Assembly (NCBI GenBank): GCA_017654855.1
Contig: CM030336.1
Coordinates: forward strand, 2,108,001-2,172,000
DNA: 64,000 nucleotides
Reading direction: 5' to 3'
Origin: Podospora anserina
Taxonomy: Eukaryota
Shown in pieces: positions 1 through 64,000 of this stretch. How positions within the stretch are numbered: position 1 is the first letter of the stretch; each line of letters begins with the position of its first letter. The position numbers and the translations under genes are program-made. Under the pieces are notes generated by a model. That model was not told where the DNA came from, made no database searches, and worked only from the letters and a program-made list of their open reading frames with translations.

Positions 1-227
1 AGCAATAATGAGGCCACGAGACACTGGAAAGATGAGTACGGGAAATACCGGGCTGGCAACAGTATGACGGATACACAAGCCCGGAAGTGAATGATTGATT
101 CCGCTGTGCAATGTCCTACTTGAACTATCTTTCTTGGAGCAAAGCCAATAAAAATGTCATCTTCTCTGCCCTCTGTCCCTTCATAAGCCTTACTACAATC
201 AAGCACCATCCCACCCTGGTATGGAAC

Positions 228-1466
228 TCAGGATTCGTTGGTCGGGGGATCTAGGGTCAGGATAATCTATTTGATTAGCCAGTTTGCAATGCCCAAGCCG
301 TTGTGTTCCAGCATGAGCAGATGACCATTGCCATAGAGCCCAAAGTCTTCAGGGAACTTGAGGTGCGAGACAGGCATGCCAGCCTGACGAAGAAAAGCAA
401 CGGTGGCATAGTCATATTCAGTATGGAAACTTGAACCAGCTGTGACCACGCATTGTGGAATATCTTTGAGGTTTGGTAACTTGCGAACTGGGCCGTTTGC
501 TTCGCCCTGGAGGTAGCACTCGGTTCTCGTGAGTGAGTCTACCGACCTGACAAATGGTATCGGCTGGAATCTTTCATGTTTGGGAACTTCATCGATATAT
601 GCAACGTCCTGAAGAAGCTCTTCAAAGCTACTGGGAAAGAGAGGCGGAGGGACAAAGCCCATAGGGATGTCGGATAGCCCGTATGGTCGAATGCATGGGA
701 AGGGGAGGCTCTGGGGAACCGGAAAACGCGGCTTGAATATTTGCTTTCCACCATCGTTAACCCATCCATTGGTGAATGGTGGACCGGTTGGCTCGATAGC
801 AACTATGGTAGCAACCAGATGAGGTGCCTGATCAGCTGCTAGCCATGAGATTGTTGCACCGCTCCCATGACCAACTAGGATTGCCGGGCTTGGAAATTTC
901 TCCAAGAAACGCATCAGGGACCGGACGCCACTCTATTGCTGCTCCTGTGGGTCAAGATACTCCGGTACCATACGCGCGTAGGTCCTTTCAAATATCGGTC
1001 TCCTGGTTCGCCAGTCTGTGAGCATATTGTTGGTCAGCTTTGATGGACCGGTATTGGGCTCCCTGGGACCTGAGAAGATACATACCCCGTCCACCATGCA
1101 GTGGGACTGTACAGACGGCCAATATACTTCGTGTGATTGGCTCCGGGGAGCTGTGTAGTATCTCTGAAGCTCGTCTTTAGACAGGGTTTTGGTGACGCAT
1201 CCAAAAGATTCATGGCCAGCTGGTTGCTCTGGGTGGCCGCAGCCATGGAAAGGGCGATAGAGTACAAAAGTGAAAAATCCGGCCGCGCAGAAGTGGAAGG
1301 CCCATCCAGGCTCGCCATCAGCTTTCCACCCCCAAATGTCTCCAGTTCTGTGATCACCGTGCACGAACACAACTGGATTGTAGTATTTGACTGCTTGCGG
1401 GGGGAATATCACAGCTCCAATCTTTTCTGCGCGTGTGGAATCGGCTTCCAAGGTCGATACTCCCAT
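228..1466 (-). pseudogene. Alpha/beta-hydrolase family gene with in-frame TAGs (933-935, 267-269) and an apparent 1-nt frameshift near 997; pseudogene or editing-dependent gene
   Basis: Motifs PVVFVHG, W..KADGEPGWA..F, LVGHGSGA, AIEPTGPPF, GNGHLLMLE. GT-AG intron 1085-1016. ORFs 933..1466 and 267..914 share a frame across a TAG. The next in-frame stop after 267 is TGA at 228-230. Confidence 0.7.
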
Positions 1467-2794
1467 TGTAAAGTATCAGTGATTGCTACTCAAAGAAGCG
1501 AGGTATGAAGATGCGAGATTGTGCGTCAACATTCGAAGAATGAGAATAAAAGTTACTTAACAGCTTAGCCACGACTGAGCTCTCTATTTGAAGTTGGAGA
1601 AATGACGTTCCAGGAAGTTAAGTTGGCAGGAACAAAGGCACGAGTGGCAGATACTGGGCCAGGAGCAACTGAGCGTCTCCCGCCTTCACACAATGAAACC
1701 TGGAATCCTGACAATTTATTAAAACATAACACTCCTGTGCCTTTCTTTGGAATTGACAACAAATTAATAATCATCCAACGGCTGTTTCTCCGAGTCTGAA
1801 GCCAGTGGGCTGACCATTTGAAAACCCATTCAACAATCCTCTAGGTACCTATCTACTTAGGCAAGGTCGGAGTGCACAAGCAGCCCGTCATTGATTTCGT
1901 TGGTCCCAATAGACTGGTTTGATATGCCCATTGTTCAGGGGACTCCAAATGAGCCGCATGTTCTAACTATGCTAGTATCATTGCCAGTCTCCAGTAGCCA
2001 AACCAATACCCCCACCCCATTTGAAGCTTTTGACATCAAAATTGACAACCACCCCAGAATGATCTGGAAATATCAACAGCCAAGCCCCCAACGTACCAGG
2101 GCAGAGCGCGCATCACACCATCCCCATCTCCACATCGACTGTCGACATGGTTGGGTACCCCAGACTCTGCCACGTTTTCCAAGACTGTTTAGCCCTGCCG
2201 AGAACATGCACCGAACCCACCCCTGTTGTGGACAGAAAGGTACCACTCACAACTTCATCTTGCTCTCTCAAGGCGCCCGACCGACATCGAAACAACAGGT
2301 AGGTGTGGAGACATGGTCGATATGTCCCTGAATAGAGATACTTAGTAGGTTCTTCAATGGCTCAAGATGCATAACAAAGCACCTCAGCAATCCCTATCTT
2401 TTTGTTCACGATGTGACCCCCGAAGGTGTGCTACGCCGCAAACCGGCAACCGGCTGCCGGGGTTAGGTCCCGCACCACCACCCGAGCCTCCCGATAGGCT
2501 CGGCTTGACCTACCGAGATTGGCGGCCGAAACTGATACACCCCATGCTAACATCGTGGGAAAATCCACTGTTTGGTCCCCTAATTTGGTAAAGACCTTCC
2601 CCTATCTTGGGGGTCGGCTCCACGAGAGGTGACACTGGAGTGGCATACATAATGCGTGCCATTCCCGGTTCACCATGTCGAGGCAGGCTGGAGATAGTCC
2701 TTCCGTCTGTACACCACCCACACTCCTTTGAAACAGCTTTGCCCATTCACAGTCACTCCTTTATCTATTTTTCTCTCAGTTTTTGGTTGTAAAC

Positions 2795-4854
2795 ATGTGG
2801 TTCCTGCGCAACGACGTCGTCGCAGCCGTGCTGCTCTTGGCGCCCTTTTCGTTGGCTGCCCCTACCGAGTATAGCAAGAAGCTGCCTCAGTTCGCTACCA
2901 TCATCAACCGTCGCCAGCTTAATGCCAACAACGCTACCTATGATTTCATCATCGCGGGTGGCGGTATTGCTGGCCTGACCCTTGCCGACCGCCTGACTGA
3001 GGACCCGAATGGTGTGTTGTCCGGACTTCTGTCTTGTCTCGCTATGGTCTTCTAACATCACCTTTACAGTCAAGGTCCTCGTCATTGAGGCTGGGCCCAT
3101 CGACCCCGGTCTTGAGGGTATCCAGGTGCCTGGCTCATTCTCGCCTTGGTATTATTTCTGGCCGAATCTCTTGACCGTCCCTCAGACAGCTCTGAACAAC
3201 AGAGTGATCGGGACAGTCAGCGGTCAGGTCCTTGGTGGTGGAAGTGCGATCAATGCCATGGTCTATGTGAGAGGTGACGCAGACGATTACGACGCCTGGG
3301 GTTTCATGCAGCGCCGTGGCAACTCTTCGTTTTACGGCAACTCTTCAGTGAGCTCGAGCATGAGCTGGAACACTATGCTGCCTTACTTCCTGAAGAGCGA
3401 GAACTTCACAGCACCCGATGCTGCTTATGCTCTGGAGGCCAACATCACCTGGAACCCCGCTGTTCGAGGTACCTCGGGCCCTCTCAAGTACACCTACCCT
3501 CCTTACTATTTCCCCGGCGCCGCCAACTGGTGGAATGCCGCGCAGTCGGTGGGACTTCCTCCCGTCGATGACCCTCTGTCTGGAATCAAGAATGGTAAGT
3601 CCGTTCAGCTGTTGTCTGGGTGCAAAACATACCCAAAAGTGAACTAACGCCGTCTTCCCAGGTATTTTCCCCATTCCGTCAGTACTCGATGCAGATACCA
3701 TGACCAGGAATTACGCCAAGATCAACCACCATGACAGGGTCAAGCAAGCCCGTCCTAACTACCACGTCCTCGCTGGCAACATTGTCGGCAAGGTCCTTTT
3801 CGATCCTAGCTGCAAGAAGGCCATCGGCGTGGAGTATCTCCCGACCAGCGGCGGGGCGGCCACCAACGTCTTTGCCTCCAAGGAAGTCATCCTTGCTGCC
3901 GGCGGCATCAACACCCCCAAGATCTTACAGCTTTCTGGCATCGGCCCCAAGAAGCTCCTCGACAAGTTCGGCATCAAGGTGGTCTCCAACCTGCCCGGTG
4001 TAGGCCAGAATCTCCAGGATCAGCCCACTCTCACCGTCCCTTACACCTTTACAAACAACCTCACCCCCAACTCGGGTTCTCTTATGGCCAATGCCACCTA
4101 CAATGCCGAGCAGCGTGCTCTTTACGATACTGAGCGCAAGGGTGCATACACCATCATCAGCTCTCTCTCCACCAACATCGGCCAACTCTCCCTCAAGCAG
4201 GCCACCTCCGACTACCAGGCCATCATCGCCGCCGCCCGCGCCGCCAACCCTGCCGACTCTCTGCCCGCTGATGTCGATGCTACCGTTCTTGCCGGCTACC
4301 GGGTCCAGCGCGAGGCCATCCTCAACCAGTTCGAGGGCGACGTCGGCGTTGGAAACCTTCACTGGGGCACCTCCGACAACGCGCTCGTCTACCATCTCAA
4401 GCCCCTCAGCCGCGGCACCGTCGAGATTGTCACCACCGACCCTCTCGTCAACCCCGCGATTGACCACCGCACAGCCACCGACCCTATCGACTTTGCCGTC
4501 TACACTGCCCTCTTCCGCAAGAACAGGGAGTTGTTTGCCGCCCCTGACATGCAGGTTCTCGGCCCTGCCGAGGGCGCCCCTTTTGCCGCTGCCACGACTA
4601 ACGAGGAGATCATCGAGGTCATGCGTGACCAGATCAACCCCTCGAATGCTCACCAGTGCTGCACTGCCGCTATGTTGCCCAAGTCCCTCGGCGGTGTTGT
4701 CAACAGCGAGCAGAAGGTTTACGGCGTCTCGCGTCTCAGAGTCGCTGACATTTCGTTCTGGCCCATGCAGACTGCTGGTTCTCCTCTGGGGACCATGTAT
4801 GCGGCCGGTGAGAGGCTTGCTGACATGATCAAGGCCGAGTATGGTCTTGCGTAA
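2795..4854 (+). CDS. Secreted GMC oxidoreductase (AA3-type, glucose-methanol-choline family), 3 exons
   Basis: Signal peptide MWFLRNDVVAAVLLLAPFSLAA; FAD motif YDFIIAGGGIAG; GQVLGGGSAINAMVY; LPGVGQNLQD; C-terminal AHQCCTAAM...LRVADISFWP. Introns near 3013-3069 and 3595-3661. Confidence 0.93.
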
Positions 4855-5362
4855 GTTGTCCTTGTGTAAAAGTAGTGGGAAGGGAGATTTTTTGTACATC
4901 AAGCTATAGAAATGAATAGATCGTAAACCAGCCCGTCGTTTTCCAACCCCGCCTTTCAGCAAACCTTGACACGGCAACTTTGCAACAGAGTACTCTCTAG
5001 GACATTCGCAAAGGTAACAAGAGCGTGTGAGGCTAGGATTCATTGCTGTTATCATATTGCTTAGGTGCGTACCAAATGCCTGCGGTTGTACAGTCTCCAT
5101 ACACCCCCCAAACGCCGTTAATGCCGCCGCCCACCACCGCCACCCCTGATCTGTGTAACATCTGTAATGCGTAGATGACTACTACCCCGCGAACACAGCC
5201 CAGCCCTCGCTCCGTTTGTGTCCACAAAGGTGTGTCTTGTTGAAATGCGAGGAAAGGCCAGAAGCTCGCATGGTCGGTTTGAATAACTGATCATGTACAA
5301 TAAATATGGAATCCAGTGAGCAGTGATTTCTAAGTTGGGGTTGTTGTCATAGCAGTGCTGTA

Positions 5363-6465
5363 TCACTCGCTGTGTTGCTCCACGGTGCGAATCAGCGAAT
5401 CCGAGGGCTTCACTCTCTGGGCCCATTCCCTGCGACGTCAAAGTTAGCAACACTAACCAATTAACGAATACACCTCGGGCAAGAAACTCACGTCCAGCTC
5501 CCGTCGTAGACCTTCCTTGTCTCTGGAGAGCCATACTGGGCCTCGTTGAGCGCCGTCTCGAGCACACATGCTGTCACTCCCGTGCCACAACTGGAGATGA
5601 TGGGTTTTGCCGGGTCAACGCCCTTTTCCTTGAAAACCTGCTTCAGCTTGTCTACAGGAAGGAAGGCCTTGGTCTGGGGATCCAAGACAGCGTCAAAGGG
5701 AATGTTGATGGAGCCGGGCATGTGTCCCGAAGAAAGCCCCGGTCTTGGCTCAGGGTCCTTGCCGGACCAACGGCCATATGATCTCGCATCCAGAATTTGG
5801 ACGCCCTCAGCGCCCTCCTTGTTGTAATCAAGAGCTACCTCACGCACATCCTCAAAGTGTGCCACTTTCGCTTCGTCCATTTCGGGGATGGGGTACGTGC
5901 CGCACTCGACAGTCCATACATTCCCCGACTCAGTTGGCAGACCCTGTTCTACCCATAACCTGAAGTTGTTCAAAATATGCACCCGTGGGTGGCCAAACGT
6001 CTTCAATGTCCAGCCGACTCGGGGCGCACTGAAGATTCCCAGCTCCTTGCTATCGTATACAACCACTGTGTCCTCGTGCCGGATGCCCAGCTCGCTCATG
6101 GCCGCAGCGAAGCCTTTTGGGGTTGGGAGCATGTGTGGGTATTCGCTGTGCTTGTCGATCACCTTGTCCAGATCAAAGAACCGGGCTTTTGGAATTCGCT
6201 TCTCTCGAAAGACGTCGATACCTGTCCGGCCTTCCGGGTCGTTTGGCAGAAACCACGAGGCACACAGAGGAATAACGCGGGGCTCGGACGAGATGGGCGA
6301 AGGAGGGGCCTTCTTGAGGGCTTCGGCAAGTTCTTGGGGAGTCACAAGATAGCTGGAAAAAGACCGGCGCACCCCCGCGGCTTTGGCAGCTGGCTGACGA
6401 AGCTGCTGCGAGCCAGATCGAGGCAGCGAAACCCGTAAAGGGCGAAGTATAAAGAGAGAAGCCAT
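5363..6465 (-). CDS. TUM1: 3-mercaptopyruvate/thiosulfate sulfurtransferase (tandem rhodanese), probable mitochondrial presequence
   Basis: PHMLPT, ILDARSYGRW, GHMPGSINIPF, active site SCGTGVTA, YDGSWT|EW. One intron near the C-terminus (about 5491-5430); last exon EWAQRVKPSDSLIRTVEQHSE*. Confidence 0.92.
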
Positions 6466-7070
6466 GGTGGCAGTGTCAATTGGTGCAGTCGCGGAGGATT
6501 GGTCTGGTTCTGGAGGGGGAGATTTGTGCTTGTAGTTGGAGATGTTTGAGCACGATAAGCGAGCGCCAAGCAGCTGCTTAAACACTCGAACGATGCCGGG
6601 CTTTTGGCTCGTTCCTGTTCCCGAGAACCTGCTAGGATTCCCTGCACCCGTAGCCGTGACGGGGCCCGGAGGGACGACTGGTTTCCAAGGACAGGCGTTG
6701 TCTTGGAGAAAGACAAGTGGGAGAGATGCGTGGTGACGACCCTAGGATTCTGTAGGTGCGGGGTCCAGGACTTGGTTCTTTGCCGTTGAAAGCTGCTTGG
6801 GGGGAAGAGGTGGTCGGGGATTTGGAGAGGGAAACTTTTGAAATTCCTGGGGAGGGTCGAGGAGCTTGGGCCACAGCAAGCGCCTAATTACGCCATGACG
6901 CACTAACACTTGGCTGCCGTTGCAGGGAGAACTGATAACGGCGGCGCCAGCACCTCTCCCGCTCTCAACATCGGATGAGAGACTCCATAGACACTCCAAC
7001 AGAGACTACCGACAAATAAAACGACCCTATAAGCCACCGGATTGTTAGACTCGCCGGAAATCTGCCAGCG

Positions 7071-7555
7071 ATGAAGGTCAAGATCAAGAGGTGGAACGCG
7101 GTCGCGACATGGCGATGGGATCTTCCCGAAGATGATCTTTGCGGTATCTGCCAGAACCCCTTTGACAACACATGCCCTGCCTGCAAATATCCCGGCGATG
7201 ACTGCATCCTTTGTGAGTTCCACACAGCCTGCGGCTATCAGCGGAATGGCGTTTGTTGACTTTCTGTGTAACCCAAAGTATCTGGAAAATGCGGACACAA
7301 CTTTCACATGGTGAGCAGATGGAGAAGCATTCCTGAATGGAGCCGGCGGTTGTACTGATATTGGCTTGCAGCACTGCATTCTGGAGTGGATGAAGCAAGA
7401 CTCAGCCAAGGGACAATGTCCGATGTGCCGACAGAGTAAGCTCGTGGGTTGCCCTTTCTTGCAGCAATTTGTCTAACATCATGGTAGGGTTTGAATGGGC
7501 CGACCAAACGAACCAGACGATGAGGGATGCAGCACAGGCTTTGGCCAGTGTGTAG
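7071..7555 (+). CDS. APC11: Anaphase-promoting complex RING-H2 subunit Apc11, 4 exons
   Basis: MKVKIKRWNAVATWRWD...CGICQNPFDNTCPACKYPGDDC; after splicing, GKCGHNFHMHCILEW...QCPMCRQ; stop TAG at 7553-7555. Confidence 0.93.
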
Positions 7556-8188
7556 GTTATCGACTTGTCGGTGCCATGCTAAGTTTTACCTTGGGGCATT
7601 TTGCATTGGGCGGCGTTTAAGAGGAAGTACTTCTGTATGGTTTTCATGCTTTCTTCCTCGCCGGTAACATGTACATATATTTACACCCATTTCGGGGTGA
7701 GGCTGATAAACTCCTATCATCCCAAGAATACACTGTTTTCAGCTGCCCCCAGACGAGGCGGGCGGGTGGGCCGTCCATCGCCCCGTTTTCAGCTCGTACC
7801 CTTGACTTAGCGTCACATGCTTGATCACCAGATAGGCGTGCGTCCAGGTCGGTAGATAAGATAAAGGGAATGCGGCGATCTCGTTGACAGCTCCAACTGC
7901 CTGCATTGCCATTGCTGCATAGGTCCAACCCGCAAAGCCAACCTTGGTTTTGTCACCCATCTGTCACCCAGGATTGACCAGTAGTGTTTTGTTTGCCTTT
8001 CTGTTGAATACTCCGCGTGATGGATTGAGGTTCTGCCTAGGCGTCTCAAGGCTGCCCATTTCCCCTAACCTGGTCTTCGCAAGCAATATGCCACACCGAA
8101 ACGCGCTTTCTCTATCTCTCTATCAATTCCCGCTCGCTGTTAGATTCCCATCTAGCCTACCAAGCCAGAACTATAGGCAAAATCAGTC

Positions 8189-9115
8189 ATGACCGGTCCC
8201 GCTTTCGAACGACCCAGCTCCGCTGCTGCAGGTTACCACGCCTCTTCCATCCCCCCGAGCCCGCGTCCGTCTGTCACTGGCAGGGCCAGCAGATCCAGTC
8301 TACGTCGCGACCGGGATAGCCATGATTCCGGCGCCTATCCACGGCCTGCGTCTGCAGCTCTCTCACATGGGACATCTCATGATGAACCCATGTACCGTCC
8401 GCCATCCTCCTCCTCTCCGCCACAACCGCAGCCTGCGCCCCAACCGACATTCTCCCCGCCCTTTGTGCTCCTCACTTCCACCTCGCATGCTTCGAGCAGG
8501 CAGACCATTCACCATCCGGCGGTTCGGTACATTTTTGCCGATGACGATCCAGAGATCTTGTCTGCCGAGCTGACGCAGTACCACTACACAAAACAAGACG
8601 GCAGCGAGGATAAAACTGGTCCCGGTCACCGTGCCGTCATCATAGATATGGATCAACGAGAGGGCGATATTGGGTTTGAAGTAGCCTGGGCAAGCAGCCT
8701 ATCGCCTGACTGGGCTGTCACATCAGCAAGCATGGCCAAGATGGACGGCGGCGGCGGGGGACTGGTATTAAAGGTAGAAGGTGTGAGCCTCGAGCCGCCC
8801 ATATCTTTGGCCGCTTCATCAACAACGGGAAAAATGCAGGCTTCTGAAGTTGGTGATATGCACTCTTCCGGTGCGAGCGGTGAAGGGCAGCAACGCCGTC
8901 CCCAGCCAAAACAAAGCCCATCATCGTCAGATGAATATGCAGCGTTGCTCCAGGACTTTGAGAAGCGGATGGCGGTTCTACGGAAGGTGGCTGAGGTGGG
9001 TGCAGAGAGACAGCGAATAATGCGGGAGCATGATCATGGTGACATGGCTCCTGAGGTCTCAGCGGGCCATCAATTTGCTCCTACAGTTGAGGGCTCAGAC
9101 CGCTTGCAAGATTGA
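8189..9115 (+). CDS. Hypothetical protein, S/P-rich, with a folded core (HHPAVRYIFADDDPE; WASSLSPDWAV) and a C-terminal helix
   Basis: Single 308-aa ORF with coding-like composition; no function recognised. Confidence 0.8.
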   Translation: MTGPAFERPSSAAAGYHASSIPPSPRPSVTGRASRSSLRRDRDSHDSGAYPRPASAALSHGTSHDEPMYRPPSSSSPPQPQPAPQPTFSPPFVLLTSTSHASSRQTIHHPAVRYIFADDDPEILSAELTQYHYTKQDGSEDKTGPGHRAVIIDMDQREGDIGFEVAWASSLSPDWAVTSASMAKMDGGGGGLVLKVEGVSLEPPISLAASSTTGKMQASEVGDMHSSGASGEGQQRRPQPKQSPSSSDEYAALLQDFEKRMAVLRKVAEVGAERQRIMREHDHGDMAPEVSAGHQFAPTVEGSDRLQD

Positions 9116-9641
9116 GACGAGAGAGATACGAGCGTTTGTAGCTACTGGCTTTTCTGGAGCTGTTATATGGCTTAGGCTCGTCATCAGTTTGAAATGGCAT
9201 AGCCATTTGCCAGTCATCATCAGAATTGGCGTATGGGGGCCGTTCGGCATTATTTTATATGGGCGGATTAATAGTCCGGTAATCAATACGAAAAAAAGTG
9301 TATTAAACCCCTTTGCTATGCTATGACAAAGCATTGGCTTCAAAAGCTATCGTGACCAATGCCATTTTACCTTGGTATCCCATAACGACACAGACTGTGT
9401 TAACGACCTATACTCCTCCCTGGAAACAAAACAAATGTATACAGAATCAAGGACAATCCATGCCCCTGGTTTATAACGAGAACCCACCCGGTACCGATTA
9501 CGACATGCAAATGACAAGCCAACAAGCTTTCCGGGCGCCTCGGCGCAGCTCATCACCAACACAAACATGGATGCGTTGGGTTGAGGACTTGTTAGCAAGT
9601 CATCTTCCTATTATTTATGAATTGAGGGCTTGAGAACCCTT

Positions 9642-11155
9642 TCAAGAGCCATCAGATCCCACATCCCACTCAACAACAAATCGCTTGTGCATGGGTTGAT
9701 CTGGCACTCTGTTTAGCCGCCTCCTCGAGATCTGCGAGAGTTGACCGCTTGGCTCGCCAGCGAGTTTGACGGCACGAGCATCGTTCATATGAAGATCATC
9801 GAAAACGTTTCGTTCAAAGATGCTCCGTTTCTGTTCGGCAGCCGGAGTAGGGGCAGGAGTAGGGGCAGGGGCAGGGGCGGCGGCCGGAGCGGCCGGAGCT
9901 GGGGCTGTCTGTCTTGTTATCATCACATAGGCCACGACAGCCACAACGATAATGACAATAATGGCGACTAGTCACTCTTGTCAGCACCAAACTTTCACCA
10001 AGGGGGCATGTTTTTCAGGGGTGGCAACGTACCGCAGATGCCGAGGCAAATCCACTTCTTCTTGCGCGTTTTCCTGGCGGTTGTTACGGCCACCACGAGC
10101 TCGTCATTCGCCTTGACCATATCCTCTGCGGCCTGCTCGGCGTGCTGGTCGATCTGCATGACGACCGCTTCTTGCTTCACCAGCAACTCTTGCATCTCCT
10201 CCATGAGCTCCACAAGCTCGTTCAACCTCTTCTCCACTTCCAGCATCTCCTGGTGGCGCTGCCGCACTGCTGCCAGGACAGAGCTCGCCTGACCGGAGCG
10301 GTTGCTTTGCATAAGTGCCTGCGAGAAGACGGCGGGCTCGCTGTCCACCATCCGGCGCATGTCAGCGTCGCTGATGTCGCCCTTCACGATGCGGATTTGA
10401 CGTTCTGTCTGATCTCGTATCCTCTTCCTGTTCTCGCCCTCCAGCGACTGGAATTTTTGAATGGCAGCCTGAACCTGTCGCTCGACCAGCCCGACCTGCC
10501 TGTTGTTGCCCCCTAGCTGGTGGTCGTCGGTCTTGACGTCCCGAACACGGTCCTTCAGCGCCCTGAACCGGTCCATGATGTTTGCCGTTAGAGTATCGAT
10601 TTCATCTCGGACGGCCCCTTGGTTTGTCGCACCCGATAGCTTTACCTGGAGATTGGAAAACTTGTCTAGAAGGGCTTCGAGGCTGCGAACATCGTTGCTG
10701 ATTTCGGAACATTTTTGGAGGATCGAACTCTGGGTTGGTCTAGAGGAGGATGTGGGGAGCGAGTTCATCTCGACATTGGCTATCGCGCCTTTGGGGTTAG
10801 AAAATCAACTTGTCCAGCAAAGGTCGTAGCTGCTCAGAACTCACCCGCATTACGGTCGTCGAAAGGATTGCTGTAGCCGCTGGGGCTATTTCCTCCACCA
10901 TATCCGCCCTGGCCGTAGCCGCCGCCGCCACCACCTTGATTATAGGGGTTGCTGTTTGGGTTGTACCCTGCGTACTGAAAACAAGCAGTTTGGTCAGCAA
11001 TCTGTCTCAACAGCAGTAAGGAACTGCAAAGAATGTTTCAGGGGCACTGTGCTTGGCATACTCGACCACGAGGGCGTATGAGACATGGAGAGTTCTAGAG
11101 CATCGGTTCCCAAGTTCATAAATGGCAAAAAGTGACAGCATATACTCACACTCAT
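9642..11155 (-). CDS. SSO1: Plasma-membrane Qa-SNARE syntaxin (Sso1/Sso2-like), multi-exon
   Basis: Habc helices, SNARE motif RHQEMLEVEKRLNELVELMEEM, ARKTRKKKWICLGIC plus a TM segment after an intron (about 10031-9968); 2-codon first exon ATG AGT|gtgagt at 11155. Confidence 0.88.
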
Positions 11156-12505
11156 GTTGTTTGTTGTGGGAGCGCGAAGAGCCTGCTCGCAAGGGCTATG
11201 GGGAAAGTGGAGGGGGAGGGGAGCGCGGTGGGAGGCGCTCGGTACCCTATTCGCGAGTGTAATGAGGTTGGGTGTGGTGTGGTGTTGACGGTGGTAGTAG
11301 TCTATGTAGGATGATATTGCTGGCACAAAAGAAACCACGCTGGAGGAGAGGGTATCGAGATCGCGAAAATGAACAGGGAAAACACAAGCGCCAAAAATTG
11401 AAAAGAAGTTCAAACAGGGGACAAAAAACGGCGGTGGGCACGGCTGTGTTAATGAATGGTAGCTTTTTCAGGCGAAGGCCATCAGACACAAGAGGAATCT
11501 CAGGAGGTCGGCCCAAACGAGGTTAGCGGGTTTGTGGCGCGGTCTCACGTTTGCTCGCAGAACAGCCGCTCGCTCGCGTCGGGATCATGAACCCCTGCTC
11601 TGGAACTGTTAAAGGTTGCAGTGGATCCTACACCGAGTACCTACCTTTGCCATGTTCCTTTCTCGCAACGGCAATTGTATGAATATGCATGGGATGATTG
11701 GTGGAATAGGCTGTATGTAATAACCAGCACCAGATGTCCCGGACGGCCATTCCCCAGGTCAAGGTCTGAATCGAGTGCGAATCACGGTCAACGACTGGGT
11801 CTCGATTCTCGAGGGGATCACCGGTGAAGTGGGTCGCTGATTTGAAGCGCTTGGCTGGTTACGAAGAGCCGTCTTGGCAAGAAGCAGCTTAAATCCAACG
11901 CAGGCCGGGGCAGGCTCGGCAGCAAAAACTGTTTCAGAACGGCGATCGTCAGGCACGTTCAATCGTCAAACAGACATCGGCCCCGTGCTCAGTATGAAAG
12001 CGACGACAATGTCACTGTCTTGTCATGGCTCTTTTTGCTGTCCAACCCCTCCAACGAAGCCGGCATCATTCCTTTGATGCTTATCCCAACAGAGCACGCT
12101 TCCCGAACCCAACTATAAACACCTGCATGCTGCACGACTCAGCCCCAACTATGGCGTGGGCGGCTCAGTGCCGTTACCCCACCGCGGGGAAAGGAATGGG
12201 GAGTGTACAGCACAAGGCCCTCTTGAGGACCGCCGCTTGGGCTCGGGGCCTGGTGTGCGGAAAACAGTCAAGACATCGTGGCCAGGGCGGCCGAGTTTGG
12301 GCCTCTTCCATCGGCACCTTTTCGGGTTGCTGCAACATCACAAGCATCTTCTGGCGTACAGACCGAACCTCGATTTACGAAACATGCCTCTGTCAGTAGC
12401 TGCAAACATCTAGCTGATTAAACCACCAAACTACTTCCCGCCGCTCTGTAAAGCACTCCAAACCATGCCCAGCCAAGAACCGGTGCCCCCTTTCTCAACG
12501 TCAAG

Positions 12506-13576
12506 TCAGACTACCGCATAAGCAGAGGCATAGCTGACGCTGAAGTCGAAGCTCTTCTTCACCAAATTGCTTCTCTGGTACTGCACAAATTTGAACTTTC
12601 CTTTTCCATCAACGGCTTCCAAGGCTGCCATGATTACACCAATTGGATGCCTGCCACAGACAGTGTTGTGGCTATCCTGAACCACCTTGTAGAATTCACT
12701 ATGCTCACCAGACTCCACGGCATCCATGGCCAACTGGTCCAGCACTTTGATGACATCGTGGATCTCAGGCTCTCCAGAACTGATGCCGAGTTTGCTCCAA
12801 TCTGGCGGGGTGACGTTCAGGACTTCGTGCCGCACACCCTTGGACCGTGGCGCGTCCATGTCACGAATCGCACCGTCAGAAAAATGAGGTCGGTAGCTGA
12901 ATCGGGATCCCCAGTGACAGAAATCGGACGAGACGATCCAGGCTGTGGTGGGGTCCTTCAGGTACGAGGACAGCAACTTTCCAAAGGCCTTTTCTTCTTC
13001 GGCAGATCCATCGCCCACGAGTATCGGAACTATGGGCGGGTACTTTGTGCTGTCGTCTCCGAAGGTCTGCTGAAGTCTCTTCCAGAGGAACGGAACGTGC
13101 ATTTCCAGAGAATGTTCATCGACGTCTCGGCGGGCGGGTATATCGGTGAACTTGCCCGTTTCCCTCAGCTCGTTTATCGTGTTCCTATCCACCACGAGGT
13201 CCCCAAAGGGTGTTGCATATTTGCTGAATGTGGTTAACGCGCATCCGCGAAGATAATATGTGTGGGACGGTCCGAGAATGAAGACCCGTTTCGCCGCTCT
13301 GAGGTCGAGAGCCTTGTAGGCCCAGGCTGCGCAAGGCCCAGAATATGAATAGCCGGCATGGCTTCGAATCAAAGTCAGCATATTGAATCATCTCTCACAA
13401 GACACCGGGCTGTTTCTCGCTTACGGAGCTATGATCACTCGGGCGCCAGGCACAGGGAGACCATGGTCATCCAGCTGGTCAGGCACACGGCTTAGGAACC
13501 CGTCGAGCTGCGATGACAACTCCTTCTCATCATCATCGTACCAGGATCCAGCATGGCTAGCATCCCGTGTGGCCAT
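12506..13576 (-). CDS. MHO1: MEMO1/AmmeMemoRadiSam protein B family
   Basis: MATRDASHAGSWY, IIAP|HAGYSYSG, LGPSH, DEHSLEMH, SSDFCHWG, NTVCGRHPI, SVSYASAY; one intron (about 13423-13363). Confidence 0.93.
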
Positions 13577-14071
13577 GTTGTCTGGGGGCTGAGTTTCAAA
13601 GGAACTTTGAAAATAACACAAAGAATCTGAGCTGGTTATCTGAATCGAGTAGCATCGAGGAATGGGAGAAGCAGCTCCTTGCCACATGGACGGTTGGGCT
13701 ACCACCTAGCTCAGGTGGGGTTAGATAGGTAGGTAGCTACTTGGAGCTCTGCCCCGCACTGACGTCCGTGGTCAGTTGCACTTCATGTCACCAGCGAATT
13801 CACAGAGCAAAGCGCATAATAAAGAAAAATCAGGTCTGAGCATGTCTTTTGAATGAAATAACTAGAATGTATCGTCCACCAGAAAACCCTGTCCCAGATC
13901 CAGTTAACTCTTGATTGCCTCAAACCACAAACACCATCCGACCAAGAGGTATCAACAAACACCCACAACTTACTCAGACACAGTGTATACACAAATCCAC
14001 TCCGTGACGCCATGCTTCCCAGCCACTTGAACAAATCTTGAACTAAAGCCCGCCATTTCTCACTCGGCCCA

Positions 14072-14880
14072 TCAGTACACGTCAACACCCTGGGTCCGCC
14101 CGCTCCCGTTGGCTGCCCCCCAGTCCCGTCTCCCAGCGCAAGCCAAACATCGCCTGTGCTCCCCAAGATTGCTGACCGAGCAGCTGAAGCATACCGTCTT
14201 CCCACACGCTCCGCACGTGTTTTCTCCCATTTCGCCGCCTCCATCTATATCCATCATGATGCCATCTTGATCACCACAGGCATCCGATTCCAGCAGCCCC
14301 ACGCCACAGTCGTCACATGTTGTTGAAACCACCGCTGTGGATGAGTTGGGCATCGCAATTGGGGATGGCGAAGAGGTCAAAGACGCCTGAGACGACGACG
14401 GGCTAGCCACAGTTCGTGTGGGGAGCTTCCAGAAGCTGTGGAGGGAGCGTTGGTGTTGGTCGGGGTGCACCTCTGAGGGAACTAAGGTTGGAGTCGGTTC
14501 AGTGACTTGAACTTGGGGCGGCGACGGCGCTTGTTGATGAGTATGTTGCTGCTGTTGTGCAGAGAATAGCAGATTTAGGGTACGTTCTGCGAGATGAAAA
14601 AAGAGAGGTAAGTCACTGTGCCCAAACTCATCATGGTAAAACGAATCGGGGGGCTCCTACGGTGAATGATTGCCTCAGGTGGCCTATTATCGCGGAAGCG
14701 CTTCCTGGTGCGGCCAGGCATGTGTGAAGAGGTGGGGAGACGGGGCGAAAAGAAGCCGCGCCTAGCCGTATCCATCGCACTGATGGCATCGAAGTTGAAG
14801 CTGCTCGCCCGAGGTGGTGATGCAAGGGCTGAGCTAAAGGAGCTCAGGTGCGAGTCGGACCGTTTGCGCTTGATGACCAT
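14072..14880 (-). CDS. Hypothetical protein with basic N-terminus (KRKRS; GRTRKRFRDNRP) and C-terminal Cys cluster (CDDC..CGAC..CFSC..CLAC), probably Zn-binding
   Basis: Intron 14660-14587 (GTAGG...GCAG) joins IH|QRTLNLLFSAQQ; four CxxC pairs. Confidence 0.8.
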
Positions 14881-15499
14881 TTTCACAGATCAATGCATTG
14901 ACAACTTGGGAGTAACAATGTTGGAAATATCCGTACCCTCATCAAAAGAAACCACACGGACGCTGTCGAGGTTGCTCGAGTGACAAGCAAAGAAAGACGA
15001 AACCAGCCATCGAGTTCAAGGGGGTCCAGACGCGACTGTGCCACGACCACACGCGTAAATCTTTAAGTGCATGGTCCGTGCTTTTCGCGTTCGGCTCCCT
15101 GATGCAGGTTGGTACATACAAGTAGTGTAGCAGCAAAGCTCTCGAAACCTTCCATCCTTGGTCTCTCACTTTACCGGGAACTTTTCGAGCTTCAGTCTAT
15201 AAGATTGGTTGGACTTTTGTAGAAGACTAGAAGTTAAATCAGTATTCGTTGCCAAGTTCGTCCAGGCCTCTCCAGCTCTTCGTGGTCGATGAGCTCTTGG
15301 CGTCCCGTGATCTGGCGCTGCTGACGTGAGGCCCAATCGAACGCGTCTCTTCCTCATCCCCCCGCACTACGCGTCACTTTTCAACATCCTTTTCACAGCA
15401 CACCTAACATTCTTCGACGATTGGTACAAATTTTAGTCGATGAACTGAGATGTCTTTGCTAGGTCTTAATATTCTACGCCACCTGATTGACATTTCCAG

Positions 15500-17487
15500 A
15501 TGACCTCGGGCGAGTCAGCACAGCAAGCAAAGGAGCCATGCTCTCCAGAGCTTGGACCATTCAAGGACCAAATAGCACGACCTCAAGATCCAGATAGTGA
15601 AAATACCAATGCCGATCTTGCCTCGCTAAAGTACTCACTTCTTGGTCCGTCCTTGACAAAGGCCGGCCAGGACAAGGTTGATCAGTCCAAGGTAAACCCA
15701 TCGCTTCCAAGTCTCCTGATATTGCAGTGCCGAGTTCTGACTACCGGTCTCAGGTCGCCGAAGTTATCTATAATTCTTCCAAAGGTTCCAAGTTCTTCAA
15801 CCGTGAGGAGGAAAGAGACAAAGCCCTGACGGTCAAGATTGATCAAATCCTCGCCAAAAAGCGACAGTTGGAGAAGCTAGACCTCTCTCGGGAGCTCAGG
15901 GCTGCAGATGCGCTGCTTGCACAACTCGAGGCCTCACGTGATCTTACTCAACACATTGTTCATATCGATTGCGATGCCTTCTACGCCGCTGTTGAACAAC
16001 TGGACCGTCCCGAGCTCGCAGACCTCCCCTTTGCCGTGGGTGGGGGCGTTCTGACAACCTGTAACTATGTAGCTCGGAGATTTGGATGTCGAAGCGGCAT
16101 GGCCGGCTTCGTGGCAAAAAAGCTCTGCCCTGAGCTCATTTTGCTTCCACTCAATTTCGACAAGTATAACGCAAAGGCTGCCGAGGTGCGAGAGATCCTA
16201 GCAGACTACGACCCCCGGTTCGAAAGTGCCAGTATTGACGAGGCCTATCTCAACATCACCCAGTACTGCATCGACCACGGCATGGATGCTGCCGATGTGG
16301 TGTCCCAAATGAGAAGGGAGATACATGAAAAGACACACATCACCGTGTCCGCAGGGATTGCAGCCAATGCACGTCTGGCGAAAATCTGCTCCAACATGAA
16401 TAAGCCTAACGGACAATACGTTCTTCCTCGTGACCGGGTCGTCATCATGGAGTTCATGCGGAACCTCTCGTGCCGGCAAGTCAACGGTATCGGACGAGTT
16501 CTAGAGCGGGAGCTTGGTACCATTGGCATAAGCACCTGCGGCGACATTTATACTCAACGACAGTTCATCGAGAAACTTTTCGGTGAGAAGACCTACAACT
16601 TCCTTTTGCGGTGCTATCTTGGCCTTGGACGCACGAGCATACAGCCTGCCGAAGAGTATGAGCGCAAGAGTGTTGGAACAGAGCGCACGTTCCGTGACAT
16701 GGATAATCCGACCCAGTTACGTGAGCAGCTCAGACGAATAGCAGAAGAGTTGGAAAAGGATATGCGGCGGGCTGAATGCAAAGGTCGGACTCTCTGCATC
16801 AAGGTTAAGCTACATACGTATGAGGTGCTCACACGTCAAATAGCTCCGCCAAAGGCGGTCTATCTCGCCGATGACTTGTACGACTACGCACTGCCAATGC
16901 TGGTGAAGCTTGAACAAGAGGTCCCTAATATCAAGTTACGCCTCCTGGGCCTCCGATGTACCCATCTACTCAGCACAAAAAGGCCAGATACAATGGCCTT
17001 TTTTGGGTTCAGACCGAGGAGGGCGGGCTCTGTAGAGACTGGGGAATCTACCAGCCGCATGAATCCAAAGAAAGCCGCTGGCACTGGAGAAGAGTGGGAG
17101 GAGTGGCCCTCTGAAGCACGCAACGATGTCCTCCTAGCTGAGCGCGCAGGGAGCAGCTCAGGGGCCGACAGTCCATTCTGGAGACATGGCAAAGAAGTTC
17201 TCCCCAACCCGAAGAAGGAAAAACAGCCTGCTGAGGTGATGCAGGAGGAGCTTTGGGACTGCCCAATATGCAACCGACCACAAACGCCTGACGAAAGACA
17301 GTTCAATGAGCACATTGATCTATGTCTCTCGAGGCAAACTATTCGAGACGCCATTCAGCAGGTGGCTGCTTCAACCCCTCCACCCGGCAAGCCCAGTATT
17401 CCTGAAGCAAAGAAGAGCAAAGATAAGAAGAGAGGAAGGCAGTCAACAGCAGCCGATCCTCGACAGAAGAAGCTTCGGTTTACATGA
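15500..17487 (+). CDS. POLK: Y-family DNA polymerase kappa (DinB/IMS domain with C-terminal UBZ finger)
   Basis: SLLGPSLTKAGQDKVDQ, HIDCDAFYAAVE, TTCNYVARRFG, ASIDEAYL, NKPNGQ, UBZ CPIC...HIDLC; intron 15692-15753. Confidence 0.95.
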
Positions 17488-17772
17488 GAGCAAGCTGTGG
17501 TGCGATGGGCAGTTAGCTTTCTACCAAGTGATGATTGGTGGAAAGGGAAGCACAATCTCAGGAAAAGTAGATACCTGCCTTTATAGGAGCACTGGAAGGC
17601 TCACACATCCATGTAACTGAAAAAAACATGTGACTATGTCTTGGTTCAAAATAACAGACAGAGCGCCGAAATGCTGACGATTACGATGCATCGTATTTGC
17701 CCGAATGACGAGATCTACATGTTAAAAGCAATGTACGGTTCCGGCCTCACTGTCTCGCCAGAGACGAGCTGA

Positions 17773-20028
17773 CTAGGCTTCACTGCTAACTCGACGGTTG
17801 CCCCCCATGCTCATCCTAATCTGATGATCCTCCTCCTCTTCCTGCTCAAGCTCCTCACCGGGAAGTCGAACAGCCCTATCTAGGGCGACCGGTAACCCCC
17901 TGTGCCTGCCACGAAGCATGACAACACAAAGTAAGAGTTTTGACACGGGATGCCAACCCCCACAGAAGCTGTAGGAGTCGTGTGGTACTCCAACGCTGAT
18001 GCCAACGCAGCCATACGCCGACACCACCTCGAATATGACGTTGAAAACACTGAAGTTGATGGGATCTGCCATGAAGTTGCTCGTATTGATGGTAACGATG
18101 ACCAAAATCGCCAGACTTAACCACCAGAGGTCGTGGGCCAGTTGTCCGTGTATCTGCTGGCTGATGAAGCTGATGCGCGACTCGGGCCTCCGGAGAGAAG
18201 AAGGTGGTCGAGCCCCAACACCATGCCATGTTACCGTCCAACTAAACGCTCGGTGAAGTGCTGACAGGCCGCCTTGAGGGGAAACCCTACTGGGTGGCGG
18301 TCCGTGATGAGTGAGGGGAGATTGTTCTGGATCTGAATCAAGCGCATCATCTTCAACATAGATACCAAGAGACCGCTCTTCATAGACGTTTGAATGTCGC
18401 ATCGTGACCACCACCGGGTACGCTGATATATACATCATGATCACATACAAGACTTGCAGTCCGATGTATACTGATGGGATGGGAACAACATAAAACCCAC
18501 CCGAACGTACGGCTACACCCAGTGGTCAACAGATCAGCAACCATGTGCTATAAAAGAGGACTCGGTTCAGCTTACCAATAGCTTGAAACAACCCATCAAG
18601 CACGCGAGATCCAGGAGGTATGCTTTCGATAGGTGGGTTGCCAATGTTGAGAACCTCGAAAGCGACCCAGTCAATGCTGTTCAGCAAAACGAGCATAAAC
18701 AATAGCCACCAAGTGGCGCGAGCGGGAAAGAGGTTGGTATAGATGCGGCGCGGGTACTGAAGAATAAATTTCAAGGTGTCCTTAAGGGGGTTGTACTCCT
18801 CCTCTCGTGTCACCAGAGATAACAACCTCAAGAGAGACCAAACAATGAGCCTCAAAAAGACAGGATAGGCCGTATTGCCGGCGAGAATCATCAGCCCCAT
18901 GGTGACAAGAACAAAGTATGAGTTCTGAAAGGGAATCATATTGGCATCCAAGAGCGACATTCCTGAATTGTTGAATGCCGAGGCGCCGTTGAATATCCCC
19001 AGCCACCAGGGGTTTATGCCATTTCTCAGCGGCGGCTCGGCTTGGTTGTTGTTGATCCAGGCACCGAGCGCGATGCAGCCAAGAGACTGCCAGAGGACAA
19101 AGTAGACAGGCACAAGCAAGGCAAGGACTTTGAGCGCTCGATACTCGCAACCGCCTAGCTGTTCCCGTTCTTCGTTGGTCAGGTCGTAGAACTGAGCGTT
19201 TCTATTGCTGGAACGATGAGTGAGGAAGCTTCGCATGCCAGAATGACACTTTGTGCCCTCTTCTGGCCTGCCATGAGCGAGTACGCTTCGGTATACTGGC
19301 TGGTTATCGAGGGGGACATGTTGGGCCGCTGTTGACGTGGCCTTGATCCCATCGTGGACTTGCATGTTCGGGAGATGAGTGTCTACAAAAGCGATATGAG
19401 TGGGATTTGTGTTTTCGGAGGCTTCGACATTGATACAAGCTCGACCAAAGTTGGTGGTGGCATCAGCCTCGGGCCGGTTCGTTTGGGGAAGCGAAACGTG
19501 CTGGTTATCTATGGAACTCAGTCTGTAAGCTGCGGGTTGGTGCTGGGCTGTGTGCGATGATAGCGATCGCCGAGATGAACGAAAATTCGGTAATCTGCCG
19601 AGACTGAGAGCGCTTCCTCCATGAGAAGTTCGTCGCCGGCGCTCTGATTGAATCACATCCCGGAAGCGTTGCTCGAAGGCGTGTTTCCTCGTCATGACCG
19701 TCCATATAGACACCCAGATGGAGCTGCCAAATATGATGAGGAAAAAAAGTAGCGACTGCTGCCACGTTGTCAGTTGACTTAGGTTGACTGTGTTCAAGCC
19801 AGCTTCCGTCATGGCGGATACAACCAGGAACAAGCTGTCAGTATAGCTGATGCTCCAAGCTGGACTGGACGACCCCCAAAAGACAAGTGACGAGACCAGA
19901 CAAACGCTGATGAAGTAGGCATAATGGATGGTTATGAAGTTCAACGGCGGGAGCCAAGAACGACAACGAGAGATAAGTACCACGGCCCGAGGGTGGTTTT
20001 GCGCAAGTTCACGCCGTCGACGCGACAT
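17773..20028 (-). CDS. Trk/TrkH-family potassium (cation) transporter
   Basis: FITIHYAYFI, SAMTEAGLN, LGGCEYRAL, SAFNNSGM, RSGGFY, FEVVSAYGCVG, RGRHRGLP; one intron (about 18575-18514). Confidence 0.93.
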
Positions 20029-20776
20029 GGTATGGTGGACGCTCTGATGAGAGCTAACAGCAGCAAAGCTGACGTAGTCGAGGGACAGGTCCGAACCGCA
20101 TCAGGCTATGCGTCTAGATGTCGTGGGGCTTCGCGGGGACCTGCTTGTTTATAACTGGCAGTGGTCCATAGGTGAAGGGTCTCAGTCTTGTATACCGGGT
20201 ATCGAAGAGGTATGAAGTTGGAACAGTCCTCACAGACGTTTGCTTACCCACATCATTCCATGTGGAGGGAACGTTATGGACTAACTTTGACGGGAAGGCG
20301 CAGCTGGGGTCAACGGTGCCGAGGCGGCTTGCTCGATGAACTCAAAACGTTTAAATCAATTCATCTGATCTTACATGGCTGTCTTGTCAGCATTCTAACC
20401 AGCAGATTGCGGGCAGAGCTTTGCACCTATCCGACTGGTAAAGGAGGTACACGCCTTCGTGTCATTTTCGGCTGGCTTGGAAGAGCCTTCAAGCTGATTG
20501 CAATTATGAACCGTCAAGGTTACCACACCCAGGCCGAGTTATACTGGGAACAAAGCAATCCTGCCCTGTTTCACTCCACATGAAACGACAGGCCACAAGC
20601 CAGCAGTTAGTTCACGACGCCATCAATGAAAACATCGACATTGTCACTGACAAACAAGCCAAGATGAAACAACTGTGAGACTCGATGAACATGGACCGGA
20701 ACTTTGCATGGCTCTCTTTTTCTTTGTGTATCTCTCAGTGTGTATATATACAGACCCTTGTACAAGATACCGTTTT

Positions 20777-21580
20777 CTAGAGCTCGTTGTGCTCCTGAGT
20801 ATCGTCGGTGTCGGCAATGATGGTCTCAACAACCTCAGCCGCCTGCTTGGCGACGCTGGCCACCTTTTCAACAACCTTCGCGCTTGCCGTGGACTCGGGA
20901 GCATCGGTGGCCGACTTGGTAACAATCGATTCGGGTTTTGGCACACCCTCAATGCCAACCAATTCCGTTTCGAAGACTACAGTGATGAAATGGATTGTTA
21001 GTAATTGTACATCACAGCAAAAGAAACCACAGGAGACACCCCGGGTGGGCTGATGACGCACCAAGAGTAGATCCAGCGGGAATAGGTCCAACATTGCGGT
21101 CACCATAGCCGTAGCTTGGGCCAATGGTCAATGTCCGCTTCTCGCCGATGCACATATCGACGAGACCCTCGTCCCAACTAGGTGATTGATGTTAGCCTTC
21201 GCTCCTCATTTGCAGTTGAAGTTGGACCGTTGGGCGTAGATACCCCTTGATAACCATGCCAGCTCCAAGCTTGAATGAGAATGGCGATTGACGGTCGTAG
21301 CCTGGAAAGCACGCTGTTGTCAGCTTCGATCGACCATCGCTTCGTCCCAAAGCCCCCATGCAGGTGCCAGAGACGGAGGGCAAGCACGAGACTAACTCGA
21401 ATCGAACTTCTCGCCATTGGACTTGAGTGTGCCCTTGTAATGGACATTGATCTTGTCGCCCTTCTTGGTTACGCGATCGCACTCAACGGGGAGCGTGACA
21501 TCGATCTTGAGGTCATCGGAGGCGAGGACGCCGACAGCTGCCGAGGCGAGCAGGGAAAGCGAGAGCAGAAGGCCTTGCAT
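20777..21580 (-). CDS. FPR2: ER-resident FKBP-type peptidyl-prolyl isomerase (FKBP22/Fpr2), 4 exons
   Basis: Signal peptide; [47 protein letters not shown]...[16 protein letters not shown]-terminal HNEL retention signal. Confidence 0.95.
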
Positions 21581-23443
21581 TTTGAGGTCTGGAGTGAGCT
21601 GCGGGTGATATTAGACAGGCAAATCTCACAGCGGGTTTGGGCGCGGAGGGCACGAACAAAATGGTTTCTTGGTGGTTGTGTTTACGAAATACCCAGAATG
21701 TGGTTTGTTGGCTGAGTGCTTCTGGCCAGCTGGTCAATAGACAGCTCCAACCCCAATGTGTTTCGTGGCAATGGCCCCTGTAGGCACCCACACTAGCATC
21801 GCTGACGGAATTACCCCACAGTGCTTGATTTGTGCCAAGCCAAAACTCCATCTCAAACATTAAAGCATCCACCGTCACCAAAGCAGCACAAGAGCAATGC
21901 TCAACTCACTTGATGATGGCCTCCCATTTTCTGCTCCGAACTCCCCGTCATTTTCGGTGTCGGTCATGTCGGCCTGGTAGGCCGCGAACCACTGGTGTGC
22001 TTTGCCACATTGCCTGCGCTACAGATTCGACAGGCACACTGGCCCCGCAAACAAGGGGTAATCATGGATGACAACGAGGCGGAATGCACCAAGAACAAAG
22101 CCCTTCTTCTCACTTGTGAGTAACGACAAACTTCCTAGATTCCGGTCATGGTCTCTGAAATCACTTGAAGTCAAAAATGTCAGTCAATTAAATTTGGGGG
22201 CGTTCTTGGGTCGAAATTGTTGCAGCTGTTCAATGAAGGCCCAAGTATCGTGAAGCACTTGGCAACAACCAGGTTGAAGACCAAAGGAGAACCACAAAAC
22301 TCACCGAAAATCGAGGGCCCATTTGCCTTTTGAGGCAGTGACCACCCTCAATATCTCAAGGCACTCGTCGGGGCGTTGTGTAGTCTTTTTCCTGGGCTTC
22401 ATCATCATGAGTCACTCATCCAGCCACCAGAATATCTATGCTGGGTTCAAACTCGACAGTTCCATCAGGTTCAAGGCAACAGCAAACTACTGCGCCGTGC
22501 CAGCCCCCAGAAAATCCAGGCAACAAACGACTCGCAAAGTCAAAGGGCCCCGAGCTCAGGGTCTTCCCTGAGGCATACGCAGACAAAGCATCAATACGCG
22601 TCGTCGTCAACGTCAATGTAGTAGGTTGCAATGTGAGGCATTCGCAGCCGCTAAGCCAAGCTGTCTGCCCGTTGGCCCCCAGAGAGGGACGCGCAACTTC
22701 GCTGCTTCAGCTGACCGAGCCCTAAACTGAAGTCCTGGGGGCACCTCACCTGGTGAGACCTAGGACTCTCTGCCCGCCAGGCTTTACGCCCTGTCGGCAT
22801 CGCAGACACGACTCGCAGCGGTCGTTGATGCGATGCCAGTAACCCAAGATGTACCCGTTGCAAAGTACCCCTCCAAACCCGAGAATTCCATATGCAGCTG
22901 ACCTGCAGGTCCGGCTGTCACGACACCCTGCTGTGGCCGCCATTAGAGGAGCTTTCACCCCCACCATCAAGGTCTCTTTGTTGACATGGATGGCCGCCCC
23001 CTGGATCTTTTGACTCACGCATTCGAACAGACCGATCCACTCCCAATAGGTTCCTAACAATATAAGCGAAGGATACAAGGCACCGAGCTCTTCCCCAGGT
23101 TATGAGACTTGGCCTTGCGGTCTGCCTGGGGTTTGGCATGTCCTCACCGAAGCACTGAGCACCGCCCCTGGTATGATGCCTTGTCCCTAATCGCCTCCAC
23201 GACTGGGGGCGCAAACCTATTCTAGCTTGGGCCGTCAGGATAATGGTTTGTGGTTCGCTTTCATCGTTTTTTCTCAAACTCGTTTTTTTTTGTATATATA
23301 TCCTCAGTCCCAAACCATGTTGCCCAGTGCTATTCCTCACCCGACAAGCCCTCGAAAATCCATCACTCTGTAACCTACGGCCCAATTCCACAATATTCTT
23401 TACAAGAAGCCTCTTCCACCTACTTTTCAGAGTAACGTTTGCC

Positions 23444-23877
23444 ATGCCTTCCTATAACGGTTCCAAACATAGTACCATTGTTCACCAAAACCCAAGCCGC
23501 TCATCATCAACCTATTACTCGAACAATTCTTCTGGCAGCCGGTCATCCAGCCACTCTACTCACTCACACACCACGACCTATACGATGGACTACTCTACCT
23601 CATCTGGACCCTATGGGCACGACCAGGCCCAATACCGATCTCCTTATGCAAGTAAGTTGTCACCGCACAATCCCCGAGCCAATCTAGCTGGTACTAACCT
23701 CATAATGCAGAGGATTACAATGTCGACGTGTCAAGACATGGCAGCACTGTTGTCATCAATCACCATCGTCCCAATCCAAGCACTGACGAGCCAAGAGCCT
23801 CAGAATCTCGAGGTGCCTTTACTGTCTATGGCAACAAGCACAAGGATGATAGGCGCAAGGATAACAGTCGAAACTAA
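23444..23877 (+). CDS. Small S/H/Y-rich hypothetical protein (about 125 aa), 2 exons
   Basis: GCCATG start; intron gtaagt (23652) with ctaac branch and gcag (23710); exon 2 DYNVDVSRHGSTVVINHHRP...DNSRN*. Confidence 0.6.
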
Positions 23878-25105
23878 GGCTTGTTTGGGCGTCCGATGTA
23901 GCAGTGAGAAAGTATTTACTTGCATGGTCTCGGCGTTTCTGGTGGTTTTTTTGAGCATTTTCAGGGAAATTGTAGGATATATGGGATGGACTTTTGGACA
24001 CACAACACTGTACCGTACTAGACATCATCAGCTGGGCGTTCATGATTGAGGAATGGGGCTATGGCGATTAGGGTAGGGGCAGCTTTGACAACACTTTTCT
24101 CTTTCATACATTCGGGTTCAATTAGTAGAAAATAATAGACAAGAGCAGCATGGCTGCTTAGAACTGCAAATCTGGTGTTGCAATGTCCCGTCTTCCTTCA
24201 CTCTGCGGCTTCCAGAAGACTAGCTCACCTCTTCCGTGGTAAGAGCAATGAAATAAGGCCTTGGAACCATCGATTGCTCTGTAGAGTGTGAGATACAAAC
24301 GAAAATCATGAGTCATGAGAAGCAACAAGAAGCAGGAAGAACTAGAAGGTCGACGGAGAAGATAGAAAGAGGCCTACTATCCAATCAATAACCAATCAAT
24401 TCTTGCTTTGTCACGTGCTTTTGCACATTTCCAAACTACCTGCACGACATATATCACAGACATGATGCGTGGCGTCCGGTGTGTGGAACCAAATCTCAGC
24501 CTTCACCGGCTTGTGGGTGGACTTATTGGGCAATTGGAAAACCAGACGGTCTTGGAAATGGAAATGAAAATGGAATTCTTCTAGGGTTGCTGTATGTCGT
24601 TCCACCTAACCAATGGAACTTCCAATCAGAAGAGCCAGCCACTTACACATGTCATCTATGCCAAGACCATTGTCGCAGCCCAAGCACCCGCAAGGGGGGG
24701 CTACTACGCACACAATGTGTACCGAGTCGGTACTATCAGAGAAACTTATTGGGATAGGGAGAGGATGGTTTGTCATGTGCGCGCCTGCAGTGACAGTTAA
24801 GTCTCTAATTTCCTGATGATTGTTAGCTTGCCCCGTGCGGCTCCCACGCTGACAGGCATTTAAGGTCAGCATCAGCCTTGTTCAAATCACAGACACCTGC
24901 GTGGTCGCCACTGCGGAAGTATCAACAAAACGACCAGAAAAAAATTATAACATAAAAGCGGAAACCCAGTCAGTTCGATACCATACAAATTTCCTGTACT
25001 TCCAGCGTATGCTTTCGTCACCATTTGTGACTGCCGATGATACCATCTTGGGGTCAACCCTAGTTTCACATGGGAACAAGATACCCCACCAGACCACTAC
25101 TCTCC

Positions 25106-25612
25106 CTACGCACCGCCCTCCCTCTTAGCATATTCGTCCTCGATAGCCTCGGCGTACTTGTCCTCGGGCGAACGGGGGTCCTCGTGGATGATGTGTTTCT
25201 CCAACACTGTCTCTGGCGCAGGGCGATGGGCGATCTTTTCATTGAGGGAGTCGGCACGCATGTGTTTCTCGAGCTGTAGAAGATAATGCAGGTTAAAAGC
25301 TGTGTTTGTGCAGCACCATGGTGCTCTCAAACAGGAACGGACCTCTTTCTGTTGGGCTTGGATAGCCGGCGCTGCGGTTGAGGCGGGAAGTATGTTTTCT
25401 AGGACACGCGTGAGTCAGGCCATGACAGCCACAAGAGATTCCTCAGAACCAGGGTGTGAGTCTGAATTACTATTAATGAGCTCCTGGCGATCTGGGCGAT
25501 GCGCCAGGTGGTGCTCGAGCGAGTTCTTCCTGGCTGGGTTGGGTCGACTGGGCGAAATGGGAGTCTCGTCGACAGGGGCTTGGCTTACGACATTCGCATC
25601 TTGGTCGGTCAT
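25106..25612 (-). CDS. RPEL-repeat protein, 3 exons
   Basis: RKNSLEHHLAHRPDRQELIN|KNILPASTAAPAIQAQQKE|LEKHMRADSLNEKIAHRPAPETVLEKHII...YAEAIEDEYAKREGGA. Confidence 0.88.
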
Positions 25613-26263
25613 TTTGATGAGGTTTCGTTTTGATGTTTGTCCAATTTGATCGAGGAGTAATTGTGTTGGGCAGTGATGAAGCCAGAGCAAAACCAGTGCG
25701 GGGAACCACAGCTGCTTTTGTATCACTCTCTTCAATAAGAGCATCCCATTCCTCGTCCCCTGTGTTGTCGAGGCGGGGAACAACAGGTGATTGGATCACC
25801 CCACAACACGGAAGGGGCAGCGGGGACAAACAAGTAGCTGCTATCCTTGACCAGGTAACAATGACGCATGATCAACACCCCGCAACAGGGTCCCCTTGTC
25901 CCGTCCCGCCTGGCTGTTATAATTTGGAATGGGAAATCACACTGCACTACCATGACTGTGACGACAACCGCGATTAACCATATTCCCATAGCGTTTGCAG
26001 TTTAGCTGATATTTGGGATGGGAGGCACTCGGATGCCCTGAGGAGCCTAGCTTACCTAGACGCATTCTTGCACTGCCCGTACTTTCCTCAACGCGGTACC
26101 TATCATAGATGCAACAGAAGGATGGAAAGATACCGCCAGCACAGCCAAGCAGTGCGAACCGAAGCTTATGTGGGGCACACGAGGCGACTGCTTTAGCCCC
26201 AACTTCTTCCCGTGTACTCCAACCTACACTTCCTCATCGATACACCCCGTACATGTAGTTACC

Positions 26264-28162
26264 ATGGGCCAAACTCAATCAGACCAAAGACGGCCTCCTC
26301 CGTCTCGAGAGGAGTTGACTAAGGAATTGGCAAGTACCAAGTCTTTTCTCACTTCCACATGACCCTCTAACCAAGTGGCTTCTTCAACACAGGCCGCCAA
26401 GTTTGCCGACAAATGCTTCACCTCTCTTGAGATCTACTCATTCAAAGAGGTCTTCAAGAGTCTCGCAGACCAGGAACAGAATGTCCGCCATCTCAAAGAG
26501 GATACCATTGCGCGCTTTCTTGAGATACCGGATGTGCTGGGTGTGTCGCCAGTTATATTTCAGATGATATCATATATAGGCGCTTTTCCATTCTTGCGAG
26601 ATGCTCCAGCAGTGCTGGGCTTGGAGGAAATGGTCATGGTCATCACCATTATGACCGATCGATATCAGAGGGTATTAGCAACGGGTGCTGACGACAGGAG
26701 GAAATTGCTGTTCAAGAGCCTGGCTGTCTATGACCGGAAGCTGTCCGAACATGTCAACAGGGACAAGTCGCCTGTCATCGACGGCTCAGGAGCGCCCGCT
26801 AATTCCTCACACGCTTCTGGTTTTGCTGTCGACATTGCAGGAGATGATGAGGATGACCTGGGTTGTGAGGATGAGGACGACCTTGTCCTTGCTGCCTTGG
26901 ATTTGCTGGATTATGCCAACGTTGGCAAACTTGGAGATGGACCCCCACCCAATCACGCCCTGATTCCGGCGGGCAACTTGAAGAAGATCATCGTGTTGCT
27001 GCTTCTCGTTGCTCCATTAGGCGCCCAGGAGAGCCTATCTTCACATGCGAATCGTGTTGTTGGGAAGGAGCTTGAGGAATTGGGGGTCGTTGCTGACTGT
27101 ATCGTGGCGGCTTTCCTCGACGTAGAGCATTCACCGGGCATCAGGTTTTCTCGGTTCAATTCGATAATCCCTTCGTCGATGCCATTCGTTTTCTCTGGGT
27201 TCACTCCTCTATTTGAACACTTTTTGTTCTCCAAAACTCTCGACTTCCACAAACACGTGGGCGGCTCCACTGTCGTGCCTGACGTGGTTCAACCTCTCCT
27301 GCAGGACAAAGGCTCTCTCCTTAACCTGAGCATCATGTCGCAGCTCTCTTTCTTCATTCCCGGCGAATCTCTCTTTCGCAAGCTCCGATTACTGTACGCA
27401 GGGGGGGAAGATGGGTTCAGCATGGGCAGTTTTGAAACGAAAGTCTTCAACTGGGGAGCACCGACCATACTGCTGGTACATGGGATCTGTCTACCGGACA
27501 AAACCCATAGGGCAGGTGGTGCGGAAACGGCATTCCTGTCAACACTACCCCCACGGCGATACCCCTCTGGGAATCGCGCCATTGGCGAGAGAGTAACGTT
27601 TGGGGTTTACCTGAGTCAGCCATGGAGGCACACACATCGCGAGTGCTTTGGGGATTCGGATTCGATACTGTTTCAACTCCAGCCTGTGCATGATGTCTTC
27701 CGAGCATCCCCGAGCAACAAGGACTATGCTTCTTTCACAAAACCCTCGGCATCTACCCCGATTGGCGGCGTGTCATTTGGCTGCCCACCACCGCAACCTA
27801 CACAAGCATATCGCCGGTCAAGCACCATATCAATGGGCCCCGTATCGCTTGTCATGGATAGCAGTTTCGAATTTGGATGTTTCACCCACAACTACACCTC
27901 GCGAGGTAGTAGTGCTTTCCAGGGAAGCGCGTGCAGGAAATTCGACTTCCAAGACCGCTTCGAGATTTCAGATCTGGAGGTCTGGGGTTGCGGCGGGGAC
28001 GAGGAAGCCAAGCACCAGGCTGAGCGATGGGCCTGGGAGGCTAGAGAGGCCGAGGCGAGACGGAGAATCAACCTTGGGACGGGTGATATCGAGGCCGACC
28101 GTGCCCTCTTAGAGATGGCTGGACTCATAGGGGGGAATCGAAGTGGTGGGAGTATGATGTAA
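26264..28162 (+). CDS. RTC5: TLDc-domain protein Rtc5 (N-myristoylation-type MGQ start); first intron GC-AG
   Basis: LLYAGGEDGFSMGSFETKVFNWGAPTILLV, LEVWGCG, WAWEAREAEARR, DRALLEMAGL; intron 26330-26392. Confidence 0.9.
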
Positions 28163-28447
28163 AGAAGATGGCAACCATGGCAACGGCTCGCCAGCGCTCC
28201 ATAGAGGGGAGAGAGTAATGCATAATACAATTCATTTACGCCCACATCAAGCGTTGAAACCTGTGCTGGAATATACACCCTCTCATCAGCTTTGCAAGAT
28301 GAGACGAATCAAGACGAGAAACCATCCTCATCACTGTCAAGAAAGTACAGCTTCATGGAGAAGGTGCATTTATCTCACATATCTTACATTGCCCGACATC
28401 GCAGCCTGGATCTCTGTGAGCTGCCGTTACAGCCATCCACTTCACCC

Positions 28448-29180
28448 TTAGTTCTTCGGGTCTTCTGGCTTGGACTCTAATGCCGGTGTTGTGTCTTCTG
28501 GTGCCTTTTTGGATCCGCCAAACCATCCACCGAGTGAGCCAAGCACCCCTCCATCCGCCTGGTTCGCCTCGGTTGAGGTGGCCTCGCCTGTTTCGGTTTT
28601 TCCAGCTTTGGACTCTCTCAAGGCTGCCCTTGCCTGAGCAGCAACACTTTCGGTGCCTGTGCCACCAGCGCGCTCAGCTGCCCTCTTCCGCCTCTTGTCA
28701 AGCCGTTCTTGGAGAGCCTTCTCCTCGGCATCGCGGGCTTCCAGCTCCCTGATCCACTTCTGATGCTTCTCCTCGGCATCCTTTTGCTGCCGCAGCTTCC
28801 AAAGCTCCTTCTGCTTGTGGCGGTCGGCCTGGTAGTACATGCCGCCAGCGACCATGGCAACAACGGTAAATGCCTGGGCGGCCACACGGGCACGGAACAT
28901 CTTCTGCACCTTTGCATGGTCACCGCGGCGCATGGCACGGTAGGCGTTGGTGAAGGCGGCAACGGTGAGGAGACATCCGATTGGGACGAGCGGTTCCTCC
29001 TTCAGGCGGCGAAGGACCTTTTGGAAGCCATTCTCATTGTAAAAGTCACTGTGGCGGGGCGCGTGTAAGTAGTGGTGCTCCTTTAGGAAACAATGGCAAG
29101 CAATATGTAGTGGTCGGGACTCACTCGTTGCTGTCAAATGACGAGGGAAGGGGTCGGTTGGAGAGGGGTCCGTTCGACAT
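28448..29180 (-). CDS. RCF1: Respiratory supercomplex factor 1 (HIG1 domain)
   Basis: PLPSSFD..|DFYNENGFQK..LKEEPLVPIG, QKMFRARVAAQAFTV, WIRELEARD; one intron (about 29124-29050). Confidence 0.93.
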
Positions 29181-29527
29181 TGTAGAAATCCGCCTCGCTG
29201 ATCCAGGGAAGATCGAATGCGGTCTTAGGAAAAGGGGGTCGTGATGATTGGTGGCGTTGGGGGAATCGTTCGAGGTTGGTTTCCAATGCGGGCCCGCCCA
29301 TGAATGAATGAATTTCCATGACGCCAGCTAAGGTGGGGATCTGAACGGGCACACGCCCGGGCGGCGGGCAACGGGCGGTGTGGATCCCAACCCCAGCCGC
29401 CAAGAGACGCCCTGCAGGACCCACCAAAACTTTCTTTCCTTCAAAAGTCGGCCGAGACCGGGGCCTTCCCAACAGAGAGTGTGTGCATCGTCAGTCTTCT
29501 TGCGACTTCAACGACTGTCATACTGAA

Positions 29528-31416
29528 ATGGCTTCCACAAATTCGAATGCACCTCGTCATGAGGGGAGTGTGGCAGAGCAGACGGCCGGCCATGTTAACG
29601 GTGACTATGTGGTCAATGGCGTGCCACAGCTGCCCACCGCATTCCGCAACGGCAACGGCGGCCTTGGTGCTGGGGGTTTGCCCAGGAACATGTCGCTGAA
29701 CAGCTTCGCTCTGACAGAGTACAGCGCAAAGCCAACACCCCCCGCTGAAGACAAGAAAGATGAAGTGAAAAAGGTCGTGCCAGACGAGTATCTGCTACCG
29801 AATGGTAACCCAGATGTGAGTCACCCCGAGTCCATTCTTAGTTTTTGATCGAGAAGCTCATTATCCTACGTGTACAGTATCTTCGCCTTATCATCACCTC
29901 CTACCCGCGGGTGAGAGAGGTGTGCAAAGAAACTCCTTTGGTGCACGCTGTTGGCCTGAGCAACCGACTGGAGCGCAAGGTCCTGTTGAAGCGCGAGGAT
30001 GAGCAACCGGTATTCAGTTTCAAACTCAGAGGAGCGTACAACAAGATGGCTCATCTCGACGCTACCGAGTCCTGGAAGGGTGTCGTTTGTTGCAGCGCTG
30101 GCAATCATGCTCAGGGCGTTGCTTACTCGGCCCGCAGGTTGAAAATCCCAGCCACTATTGTGATGCCCAAGGGCACACCAAGCATCAAGCATCTCAATGT
30201 ATCGAGAATGGGCGGACACGTTGTTCTTCACGGCGCCGACTTTGACGAGGCCAAGGAGGAATGTGCTCGGCGGGAAAAGCAGGATGGCCTGATAAACATT
30301 CCCCCGTTCGACGACCCTTATGTTATTGCCGGCCAAGGAACTATCGGTATGGAGATTCTCTCACAAACAAACCTGCAGAAGCTTGATGCCATCTTCTGCT
30401 GCGTGGGTGGAGGCGGCCTGATCGCCGGCGTTGGTGTGTACGTCAAGCGTATTGCACCGCATGTCAAGATCATTGGCGTGGAAACGTACGACGCGGATGC
30501 GATGACTCAGTCTCTCGACAAGGGGGAGCGTGTGCTTCTCAAGGATGTTGGGTTGTTCGCCGATGGCGCCGCGGTCAAGATTACGGGCGAGGAAACGTTC
30601 CGTATTTGTCAGGAGGTTGTGGACGAAATGGTTCGGGTAACCACAGACGAGGCCTGTGCCGCTATCAAGGACATGTTTGAGGATACCAGGTCTATCATTG
30701 AACCAGCTGGTGCCCTGGCCATTGCCGGTCTGAAGAAGTGGGTGGCCGCCAATCCAACCCCGGATCCTACACGGTCTGTCGTGGCCATCACATCCGGCGC
30801 AAACATGAACTTTGACCGCTTGGGCTTTGTTGCAGCCCGTGCTACGTACGGCGAGGGAAGAGAGGCTTTACTTGCAGCCCGCATCCCAGAAAGCCCGGGA
30901 GCCTTCGCTGAACTCATCAACGCCGTCATGCCTCACTCTGTCACCGAGTTTAGCTATCGTTACGCCAGCCCAACTGAAGCAAATGTGCTCCTGGGTATCT
31001 CATTAACCGCCGTTGGTAGTGAACGCGCACAGCAACTGCAGTCGGTTATCAGCCGCATCAAGGAGTCCGGCACCATGGATATCACCGATCTGTCCAACGA
31101 CGAGTTAGCAAAGAGTCACATTCGATACATGGTTGGTGGCCGTTCTAGTGTGCCTAACGAGCGTCTGTACACATTCCGATTCCCAGAACGGCCCGGTGCT
31201 CTTGAGCGCTTCCTACAGACCTTGCGTGTCAAATACAACATCAGTCTGTTCCAGTACAGAAACCACGGTGGTGATATTGGGCAGGTTTTGACAGGCATCG
31301 TTTGCCCGAACGAGGAGATTGGCGAACTAGAAACATTCCTCAAGAAGATCGGCTATCCGTGGGAGGACTGCACAGATGCACCGGTGTTCAAGACATTCTT
31401 ACGGTCGGAGTCATAG
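29528..31416 (+). CDS. ILV1: Biosynthetic threonine dehydratase (threonine deaminase)
   Basis: PLP lysine motif VFSFKLRGAYN, SAGNHAQG, GGGGLIAG, SGANMNFDRL, regulatory FPERPGAL..NISLFQYRNHG; intron 29816-29877. Confidence 0.96.
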
Positions 31417-32338
31417 ACCGTTAGAGATAGAGGATAATGGTTAAGACTTCTGCAGTTTAGATGGAGAATTATACTGTAAATCAGTTGCCGAGAGCTTTTC
31501 GCAGGCCTCTGTATTGTTGATTTCGATTAGTATTTTCTTAGTTAATCAATAGTTCCATGCCTAATAAGATACAGAAAAAACCAGGGAAAAGAAAACCAAA
31601 AGAGAAAATATAAGAAAGAAGTTTAAAGTATATAAAGAAAGCGTAAGTTAAATATAAAATATAAAAATGATAATAAAGTTATTTACAACAATTCAAATTT
31701 AAAAAAAAAAAAGCTATAAGAAACTATAGGCATATAAAATATACTTAAATAGTAACTTTATCTACTATATTAAAATAAAAAACTAAACTTTAAACTAAGA
31801 GATTCATAAAGCCTTAAATATGGATAGTATTTTAGTATCTTTAAAAAATATTAAAAAAACTATTTTTACTTTGTTAAAAACTAATAGAATATTACAAGTT
31901 ACTTAATTAATATTAATAAATTTCAAATAACAAATAATTAATTTCTTTCTCTTAAAAAAGCATCTGAGCGTAACGTAAAAAGCCAGAACAGAAGCCCTGC
32001 CTACTATTAAAACCAAAAAATTAATACTAATAATAAAACACTAAAACAGCCCTGAATAGTAGTATCATAAACCTTACAAAATCTATATGAAAAAACCTTT
32101 CTTTTATAATAGGTTATTAAATTAATATTAAGAATTTATAATAGTAATATAATATTATTTCTTATTAAATATTGGAAAACACTAATTATTTATTATAAAG
32201 TTAAATTCCAGCGTTTGAAATACGATATTCTATTTAAAACTATATATAATCAAAACTATATTTATTTCCGTTATACCTAAAAAATTTAGTAACATATGTA
32301 AATTTAAAATTATATTATCTTAGCTTTTAAATTACCAG

Positions 32339-32755
32339 TGCGACGAACTCCTATCAAGAACCTCTGAAAGCGATACTAGTCGAAGGCTGCTTCTGAACAA
32401 TCCTAGTTTGGTACAGCTAAACAGTGTACAACAATGGCTCATCTCAATCACAATAATCAGGATACCAACCAATGTGACTTGTAATTGCATACTGCGGAAC
32501 TGTCTATCTAACACTGGCCAGTTCCTCCATATATATACAAGTGGATCACCTGGATCACCATGCCCAGCGTGATCTTGGATCACTTCCTCCAGCGTAGGCT
32601 CACTATGGATCACTCCTGTCACCTTAGGATCACTTGGATCACCTTGCCCCTAGCGCTCCGAAGCGCTCCGCTTCCTATTAGCTCCTTTAACGATTGGCTG
32701 GGTACATCCCGTGCCCCGCATACTGTGCAACTTGCCTGTTAGCTTAACGGTAACA
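32339..32755 (-). mobile_element. Solo LTR of gypsy family A (variant with GGATCAC repeats)
   Basis: TG...CA ends; shares the conserved half (tgYgacgaac...gaacctctgaaag...ccagttcctcc) with the other family A LTRs; flanks ACCAG/ACCGG (TSD with one mismatch). Confidence 0.85.
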
Positions 32756-33234
32756 ACCGGTTATTAATAATTATCGAATAAATATTTATACTTACGATGT
32801 ATTTTAACTTTTCACTCTTCATGGATTTCGGATGCATAATCTTAATATATTTTGGCTTTAAATCAAGAATTAAATAGAAAACATACTTTAAAAAACTGTT
32901 ACGGATTTTAAAACTAATAAAAGATTTATTAATATTATCATAAAATTTAAAGATTTTAAATAAATAAAAAAACTAAATTAAATATAAGATTTATTTTTTT
33001 CATTAAAGTAAAAAAACTAATACCGCAACAAGATAGGACTAAAAAAAAACCTTATTAGTGGTTAAAGATAACGAAAATATTTAAAAGGAATTAATGTATC
33101 AATATTTTATAATTCTTGACTTTAACTCCTATCAAAAGATCTACTACCCGTCAAGACCTAACTAACTAGGTCCCTACAAATAGAGAAAAGAAATTTTTAA
33201 GTAAAATAAATAGTAAATTAATGTCTAATATTAT

Positions 33235-33869
33235 TGTTAATGTGTGGGTACTACTAAGTGCCCTACTTACTGCCCTACAAATTAATATTACAGTGGGCAG
33301 TACTGCTATAAGCAGTAATGGAACTTCCCGGCTTGGATCCCTTTAGAATATTCTTTACAAGGGACCTTTGAAGGCTTACAGGGCTACTGTGGCCTGAGGC
33401 TTAGTCAATAGATACTAGAACCTTCCAAAGTAGCTACAAGCTTACGCAGTAAGTTGCCACAATAGTGTGATTTACAGGGCATCTTTGCTACCGAAGGTTC
33501 TATAGATTTCCGTGAGTCTACACTAGACCCACCTAAGCCCACCAAATACCCCAAAGTGGTATAGGGGCTTCCAGGGCCTACAGGACCCACAGTAGGCCTA
33601 CGAAGGCCTATATATAGACCTCTCCTCTCTCCTATAGAATAGTTCCTTTCTTTCTTTCCTTAAGGGCAAAAGTTTAAGGTTAAAGCCAAAAGCTAAGGCC
33701 AAAGGCAATAAAGGCAATTCTTATTCCTTATACCTCACTGTATTACAGTGCTTTACCTTCCTTCGGCACTGCCGTCGTATCCTCCTGCTTCCGCTTGCGC
33801 ACTGCTGTATTTTACAGCAACCCTGTATAGGTTCTATATTATAGGCCTATTAGGGCTCACCAGCTAACA
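33235..33869. mobile_element. Solo LTR (635 bp) of a different family
   Basis: TGTTA...TAACA inverted ends, perfect 5-bp TSD ATTAT (33230-33234 / 33870-33874), internal TATA-like tatatatag. Confidence 0.75.
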
Positions 33870-34653
33870 ATTATATTTTCTTTTATACTACTTGAAGAAT
33901 TTATTATACTGGTCAACTTTTTATATAATAAAAAAATTGGGTTTTTCATATGGTACTTTTTGAAGAGTTGGTAGCGCTATTATTTAAAGCTTTATTACGC
34001 TATTATTTAAAGCTATTTTATCTCTTTGGGTCTAGCATTAATTTTACCATTTTATTAGAAATTAAAGTTATTATTACTGTTGTTAACATTATATTATGGC
34101 ACTTTGTTTATATATATTATATTATAGTACTATACTTTCTTTATAAAATTATTTACTATGAAGGTAATAGAAAAATAAACATTAATAAATCATTGAAACT
34201 AATAAAATATAATTTGATTTCTATAATATAATAAAAGTAAATGTAAATTTTGTATAATGAAATATTTAATAAATCAAAAATTAGCTCTATGATAAATAAT
34301 AAATTCTTTTTATTATTTACTTATAGACTTAATGGTATATTTAAGCTCTATAGATTATAGAGCTTGTGAGATAATATTATGATTTAAAATTGATAATATT
34401 TATGAGATTTTAGAGACTATAGTAACTAAAGTAAAGTTTAAATATCTATAGTAAACCGAGGTTCCGGAAAGCTAGGTGTATGGTTAATATTGTGTAATAA
34501 TGAAATAGTAGTACTTTATTTAATAGCTAATAATCTATAATAGTAAAATAATAACATTATATACTCTATAAACTTTATTTAATCTAATATATTGAATTAA
34601 TATTTGATTTTAAAGGAAAAATAACTTTAGAGATTGATTAAAAACCTAGAGGG

Positions 34654-35023
34654 TGTCACGGACCTGACATAAGTGGGGAGCGTGGGGCGCGACCTGTTTA
34701 ACCACTGGAATAGAAAAGTGGGGAAGTTAGATTATCACTAGCGCCAAGGGTGATAATCACGATTATTACTAGCCTTCAGTAAACGATAAGTAATAATCGA
34801 CACTATTACTCATAATAATAGTAATAAACAGGTCTATATATACGGAGGAACTGGCTAGTATAGATAAATAGTTCCGTAGTATGCAATTACAACTTATATT
34901 CACGGTATTTTATAATTATATTAAGACATTTTATTATACGCTGTTTAGCCGTACCGAACTAATTATCAAAAATAACCTTTAACTAATATCCCTTTCAAAG
35001 GTTCTATACAGGGGTTCGTTACA
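34654..35023 (+). repeat. 5' LTR of the full-length family A element
   Basis: Direct repeat of 41403-41772, differing mainly by C>T/G>A. Confidence 0.93.
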
Positions 35024-35274
35024 CGTTATATATTTACTTTAACTCTATTACGGATAAGTTAAAAGTATTAAGTTAATACTATAGCCGGAAATATTAATAA
35101 TATCTAGGTAGGGGTATTTACTTAACTTACTATCGACTAGCTTCTTACTTATATTTAAAAGCTTAAAAGTAAATTATATTTTTCCCACGATACCCTTACG
35201 TAAAAAAACGCTATACTCTACCAGGAGATCGGTACTTTACGTAGAAAAAGAGAGCGTACTAAGCTCGAGGTACC

Positions 35275-35616
35275 TGTGACGAACCTCTGTACAGAACCTC
35301 TGAAAGGGATACTGGTTGAAGGTAACTTCTGACAATTGGTTCGGTGCAGCTAAATAGTGCACAACAAGATGTCTCAATCACAACAGCTAAGATACCACGA
35401 TTGTGACTTGTATTGCATACTGCGGAACTGTCTATTTACACCAGCCAGTTCCTCCGTATACATAGACCAGTGGACCGTGGACCGTGAGCCCCGCCGCGGT
35501 CCCCGGTCCCCATCTTATTGGTCCGTTCCGTCCACTCGGACCGTGAGCCCCGCTCGATCGCTCGGTCCAGTCCTGATTGGTCCCTCGTGGCCCCACTGTC
35601 TTCCAGAACCGTGACA
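35275..35616 (-). mobile_element. Solo LTR of family A (GC-rich ggaccg/cggtcc variant) inserted antisense into gag
   Basis: TGTGAC...GTGACA ends, perfect TSD GTACC (35270-35274 / 35617-35621), little RIP. Confidence 0.93.
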
Positions 35617-36601
35617 GTACCCGATCGCTATAGAGGTATAAAAGGAGAGCTATGAGGATTCCTGATCTAACTTAAAGCTTACTTTCGGTACTACCCTTCT
35701 CGTTTCCCGGACGAGGAATCTAAGGTTATATATATTACGTCTAGGCTTAAAGATATAGTATTTATATAGTTCCAGACGATTTTAGGAAATTACTTTAATA
35801 ATGTGTATAATAAGAGGGGGGATATTATTAAGAAGTGTTTTAAATTATATAAAGGCTTTAAAAAGAAAATTAAAGAGGTATTTAAAAAATATAATAAGGG
35901 TAGGCGTACCTAAGAGTAACTAATTAACCTTAAGTAAACTCGATTTATTACCAATTATATTATAGTATTTAAAATATATATATTTTATAATATAATTAAA
36001 AATAAAGGATTAATATAATTATTTTATAACGGGCTTAAAAAAAAGTTAAAAATAAATTATATTAAATAGAATAACCGGAGATTATCGACAAGTATGTTAT
36101 AATAGTAATCCGTATTAACGATCGATAATATTAGCGCCGCAAGAAGCGTAAGGGCACACACGTATAAGGGCCCTACTACCCTAACGATAAAAGGAAAAGA
36201 CGGCTGTACGGGACTTACGTCTCGGAGACCACTTACGTAAAATCTATAGAGGTCGATACTATTTAATAATAAAGGCCGTAAAGCTAGGGTAAAAATAACC
36301 TTAAGTATTTTAATTACGGTAAAGTAAAGTATTTTAAAAAGGATTGTAGGGTACCTAAACGACTCGGATAGAAAAGGAAAATCGTAATAATTATTATATT
36401 AAAAGGACTAAGAATTATAGAGGTTGTAGCTATCGGATATTAGTAAAGTAAAGCGAAGAACCATTATTAAATATATATACGAGAGAATATTAAGTACGTA
36501 AAAGACGGAAAATAAGAGGAAGCTAGGCGGGTATAGTTAAAAAACTTTATATTATTAAATAATTCGGAGAAAGAAAACGCTTTTAAACGATATAATTACT
36601 T

Positions 36602-36637
36602 AAGAAACGACTTACGGCCCTTCGCGGGGGCCGGTAA
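36602..36637 (+). promoter_or_regulatory. Putative -1 ribosomal frameshift signal at the gag/pol junction
   Basis: AAGAAAC (probably RIP-altered GGGAAAC) followed by hairpin TTACGGCCC-TTCGC-GGGGGCCGGTAA; the same motif is in the minus copies at about 47605-47637 and 52141-52172. Confidence 0.6.
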
Positions 36638-39600
36638 TTTTTAATAAATTATAAATAGTATTTTCGGAAGTATTGGTATAAAATAAAAGTATAAGATAAC
36701 GATCCGATATTTATTAGCGAAATTACTATTATATAAAGAAAAGGTAAAAAAAAAATTTATTTTTAGATTATAATATATTAGAAAAATATTTAAATAATAG
36801 TATTAATAAATAGAAATATAGAAACGAACCTAATTTCGTTATAATTCGTATATTAAGTTAAAATAGTATAAAAGAAAAAAAATTTCGTTATATAAAATTT
36901 ATTTCCGACGTAAAAGGTTTATAAAGAAATATTATTTTTAAATATTATAGTCGAAAGAAAGATAATTTTAATTATCTTCGATATTATAAATATAGGACTC
37001 TCGAAGGATATAATCCTAGGGTAACTATAGTATAAAGACTATAATCTAGATATCGATTAGAGGGATAGTAACTACCTACGACCAAGAGAGCTTTAAAAGT
37101 ATTTAACCAACGATAGGAGATTAGGCGTATATATAGAGCAGAGTATAGGATAAGTACCTTCTATAGTACTACCGTAAGGAACCCAAAAAGTAATAGTATA
37201 CTCTATCGATATAGGTAGTAAAATTAAAGAAATAAAGTTAACGACGTTAATAAAAATATTAAAGGTTAATAAATATATTTACTATAATAATATAAAAAAA
37301 GTAAGAAAAAAGTAATATCGGTAGAATATCGAGGATACTTAACCTTTACGGCTAAGTATTTAGAGGGACTTCTAAAGCGAAGACCGTAGAATTACGAAAT
37401 TAAATTAAAAAAATTTAAATTATAATTATTTAAGGTCTACTATACTAACGATAAATAAAGTAAAAAACTATAGAAATATTTAAAAAAGATTTTAAAGAAA
37501 GGATATATTAAGAAGTTTATATCGCTAGTAAAATACTTTATATTCTTCGTACCGAAGAAAGATAGTAACTTATAATTATATATAAGTTACCGTTAATTAA
37601 ATAACGAAATAATAAAAAATAATTACCCGCTACCGTTAATATTTAAATTATAAAATTATTTAATTAAAGTATTATACTTTATACGCTTGAATATACCTAT
37701 CTAGTACGCCTATATATAGATTAAAGAAAGAAAGAAATAAAAAATAATGTTTTGTATATTTTATAATTATTTCGAGTATTTTATAATATTATTTAAGTTA
37801 ACTAATATACTCGCAATATTTTAATCTTTTATTAGTTATATAATTAAGAAATACCTTAATAAAATAATAATATATTATCTTAATAATATCTTTATCTACT
37901 TACGTACTCTAAAGAAATATAAGCGATACGTGCGAGAGATATTTAACGCGCTATACGGAGCCAGACTCTTAATAAATAAAAAGAAAAGCGAGTTTTACGT
38001 ATAAAAGATAGTATATTTAGGATATTTAATATTATTAAGTAAGGTTCGTATAGGACTTAAGAAAATTACGGTAATTAAGGACTAACCTACGCCGTATTTA
38101 TAAATATATATTAAAGAATTTTTAAGGTTTATAAATTTCTATCGGATATTTATTTATAAGTATATAGGAATTACGTAACTATTTAACTATTTAATTAAAA
38201 AAGACGCGGAATTCCGGTAAGGGTAAAAAGAGGAGTAAACCTTTTAGAAGCTAAAAGAAGTTATTTTAAAGGACCCGGTACTTAAATTATTAAACCCTAA
38301 TCGACTATTTAAGATTAAAGTAAATATATTAAATTATATAATCGGTAAATAATTAGGATAGTAAAATAACGACGAAAAGCTATACCTTATAACCTTCTTT
38401 TCGAAAAACTAAAAGAGGTACGTTAAAACTACCTAATTTATAATAAAGAACTACTCGTTATTATCGAAATATTTAAAGAATAAAAATTATATTTTTATAA
38501 TATTAATTATAAAATATAAGTTTATATAAACTATAAAAATCTATAATATTTTATTATTATAAAAGTCCTTAACGTATAATAAATATAATAATTAAAGTTT
38601 CTTTCGCAATTTAATTTCTAAATTAATTATAAAAAGGGTTCGGAAAACGCTAAAGCAAATGTATTTAACCGGCGAGCTAATTACTATAAAAATATATTAA
38701 AGGAATTACTATTACTATTTAAGAAAACGCTAAAAGGTATTTTGAAATATTTACTTTAGCCGTAAATAAAGTATTATATAGTATATTATAAGTAAATTAC
38801 TTTTAATAAATACTAAAGAAAGTTAAATAATAATATTATAGAGTAATATTAATAAAAAAAATTAAAGTTATAAAGTTTTTAAAAAAATAATTAAGGAAGA
38901 TTATAGTATAAAAATCGAACGTATATAAAGTTAGGCGATAGGATAATATTAATAATAAAAATTTATAAATAGAAACTCGGAAAATATATAGGTATTATAA
39001 AGACTATAGAAAAAATTAAATAGTACTTTAATAGGCCGAGGATTAAGGACGACGTTAAGGAAGCTATTTAATTATATTATATATATAAGAAAATAAAGGT
39101 TACGAGGTATAAGCCTTACGGATTTCTAAAATTACTATTAATAATAAAACGACTATAGAATTTAATTATAATAAACTTTATTATTAAATTATAAAAATTT
39201 AAAAATATAATAACTAACGTTAAATATAATAATATATTAACGGTAGTCGATAAGCTTATTAAATAAATATACTTTTACTTTATAAAAAAACTTAATCGGT
39301 AAAGTAATTAACGGATATAATACTACGGTATATTATATTAATATATATATAACTAAAGAAATTTATTATAGACGGCGATATTAAATTTATATCGAAGTTT
39401 TAAGGAGCGTTAATAATAAGGCTCGGGATAATAAATAAAGTATTTTCGGCGTACTACCTTTAAATAAACGGTTAAACGGAATAGCTTAATTAAATCGTAG
39501 AATAATATTTACGGAATTATATTAATTTCGAGTAAAATAATTAAATTAAATTATTACTAATAGGATAATTAATATATAATATATTATTAATAAAAACGAC

Positions 39601-40273
39601 TAAAGTTATACCGTTCTTTATAAATTGTAAATATAAAACAGACTTATAGTAGGGACTTAACGTTAAAGTACCTAAGGTTAAGGTTAAAGTAAATAAATTA
39701 TATATATTTTATAGTAAACTTAAGTAAAAACTAAAGTTTATAAGAGAAAGGATACGGGAATATTATAATATTAAAAGGCTCGAGGGACCTCGCTTTAAAG
39801 AGGGAAATATAATATTTTTTTCTATATATAATATACGTACTAAAAGACCTAATAAGAAGCTAAATTATAGGAGAGTAAGCTTATTTAAACTTAAAAGGAA
39901 GATCTTAAAAATAATATTCGAATTAAAGCTACCTAATACGATACGTTTAAAGTTATATACTTTTTACATTTTACTTTTAAAAACTATATTACTAATAAAT
40001 AAAACTAATTTTTAAGTAATAATAAAAGATAAAAAAGAAAAATATAATATAAAAAAATATTAGATTTACGGTTTAATAAAGGTTAATTAAAGTATTTAAT
40101 TAATTAATTAAAATATCCGGCTATAAATAATTTATAGGAATTAAAGGTAAACCTTAATTACTTAAATAAATAAAAAGTATTTTACTAATAATATTTAAAC
40201 CGATTAAAACTTAAGTAAATAAAAGATTAATATTTAGGTTTATAAATAGTATTTATAAATTTAAATACCGAAG

Positions 40274-40343
40274 CACCTTAATAGGAATCGAACCTACGTA
40301 TTTAATATAATAATCGATGTACTACATATTATACTACGAGGTT
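40274..40343 (-). pseudogene. tRNA-like cassette, copy 1 (RIP-mutated), inside the retrotransposon
   Basis: Minus strand: aacctcg-tagtataatatgtagtac-...-gtaggttcgattcctat-taaggtg; A-box-like sequence and intact B box GGTTCGATTCC; isotype not readable. Confidence 0.6.
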
Positions 40344-40479
40344 AATAAGTATAACGAAATCTAAGCATAATTAATACTATACGCCTCCACTATTATAAAA
40401 AAGGTCGAAAAAGCATTACTAGCGAGTAAAATAATATTTAAATTTAAAAAAATCTATCGGGTTTTTCTAAATTTAGAAG

Positions 40480-40549
40480 AACCTCGATAGGAATCGAACC
40501 TATACTTTTAATATAGTGGCCGGCGTACTACATACTATACTATAAGGTG
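40480..40549 (-). pseudogene. tRNA-like cassette, copy 2 (RIP-mutated), inside the retrotransposon
   Basis: Minus strand: cacctta-tagtatagtatgtagtac-gccggccactatattaa-aagt-ataggttcgattcctat-cgaggtt; tandem duplicate of copy 1 with about 206-bp spacing. Confidence 0.62.
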
Positions 40550-40649
40550 AAAAGGTATAAGGAAACCCAGTTATAAGTAGTACTATGCGTCCTAACTACT
40601 TTAGGAAGTAAAAAGCGCGCTATCGGTAATACTTTACGGAATTAAAAAA

Positions 40650-41280
40650 GAAAGACCGGCCGTACTAAGATCCAAAGGAAGGTCGGAAGGTTAATCGAAG
40701 TTTAAAGAAGGATCCAGGAAAGAAAAGTTAGAAGGACCCGAGGGAGTAAGATTAGAAGGATAAGCGTTATTAAACGACGGGATAGCCTGCGCGGCCTACC
40801 TAACTTCTTCCTATTCGATACGTTCGGTAACTTCTAACTCGTCGAGAAAGAAGAGGCCGCGGGTAACTATAACGGCTCCTTTATCTATAAGAAATTCGCG
40901 TTAATAACGGTCCTGCGATAAATAAATTAAAGCTTTAAAAACTTTCTATTAAAACTCAACTAAAAAAGTTTTAATAGGTTTTTCTTTTCCTAAAGATAAC
41001 GTTACTCTCGTATAATCTTATTTATTAAAGGAAATTAGTAAAAAAGAAGAGAAAGGTAACGAGAGACTTACGTAATAAAATAGGGATACCGGTACCGTTA
41101 TATAAACGTTTACGACGTACGTAAGCTTTATAACGCTTTACTTTATTTATTATACGGTAGGTTAACCCTTACGAGTTATATTACGAGTAAAATATAACGA
41201 GGAAGCTGTTTTTAATAATATTCTAAGTAAATTTAGTATGGTACTATATAAACGACGATAGAGGTTTTACTATAGATATA
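40650..41280 (-). pseudogene. Antisense accessory gene of the gypsy element: Cys6 Zn-cluster-like N-terminus, intron, coiled coil (boundaries approximate)
   Basis: De-RIP reading MPCSWC.SQGLTCRMM.KVKRCEACVRRGRSCDGTGIP; GTAAGT donor at about 41071; later frame ...QREFL.DKGAVMV.RGL..LDELE..ER.EQEE. Confidence 0.65.
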
Positions 41281-41402
41281 ACGTTAGTTAAACTATTAAA
41301 GGATAAGAAGGAAGACCTACGAAGAAAAGAAGGAAGACGAGAAGAGCGTATACAATCGATAAGACTAGGCTAACGGGACGTTAATCTGGAGGAGGGGCAT
41401 TA

Positions 41403-41772
41403 TGTCACAGACCTAACATAAGTGGGGAGCGCGGGGCGCGACCCGTCCAACCACTAAAACGGAAAAGTAAGGAAGTTAGATTATTATTAACGCTAAGGGT
41501 AATAATTACGATTATCACCAGCCTTCGGTAAACGACGAATAATAATCGACATTATTACTCGTAGTAATAGTGATAAACAGGTCTATATATACGGAGGAAC
41601 TGGCTAGTATAGATAGATAGTTCCGTAGTATGCAATCACAGCTTGTATTCACGGTATCTTGTGTTTACATTGAGACATTTTGTTATGCGCTGTTTAGCCG
41701 CACCGAACTAATTGTCAGAAGTAACCTTCAACCAGTATCCCTTTCAGAGGTTCTGTACAGGGGTTCGTCACA
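41403..41772 (+). repeat. 3' LTR of the full-length family A element
   Basis: TGTCAC...TCGTCACA, preceded by the PPT and followed by TSD GAGGG. Confidence 0.93.
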
Positions 41773-43619
41773 GAGGGCTATAAAATCTTTATTTCAGTGT
41801 TATTTATTACAAAATCTTTTATTTTATAGATTGAATAAATATATTTATTATTAAAAAAGATACTATAAAGGGCTATAGAATTCAGGCTTACATAGTAGTC
41901 GGTATAATATTTTAGAAGTGAAGAAAACTTCGATTATACTCTCCAATAGTAATTAAGTATTAAAGGAATATAAATCATGAAGTTATTATATTAAAATATA
42001 TTAAAGTAATTATTATAACGTAAGTTTATGGAGCCTTGAGTAAATATAGTAAATTTATAGTTCCAAACATATTATAATTAATAAACGTTAAAATAAAGGC
42101 TTTATAGGTCCTTAAACTATTAAGTTAATAAATTTATATAATATAATATTATGACTTAACCTTTCAAATACCTTTTATACTATTTATTATTTATAATGTT
42201 ATCATTAACTTCTTCACTGTTAACCTATCCGTAAATAATATAAATAATACTTTTAACATATTTCTTTCTATATTTTCTTTTCAAATACTATACCCTCCTT
42301 TATTTTTACTATATACCTCTTACATTTATTAATTAAGTTATTAAAATATATTACTTGAATTTTTATTTTCAACAACTTAAATATTAATCAGTTTCTTGAT
42401 TTTTCATAATCAATAATTTTCTTTTTACCACTGTTAATAAATACGTTTAAGAAAACGCCGCTGGAGCGTAATATAAAAGACGGATATAAGAGGCTTGGCT
42501 ACTATAGAAACACTAAAATAAACGCTAATAATAACGTGCTAAAATGACTTTAAATAATAAAATATAGAAAATAAACTATTTCATTATCATTTTAAAAACT
42601 ACTGAATATAATGAACTACTACCTTACTAGTAAAGGGATTTAATATTAATATAATATCACTCCTTACTAAAATTTGAAAAAGACTTACCACTTATCATTA
42701 AAAAAAAACTCCGGTATATTAAATATTATGTTATATTGAAAACTATATTTATTTTCATTATGTTATAAAAACTACATAACCTATATAATCTAAAAACTAT
42801 ACTATTTCAGCTTTTGAAGTGCTGAGTTTTACCAATTAGTAAATAAATATTAATAGATCAATATATCTTCATCTTTTACCTTTAATAAAATTTAAATTAA
42901 TTATTTAGTATCTTCTAACCTTAGGCTAGTAATGAAAAAGTTACTATAGCTTAAAGAAATTTATAACAGATTTAAAGTTATGAAAACGCTTATTAATATT
43001 ATTATATAGCCTCAAAATCTTGAATAAATAATATAATCAAATATTGAATTTATTCAGATACGTGGTATAGCACTGGTATAGCTAGTGGCATTGCACTAGC
43101 ACACATAATTTATAGCTTTCCCACTACTTGTTAGCATTTTAAGCATTTATTATTATTACAACCGTTACTACTTAGTATAGTATAGTAGCTTTATCTATTA
43201 ATAATAACTAGATTTCATACTGTGACGAACTCCAATCCAGAACCTCTGAAAGGGATACTAGTCGAAAGCGCTTCTAAATAATCCAGGTTCAGTATAGATA
43301 AATAGTAGATAATAATGGCTTACTTTAATCAAAATAGTTAAGATACTAACGAATATGATTTATATTATATGTTACGGAACTATTTAATACTTATTAATTA
43401 CAAGTACCCGGCGCCCCGTACACTATTTAACCTACCATTAATTTAATTATAATATTATACCCTTTTTTAATTTAACGGTTTAATAATTAAACTTGTAAAA
43501 TAATAACCGTTCCTCCTTTTTGGTTAATACCTTGATAATAAGTTTCTTCTCTTATACCTCTTTTTTTAAGAAAATCGTGATAATATTTAACCGTATATAA
43601 AAATATTATTATAAAATTG

Positions 43620-44150
43620 AAAAGAATTTCTCTCTTGCCTCGCGAATCTTCTAGTATGGCTTTACTATTATACTTTACTTTACTTATTTTACTTCCCGAA
43701 TCCCTTACATTATAATTCCGGCTCCTTTCGGTATTTAAAATATACACGCTGTAAAGACCTATATAATAGTTTTAACGTAAATTTTACTTATAAACATACC
43801 TTCCGTTTTTCTTTATATTATAGCTAATTACTTTATAATAACCCGAGTAATAAAGGAGTAAAATAAACTAAAGCGTAAAAAGTAAAACCTCAAAAACTAA
43901 CGTGTATAATTAATTACTAAACTCCTCTCGTTAAAATGAATACGTCGTTTCCTCTGTATCAGCAAAAAGCAATTATTCGCGTATAGTATTTAGAAAAAAG
44001 ATACTTAAATAGCATAGTCCGCTACTACCGCCTTATCTAAGCCTTTTAGAATTTCCTCGCGGCCGGCTACCGCCCGAAAGACTACCCCGTAGGATCATCT
44101 CGCTCTAGATCCCTCCTTAAGCCTCGACTAACCCTCCGACTTCCCTCTAA
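43620..44150 (+). pseudogene. Divergent homolog of the antisense accessory gene in the minus-strand gypsy copy (boundaries approximate)
   Basis: De-RIP RCSECTRR...CDG at about 43729-43770 followed by a gtaaat donor-like site, then KLLSLKRIRRFLRISKKQLFARGIQE at about 43920-44000. Confidence 0.5.
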
Positions 44151-47100
44151 ACCCCGGGCTTTTCTTTTTAACCAATCCGGGTACTACCGGTAAAACTCCT
44201 TTAACCTGTTAGGGTAATTAATATACATTACAGAATTTTACGAATCATTATAAGTGAATACTTGAAATTATTAATTAAATACTTTAATTAGCTTTCATTA
44301 ATATATAAATTTGGTATTTTCTTTATATTATAGTTCTCTTTTTGGTTTTTCGCAATTCTTTCAAAAATTAGCCTTACTTATTCATAATACAGATTTTAAA
44401 GGTAAAATATAAATATATATTACCGTAAACGTAGTATATTAAGTAACTTTAACTCGTACGGTATTTGCGATATCATCTTTTTAATCTTCAATTACCTTAC
44501 TCTTTTATAATAGAATTCTTTATTTAGTTTTTCAATACACAAATTATATATAAAAAAGAATAATATATTTCTCCTTTTAAAGTAAAGTCCTTCGGGTCTT
44601 TCAAAGTTATGATACTTACATATTTTTTATATAAGGTCCAATTCTCCTTTAAATTTATTACAAAGTAAATATAATTTGATTACTTTAACTATGATTTTAG
44701 AAACCTTTACTTTGAGTCCTTAACGTAAATTTACCTCTTACTTAGAATTCGCGAAAAAAGATATAATTTATTATTTTAAATGATAATATACTATATAGTT
44801 ACGCTATAAGTAGTAATTTAACCAAATCATTTTACCTGGAATTAGTATAAATTTATGAATATCATTATATGATTTAAGTAAGCCGTTCCGTTTATTCGTC
44901 GGTTTCAAAGAAATAGGTTAATGATATCTTACTCTTTATTTTTGGCCTCTTTACTAATACTCATTAATTGAAATATAAACGTAGTATTGCAATTTTTAAT
45001 AAGCTTTCTCGGTTACATATATAATAATATAATACACCGTGATATTATGTTTACTAATCATTACGCTATTTACGTTTCTTTATACAATAAAAAGTATATC
45101 CATTTACGAGGCTTATAAATGATAAGTAATTTATTATTATATTTAGCGCCGGTTACTATATCCCGACACTTTAATAATTTGATGATAAAGTTTACCATAC
45201 CTAAATTTTATAACCATCTAATTATTTATAATAACTTTAAAGATTCTTAAAACTTATCTTTTATAATGTTAATTTTCTCGTATTTATTGTATAATTAAAT
45301 AACTTCTCTAATATTTTGTAATTTTTGATTAATTATAATACTCGTTAATTTTCTTTATAGTTTAGTAATACTTATATACTTTCCGAAGTTTAGTTCGTAA
45401 ACTTCTTTATTAATACCGTCCTAACACTTAACTTGATATAAACCTGATTTCATATTAATATTATTCCCGACTATCCTTTAAAATACTTACGGCTTTAGAA
45501 TTTTTAAACTTATTATTATTTTGTAGTATTTTTTTCAATTTTCCATTACGATTTCTTAAACAGAATTTATTTATAATACATAATATAATATTTTATTCAT
45601 AATTAAAGTAAATATTTAAACTACCTTCTGGCGTTTTTTTAAAATAGTAATAGTAACTTTATAACTATATTTTTATAATAATCGGCTTACTTGTTAAATA
45701 TATTTACGTTAATACTTTGCGATCCTTTTTTATATTTAATTTAAAAGTTATATTTTAATAGACAGTTTAAATATTTGATTTAGTGAGTATTAAAGACTTT
45801 CATAATCGTAAAGTACTGTAGATTTTAATAGTCCGTATAGACCTGTACTTCGTAATTAGTATTATTAAGATATAACATTTATTCTTTAAATACTTCGATA
45901 ATAATAAATAGTTTTTTATGATAAATTAAGTAATTTTAACGTATTTGGTTTTATTTCTTTAAAAGAAAGTTACAAAATACAATTTCCCATTCTCGTCCCG
46001 CTAATTTAATTATCTTCCGATTATATAGTTTAATATATCCGCAACGACTTTGAATAGTCAAGTAAAGTTTAATAATCTTAATGCCGGATCCTTTAACACA
46101 GTTTCTTTTAAATTCCAGAATATTTACTTTTTTTATTTTTTGCTTTTGCCGCATTTCTTTTTTACATAATTAAACCAACGCGTAATATTTACGTACCTCC
46201 GGATAAATGTCCAATAAAAAGTTTTCCGAAGAAAAGTTTAATGTATATTTATGATTATAACGTAGATTAGTCTTCAATTACTATAATTTTCTTAAAGGTG
46301 TTAGAAACTGTATTCAATAATATTAAACATTTTAAATATACTAATTTCTATATATGAAGTTCGGATTTTATTTATTTATTAAAAGTGCGGCTTTCTATTG
46401 CGCGTTAAGTGTTTTTTGTACATACTTTTTACATTCTTTTAATGTATATAAAGAAATAGAAATATTATTAGAATGATGTATTATTGTTTAATTAAATAAT
46501 GTTACGAGATACTCGATTAAGTGTAAGGTATACAAAGCGCTATTCATTACTTATTTCTTTCCTTGATTCATATATAAGCGTACCTAACTAGTAAATATAA
46601 ATTATTACGTTTTGACTAATTAATTCCGTAGCCTAAACATTTGATGATACTAAATAATTGTTTTGTTACCGTTTAATTGTTTAACTAACGGTAATATATA
46701 TATATATTTGTAAGCCTCAATCTTCTTTAATCGAAAGAAAAAAAGGTAGTTGATTAGTAATATTGATTCTAAAGAAAAATTGTAAATTTTCGTTTAAGTA
46801 CTTTTATAAATCTATAGTTTATTTATCCTTAGTATAATGAACCCTAAATAACCGTGATTTAGCTTCTTCTTTTAACCTAATTCTATAGTTTTACGGTTCT
46901 TATTTTAAAAACCCCTTTAAATATTTAACCGTTAAATACCTCCGATATTATACCGGTAGTGCTTTGTTCTTAGTTATATTATTAGAGTAAATAAATCCAT
47001 TTACTTCCGATATGATTACTAATATTATTAACATCCTTCTCAATTTCACTATTTATATCGGTAAAATGCATTATTATTTTTTATGTTTTTTACGTTGATA

Positions 47101-48144
47101 CTATAAAGGATACTTCTTCTGTACTTTACTTTATAGGTATATTTAGTTTCCTAACGTTAAATAAATATTTTTAAAATTTGCTCGGCTATAAATCATTACT
47201 ATCCCTTTAATGGATATTCAAATTACAGTTTTAAAGTTATAAATGGTTAAAAATTAAATTCTTTAAAAGGTCTTATATTTATAATATCAACTATAAGTAA
47301 AGTTATTTTTCTTTCGACTATAATATTTAAAAATAATGTTGTTCTATAGATTTTTTAAATTAAAAATAATCCTGTTATGGTAAATTATTTCTTCTTTCTT
47401 CTTCTATTGTATTTTAACTTAATATATTAATTATCACGTAGTTAAATTCGTTTCTACACTACTATTTACTGATACTACCGCTTACAGCTTTCTTAATGTA
47501 TTTGAATAATAGTAATATCGTTAATTAATATACAATCATTATTCTATACTTTCGCCTTACGCTCATACTTTTAACGGTATTATTTATAATTCTTTAAAAA
47601 ATAACGGCCCCCGCGAACGACCGTAAATTATTTCTTAGGCTTTATTAGGCTTTAGAAATATTTTGTGACTTCGAGTTGATTTATAACACGAATTTAATTA
47701 GTTATTACCGTTGAAGCTTTTTCCACTTCCTATTTCTTATCCTTTATTAAGTTTTCTTTTAATTATATTTGCAGTTTTAAGTGGTACTCCTAGCCTTTAC
47801 TTCAACCTAAACGTCATAGAGTTTTCTTACTTGTGTTTGTAAGTAAAGATATAATTTAAACGTCTATAATATATTATATTAAATGCTTTCCATTGGGTTA
47901 TTTGTTTCTTTAATTTATTATATAATTTAAGTATTACCTCGTATTTTTAAATTTAACTTATATAACTCAAAGGGTATTTCTTAGTTTAATATAATTCTAT
48001 AATCTCTATAGGAATAGTTATTTAGTTTATTGTACGGTGAATACTATATAATTATTATGCTAATAGTTAATCGAAAACTTCGATTCTTATTTTCATACTA
48101 AACTAATAAGAACTGTAAAAAAACTATCCTTTAGTAATACTATA

Positions 48145-49988
48145 ACGTATATTATAAGCGAGTGACCCATATAAGCGAGTGGCCCACTTCCCACCACACC
48201 GTAACAAACTATCCTCAATTATACTGCAACAACACTAGGAAGCAACTACAATTATATTAGAACGGCTGAATCAGATGATTCCCCAACCTCCTGGCAAGTG
48301 CGCGCGTTATGGCCAGGCTTGCCGCACACACCACAGCACCGAACCCTCGCACGATCTCCCCCTGCATTACTACTATCCGGCTGCGTTTCTTGCACTTCCT
48401 CCCTATCCACGGCCTTCTGATCCAGTAGATCCTGTGCCTCTTGTATAGTAAGTGACCCTATAAGCCTCACATGTGTTTTTTGGCTCTCCGGCACTTACTT
48501 AGTGCCTCATTGGCCTTACGGAGCGAAGAGACCTCTGCACGAAGGAGAGCCACCTGGTGCATTATAGCCGTTATACCCTTAGTAAGCTGGTCTACCGCAG
48601 CCAGCATTGAAGTCGGGGAGCTATTTTGATGGTTAGTAATGCGAGTCTTGATGAGCGTTAACTGTAAGTTAGCTTCTCGGAGTTTTATAGTATCTAGAAT
48701 ACTTAAGGTTATAGAGTGCGGGGCCGTAAAGTCGGGGGTATTAGCGTACGAAGTTTTATATTTAGTTTAGAAAATACCCTTTCTAGATCGTACGGTATAA
48801 AGCTAGTACCCGTAAAACTACCCTATATATTCTTCTCCGTTATAGAAACGAAGAAGGCTTTACGGAAGGTATAGAGGAACTCGACTTTACTTATATAATT
48901 AATATACGTACGTATTAAGTCCTCGATCTGGTAACCGTACGCCTATTTTAGCGGCCCAAAGTAGCTGATATTAAGTGGTTGGAGGAAGTAAGAGGAATGT
49001 GGAGGTATGTAGAGCGTAATAATATTATTCTACTAGTAGTGGCGCTCGAATCCAGTCGAGTAATGGCTTTCGTAGCCATCGAAAATCAATAATCGGTATT
49101 TACCTTTTATATAGGACGCTATATAATAATCGAAATATTTAATTTAATTTAGGCCTATTAAATTAATAGTTTAATTATTATCGGTAATTATAATATACTA
49201 GTCGGCCGGGAAGTTATATTCGGTATATTAGTTAGTAAGGTAGTATTAAGCGATTAAAATAATAAAAAGAGGAATAGCTTAGTTAAAGGTATTAACTCCC
49301 TAAATTACTATTACCTATTCGCGGTTACTAGGCTAGGCTAGTTTCGCTTTACTAAGGCCGTCCGAAATCGTAATTACTATACCCGCGAAAATAATGCCCA
49401 TTATAAACCTAATCTCGTCGAAGTTAGATATATTATTATCTATAATACCGTACTTAACTTTAGTATTCCGTATAAGCGTAAACCACCCGGCAATTACCTT
49501 TAGATCTTCGCACTTAGCCCTCTAGTAGTCGTATCTACGTATAAAACGCGTACGGAGCTATAGCTAGCGTTTAATAAATTTATGGGCCTAGCGTTTACTA
49601 ATAGGAGGCGCGTCGCGTACGCGTAGTAGTTGGTTGGCCATATCTTCTATACTACTTAATCTAGGTGGGAATGCGCGTGTAGAGAGCTCAAGGACGTACT
49701 AAACTATCGTCTACTCCTCCAGATCCGTTAGATTACGTATATTAGCTGGAATATCGCGCCGTACAGACTTACTAGCGCGTCGGCGATAGAGGGTAGTATA
49801 AAGCACAGAATAGAGCCTCGCTGCAGCTTTAAGGCTTAACTTAGGGTCATTTTTAAAGGCTTCAAGTGCAAGAACAACTTTTGCCTCAACTAGAATCGAA
49901 GACATCTTAGTATAGTGGGAGGAAATTAATGTTGCAGGTAGAGACCTATATTGCGTGCGAAATCGATTCACTCGCTTATCAAATACGT
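48145..49988 (-). mobile_element. Fot1/Pot-type (pogo-like, Tc1/mariner superfamily) DNA transposon, 1844 bp, inactivated
   Basis: TIRs ACGTAT(A/T)T(T/G)ATAAGCGAGTGA at both ends, TA TSD. Transposase relic from ATG 49905 (HTH: LSLKAAARLYSV..TTL.RR) through DDE motifs (NFDE.RF, LIFDGYESH, PPHSSYFLQPLNIS) to a C-terminal CGVCGKPGHNARTC knuckle ending at 48252. Confidence 0.93.
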
Positions 49989-52222
49989 TAATATACTATA
50001 TAATACTTTATTTACAAGTAAAATAAATATTTTAAAAATACTTCTAATATTTCCTTAAATAATAATGGTAACTTTCTAGGTATATCTTTATAGTAGTCGG
50101 TTCGCCGGCTATATACGTCTGCCCTAACGCTCTTCAAACCCTTTTATAGTTAATTTAAAAAATTAAGTTCCGAAAGAAACTTTAATTACCGCGTTTATCG
50201 TACGTTAAGGACCTTCGTAATAATAAAATGTCGTAGATTCTTACAGTCCATATAGACTTATATGTTATAATTAATAATATGAACATATAACCTTTACCTT
50301 TTAAATACTTTAATATCAACGCATAACTCGTTATCGTAAATTAAATAACTTTAACGCACCTCCTTTAGCTTTTTCGAAAAGAAAGCTATTAAGTATAACT
50401 TTCTATCGTCGTGTCGCTAACTCAATTATTTATCGATTATACAATTTAATATATCAACTTTAACGTCGAATAATTATTTAGGGTTTAGTAATTTAAAAAC
50501 CGTGTCCTTTAAAATAACTTCTTTTAATTCTTCAACGGCCTACTTTTTTTCTTACCTTTACCGGAACTTTCCGTTTTGTTTAATTAAATAATTACATAGC
50601 CGCGTAATCTTTATATATTTCCGGATAATAATCTAATAGAAATTTCAAAATTTCAAAATTTTCTTAATATATATTCATAATTACGGTATAGGTTAATCCT
50701 TAATTACTATGATTTTCCTAAGTTTTATCCGAAGTTTATTTCATAATATTAAATATTCTAAACATACTATTTTCTACCTTTAAACCCCGTTTTTTTAAAA
50801 AAATTAAAAGTCCGGCTTTATATAGTACGTCGACTATCTCTCGTACACATCGCTTATACTTCTCTAACATACATAAGTAAATAAAAATATTATTGAAATA
50901 ATATATTATTATTTTATTAAAATATTTCCGGATTATATTAATTAACGAAAGATTAAAACGTCGCGGACGTATTAGTTAACCTACATAGTATTATAAAATA
51001 TTCAAAAGAATTATGAGGTATATAAAAGGTTATTTTTAATTTATCCCTTTTTTTAATCCGTATAAAAATATACTTAATAGGTATATTTAAGCCTATGAAA
51101 TATTATGCTTCAATTCATTAAATCCGTACAATAAATATTAATAGTAGTAAATAATTATCTTTTACCGTTTCGTTATTCAATTAGTAATAATCTATATATA
51201 GTTATAAATTACCGTCTTTTCTTAATACAAAAAATATAAGGTATTTTACCAATAATATTATCTCTTTAATATATCCTTTCTTTAGATTTTCGTTTAAACA
51301 CTTGTGTAATTCTTTACTTTATTTATCGTTAGTATTATAAACCTTAAATAACCGTAGCTTAACTCCTTCTCTTAGCTTAATTTTATAGTGTTACGGGCCC
51401 CGCTTTAAAAATCCCTTTAAATATTTAACCGTAAAGGCTAGGTATCCTCGATATTTTGCCGGTACTATCTTTTTCTTTACGTTTTTATAGTATATATATT
51501 TATTAATTTCTGATATTTTTATTAACGTCGTTAAATTTTTTTCTTCAATCTTACCGCCTATATCGATAAAAGATACTATTATTTTTTAAGCTCCTTACGG
51601 TAATACTGTAAAAGGTATTTGCCCTATACTTTACTCTATATATAGTTCTAATATGCTACTGTTAGTTAGATACTTTTAAAGTTCTTTTAGTCGTAAATAA
51701 TGACTATCCCTTTAATCGATATTTAAACTATATTTTTTATATTATAATTACTTGAAGACTGTATTTTTCGAGGGTCCTATGTTTATAATATTAAATAGAG
51801 TTAAAATATTTTTTTTGGACTATAATATCTAAAATTAGTAATTTTGATACACTTTTTACGTCGGAAACAGTTTTTATATTATATTTTATTCCTCTTTTTT
51901 CTCTATAATATTCTAACTTACTATATAAAATATAGCGAAATTAAGTTCGTTTCCGTACTCCTATTTCTTAATATTACCGCTTAAACATTTTTTTAATGCG
52001 CTACAACCTAAAGGTATCTATTTTTCTTACCCTTTTTTTATAGTAGCGACCTCGCTAATAAATATCGAGTCGTTATCCTATACCTTTACTTTACGCCGAT
52101 ACTTTCGATAATATTTTTTATAGTCTGTTAAAGGTTATGAGCCCCCGCGAAGGGCTGTAAGTCGTTTTTTAAATGGTTATGTCGTTAAAAGTATCCTCCT
52201 ATTCCGGGTTATTTAATAACGC

Positions 52223-55200
52223 TGAGAACCGTAAGTATGGGTACGTAAAGTGTTGTGTAAAAAGATGATACTCGGAAGTGAGAGTCAGGCTCGCGGCCTG
52301 CGTGATAGGTGCAGGGCGGGGCAAGCTCAGTGGTAGGGCCACATCTTTATCTAATCTACATACTTAGGTAATCCACTCCCTGCACTTCTTATATTTAATA
52401 CCGCCCGATGAAAGAATACCACAACGTCCTTGTTATATTACTTCTTCGACCTTGACACTCTTCCTAATCTGCTCTTCTCCTTAATTGCGCCAACCTTCTC
52501 CAAATTTCCCCCAACTTCAGTCTTTCCCGCGCTCTTCTCAATATCCTCCACACTCTTCCTAACATTCTTGCGGAGATATCCTTTCTTATATACTTAAAGG
52601 GCAGGATACCTTAATAAAATACAGTTACTACGGTTAACTTAATAGGGACTCTTAAGGATATCGGGGCTAATCGCTTTTCGTATATCTTTATAAAGTCGAA
52701 TATTAATTCTAATAGTAGGTATTTTTTTCTATAGTTCCTAATACTATTAAATTAACTTCTATAAATTCCATAGGTCGTAGTTTAATATTTATTGAATAAT
52801 ATCATTACTATATTCCTTCTATTTCATAGAGTATTTTATATTACCGTTCTTTAATTTTTTATATTTAATAATCTTTTCGACTTTATATTTCTTATCTTTA
52901 TTCCTAAAGCTATCGGATTAATTATCTTCAATTAGTTTGAAAGGGGACTCGATATAGTTAAAAGGATTTCGTTATTAAAAGTGAATACTAAATATATTAT
53001 CGATATTACCGGGTAAACTTTTATAATTTGCCGTAAGTCGAATTTATATACTAATAAACTTTATTTTTTTTGATCTGGAAGGGTTTGATTCGCTATTAAA
53101 ACTATTTACGCGTTAATATACCAAGGAAATAATAACTGTAATGGAGGCGCAAATATACTATATTTTTAAGATTAAAATTAATTTATCGGTGGTAATTATT
53201 ATAGCGGTACTTCGCTTTTACCATAGCGAAATTTATTATGAAACGTAACATTAGCTTTAATATATTTCTTAACTATTAAAATACTAACTAGATCTATAGT
53301 AGTAAAAGTTAATACGATTAGTAGGTTTATAAGCCTAAAGCTATATAATACTTTATAGGGTACCGTTCTAATAACTATTAAATAAGCGTTGTTTAATTCT
53401 TACTATAAATCGTTGATTATAGGTATCTATAGTTTTTCGGGATTTTTGAAATAACGAAAGCGAACGGCTATTTAACCGTTCAATTCTTGCGTTTTACTAG
53501 ATTATTAATTTAAAAGTAATAAGCGGTGTTTCTTAATAAATACATTCCCTAAGCTTTCTAAATACCTTACTATATTCCTAACGTAAACTTTTTACTTCTA
53601 TTCGAGATAATAATTATAGGTAATCCCTAATTACGTTTTCCTAACTTTTTTAATAATATTATTTCCGCCTCTTTTATTATATACGTAAAGCATATTAAAA
53701 TAAGAAACGTATACTTAAAGGCTTTATAAGTAATTATAAGGAGGGAATCGAATATTTAATAATAAGGAATATCGTATTTTATACTTTATATTAGAACTTT
53801 AAGTATATGAAGGATCAAGTTTTTTTATAATAATTTATATTGATAACTTATTATTAAGTTTTATAAGTTAGTAATTACCGATTAAAGCTTTAAGGTTTAT
53901 TACATTTCATTAATACGTTAAATATTATTCTATATACCTTTTAATTATATAGGTTTTAGTAAGTATAATAGAACTTTTTAAGTCGTAAAGTATATAGTAA
54001 GTTCTGATATAATATTCGTTAATATATATTATAATTAAATTTTTTAAAACTATATTATAAAGTATATATAAATTTCTTATACTATTAAACCAAATATTAT
54101 ATAAAAGGTAATCCATTAGTATACAGGGGTGGCCGGCTCGAAATGGATTTTTACTATTTTTAGTAGATTTACTAGACTTTTTTTTCCTATCCTTCTTTAG
54201 TTACTCTAATATTTTTTAATACTTCGTATCCTGTATATAACCGTTTAAAAATTCTACTTTCACTATTTTGTCCAGTATTACTGTAATATATGTAAACTAT
54301 GCTTTATTTAAAACTATTTCTCCTTCCTTCCTCTCCTTAATTAGTATATTGTTTAAGGCTGTATTAAGCGACTTAAGGTATCCGCTACTAAATTCTTTTT
54401 CCCGGAAAGATACTATATTTAGAGATCATATTAAAAGAGGTAAATAGACGCGTTTATTAATCGCTTGTTACTGTTATTTATCGAGGATATATTTAAAGCT
54501 AATTTATCGGTTATACTTTTAATAGTAAAATGATTTATAAAAAATTATAACTTTATAGTTAGAGAAATAAAATATTGTTCGTAATTTTTCAACGGTCTAT
54601 ATTCAATAAGTAATTTCTATTTCTAATCGCCCGTAATTAAACTCTACTTTGAATAAACAATAGTTTTAAAATATAATAGGCTCGACTTGAACCATTAGTA
54701 TCTTAATATTTAGGATCTAAGTATAACCTTTCTTTAAATAAAATATTATAAATCCGAACCCTTTTTTTAGGGATATTAATTCAATCAAATAATAAGCGGG
54801 TATAGTCGAAATAATATACAATAGAGGGGTCGTTATATATTTTAGGTTATAATATTTTGAATAATTTAAGTTTAACGAATATAGGTTTAAATTTAGTTTT
54901 ACCTATTCTCTTTTACGGGTTATTAACTACGATTTTCCTACTCTTTTTTCTCTGCGTTAGTAACGTAACCTTACGCTTTTATGGCAGCTGTATAATCTTT
55001 ACGTAATAAGGAATTAAGTATTTTAAAAACCTAGTACTATTAATATATTTTTTCAAGGCTTGAAGTATATCGGGGAATATTAATTATTTAAAGGTCTTAA
55101 TACAGTTTTTAATATTTGTAAATCCTAACCCGTTAATATAAAAGCTTAATAATCCTACGTCGGGATGGCCTAGTTAAGATTTTAACGGTCAAATAGTAGT

Positions 55201-58200
55201 TTTTTTCCTTAAGAATAGTTTAAAGATAAGTTCAAAGTATTTGAAATACTTACAATTACATTAAAGAACAGTATAATATCGTTTATAAATACTTTCTAAT
55301 AAGTATTATATTTATAAAGTATTTAGTTTATAAAGCGTAAATATAGGCGGGGGTATTACGGTATTCTATTAAGGCTATTTTTAGCTCCGTTAATCCCTTA
55401 GGACTAACAAGATTTAAGCGGTAATAATAAAGAAAATAGACTTTAAATGAATAAAAGAAAGAGGGTATATCGATTACTAAGATAAATTTTTTACCGTTTA
55501 CTACACCAATAATATCTATCTATAAAAGTAATAAGTAATTATCGGGAATCGAGATATTATTAAATCTTCGAAAATTAATAACTATTCGCCTTTAAATTAT
55601 TCCGTAAAGAATCCGCTATACTATAAATATTAAGAAAGCGAATAAAGTAACTTTCGTTTAATATTTCATTCGGCTTTAATTATATGATTTTCAGTAGGTA
55701 GTGTTAAATACCTTTTAATCCTTTTTAGTAAACGGGTAGAGTCGAGAAAGGAGTTTATAATTATTATAGTTCTCGATTAATACAACCCGCATTATTCGTT
55801 TTCTGATATATTAATAAATCCTCAGTTTACCTATAGATTAAGTATTAATTCTACAATCTTAATAACCTTTTTAACGAATTATTTACTTATACTATGAACG
55901 CTTATGCTTTTCTCGGTCCCAATTTCGACGTACTCGGAATTTATTTTTAAATTAAGGTTAAAGAATTTATTTTTAATTATGGGCGGGATAGTAAATACTT
56001 TATTTAAAGCGGAATTATTAACTTTCCCGAAAGAAAGTAGTAAATTACGTTGTTGAGGTTAGTATATTCGTTTTGGCTCGAATAATATTACTTAATCTAT
56101 ATATAGTCTCGTAAATTAAGTTTATAATAGAGATACTCGTTTTAATATTAATCAATATAAATGATATATTAGACTCGTCCAACCTAAAAACTACTTCTTA
56201 GACTCTACTTATATTAGGAATTCGGTATTTATAACTAAAATACTAAAGAAAATAGGAACCTATCGTTAATATTTTTTAGTTCGACCGACTATTGGATATT
56301 TAAGGATAGTAACGATGCCGTTAATTAAATTTTCAATAAAGAAATATTTTAAAGCTATGAGTATTAATGTTTTCCGAGACTGTAGTTAGTTGCGTTAATA
56401 ATAACATAAAAGTTTTATCTTTGAATAAAAGCTTTTAGTTAATTAGGATATAAACTTTCTAGTTAAGTAGTAAAGTATTTTTTCTTTTCGAAATAACCCT
56501 ACGGTTATATAGTTTTAACCGCTTCTCTATTAAAAACTTAACTTTAAAGTCTAAAACCTAAGATTTAATTTTAACCGAACTATAATCGATTTTAGTTTAG
56601 TAAAGTACTATAACATCGTTATTGAATAGTAAATTAAATAAAATATCGGGAATTATCTGGACCAATTTAATAAGCCTTGATAATTTAATTTCCTTACTAA
56701 ACTATAGTTAAACTAATACTAAAGAAATAAAGTCCATTTACTTATGTTCTTTAAATATCCGCTAACTTCCTCAATAATACCCTTTCTCTTTTCTATAATA
56801 TATTTAATTATTTTAAAAAGTTCTTTCCTATAATTATCATGTCTATACTTAGGTTATTTATACCTGTCTATTTTTTCCTTTACTATTTATTTTAATACGT
56901 ATTTTAAAGTAAATACAGTTCGATTACGGATAACCGTTAATCTTATGAACGAATTCTATAAGAGTTTTAAATATTTTAACCTTTTCGTTTAATTGAGGAA
57001 TAAATACATTAAATATTTAAGAGTCACGATCGATGATAAGAGCCTTAATTAATATTAAAATAATACTTTTTAAAGCGTTTTTATATATGTTTAAATATGT
57101 AAATAATTCGTTCCTTGAAGATATATTTTTCGGTAGTAGCCGTATATTTTTCTTATTTATTATTTTAATATTATAAAATAAACTTCAATTGGTTTAATAT
57201 ATAGCTCGATATTTTCGGTAATGGATAACTACCTTTACGGATATAAGAAATTCATTAAAGTAATTAATATAGTTCTTAACAATATTAAGTACTATAAATA
57301 GTTACTCTACTTCGGTATTATAAAAATCTATACTACTATGGTTAATATCTTTACCCAATATCTCTTCTCTTTTTAATTTACGAAATAAATTCGATTTAAC
57401 CGCGATTTATCATTCCTTACTCTCTCTTACAGTCTATCTCTACGGTTAAAATTACAAAAGCTTTACGTTTATCTTTATCTCTATTATCTGGTAACTTACG
57501 ATAACGGTTAGAACGATTATTACGAAAGAAATAATTAAAAAAAGAAGTTTGAAATAGAACTTACTTCTCGGCACTCGTAAATAAAGTATAGTAATTAAAG
57601 ACTTTTTTTCGACGATATTTAAATATCGATCTTAAACTATTAAAATAAATATAGTTCGAACGTCCTCGATATTTATTATATATTTCTTTAAAGACTATCG
57701 CACTTATGGCCTCTGGAATAGCATTTAATCCGTACGTTAAACCTAAACAAAATTTATACTATAACCCTTGATTAGTGATTATTATCGTCGTTTAAACTAT
57801 TTATAGCTTTAGGGTAACAAAGTGTTTTAAGAATGAATTAAAATACTATAAATTTATTCTTAGCGATATTTTTAAAGGTAAGGTTTACTTCGTTAAGAAC
57901 TATAGTAGCGGTTATAGCATTAAGAGCGAAGCGATCTTTAAGGACTAATATTTCAATAAATAGTCCTTTTACCTTAAGTTTAACGAATTACTAAAGTTGA
58001 TTTATTATTTTACTATAATATGGTAAGACCGGAAAGGAAAGATAAAAGCGTAAAATAATTTATTTAATAACCGCTTAATGAACTTCTTTGTTTTTAAATA
58101 AAAATTAATATAATTAACGAATATAAAAATATTTATGAAATATTGATTTTACTTTCGGTAATAATACCGGTTTCGTGAGCTCCCTTATATTAAGGCTAAA

Positions 58201-59638
58201 AAAAACTAATATTTTTTAAAGATTTTAAAACATATATATTAAAGGATAAAGTTACTATTGCTTTATTAACTCCTATATTAGCGTTTTATTATTTAATGGA
58301 GCGCTTAATATTTAATTATCGGTAAAGAAAAATATTATTACCTCTTGCTTTATTACCTTTAAAACTATCGTTATTAAATAAATTATTATTACTATCGTTA
58401 AAACTTCCATTATTTAAGAAGCGAAAATTTATATAACCGTTACATGTTTTACTATTTATATTTCTTTCGATTATATTATATTTAGGTTTAATAAAGTAAA
58501 TCCTTCTTGTTAAAGTACGCTAACGAGGATGGAGTTCCTTTTTTTCTTAACTTTATTTTCTACTAAGTAAATCGAAAGGATTATTATTTAAGTAAACTCG
58601 TTTATTTTTTAATTTTATGATTTCGGTATAAAAACCGTTATTAATATATATCGATAATACTTTTAAGGGTAGTATTACGTTTAATATTCAATTTTATATT
58701 TTCGGGATTTAAAGTAATAGCGTCCTTGATAGTTAATTTTATTCGGCCGATCTTTTCCTTACAATTTCGCCGGAGATTACTTTATTTTTTCCGAAGAAAG
58801 CGACTTCATTACGTTAATTAACGTTTATATTTTGAAAAATTTAAAAGCGAAATTCGAAAGTCCTTTTAAACTACGTTAAGTTTTATAATATATTATTCCA
58901 ATATAACTATCAAGATTAATTGAAATATCAAAATACCTTAATTTAAATCCTAAACTATATTAAAGTATATTATATAACGTTACTTAACAGAATTTATTTC
59001 GGTAAATAACTTCTTTCCTAATTTGATGGTTTGTTTTAGGGCTATCTTGATTATAGTACACCGAGTAGTATTAATACGGTTTATTACTTTTATATCCTTC
59101 CGAAATTACTTTAGCTCTATTTAGACTTTAATAAATAGTTAAACTACCGTTATAATATTTACTAATAGGGTGTATATCTCCCTAATTCTTTTATAATAGT
59201 TTTGTAGTTTTTATTTATTAATATTTAATTAAGTAATACCGGTCTAATTATTAAAGTTCTCAATATTATAATCGATTTTTTTATAAACGGTATAAAGTGA
59301 ATATTAAAGCTGAATTTCTTACTACTAAGTAAAATAAAGGTATTCTAAACGATTATCGGTAAATAAAAAGTATTAATATTGTAATTAAAATTACTTATTT
59401 CGTCTTAATATCTCGTATCCTCTTGCTCTATCTCTTTAAATTCGGTTATATTCGCTTCTAGAGTTTAAGACTTTTTCTAATAGGTACGTAAAGTATTATG
59501 TAAAAAGATAACATTCAGAAGTGGGAGTTAGGCCCGCAGCCTGCGTGATAGGTGCAGGGCGGGGCAAGCTCAGTGGTGGGACCACATCTTTATCTAATCT
59601 ACATGCTTAGCTAATCCACCCCTGCACTTCCTGTATCA
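52223..59638 (-). mobile_element. Full-length RIP-mutated Ty3/gypsy element of a second family (B), short ~175-bp LTRs
   Basis: TSD AACGC (52218-52222 / 59639-59643); direct repeats about 52223-52397 and 59466-59638 (shared core gcctgcgtgataggtgcagggcggggcaagctcagtggt); minus-strand relics of RT (LQALEK.I.S.GFL..LIPYY) and integrase C-terminus (.PF...VYPVIS) in gypsy order. Confidence 0.85.
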
Positions 59639-61685
59639 AACGCGAATTCTTTTAACTATTTCCGCCGAGCTTCCTCCTACATTCCGTCTCTAACCTTCCT
59701 AATATTTTATTGTACCTATATGTACTAGCGGTTTTATTATTTAATTATTTCTTTAAACTCTTTTATTTAATAATATCGTTTAACTTTCGTAAATATAGCG
59801 TGTAGTCTAAGCTTAAGTACTACGTAAGTACAACTTTCTTTCACGGAACTATACTATCTTTTATACTTTATTCTTTTATTTACTCGACGTAATATCCCGT
59901 ATATTCAAGTAGAAACTATATTACTTAAAAGTTACTTTTTGGTTTCATTAGGTCCTGGATTTTCTATAAGAAGTAATCGTCTATTTCTTTCTGGAATTTT
60001 TCTTACTTAATTATTATTTTCCTAATTAGCTAAAGCATACTTTCTTTACCTAATTTACGCACCGGCTAATAACCGTATAGTAACTTACCCTAATAATATA
60101 CCGTATATCCGTAAATCATATACTCGAACTAAAGTACTTTTCGATATTCTAAATATTTAAAAGAATTATACTGTATTTCCTTCATAGGATATATACTATA
60201 TCACTAAAAATATTAAACCTGACTACTTTACGATCCTAATATTAATAACACTTTTATTTTCTTAATAATTCTTTTAACTTTTATATATAAATTTCTAAAG
60301 CTACGACACTTATTATATATAGATTATCCTATGTTATTTATTTCATTTCTTTAATTTTATTTATTAGGTAAGTCCTTCCTATTATATAAGGTTATCGTCT
60401 TTAATAACCCCTATAGTAATTTCTTTAATAATTTATACTAATTAATCCTATAATTTCTATACTCAAAGATTTCTTTCCTTATACTTTACCTTTAGTCTTT
60501 TTGATATTTCCCGTAGTTTTTAAAACTTTATTTTTTTATTCAATATACTAATTAGAATTTTCTTTAACACTTGAAGCTTTGCTTTTTATTACCTAATAGT
60601 TATAACCTTTATAACATTCCGTCCTTTTAATATAATAATTACTATAATCTCTTTTTTTAACCAAGTTAGTTAAATACTTTATTATCTTTTTTAATATACT
60701 TTACTTTACTATAATGAAAATATTTAAAAATACTTTCACTTTGATTCCGGCCTTACGGCCTTTCCTACTATATTGTGTCGAGTTATATCGGTTCTACATA
60801 AGTAATACTGGAGTAATTAATGTTAAAATATTACTAAATACATTTATTATTAGAGCGGTTATTACCGTAGTATTTCTTATTATTACTTTTCATTTCTGCA
60901 CGACGCTAGAACTACCAATCGTTAATCCGTATAGCTATAGTAATATACTTATTGATAGTATTAAACGTCAACTCCTTATATAAATTATCTTTTACTTTCT
61001 CCTCAAAGCCGTTATAAAAAACTATATTAATCCCTTATCGTTAATAATAATACGTAGGCTATTGATCTTAAATAAAGCTATATAGTCTACGGTTAAGCGT
61101 GTTTAGCGTAGGTTTACGAACCTTTCTTACGTACGCCTTACCTTATCGTACTCCCTAAATACTTTTTTAAGTTTAGCCTCGAAAATACAATAGCTTTTAA
61201 AACATTAAACTGTATTTTTTAATCCTTTTCCTCCTTGTTATAATAATGGTTAAAGATAAGTTCGAACTATAGCTAAGCTTTATCCTTGAATTTAATTACT
61301 ACGAAAATTACTTTTAACTTTTCGTTAATGTATTAACGTAATTAATAAGAAAAATAAGCTTGAAATTAAATTAAAAAGCCTTTAAAGTCTTTCTTTGCTC
61401 TTGTATAATACTCCGGTACCGGGAACTTAAGTATCGATTTAAGTATAATTATTATAGCGATAATCCAAATCTGGATTTATTAAGCTTCGCTTTTAAGTTC
61501 TTTAATACGTTTAATAAACTATTCCGCGAACGTAATATTAAATTTAATCGCTATAGTACTTTTAAAGGTCCGTTATTACTTAGGCCAGGTAATATATTTC
61601 CTATTTAAACGTTTTTATGTTCGGCTATAGTAGTAAAAAAATACTTTTAAATTATCCGTAATAAAGTGAAAGTAAGTATATAACG

Positions 61686-62091
61686 TATAACGAACCTCTA
61701 TTTAAACCCTCTAAAAACAGATACTAATTAAGAGCACTTCTAAATAATTTTAGTTCGGTATAGCTAAATAGTATATAATAATAGCTTATTTTAATTATCA
61801 TAGTTTATATATTAACGATTATAACTTATAATTATATATTATGAAACTATTTAATTATATTGGTTAGTTCCTCCGTATATATACACCTAGTGATCTCCTG
61901 TATTATTAACCCTTAACAATAATCCTATCCTGGATCATTAACTCTTGGCAATAATCCCGCGCTGGATTACTGACTTTTGGCAATGATCTCATAAGTAAGG
62001 CTATTCCCGTCCTGATTGGTTTTACTAGCGATTGGCTGTGCGTGTCATACCCCGCACACGGTCCGCTCTGCCCGTTGGCTTAACTGTGACA
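61686..62091 (-). repeat. 5' LTR of the minus-strand family A copy (variant with tggcaatRatc/ctggat repeats)
   Basis: RIP-altered conserved half (tataacgaacctc...) and little-mutated variable half ending in TGTGACA. Confidence 0.85.
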
Positions 62092-62129
62092 GTTAGTAAC
62101 TTCATTAATATAATTAAAATAAATTATTT

Positions 62130-64000
62130 ATTATATACTATCTAACTGCACCGGAATAAATTATTTAGAAGCGCCTTCAATTATAATTTCTTTCAGAGGT
62201 TTTAAATAGGGGTTTATTGTATATTATATATTTATTTTAACATTGCTATAGATGAATTAAAAGCCAGTTTTCTATTATTATTATTAATTACGAAAATATT
62301 TAAATAAGTAATGTTCTTACCATACTGTTGATTAAGGGATAACCTACCACTATGGAGATTAGTATTTTCGATTAGCTTTTCGGACGTATTAAGAAGCTTA
62401 AAGAAAAACCTTGATAAACTAAAGATTAGATCCTCGCAGTTAACGGAGAAAAACTAAATATTAAAGTTCCTGGTAAGTATTATCGGAAATATTAGTATAA
62501 AGTAAAAATATGAAATAACGATCCGGTATTTATTGGTAGGGTCGCTTTAATCTAAAGAGAAAGTAGAAGAGATAAATATTCTTAAGTTATAATATATTAA
62601 AAATATATTTAAACGGTAGAATCAATAAATAAAAGATCAAAAATTAATTAATTTCGGTATAGTTAGTATATTAAGCTAAAATACTCTATAGAAAACAACT
62701 TTGTAGTATAAGGACTATTTCTAACCTAAAAAGTATATAAACAATATTATTTTTAAATACTAGAATCGACAAAAATATAATTTTAAATATATTTGACATT
62801 ATAAGTATAGGACCCTTAAAGGATATAATCCTATGGGAATTATAGTATAAAGACTATAATTTCATAATTGATTAGAGAAATAGTAATCATTTACAATAAA
62901 AAAAGCTTTAAAAGTATTTAATTAACGGTGAAAGAGTAAAAATACATACAAAGTAAAGTATAAGATAAGTACCCTCTATAGTATTATTATAAGAAGTTTA
63001 AAACGTAATAACGTTAATAAAAATATCGGAGGTTAACAAATATATTTATTATAATGACGTAAAGAAAGGCGAGAAAAAAGCGGTACCGGTGGAATATCGA
63101 AAGTATCTAGCCTTTACGACTAAGTATTTAAAGGGATTTCTAAAGTAGGAACTAGTAAACTATAATTTTAAATTAAAAAAAGAGGTAAATTACGGCTATT
63201 TAAAGTATGCTATATTAACGATAAGTAAAGTAAAGAGTTATTGAATTTTTCAGCGAGAATTTAAGAAAAGGATATATAAAGGAGTTTATACTATCAGTAA
63301 GATACCCCGTATTTCTATACTGAAAAGAAATAGTAATTTAAGATTATCTTTAGATTACCGTTAGTTAAATAATAAAACGGTTAAGAATAAGTACCCGTTA
63401 TCGTTAATAGCCAGGCTATAGAGTTATTTAATTAGGATATAATACTTCAAATACTTAAATCTATCTATTAAATACGCTCATATATAGATTCAGGGAGGAA
63501 ATAAAAAAAATAACTTTTCGTATACTCTATAATTATTTCGAATATTTCATAATACCATTCGGGTTACGCAATATACCAATAACGCTTTAATCTCTGATTA
63601 TTTATATAATCCGGAAATACTTTGAGAAAATATTACTATATTATTTTAACGATATTCATATTTATTTACGTACTTTAAAGGAATATAAGTAGTACGTATA
63701 AAAACTACTCGATACCTTATACGGAACCGGACTTTTAATTAATGAAGAAAACCAAATTTTATATATAAAAGATAGTATACTTAGGATATTTAATAGTATT
63801 AAGGAAAATTCGAAAAGAATTTGAGAAGATTACGGTTATTAAAGATTAGCTTATACTATAATTATAAATATACGTTAAAAATTTTAAAATCTTTAAATTT
63901 TTATCAAATATTTGTTCGGGGTACGTAAAGATTATGTAGTTTTCATTTATTCAATTAACAAAGACGTAGAGTTCCTGTAAAAGTGGGAGGAAAAATATGC
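62130..64000 (+). mobile_element. Fragments of further family A-like gypsy copies: LTR 3' half (about 62130-62221), gag-like piece, PR-RT region running off the window
   Basis: 62800-64000 aligns by eye with about 36990-38230 (e.g. ggatataatcct..., gtaccggtggaatatcga, tacccgttatcgttaat). Confidence 0.75.

Follow-up and report, generated by a model that had tools for sequence, protein, structure and literature searches.

Two tRNA-derived units lie antisense downstream of pol in a RIP-mutated Ty3/gypsy chromovirus of Podospora anserina

Just downstream of pol, a RIP-degraded retrotransposon in a 64-kb stretch of Podospora anserina DNA (the window) carries two minus-strand sequences that resemble tRNA genes. 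Do these sequences derive from a tRNA, how did they come to lie inside a retrotransposon, and do they serve the element?

The carrier, here copy A, is a Ty3/gypsy chromovirus by its LTR pair, its target-site duplication (TSD) and its pol domains. Its LTRs (34654–35023, with TG...CA ends, and 41403–41772, both on the plus strand) are 86% identical and flanked by the TSD GAGGG (34649–34653 and 41773–41777), which places the units inside an LTR- and TSD-bounded element, as a preliminary description of this DNA had proposed. The LTR pair differs by 49 transitions versus 1 transversion. The internal region (35024–41402, plus strand), a RIP-broken gag-pol followed by a 3′ non-coding stretch, has RIP indices of 1.43 for TpA/ApT and 0.25 for (CpA+TpG)/(ApC+GpT). 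On reading the sequence, a run shortly ahead of the 3′ LTR (GGAGGAGGGG, 41388–41397, plus strand) resembles a polypurine tract and may act as one. Pfam matches in the plus frames of copy A are RT_RNaseH_2 and SH3_Tf2-1; a chromodomain was undetectable in the RIPed copy itself, and intact relatives encode reverse transcriptase (PF00078), RNase H (PF17919), integrase (PF00665) and a chromodomain (PF00385). The element is probably 'crapaud' of P. anserina: its LTRs measure about 370 bp and agree in their 3′ half but diverge in the 5′ one, the window has an un-RIPed solo LTR, and the product of a neighbouring gene is 100% identical to a protein named for P. anserina, all of which fits the published description (PMC10787394). 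A PBS-like ACCTCGA beside an inverted LTR at 35270 was discarded as the flank of a solo-LTR insertion. The units are antisense and directly follow pol, where they had been placed before; the accessory gene thought to follow them was not found, as a Pfam search of all six frames across 40100–41420 returned no match.

The sequence after pol is organized around two direct repeats of 144 nt, R1 (40260–40403) and R2 (40466–40609), separated by a spacer (40404–40465; all on the plus strand). Their spacing of 206 agrees with the duplication of roughly 206-bp period noted previously. Positions 40262–40397 and 40468–40603 are 73% identical, and a hand count at this offset gave 12 transversions in 144 positions, all remaining differences being transitions. 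The block is framed by a further duplication that the preliminary description had missed: a 59-nt sequence, S (40151–40209, plus strand), comprising the end of pol and the sequence just after it, recurs without gaps as S'' (40589–40647, plus strand), with a score matched by 0 of 200 shuffles. S'' overlaps the end of R2, and the last 21 nt of R1 resemble the start of S. The spacer between the repeats is marginally S-like; a possible middle copy of S (40383–40456) was equalled by 3 of 500 and 5 of 500 shuffles, yet lies within the range of AT-rich tiles. Between S and R1 is a unique spacer, x (40210–40259, plus strand), with a palindrome at 40231–40267; its match to the stretch preceding R2 was not significant (18 of 200 shuffles scored as high). 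In a transition-tolerant search of the window, candidate relatives of the repeat, the spacer and x at 60.7, 50.7 and 25.9 kb were rejected as weak, transition-laden and unmatched in the T loop.

A sister element in the window, copy B, shows the same region without the block. This 'empty site' (44093–44376, minus strand) consists of the pol tail, a single S and the downstream sequence. Positions 40000–40209 of copy A align with 44376–44166 of copy B, so that S is the final stretch colinear with B on this side, and 40624–40729 align with 44189–44093, S'' running into this second shared sequence; the alignment ends after about 40730. Relative to copy B, copy A has 438 extra nucleotides, 59 of which are the second copy of S. 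Copy B therefore runs from the pol tail straight into the post-block sequence, bearing out the statement that the units are absent from the related copy at about 44.15 kb.

Several observations point to a tRNA origin. The two units, t1 (40273–40343) and t2 (40479–40549), both on the minus strand, match the Rfam family RF00005 from end to end (model positions 1–71 of 71) at 26.6 and 25.4 bits, which upholds the earlier view of a tRNA-like minus-strand pair. They are the only two tRNA matches on either strand of the window at E ≤ 10. Both fall below the RF00005 gathering score of 29 bits, a shortfall for which RIP mutations can account. Each unit has an exact B box, GGTTCGANTCC (40284–40294 and 40490–40500), as had been reported; it occurs twice in the window, both times on the minus strand, against 0.13 expected, and 1 of 100 shuffles gave two. 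In the RF00005 alignment the A-box-like TAGTATAGTATG stands at the right distance from the B box, although it is partial, since t1 and t2 both deviate from the consensus at C11 and G19. A palindrome (40454–40490) takes in the 3′ acceptor strand of t2.

Other genomic copies complete the acceptor stem. In most of them position 40274 is A and position 40549 is T, giving an A1:U72 pair in both units; in run X1, 15 contigs support A at 40274, for a depth of 878 out of 946, and 8 contigs support T at 40549, for 508 out of 576. The acceptor halves said to survive in different copies are thus complementary across copies. With these two bases, all 7 pairs of the acceptor stem form in the de-RIP consensus, and 18 of the 21 in the whole cloverleaf, including a T stem of five pairs and a D stem of four, each with one G:U. 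ARAGORN at default settings calls this consensus a tRNA, so that the failure of the consensus against which the preliminary description had warned did not occur. The same program gave 0 matches in 5,924 bases of control de-RIPed segments from the same element and 0 in 663,552 bases of 80 related loci.

Could the resemblance have arisen by chance in AT-rich, RIP-mutated DNA? The sub-threshold Rfam scores would allow it, as would the behaviour of ARAGORN at the relaxed threshold that detects the native copies (-ps80), where noise amounts to 374 matches in 663,552 bases; matches at that setting were not counted as evidence. The whole window, about 33 kb of which is similarly AT-rich, has no tRNA matches but these two, however. 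Together with two exact B boxes, a 7-bp acceptor stem in the consensus and the empty de-RIP controls, this makes coincidence very unlikely. Judged by sequence, t1 and t2 are tRNA-derived.

The units do not, by the same kind of evidence, form a credible tRNA. An anticodon stem pairing ccggc with a RIP-altered attaa had been suggested, but both units have ATTAA there, and each would have had to undergo the same five RIP changes. A 5-bp stem with a 7-nt loop and U33 is not obtained: either the anticodon loop would be 6 nt or the variable loop 3 nt. With default settings ARAGORN found 0 tRNAs in the native sequence, and the minimum-energy folds are not cloverleaves (z = −1.38 and −0.44). Even when ARAGORN folds the consensus, it locates the anticodon at position 27, with no U33; we therefore dropped its label, 'tRNA-Arg(ccg)', as the product of an abnormal fold. 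Because the anticodon arm is not credible, the units are not a working tRNA.

The block is not private to copy A, a case that had been raised as a test of the cargo idea. In DNA contigs from the same genomes, the two-unit block is colinear in at least three other copies, which brings the copies retaining both units to four or more. Three DNA runs each yielded a contig of the locus itself (0–1 difference) together with other contigs colinear with the block; the latter span 40096–40683 (90–93 differences, no gaps), 40051–40726 and 40101–41211. The locus itself is present in 20 runs from five studies. All copies seen are RIP-mutated, and in other copies contig joints skip about 200–300 nt, as expected of single-unit forms. 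Contig cover of the block is sparse, with only about 5–16 contigs compared with at least 100 over the pol tail, suggesting that most family members lack the block or are too diverged for a contig match; parts of the region that no contig covers were not counted as evidence. Among related chromoviruses, 0 of 61 loci had an Rfam tRNA match at the gathering score (61 of the 80 loci were scanned, 550,630 bases, with at least 500 bases downstream of pol in 58 of the 61). A search of metagenome contigs for a source, using a pattern of the T arm and acceptor, gave 0 matches. In a run guessed to be RNA, a single A-rich match of 34 nt was seen, which has no bearing on expression.

Persistence of both units raises the possibility of a function. 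The preliminary description had proposed that the units could recruit TFIIIC as an insulator or yield antisense Pol III RNAs or tRNA fragments. A Pol III/TFIIIC module of this sort could, in unmutated copies, produce short antisense RNAs or form a chromatin boundary and so have aided the spread of the lineage. Both units have an exact B box with an A-box-like sequence at the right distance, stretches of T lie downstream in minus-strand sense, among them a T7 some 27 nt past t2, and the pair is kept in those four or more copies. By hand count, transversions number 3 in 71 positions of the tRNA-like part (two of them private to copy A) versus 9 in 73 in the rest of the repeat, which could hint at constraint before RIP. 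There is also precedent in the Pol III promoters of Cassandra, Helenus and Ajax (PMC10886601). However, the B box contains neither CpA nor TpG and would be spared by RIP anyway, so its survival is no evidence of selection. The A box deviates at C11 and G19 in both units, neither copy B nor any of the 61 related chromovirus loci has such a module, and the block is thinly covered compared with the pol tail. On balance we consider such a module unlikely. It also seems rather improbable that the pair is a dimeric antisense Pol III/TFIIIC module of an autonomous, 'TRIMp3-like' element, active when unmutated, that would make antisense small RNAs to tune the silencing or copy number of the element or would bind TFIIIC as a chromatin boundary; selection for an active module would account for the persistence of both units in all copies of the lineage seen.

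The shape of the block suggests a different origin. Plain tandem duplication has a counterpoint in the sharp 144-nt repeats around a 62-nt spacer, which resemble a miniature LTR element, such that the repeats could be the LTRs, each with a tRNA-like promoter, and the spacer the internal part of a nested, Helenus-like (TRIMp3) element. Insertion would have been antisense, into a single crapaud copy that underwent amplification later, and single-unit copies would be solo LTRs. Helenus elements are non-autonomous, 311–1263 bp long, with a sense tRNA-like part in their LTRs, a PBS, a PPT and a 5-bp TSD (PMC10886601). The arrangement here (144 + 62 + 144 = 350 bp) is inside that size range, and published cases include an LTR of 120 bp paired with an internal part of 85 bp (PMC10886601). 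The sharp repeat edges, a spacer without significant likeness to the flanks and the skips of about 200–300 nt in other copies would also agree. Against this, the repeats lack TG...CA ends, and in neither orientation is there a recognizable PBS or a purine tract before the would-be 3′ LTR, features that RIP may hide. Instead of a 5-bp TSD there is the 59-nt duplication of element sequence, overlapping the end of R2. Fungal Helenus is, in the account of PMC10886601, reported from Pucciniales and a few Agaricomycetes only, and no stand-alone copy was seen among the contigs, a sample that could miss one. A nested element of this kind thus appears quite unlikely.

It is very doubtful that the block instead acts in the plus-strand RNA, where two full tRNA complements could anneal to a host tRNA as a distal primer-binding segment or act as a sponge for tRNA fragments directed against the element. 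The antisense orientation and 3′ location fit, and in Ty3 the PBS is bipartite, its 3′ part lying in the 3′ UTR and annealing to the primer tRNA at the T and D arms (PMC5371799). By eye, however, the sequence after the 5′ LTR (CGTTATATA..., common to two copies) shows no complementarity to the 3′ end of the units, and a TGG that would match CCA is absent. Judging from the G:U pairs, the structured strand is more likely the minus one, and copy B and related elements do without the block. The Ty3 segments are short, are located in U3 and correspond to the same primer tRNA that anneals by its 3′ end to the 5′ PBS (PMC5371799); here two whole tRNA complements lie 850 nt before the LTR with, by eye, no matching 5′ PBS. 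The likeness to Ty3 is that of a 3′ untranslated RNA sequence complementary to tRNA (PMC5371799). Read-through into a primer tRNA next to an LTR end was also considered and rejected, since CCA is absent and the downstream sequence does not, by eye, resemble the reverse complement of the LTR end.

The explanation we prefer, and think slightly more likely than not, is that a tRNA-derived piece was captured once, duplicated, spread by retrotransposition and then ruined by RIP. The captured unit would consist of the pseudo-tRNA with a leader of about 40–60 nt and a short trailer, and a single lineage of an autonomous Ty3/gypsy chromovirus would have acquired it, antisense and directly after pol. 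Retroviruses are known to transduce cellular sequences through recombination in reverse transcription. Entry here may have followed a similar route, with reverse transcription switching onto a co-packaged foreign RNA and re-entering the element RNA 59 nt downstream of the point of exit. Out-of-register re-entry of this kind would duplicate the flank exactly as observed, and it is from the flank duplication alone that we infer the template switch. Local duplication with a period of 206 bp would have come next, after which the block may have travelled as a passenger while the lineage amplified, until RIP inactivated every copy. The piece may have come from a nuclear tRNA gene and its flanking DNA, from a SINE of tRNA origin or from an LTR belonging to a miniature element that bears a tRNA; 361 nuclear tRNA loci have been reported (PMC2441463). 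If the block was a passenger, no function need be assumed, and what each copy retained would be, as far as its sequence suggests, at most a TFIIIC-type B box.

Capture of this kind has parallels in retroviral transduction, where foreign sequence likewise ends up after the last gene and ahead of the 3′ LTR; the junctions here fit non-homologous template switches. By contrast with transduced genes, the cargo would be a small, antisense, Pol III-type pseudogene that codes for nothing, and its mode of entry is our reconstruction.

Related cargo is known from elsewhere. Fungal tRNA-derived SINEs such as AfuSINE2 have a tRNA-related head in which, as in the units, A and B boxes accompany an anticodon arm that is degenerate (PMC5063351). 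SINEs, however, begin at the tRNA-like head and end in a 3′ tail, whereas here a conserved leader of about 40–60 nt precedes the head; there is no A-rich or simple-repeat tail, the flank duplication measures 59 nt compared with the short TSDs of SINEs (4–14 bp in PMC5063351), and all copies seen are within the retrotransposon. Cassandra and Ajax offer a module derived from a Pol III gene and spread by LTR retrotransposition (PMC10886601; 10.1101/2023.07.14.548913), Cassandra being transcribed from its 5S-derived promoter (same sources); theirs is derived from 5S rRNA and sits in the LTRs of non-autonomous TRIMs (PMC10886601). Helenus, an LTR retrotransposon that occurs in fungi, likewise has a non-functional tRNA-like sequence with conserved A- and B-box features, placed in direct repeats (PMC10886601). 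Here, by contrast, the units ride on an autonomous chromovirus of 7.1 kb, no tRNA match falls in the LTRs of that element, and the units are internal and antisense with a 59-nt duplication at their flanks, and the fungal Helenus described in PMC10886601 is from Basidiomycota only.

The preliminary description knew of no account of such cargo. This holds in part: Pol III modules in LTR retrotransposons have been published (Cassandra, Helenus and Ajax, as described in PMC10886601), but those are LTR-borne and belong to small, non-autonomous elements. Our literature search found no paper combining 'chromovirus' with 'tRNA-like', and the main text of the crapaud study (PMC10787394), as distinct from its supplements, does not mention tRNA.

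The Pol III-derived modules so far described on LTR retrotransposons occupy the LTRs of very small, non-autonomous elements, whereas the one reported here is internal and antisense in an autonomous element. On the capture reading, such modules can also enter a 3′ non-coding region, and the arrangement is a possible intermediate in the origin of tRNA-bearing miniature elements. For annotation, the case is a warning that a tRNA-like match in fungal repeats rich in RIP may belong to the cargo of a retrotransposon. The crapaud study describes 150 full copies, with three clusters of the internal region, and reports putatively active copies (PMC10787394). Should the module prove active, Podospora would lend itself well to following the effects of TFIIIC sites or antisense Pol III RNAs under genome defence.

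Both tRNA-like units lie, as the preliminary description stated, inside an LTR retrotransposon (copy A) bounded by LTRs at 34654–35023 and 41403–41772 on the plus strand and by a 5-bp TSD, GAGGG, on both sides. The LTRs start with TG, end with CA and are 86% identical, with 49 transitions versus 1 transversion between them, and the purine run GGAGGAGGGG stands immediately 5′ of the 3′ LTR. Pfam analysis of its plus-strand frames (stops read as X) recovered RT_RNaseH_2 and a Tf2-type integrase SH3 domain at 39806–39986, and intact relatives found via the RT region encode RT, RNase H, integrase and a chromodomain; on the strength of both domain sets, copy A is classified by sequence as a Ty3/gypsy chromovirus. 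Gene-rich DNA with a GC content of about 0.52 and AT-rich repeat at about 0.25 each make up half of the window; the RIP indices of copy A are 1.43 (TpA/ApT) and 0.25 ((CpA+TpG)/(ApC+GpT)), compared with 0.62 and 1.32 for the genes of the window.

A threonine dehydratase gene at 29914–31413 encodes a protein 100% identical to PODANS_5_5320 of Podospora anserina S mat+ (NCBI name), a locus tag that places the window in a repeat-rich part of chromosome 5. According to PMC10787394, the most abundant retrotransposon of this fungus, crapaud, has LTRs of about 400 bp with a variable 5′ half; its full copies are heavily RIPed, and solo LTRs occur unmutated. LTR copies in the window are alike only in their 3′ ~200 bp (32338–32537, 34828–35026, 35272–35471, 41577–41773, 43220–43386, 61683–61906 and 62092–62312), with differing 5′ halves. 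From this published description, rather than from a reference sequence, we infer that copy A is crapaud. The LTRs of copy A and of its inverted sister, copy B, align mainly at the 3′ end. A complete inverted solo LTR (35275–35614, TGTGAC...GTGACA) with its own 5-bp TSD, GTACC, sits in the 5′ untranslated region of copy A; it is essentially un-RIPed (GC 0.535, surrounding element 0.279), fitting the published escape of solo crapaud LTRs from RIP. Within AT-rich repeat, a block of GC 0.40 at 48400–50000 holds two minus-strand ORFs of 94–99 aa, which we take to resemble the N-terminal part of a pogo/Fot1-type transposase.

The two units, unit 1 at 40273–40343 and unit 2 at 40479–40549 (both minus strand), matched the Rfam tRNA model over its full length (1–71) with 26.6 and 25.4 bits, just below the gathering score of 29. 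No other tRNA match at E≤10 was found on either strand of the 64 kb, despite ~33 kb of equally AT-rich RIPed DNA. Each unit contains the claimed perfect B box, GGTTCGATTCC, which occurs twice in the window against 0.13 expected. The reported ~206-bp-period duplication was recovered as direct repeats of 144 nt at offset 206 (40260–40403 and 40466–40609), with 12 transversions in 144 positions and all remaining differences transitions; the ~40–60 nt ahead of the 5′ end of the units are part of the repeat. Palindromes of 37–38 nt (40231–40267 and 40454–40490) adjoin the 3′ end of each unit, and in the latter the 3′ acceptor strand and trailer of unit 2 pair with sequence just downstream.

ARAGORN at default settings called no tRNA in the native sequence, and folding the native units gave no cloverleaf (z −1.38 and −0.44). 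De-RIPing the two units against each other (C chosen over T, G over A) left three transversion columns, two of which were resolved by the majority letters of other genomic copies: A at 40274 (in run X1, 15 contigs, depth 878/946) and T at 40549 (8 contigs, 508/576), which give A1:U72 in both units. After correction, the 7-bp acceptor stem of the consensus is perfect, 18 of 21 cloverleaf pairs form, and ARAGORN calls a tRNA at default; for the uncorrected consensus the threshold had to be lowered to 95% to obtain a call. The same de-RIP applied to 5,924 bases of other element segments yielded no ARAGORN match at default, 95% or 90%, and 80 related chromovirus loci from metagenomes (663,552 bases) yielded none at default. 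Given these consensus calls and empty comparisons, the tRNA origin of the units is solid, and chance resemblance is hardly tenable. The units are nevertheless not a credible tRNA. Opposite CCGGC, where the pairing strand is expected, both read ATTAA, which leaves the proposed RIP-compatible stem unconfirmed; the anticodon loop would be 6 nt, ARAGORN places the anticodon of the consensus at position 27 without U33, and CCA is absent.

At the Rfam gathering score, which sub-threshold remnants would escape, no tRNA was detected in 61 of the related loci (550,630 bases; 58 of them extend 500 b or more past pol, and 50 extend 1,000 b or more), the 19 loci with almost no downstream sequence being excluded. 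The 80 loci hold two exact B boxes, as chance predicts, one gag-side and one inside pol. The tRNA-like block is thus not a general chromovirus feature. This absence from most relatives, and a B box that lacks the RIP target dinucleotide and could persist regardless, make a functional Pol III/TFIIIC module rather unlikely, even though the units retain exact B boxes, a near A box and downstream T runs, were both kept, and show fewer transversions inside the tRNA-like part (3/71) than outside it (9/73).

Copy A and inverted copy B (47710–44190) share DNA homology through pol as far as 40185/44190. In a transition-tolerant alignment, which ends after about 40730 of copy A, B 44376–44166 corresponds to A 40000–40209 and B 44189–44093 to A 40624–40729. 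Because B is unbroken across the site, copy A has 438 extra nucleotides (40210–40647), confirming that the related copy lacks the block. The last 59 of these (40589–40647) are a gapless second copy of the element's own sequence at 40151–40209, with a score reached by 0 of 200 shuffles. This flank duplication had been overlooked in the preliminary description. By position, the duplicated sequence covers the extreme end of pol, some 165 nt past the SH3 match, so its first copy keeps pol whole. The final 21 nt of both 144-nt repeats resemble its start, and the 62-nt spacer between the repeats (40404–40465) bears only marginal likeness to the rest of it. The arrangement may be a tandem duplication of unit plus pol end, or a repeat–spacer–repeat joined to the pol end at the shared 21 nt. 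Pfam found no match in any frame of 40100–41420, leaving the supposed accessory gene without support.

Pol III modules derived from 5S or tRNA are described in the LTRs of Cassandra, Helenus and Ajax, small non-autonomous elements that carry them in sense orientation; among fungi, only rusts and a few Agaricomycetes are reported to carry Helenus (PMC10886601). A nested Helenus-like element would fit the size and repeat–spacer–repeat form of the block as published there, but TG...CA ends, PBS, PPT and a 5-bp TSD were not found for it and the 59-nt duplication is unexpected, so we regard this origin as unlikely. A tRNA-binding site in genomic RNA, like the bipartite primer-binding site described for Ty3 (PMC5371799), is very unlikely: the sequence directly 3′ of the 5′ LTR (35024–35060, CGTTATATA...TTAC..., common to a second copy at 61696, minus strand) lacks TGG and does not resemble the complement of a tRNA 3′ end in the two copies compared, and it shows no match to that end of the tRNA-like sequence.

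The locus is present in 20 listed runs from 5 studies under one organism label. In each of three DNA runs, whose contigs were placed at 80% likeness, its own contig (494 nt, 0–1 difference) occurs alongside others: one colinear and gapless over 40096–40683 with 90–93 differences, one covering 40051–40161 and 40358–40726 separated by a diverged stretch of the same length, and one covering 40101–40402, 40476–40620 and 40765–41211 in register. From these three kinds of contig, at least three further copies carry this two-unit block in the same retrotransposon context, and the block is not confined to this copy. Summed contig depth came to ~1,000 over unit 1 and the stretch before the first repeat (40210–40259), 600 over unit 2 and 300 over the spacer. 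For comparison, one contig alone has 60–70, and the pol tail reaches up to 8,400. All these depths are rough, given the shortness of the contigs and because copies of less than 80% likeness go unplaced. Some joints leave out about 200–300 nt, which points to single-unit forms. The structure of 40210–40260 varies among genomic copies, some joints swapping about 250–300 nt for 36–37 other letters, and several contigs of other copies diverge after 40224. In the carrier family, the 3′ non-coding region appears to be a rearrangement hot spot.

The preliminary description knew of no account of such cargo. Pol III modules as such have precedents, but we found no description in the literature on chromoviruses and tRNA-like sequences of a block that, unlike those of Cassandra, Helenus and Ajax, is internal, antisense and dimeric in an autonomous ascomycete chromovirus, and the word tRNA does not occur in the main text of the crapaud study (PMC10787394). 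As far as searched, this form is undescribed. We lean towards a passenger, a tRNA-derived piece that was acquired, duplicated, amplified with its lineage and mutated by RIP. The putatively foreign piece lies in antisense past the last gene, ahead of the 3′ LTR, and has on either side a copy of 59 nt that belong to the RNA of the element itself. If reverse transcriptase changed template twice, moving to a co-packaged RNA and returning 59 nt further downstream, it would leave such a duplication as its trace. Candidate sources are a tRNA gene and its flanks, a tRNA-SINE, and an LTR from a Helenus-like miniature element; a mitochondrial origin, considered in view of the low GC and A1:U72, is a further candidate. 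A local duplication would then have created the 206-bp period, and the lineage would have amplified before RIP mutated every copy. The block is real, and every copy seen is dead.

Follow-up and report, generated by a model that had tools for sequence, protein, structure and literature searches.

Very probable relic of an antisense accessory gene for a six-Cys protein in a Ty3/gypsy chromovirus of Podospora anserina

Introduction

Regulators of transcription are encoded by retroviruses themselves; for LTR retrotransposons, dependence on factors of the host is the usual view. Could a fungal retrotransposon nevertheless encode a regulator of its own? The question is raised by a degraded Ty3/gypsy element of Podospora anserina, in which a spacer of about 1.2 kb (40186–41387) separates pol from the polypurine tract (PPT), a gap that is unusual for chromoviruses. 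A preliminary description of this DNA had placed in the spacer, on the strand opposite to gag-pol, an intron-containing gene for a protein with six Cys and a coiled coil, in which the Cys codons became visible only after RIP was reversed, and had proposed that the product was a DNA-binding regulator, such as a trans-activator or an anti-silencing factor working on U3, in what could be an undescribed system. Here, we ask whether such a gene exists, to what kind of element it belongs, what its product resembles, and which of its possible roles fits best. Positions refer to the window, i.e., the whole stretch of 64,000 nucleotides that was analysed.

Results

The host retrotransposon

Up to about position 31400, the window consists of GC-rich genes; beyond lies an AT-rich block, with a GC content of 0.21–0.34, made up of degraded retrotransposons. 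The element of interest is a complete Ty3/gypsy chromovirus on the plus strand (34654–41772), flanked on both sides by a 5-bp target-site duplication, GAGGG (Table 1). Its LTRs share 320 of 370 positions; of the 50 that differ, 49 do so by a transition. In a tblastn search, the pol protein of an un-mutated relative, L002 (see below), aligned with the window in collinear pieces, 31–40% identical, from the RT to the chromodomain, and Pfam SH3_Tf2-1 matched at 39728–40210. The features that define a Ty3/gypsy chromovirus, namely, an LTR pair with a target-site duplication and the pol order RT, RNase H, integrase, chromodomain, are all found in the window. A blastn search detected no second copy of 40150–41420 within the window, and no gene with the canonical Cys pattern was found there. 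When one RNA run was compared with the window, the sole contig obtained was a poly(A)-ended one of 54 nt at 40024–40057, uninformative on expression.

Table 1. Features of the chromovirus and of the antisense gene relic within it (window coordinates)
Feature	Position	Strand	Basis or remark
5′ LTR, 370 bp	34654..35023	+	target-site duplication GAGGG directly before
RIP-degraded pol (RT, RNase H, integrase, SH3-like, chromodomain)	37315..40185	+	tblastn with L002 pol
Two roughly 200-nt direct repeats, each with an antisense tRNA-like unit	40228..40630	-	Rfam, repeat alignment
Predicted aORF exon 2 (coiled coil and acidic tail)	40634..41024	-	homology to P0004
Predicted intron relic, 47 nt	41025..41071	-	DNA alignment to 50-51 nt introns of L001, L002, L003
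Predicted aORF exon 1	41072..41279	-	gapless alignment to P0007, P0008, P0011
Six-Cys motif with all six codons turned to Tyr (TGY to TAY)	41100..41189	-	spacing x2, x6, x8, x2, x6
Polypurine tract GGAGGAGGGG (41388-41397) plus CATTA	41388..41402	+	kept in L001-L003
3′ LTR, 370 bp	41403..41772	+	GAGGG directly after

Two further elements border the spacer gene. On the LTR side, the PPT region reads ATGCCCCTCCTC in the antisense direction, a reading conserved in L001–L003, and this sequence is probably the 5′ leader of the predicted antisense transcript. On the pol side, the two direct repeats carry tRNA-like units at 40273–40343 and 40479–40549, which score 26.6 and 25.4 bits against the Rfam tRNA model (gathering score 29); ARAGORN found no tRNA. 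The units had been regarded as part of the same regulatory system, a view that is not upheld by L001–L003, from which they are absent; judging from these sequences, they appear to be lineage-specific filler between the end of pol and the stop codon of the antisense gene.

Homology of the antisense stretch

By itself, the spacing of the six Tyr codons lies within chance. The relaxed pattern [YC]x2[YC]x6[YC]x5-12[YC]x2[YC]x6-8[YC], applied to all six frames of 31500–64000 (32.5 kb), had three matches; the mean in Markov-1 simulations was 0.5, and at least one match arose in 38% of the 200 simulated sequences. In the AT-rich block, every frame has Tyr at about 8% of its codons. The raw read-throughs of both strands had no Pfam match at this stretch, and P0001, the RIP-mutated exon 1, had no match in a word-index search among longer proteins.

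Homology gave a clear answer. When the read-through of the predicted exon 2, with stops written as X, was compared by phmmer with 1.84 billion representative sequences, it retrieved P0004, a protein of 105 aa, at E 5.5e-10, the three remaining matches being repeat noise; identity in this search was 58–65%, and predicted exon 2 is 56% identical to P0004 over 91 residues. A search with P0004 yielded P0007 (247 aa, 75% identical to P0004), and P0007 in turn retrieved 12 proteins at E ≤ 0.01 including itself, i.e., 11 relatives. In tblastn comparisons, these relatives matched the window in two collinear segments in two frames, 41333/41243–41070 and 40987–40670, and with P0007, P0008 and P0011 a Cys stands opposite each of the six Tyr, with no gaps, while the premature in-frame stops align with W, Q or R of the un-mutated relatives. 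RIP-type changes convert TGY to TAY, CAR to TAR and TGG to TAR; the Cys opposite Tyr and the W, Q or R opposite stops thus indicate that the de-RIP reading is right, and the proposal that the Tyr codons derive from Cys is borne out by Cys at all six positions in un-mutated homologues. A family HMM run against the six-frame translation of the window matched only 41267–41079 (E 2.2e-6) and 40984–40709 (E 1.2e-9), and neither of the other two occurrences of the spacing pattern, 43681+ and 42188+. We conclude that the minus strand at 41279–40634 is very probably the RIP-inactivated relic of a conserved two-exon accessory gene, here called aORF, of a lineage of Sordariomycete Ty3/gypsy chromoviruses. 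It lies on the strand opposite to pol, between the chromodomain end (~40185) and the 3′ LTR (41403).

Structure of the inactivated copy

The first exon encodes the basic N-terminal helix and the six-Cys domain; its start codon is mutated to ATA (41279–41277), and it contains 4 premature stops. From 41189, the minus-strand frame reads YS*YNS*GLTYRIINKVKRYKAYVRRKRLY. The two C-x2-C-x6 blocks recognised in the preliminary description stand, but the distance between the third and fourth Cys is x8 and not x7. The intron relic retains a GTAAGT donor (41071–41066) and a branch-like TACTAAT (41040–41034), whereas the acceptor at the homologous site is mutated to TAA (41027–41025). Both the donor and the branch had been correctly identified; the intron had, however, been extended up to the R/E-rich helix, whereas only 47 nt are intronic and 41024–40895 is, by homology, coding coiled coil. 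An acceptor AG at 41018–41017, corresponding to a 55-nt intron, was considered and dropped because the DNA alignment places the homologous site at 41027–41025. Likewise, an upstream exon beginning MPLL, with a second intron, was dropped because most homologues begin with MS/MP-x-EK and the MPLL codons are accounted for by the PPT read in antisense.

The second exon begins in frame 41418-3k (NKIIRE*RYL*E), passes through a 1-nt deletion near 40990 into frame 41419-3k, and terminates at the TAA at 40636–40634; it includes 8 premature stops. Beyond the branch-like sequence, the relic reads ..RGLFFLDELEVTERIE*EEVR.. in another frame than that of the six Tyr. With its start lost, premature stops in both exons and the deletion, this copy is a relic killed by RIP and certainly non-functional, contrary to the earlier picture of a working gene in the window.

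Other copies exist in the same species. Three DNA runs contained contigs with diverged copies, 82–85% alike and spanning 40096–41227 (among them one with 91 differences over 588 nt and another with 83 over 458 nt), so that the aORF stretch belongs to a repeated element there. Fewer contigs cover this stretch than cover pol in the same runs, and many copies may therefore be without the aORF or be more diverged. None of the 40 differences listed, out of 1211, falls at the six Tyr codons.

Un-mutated relatives

A metagenome scan with P0004 found no locus; the scan with P0007 found four, L001–L004, the last of which ends inside the gene. L002 is an un-mutated element of 7535 nt with an open pol of 1081 aa containing RVT_1, RNase H, integrase, SH3_Tf2-1 and Chromo domains, and a gag that carries a zf-CCHC zinc knuckle. 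Its aORF lies antisense at 2906–3552 and overlaps the end of pol at 3425: the start codon is 118 nt inside the LTR edge, and the last 125 nt overlap the 3′ end of pol. The same layout was found in L001 and L003, so that the antisense position beside pol and the PPT is kept in all three fetched loci that extend past the 3′ end of the gene, with the 3′ end of the aORF overlapping that of pol and the leader overlapping the PPT in each. Starting from the LTR edge and the PPT, window and relatives are collinear at the DNA level, and the proteins of L001–L003 are 37–75% identical. Un-mutated homologues and loci therefore agree with the preliminary description in its main points: there is an antisense, intron-containing gene for a six-Cys and coiled-coil protein, it resides inside a gypsy element between the chromodomain and the PPT/3′ LTR, in the window as in L001–L003, and the linkage of its homologues to such elements holds in three of three cases.

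In L001 and L002, the aORF consists of two coding parts in different frames, with 50 nt between them. The intron of the relatives has the form GTGTGT/GTGAGT/GTAGGT ... CTRAC ... YAG and a length of 50–51 nt (51 nt in L003). Its removal yields ORFs of 198 aa (L002) and 190 aa (L001), the unspliced frames being 83 and 82 aa, and the spliced junction, GVPxS[SA]|LxRI, matches intron-free homologues without gaps. On this comparison, the aORF intron is predicted to be canonical and to be the only one of the gene; the P0012/Beauveria lineage is without it. Between L001 and L002, dN/dS is 0.41/1.74 (~0.24) for exon 1 and 0.37/1.10 (~0.33) for exon 2, with dS near saturation; by this comparison, the aORF is conserved under purifying selection.

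The relatives of P0007 include CHGG_04275 of Chaetomium globosum and proteins of Canariomyces notabilis and Corynascus similis; cluster members add Thermothelomyces thermophilus, in which one identical protein occurs on 7 contigs, and Beauveria bassiana. Judged by these sequences, the family occurs in annotated Sordariomycete genomes; in fungal genomes its members bear the label 'hypothetical protein' and, in one case, that of a Zn(2)-C6 protein. The ESM Atlas returned only unnamed Ascomycota clusters of 62–122 members (0.92–0.95 with the whole protein and no more than 0.81 with the domain), and these clusters provided no Pfam lead.

In the U3 regions of L001 and L002, GGTGAT/ATCACC or GGATCAC/GTGATCC repeats are numerous and lie, together with CCAAT boxes, ahead of the TATA box; worn versions of them are present in the element's LTR in the window.

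The six-Cys protein

The family consensus is about 195 aa long and comprises a basic N-terminal helix, the six-Cys domain, a long helix and an acidic hydrophobic tail. The Cys region reads ..VMPCxxCxSxxLxCKMxExxxRCxECVRRGRSCDGSGVPxSS and is followed by a long heptad-like stretch; the C-terminal part contains ..RGLSxLDELExxERxES.. and DVVDWxAVF. Among proteins that are 45–67% identical, Cys, Arg and Gly columns are invariant. Across the homologues, the spacing is C-x2-C-x6-C-x8-C-x2-C-x6-C, with five invariant Cys columns and the first occupied by Tyr in P0017. The Zn(II)2Cys6 pattern is C-x2-C-x6-C-x5-12-C-x2-C-x6-8-C, within which the spacing of the homologues falls. The label of CHGG_04275 in UniRef is that of a Zn(2)-C6 fungal-type domain protein.

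The Pfam profile Zn_clus (PF00172), which the preliminary description had suggested as a check, gave a divided answer: five of ten scanned proteins align in register (profile positions 2–31 or 2–32) with 8.0–18.1 bits, but none reaches the gathering cut-off of 21 bits. The best score is 18.1 bits (P0012, E 0.0028), followed by 14.6, 13.3, 12.2, 8.4 and 8.0; the match of P0011 (8.4 bits) is out of register, and P0007, P0008, P0019 and exon 1 of L001, i.e., four of the ten, had no match. In a separate scan, 5 of 13 family members were matched.

AlphaFold2 predicts residues 10–140 with pLDDT of about 90, including two short helices, both beginning with a CxxC, and one long helix, about 65 residues in length (67–132, pLDDT above 90), which, in this model, is likely to be a coiled coil. 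A homodimer prediction with two copies of residues 8–150 scored 0.30 against a mark of 0.32. When the model of the domain was submitted to Foldseek, 10 of the 11 matches shown were Zn2Cys6 proteins, Pho7, Put3, Gal4, Cep3, Lac9, Ppr1 and Hap1 among those named, at weak E values of 0.99–4.9. Searches with the aORF models gave no significant structural match, the search with the full model retrieved long helices only, and a profile search of PDB sequences yielded coiled-coil noise only. The helix after the second Cys is without the R-x-x-K-x-K run that we take to be usual in Gal4-type fingers. Altogether, the domain is Zn2Cys6-like and probably a divergent member of PF00172; given the sub-threshold Pfam scores and the weak fold matches, we do not class it as a proven one.

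Discussion

The aORF adds to a class of extra genes that is already known. In the window as in L001, L002 and L003, it is antisense and situated between pol and the 3′ LTR, and both its many copies, seen in contigs of the same species and on 7 contigs of T. thermophilus, and its coding conservation, seen in dN/dS, agree with the aORF-3R class. In plants, antisense ORFs at this place are described in passages of PMC7264820 for Grande (gene23), RIRE2, Retand and PvRetro13, and for Grande an antisense promoter of its own has been shown, according to the same source. As far as these passages go, the resemblance extends to position, orientation, many copies, coding-like conservation and a suspected regulatory role (PMC7264820); by contrast, there is no sequence relation, and no recognised DNA-binding domain is reported in them for the plant proteins except for an SMC-like region in PvRetro13. 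Moreover, the plant elements named belong mostly to non-chromovirus lineages, whereas the host of the aORF is a chromovirus.

A fungal example is the antisense gene brtn, which was reportedly first described by Zhao et al. (2011, Virology 417:248). It is presented, in passages of later accounts, as an additional antisense gene of Boty-like Ty3/gypsy elements of Botrytis cinerea and Sclerotinia (PMC7264820, PMC8365987, PMC4227169, PMC5987419), and shares with the aORF, in these accounts, a fungal Ty3/gypsy chromodomain element and a place antisense between pol and the 3′ LTR. One of them mentions a Monilinia transcript that matched both a truncated Pol and BRTN (PMC5987419), which would fit an overlapping arrangement like that of the aORF. 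The hosts of brtn are Leotiomycetes and the named aORF family members are from Sordariomycetes, the two being compared here by description; the passages that cite BRTN make no mention of a Cys cluster, whereas the aORF family has six Cys. To suggest that the system is undescribed, as had been done at the outset, was thus an overstatement, considering the plant and Boty genes that appear in passages of PMC7264820 and PMC8365987. In the literature searched, a Cys-cluster protein encoded by an LTR retrotransposon is not described.

What the product might do is suggested by its likeness to Gal4-type Zn(II)2Cys6 factors (Gal4, Ppr1, Put3, Hap1, Pho7). The two have in common six Cys at a permitted spacing and, in the predicted models, two short helices that start from CxxC and, past a short linker, a long one; both are restricted to fungi, and Gal4-type factors fill the weak Foldseek list. 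The aORF protein differs in being only about 195 aa long, without a middle homology region, in staying under the Pfam cut-off (18.1 versus 21 bits), in being encoded by a retrotransposon in many copies, and in that the basic motif of the recognition helix, as we assume it to be, is not conserved in the family. Our tentative reading, the case for which falls a little short of even, is that the aORF protein is a dimeric, zinc-dependent DNA-binding regulator, transcribed in antisense and most likely acting on the element's own U3. Such a product would be nuclear and sequence-specific and would carry an acidic activating tail; its likeliest targets would be the repeated motifs of U3, through which transcription of the element would be tuned. 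The U3 repeats are candidate targets, with the qualification that CGG half-sites are typical of the Zn2Cys6 family and that the GTGAT(C) motifs of U3 differ from these. Because U3 adjoins the 5′ end of the aORF, an antisense promoter is expected within the 3′ LTR or the roughly 120 nt that separate it from the start codon, and the mRNA would start in U3 of this LTR or in that interval, crossing the PPT. An intron antisense to the genomic RNA is not removed from it and is copied faithfully at each retrotransposition, which is why the aORF intron survives; on this point, the preliminary description was sound as a matter of general knowledge.

By analogy only, the design of the aORF recalls HBZ of HTLV-1, a bZIP protein made from a spliced antisense transcript of the 3′ LTR. 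Both are antisense genes of retroelements beside the 3′ LTR that, in the case of the aORF by prediction, are spliced and combine a dimerising helix with a nucleic-acid-binding module. There is, however, no homology: HBZ, from a vertebrate retrovirus, has a bZIP in place of a Cys cluster, and for the aORF transcription from the LTR is a prediction. An antisense promoter in the HTLV 3′ LTR is noted in a passage of PMC7264820. A fuller scenario, which we consider unlikely to hold in all its parts, would make the aORF product a minimal Gal4-like factor consisting of a finger, a dimerising coiled coil and an acidic tail, produced from a spliced antisense mRNA that starts at the 3′ LTR. Its binding sites would be the GTGAT(C)/GATCAC modules of U3; it would serve self-control of transcription or escape from silencing, and its finger would co-evolve with the U3 repeats, as a fungal counterpart of retroviral regulators of the Tax/HBZ type. 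In the lineage of the copy in the window, the tRNA-like units, which lie downstream on the gene's own strand, would act as 3′-end processing or Pol III modules for the antisense transcript.

The most serious alternative, though a doubtful one, is that the six-Cys domain binds RNA or protein rather than serving as a DNA-binding factor, and that the coiled coil is used for assembly; the protein might then be a chaperone, a cofactor of nuclear import or integration, or an antagonist of a host silencing factor. This would accord with the Zn_clus scores, all of which are under the Pfam cut-off, with the lack of a significant structural match, with the missing basic residues of what we take to be the canonical recognition helix, and with the plant antisense ORFs, which have no assigned function and of which some are known only to be nuclear, according to passages of PMC7264820. 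However, the spacing, the in-register Pfam alignments and the 10 Zn2Cys6 proteins among the 11 Foldseek matches shown all point to a Gal4-type fold, and the order of Cys cluster, linker, long helix and acidic tail is the general layout of a small Gal4-type activator.

It is improbable that the antisense RNA itself is the active agent, the ORF being incidental and the double-stranded RNA formed with the genomic RNA feeding or tuning RNA silencing. The overlaps of the 3′ end of the gene with that of pol, and of the leader with the PPT, in L001–L003 would suit such a role, which has been raised for plant antisense ORFs in a passage of PMC7264820, but dN/dS of 0.24–0.33, the invariant Cys, Arg and Gly columns and the conservation of an intron whose removal restores the frame all speak for a protein. 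The two roles could coexist.

Far less probable still, and indeed refuted, is a one-off transduction in which this copy alone captured part of a host gene of the Zn2Cys6 kind together with tRNA genes. The tRNA-like units are lineage-specific, and gene capture by LTR elements is known, as a passage of PMC7264820 relates; against this, the same gene occupies the same place in L001–L003, the species has several diverged copies of this stretch, and identical proteins occur on 7 contigs of T. thermophilus. An ancient capture of the N-terminus of a host Zn2Cys6 protein is a possible origin of the family as a whole. Finally, the notion that six Tyr codons, a GTAAGT and an open acidic frame are mere accidents of an AT-rich, RIP-mutated spacer, for which one could cite the recurrence of the spacing pattern in the block and in simulations, the raw read-throughs without a Pfam match, and 40650–40900 being fairly open in all six frames, has practically no probability left and is refuted by the sequence homology, which is gapless with un-mutated proteins and loci and which the family HMM confines to this locus.

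If the tentative reading of the aORF product as a DNA-binding regulator is true, a conserved protein that is borne by the element, is under selection and is laid out like a fungal transcription factor would clearly exemplify a retrotransposon with a regulator of its own, and the additional antisense ORFs beside the 3′ LTR, downstream of pol, long a puzzle as a class, would gain a function open to test. Members of the family in fungal genomes should be recognised as transposon genes and not be counted among host transcription factors. More generally, reading Tyr as former Cys in RIP-mutated DNA is a way to recover real genes.

Metagenome relatives of the antisense gene

The metagenome locus L002 (1-7535) carries identical gag sequence at both contig ends; the contig is thus a circularly permuted assembly, and the element in it is intact and un-mutated, with one LTR. 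In this element, the antisense gene and pol overlap tail-to-tail by 125 nt (3425-3552). Within the family of protein homologs, P0012, P0024 and P0025, which originate from Beauveria bassiana and from metagenome contigs of 5-13 kb, form a branch that seems to lack the intron at the DNA level, because the open reading frame runs unbroken through the intron position on long contigs.

Sequences flanking the antisense gene

Read in the antisense direction, the polypurine tract (PPT) is ATGCCCCTCCTC, encoding MPLL, and this stretch is kept in the studied chromovirus and in L001, L002 and L003 (4/4 sequences). The start of P0007, an un-mutated homolog, had been placed at MPLL, that is, at the antisense PPT. 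Conservation of the stretch as a PPT is, however, more likely than conservation as coding sequence, and the antisense PPT would represent an upstream ATG within the leader of the antisense transcript.

Between the stop of the antisense gene and the end of pol, and on the same strand as the gene, lie two tandem units with tRNA-like sequences. Both tRNA-like sequences score below the Rfam tRNA gathering score of 29 bits, ARAGORN called no tRNA at either, and such units are absent from L001-L003. One unit of ~200 nt is missing in some same-species copies (joints 40177>40476 and 40161>40466).

Positions of the features in the window and in the metagenome loci
Feature	Sequence	Positions	Strand	Details
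U3 short-repeat region	window	41500-41600
	L001	130-245
	L002	2540-2690
PPT/antisense MPLL stretch	window	41388-41402
	L001	334-346
	L002	2791-2802
	L003	2303-2314
Two tandem ~200-nt units	window	40228-40630	-	one RIP-worn tRNA-like sequence per unit
tRNA-like sequence	window	40273-40343	-	Rfam tRNA, 26.6 bits
	window	40479-40549	-	Rfam tRNA, 25.4 bits
Inverted copy of LTR 3′ half (LTR ~175-370)	window	35275-35471	-	85% identity
	window	32339-32537	-	76% identity
Degraded gypsy pol remnant	window	44974-46219	-
	window	50024-51537	-
	window	62476-64000	+

LTR relatives and U3 repeats

No copy of the antisense gene was detectable with any of the three further pol remnants within the window; the last of these shares its family with the studied element, at 73-77% identity. 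An open frame at 29842-31416 (+), threonine dehydratase-like by eye, is the last intact gene ahead of the RIP-mutated repeat block. The inverted copies of the LTR 3′ half carry far fewer mutations and adjoin different sequence, which is GC-rich and repeat-bearing, with GGACCG/CGGTCC runs. One of the two lies within the studied element, directly after the 5′ LTR; this may be a solo LTR that is nested there and comes from a sister family whose U3 differs.

The U3 regions contain numerous short repeats that share a GTGAT(C)/(G)ATCAC core, together with CCAAT boxes, all upstream of a TATATATAC box; those in the window LTRs are RIP-worn versions. The U3 repeats and CCAAT boxes are possible factor-binding modules.
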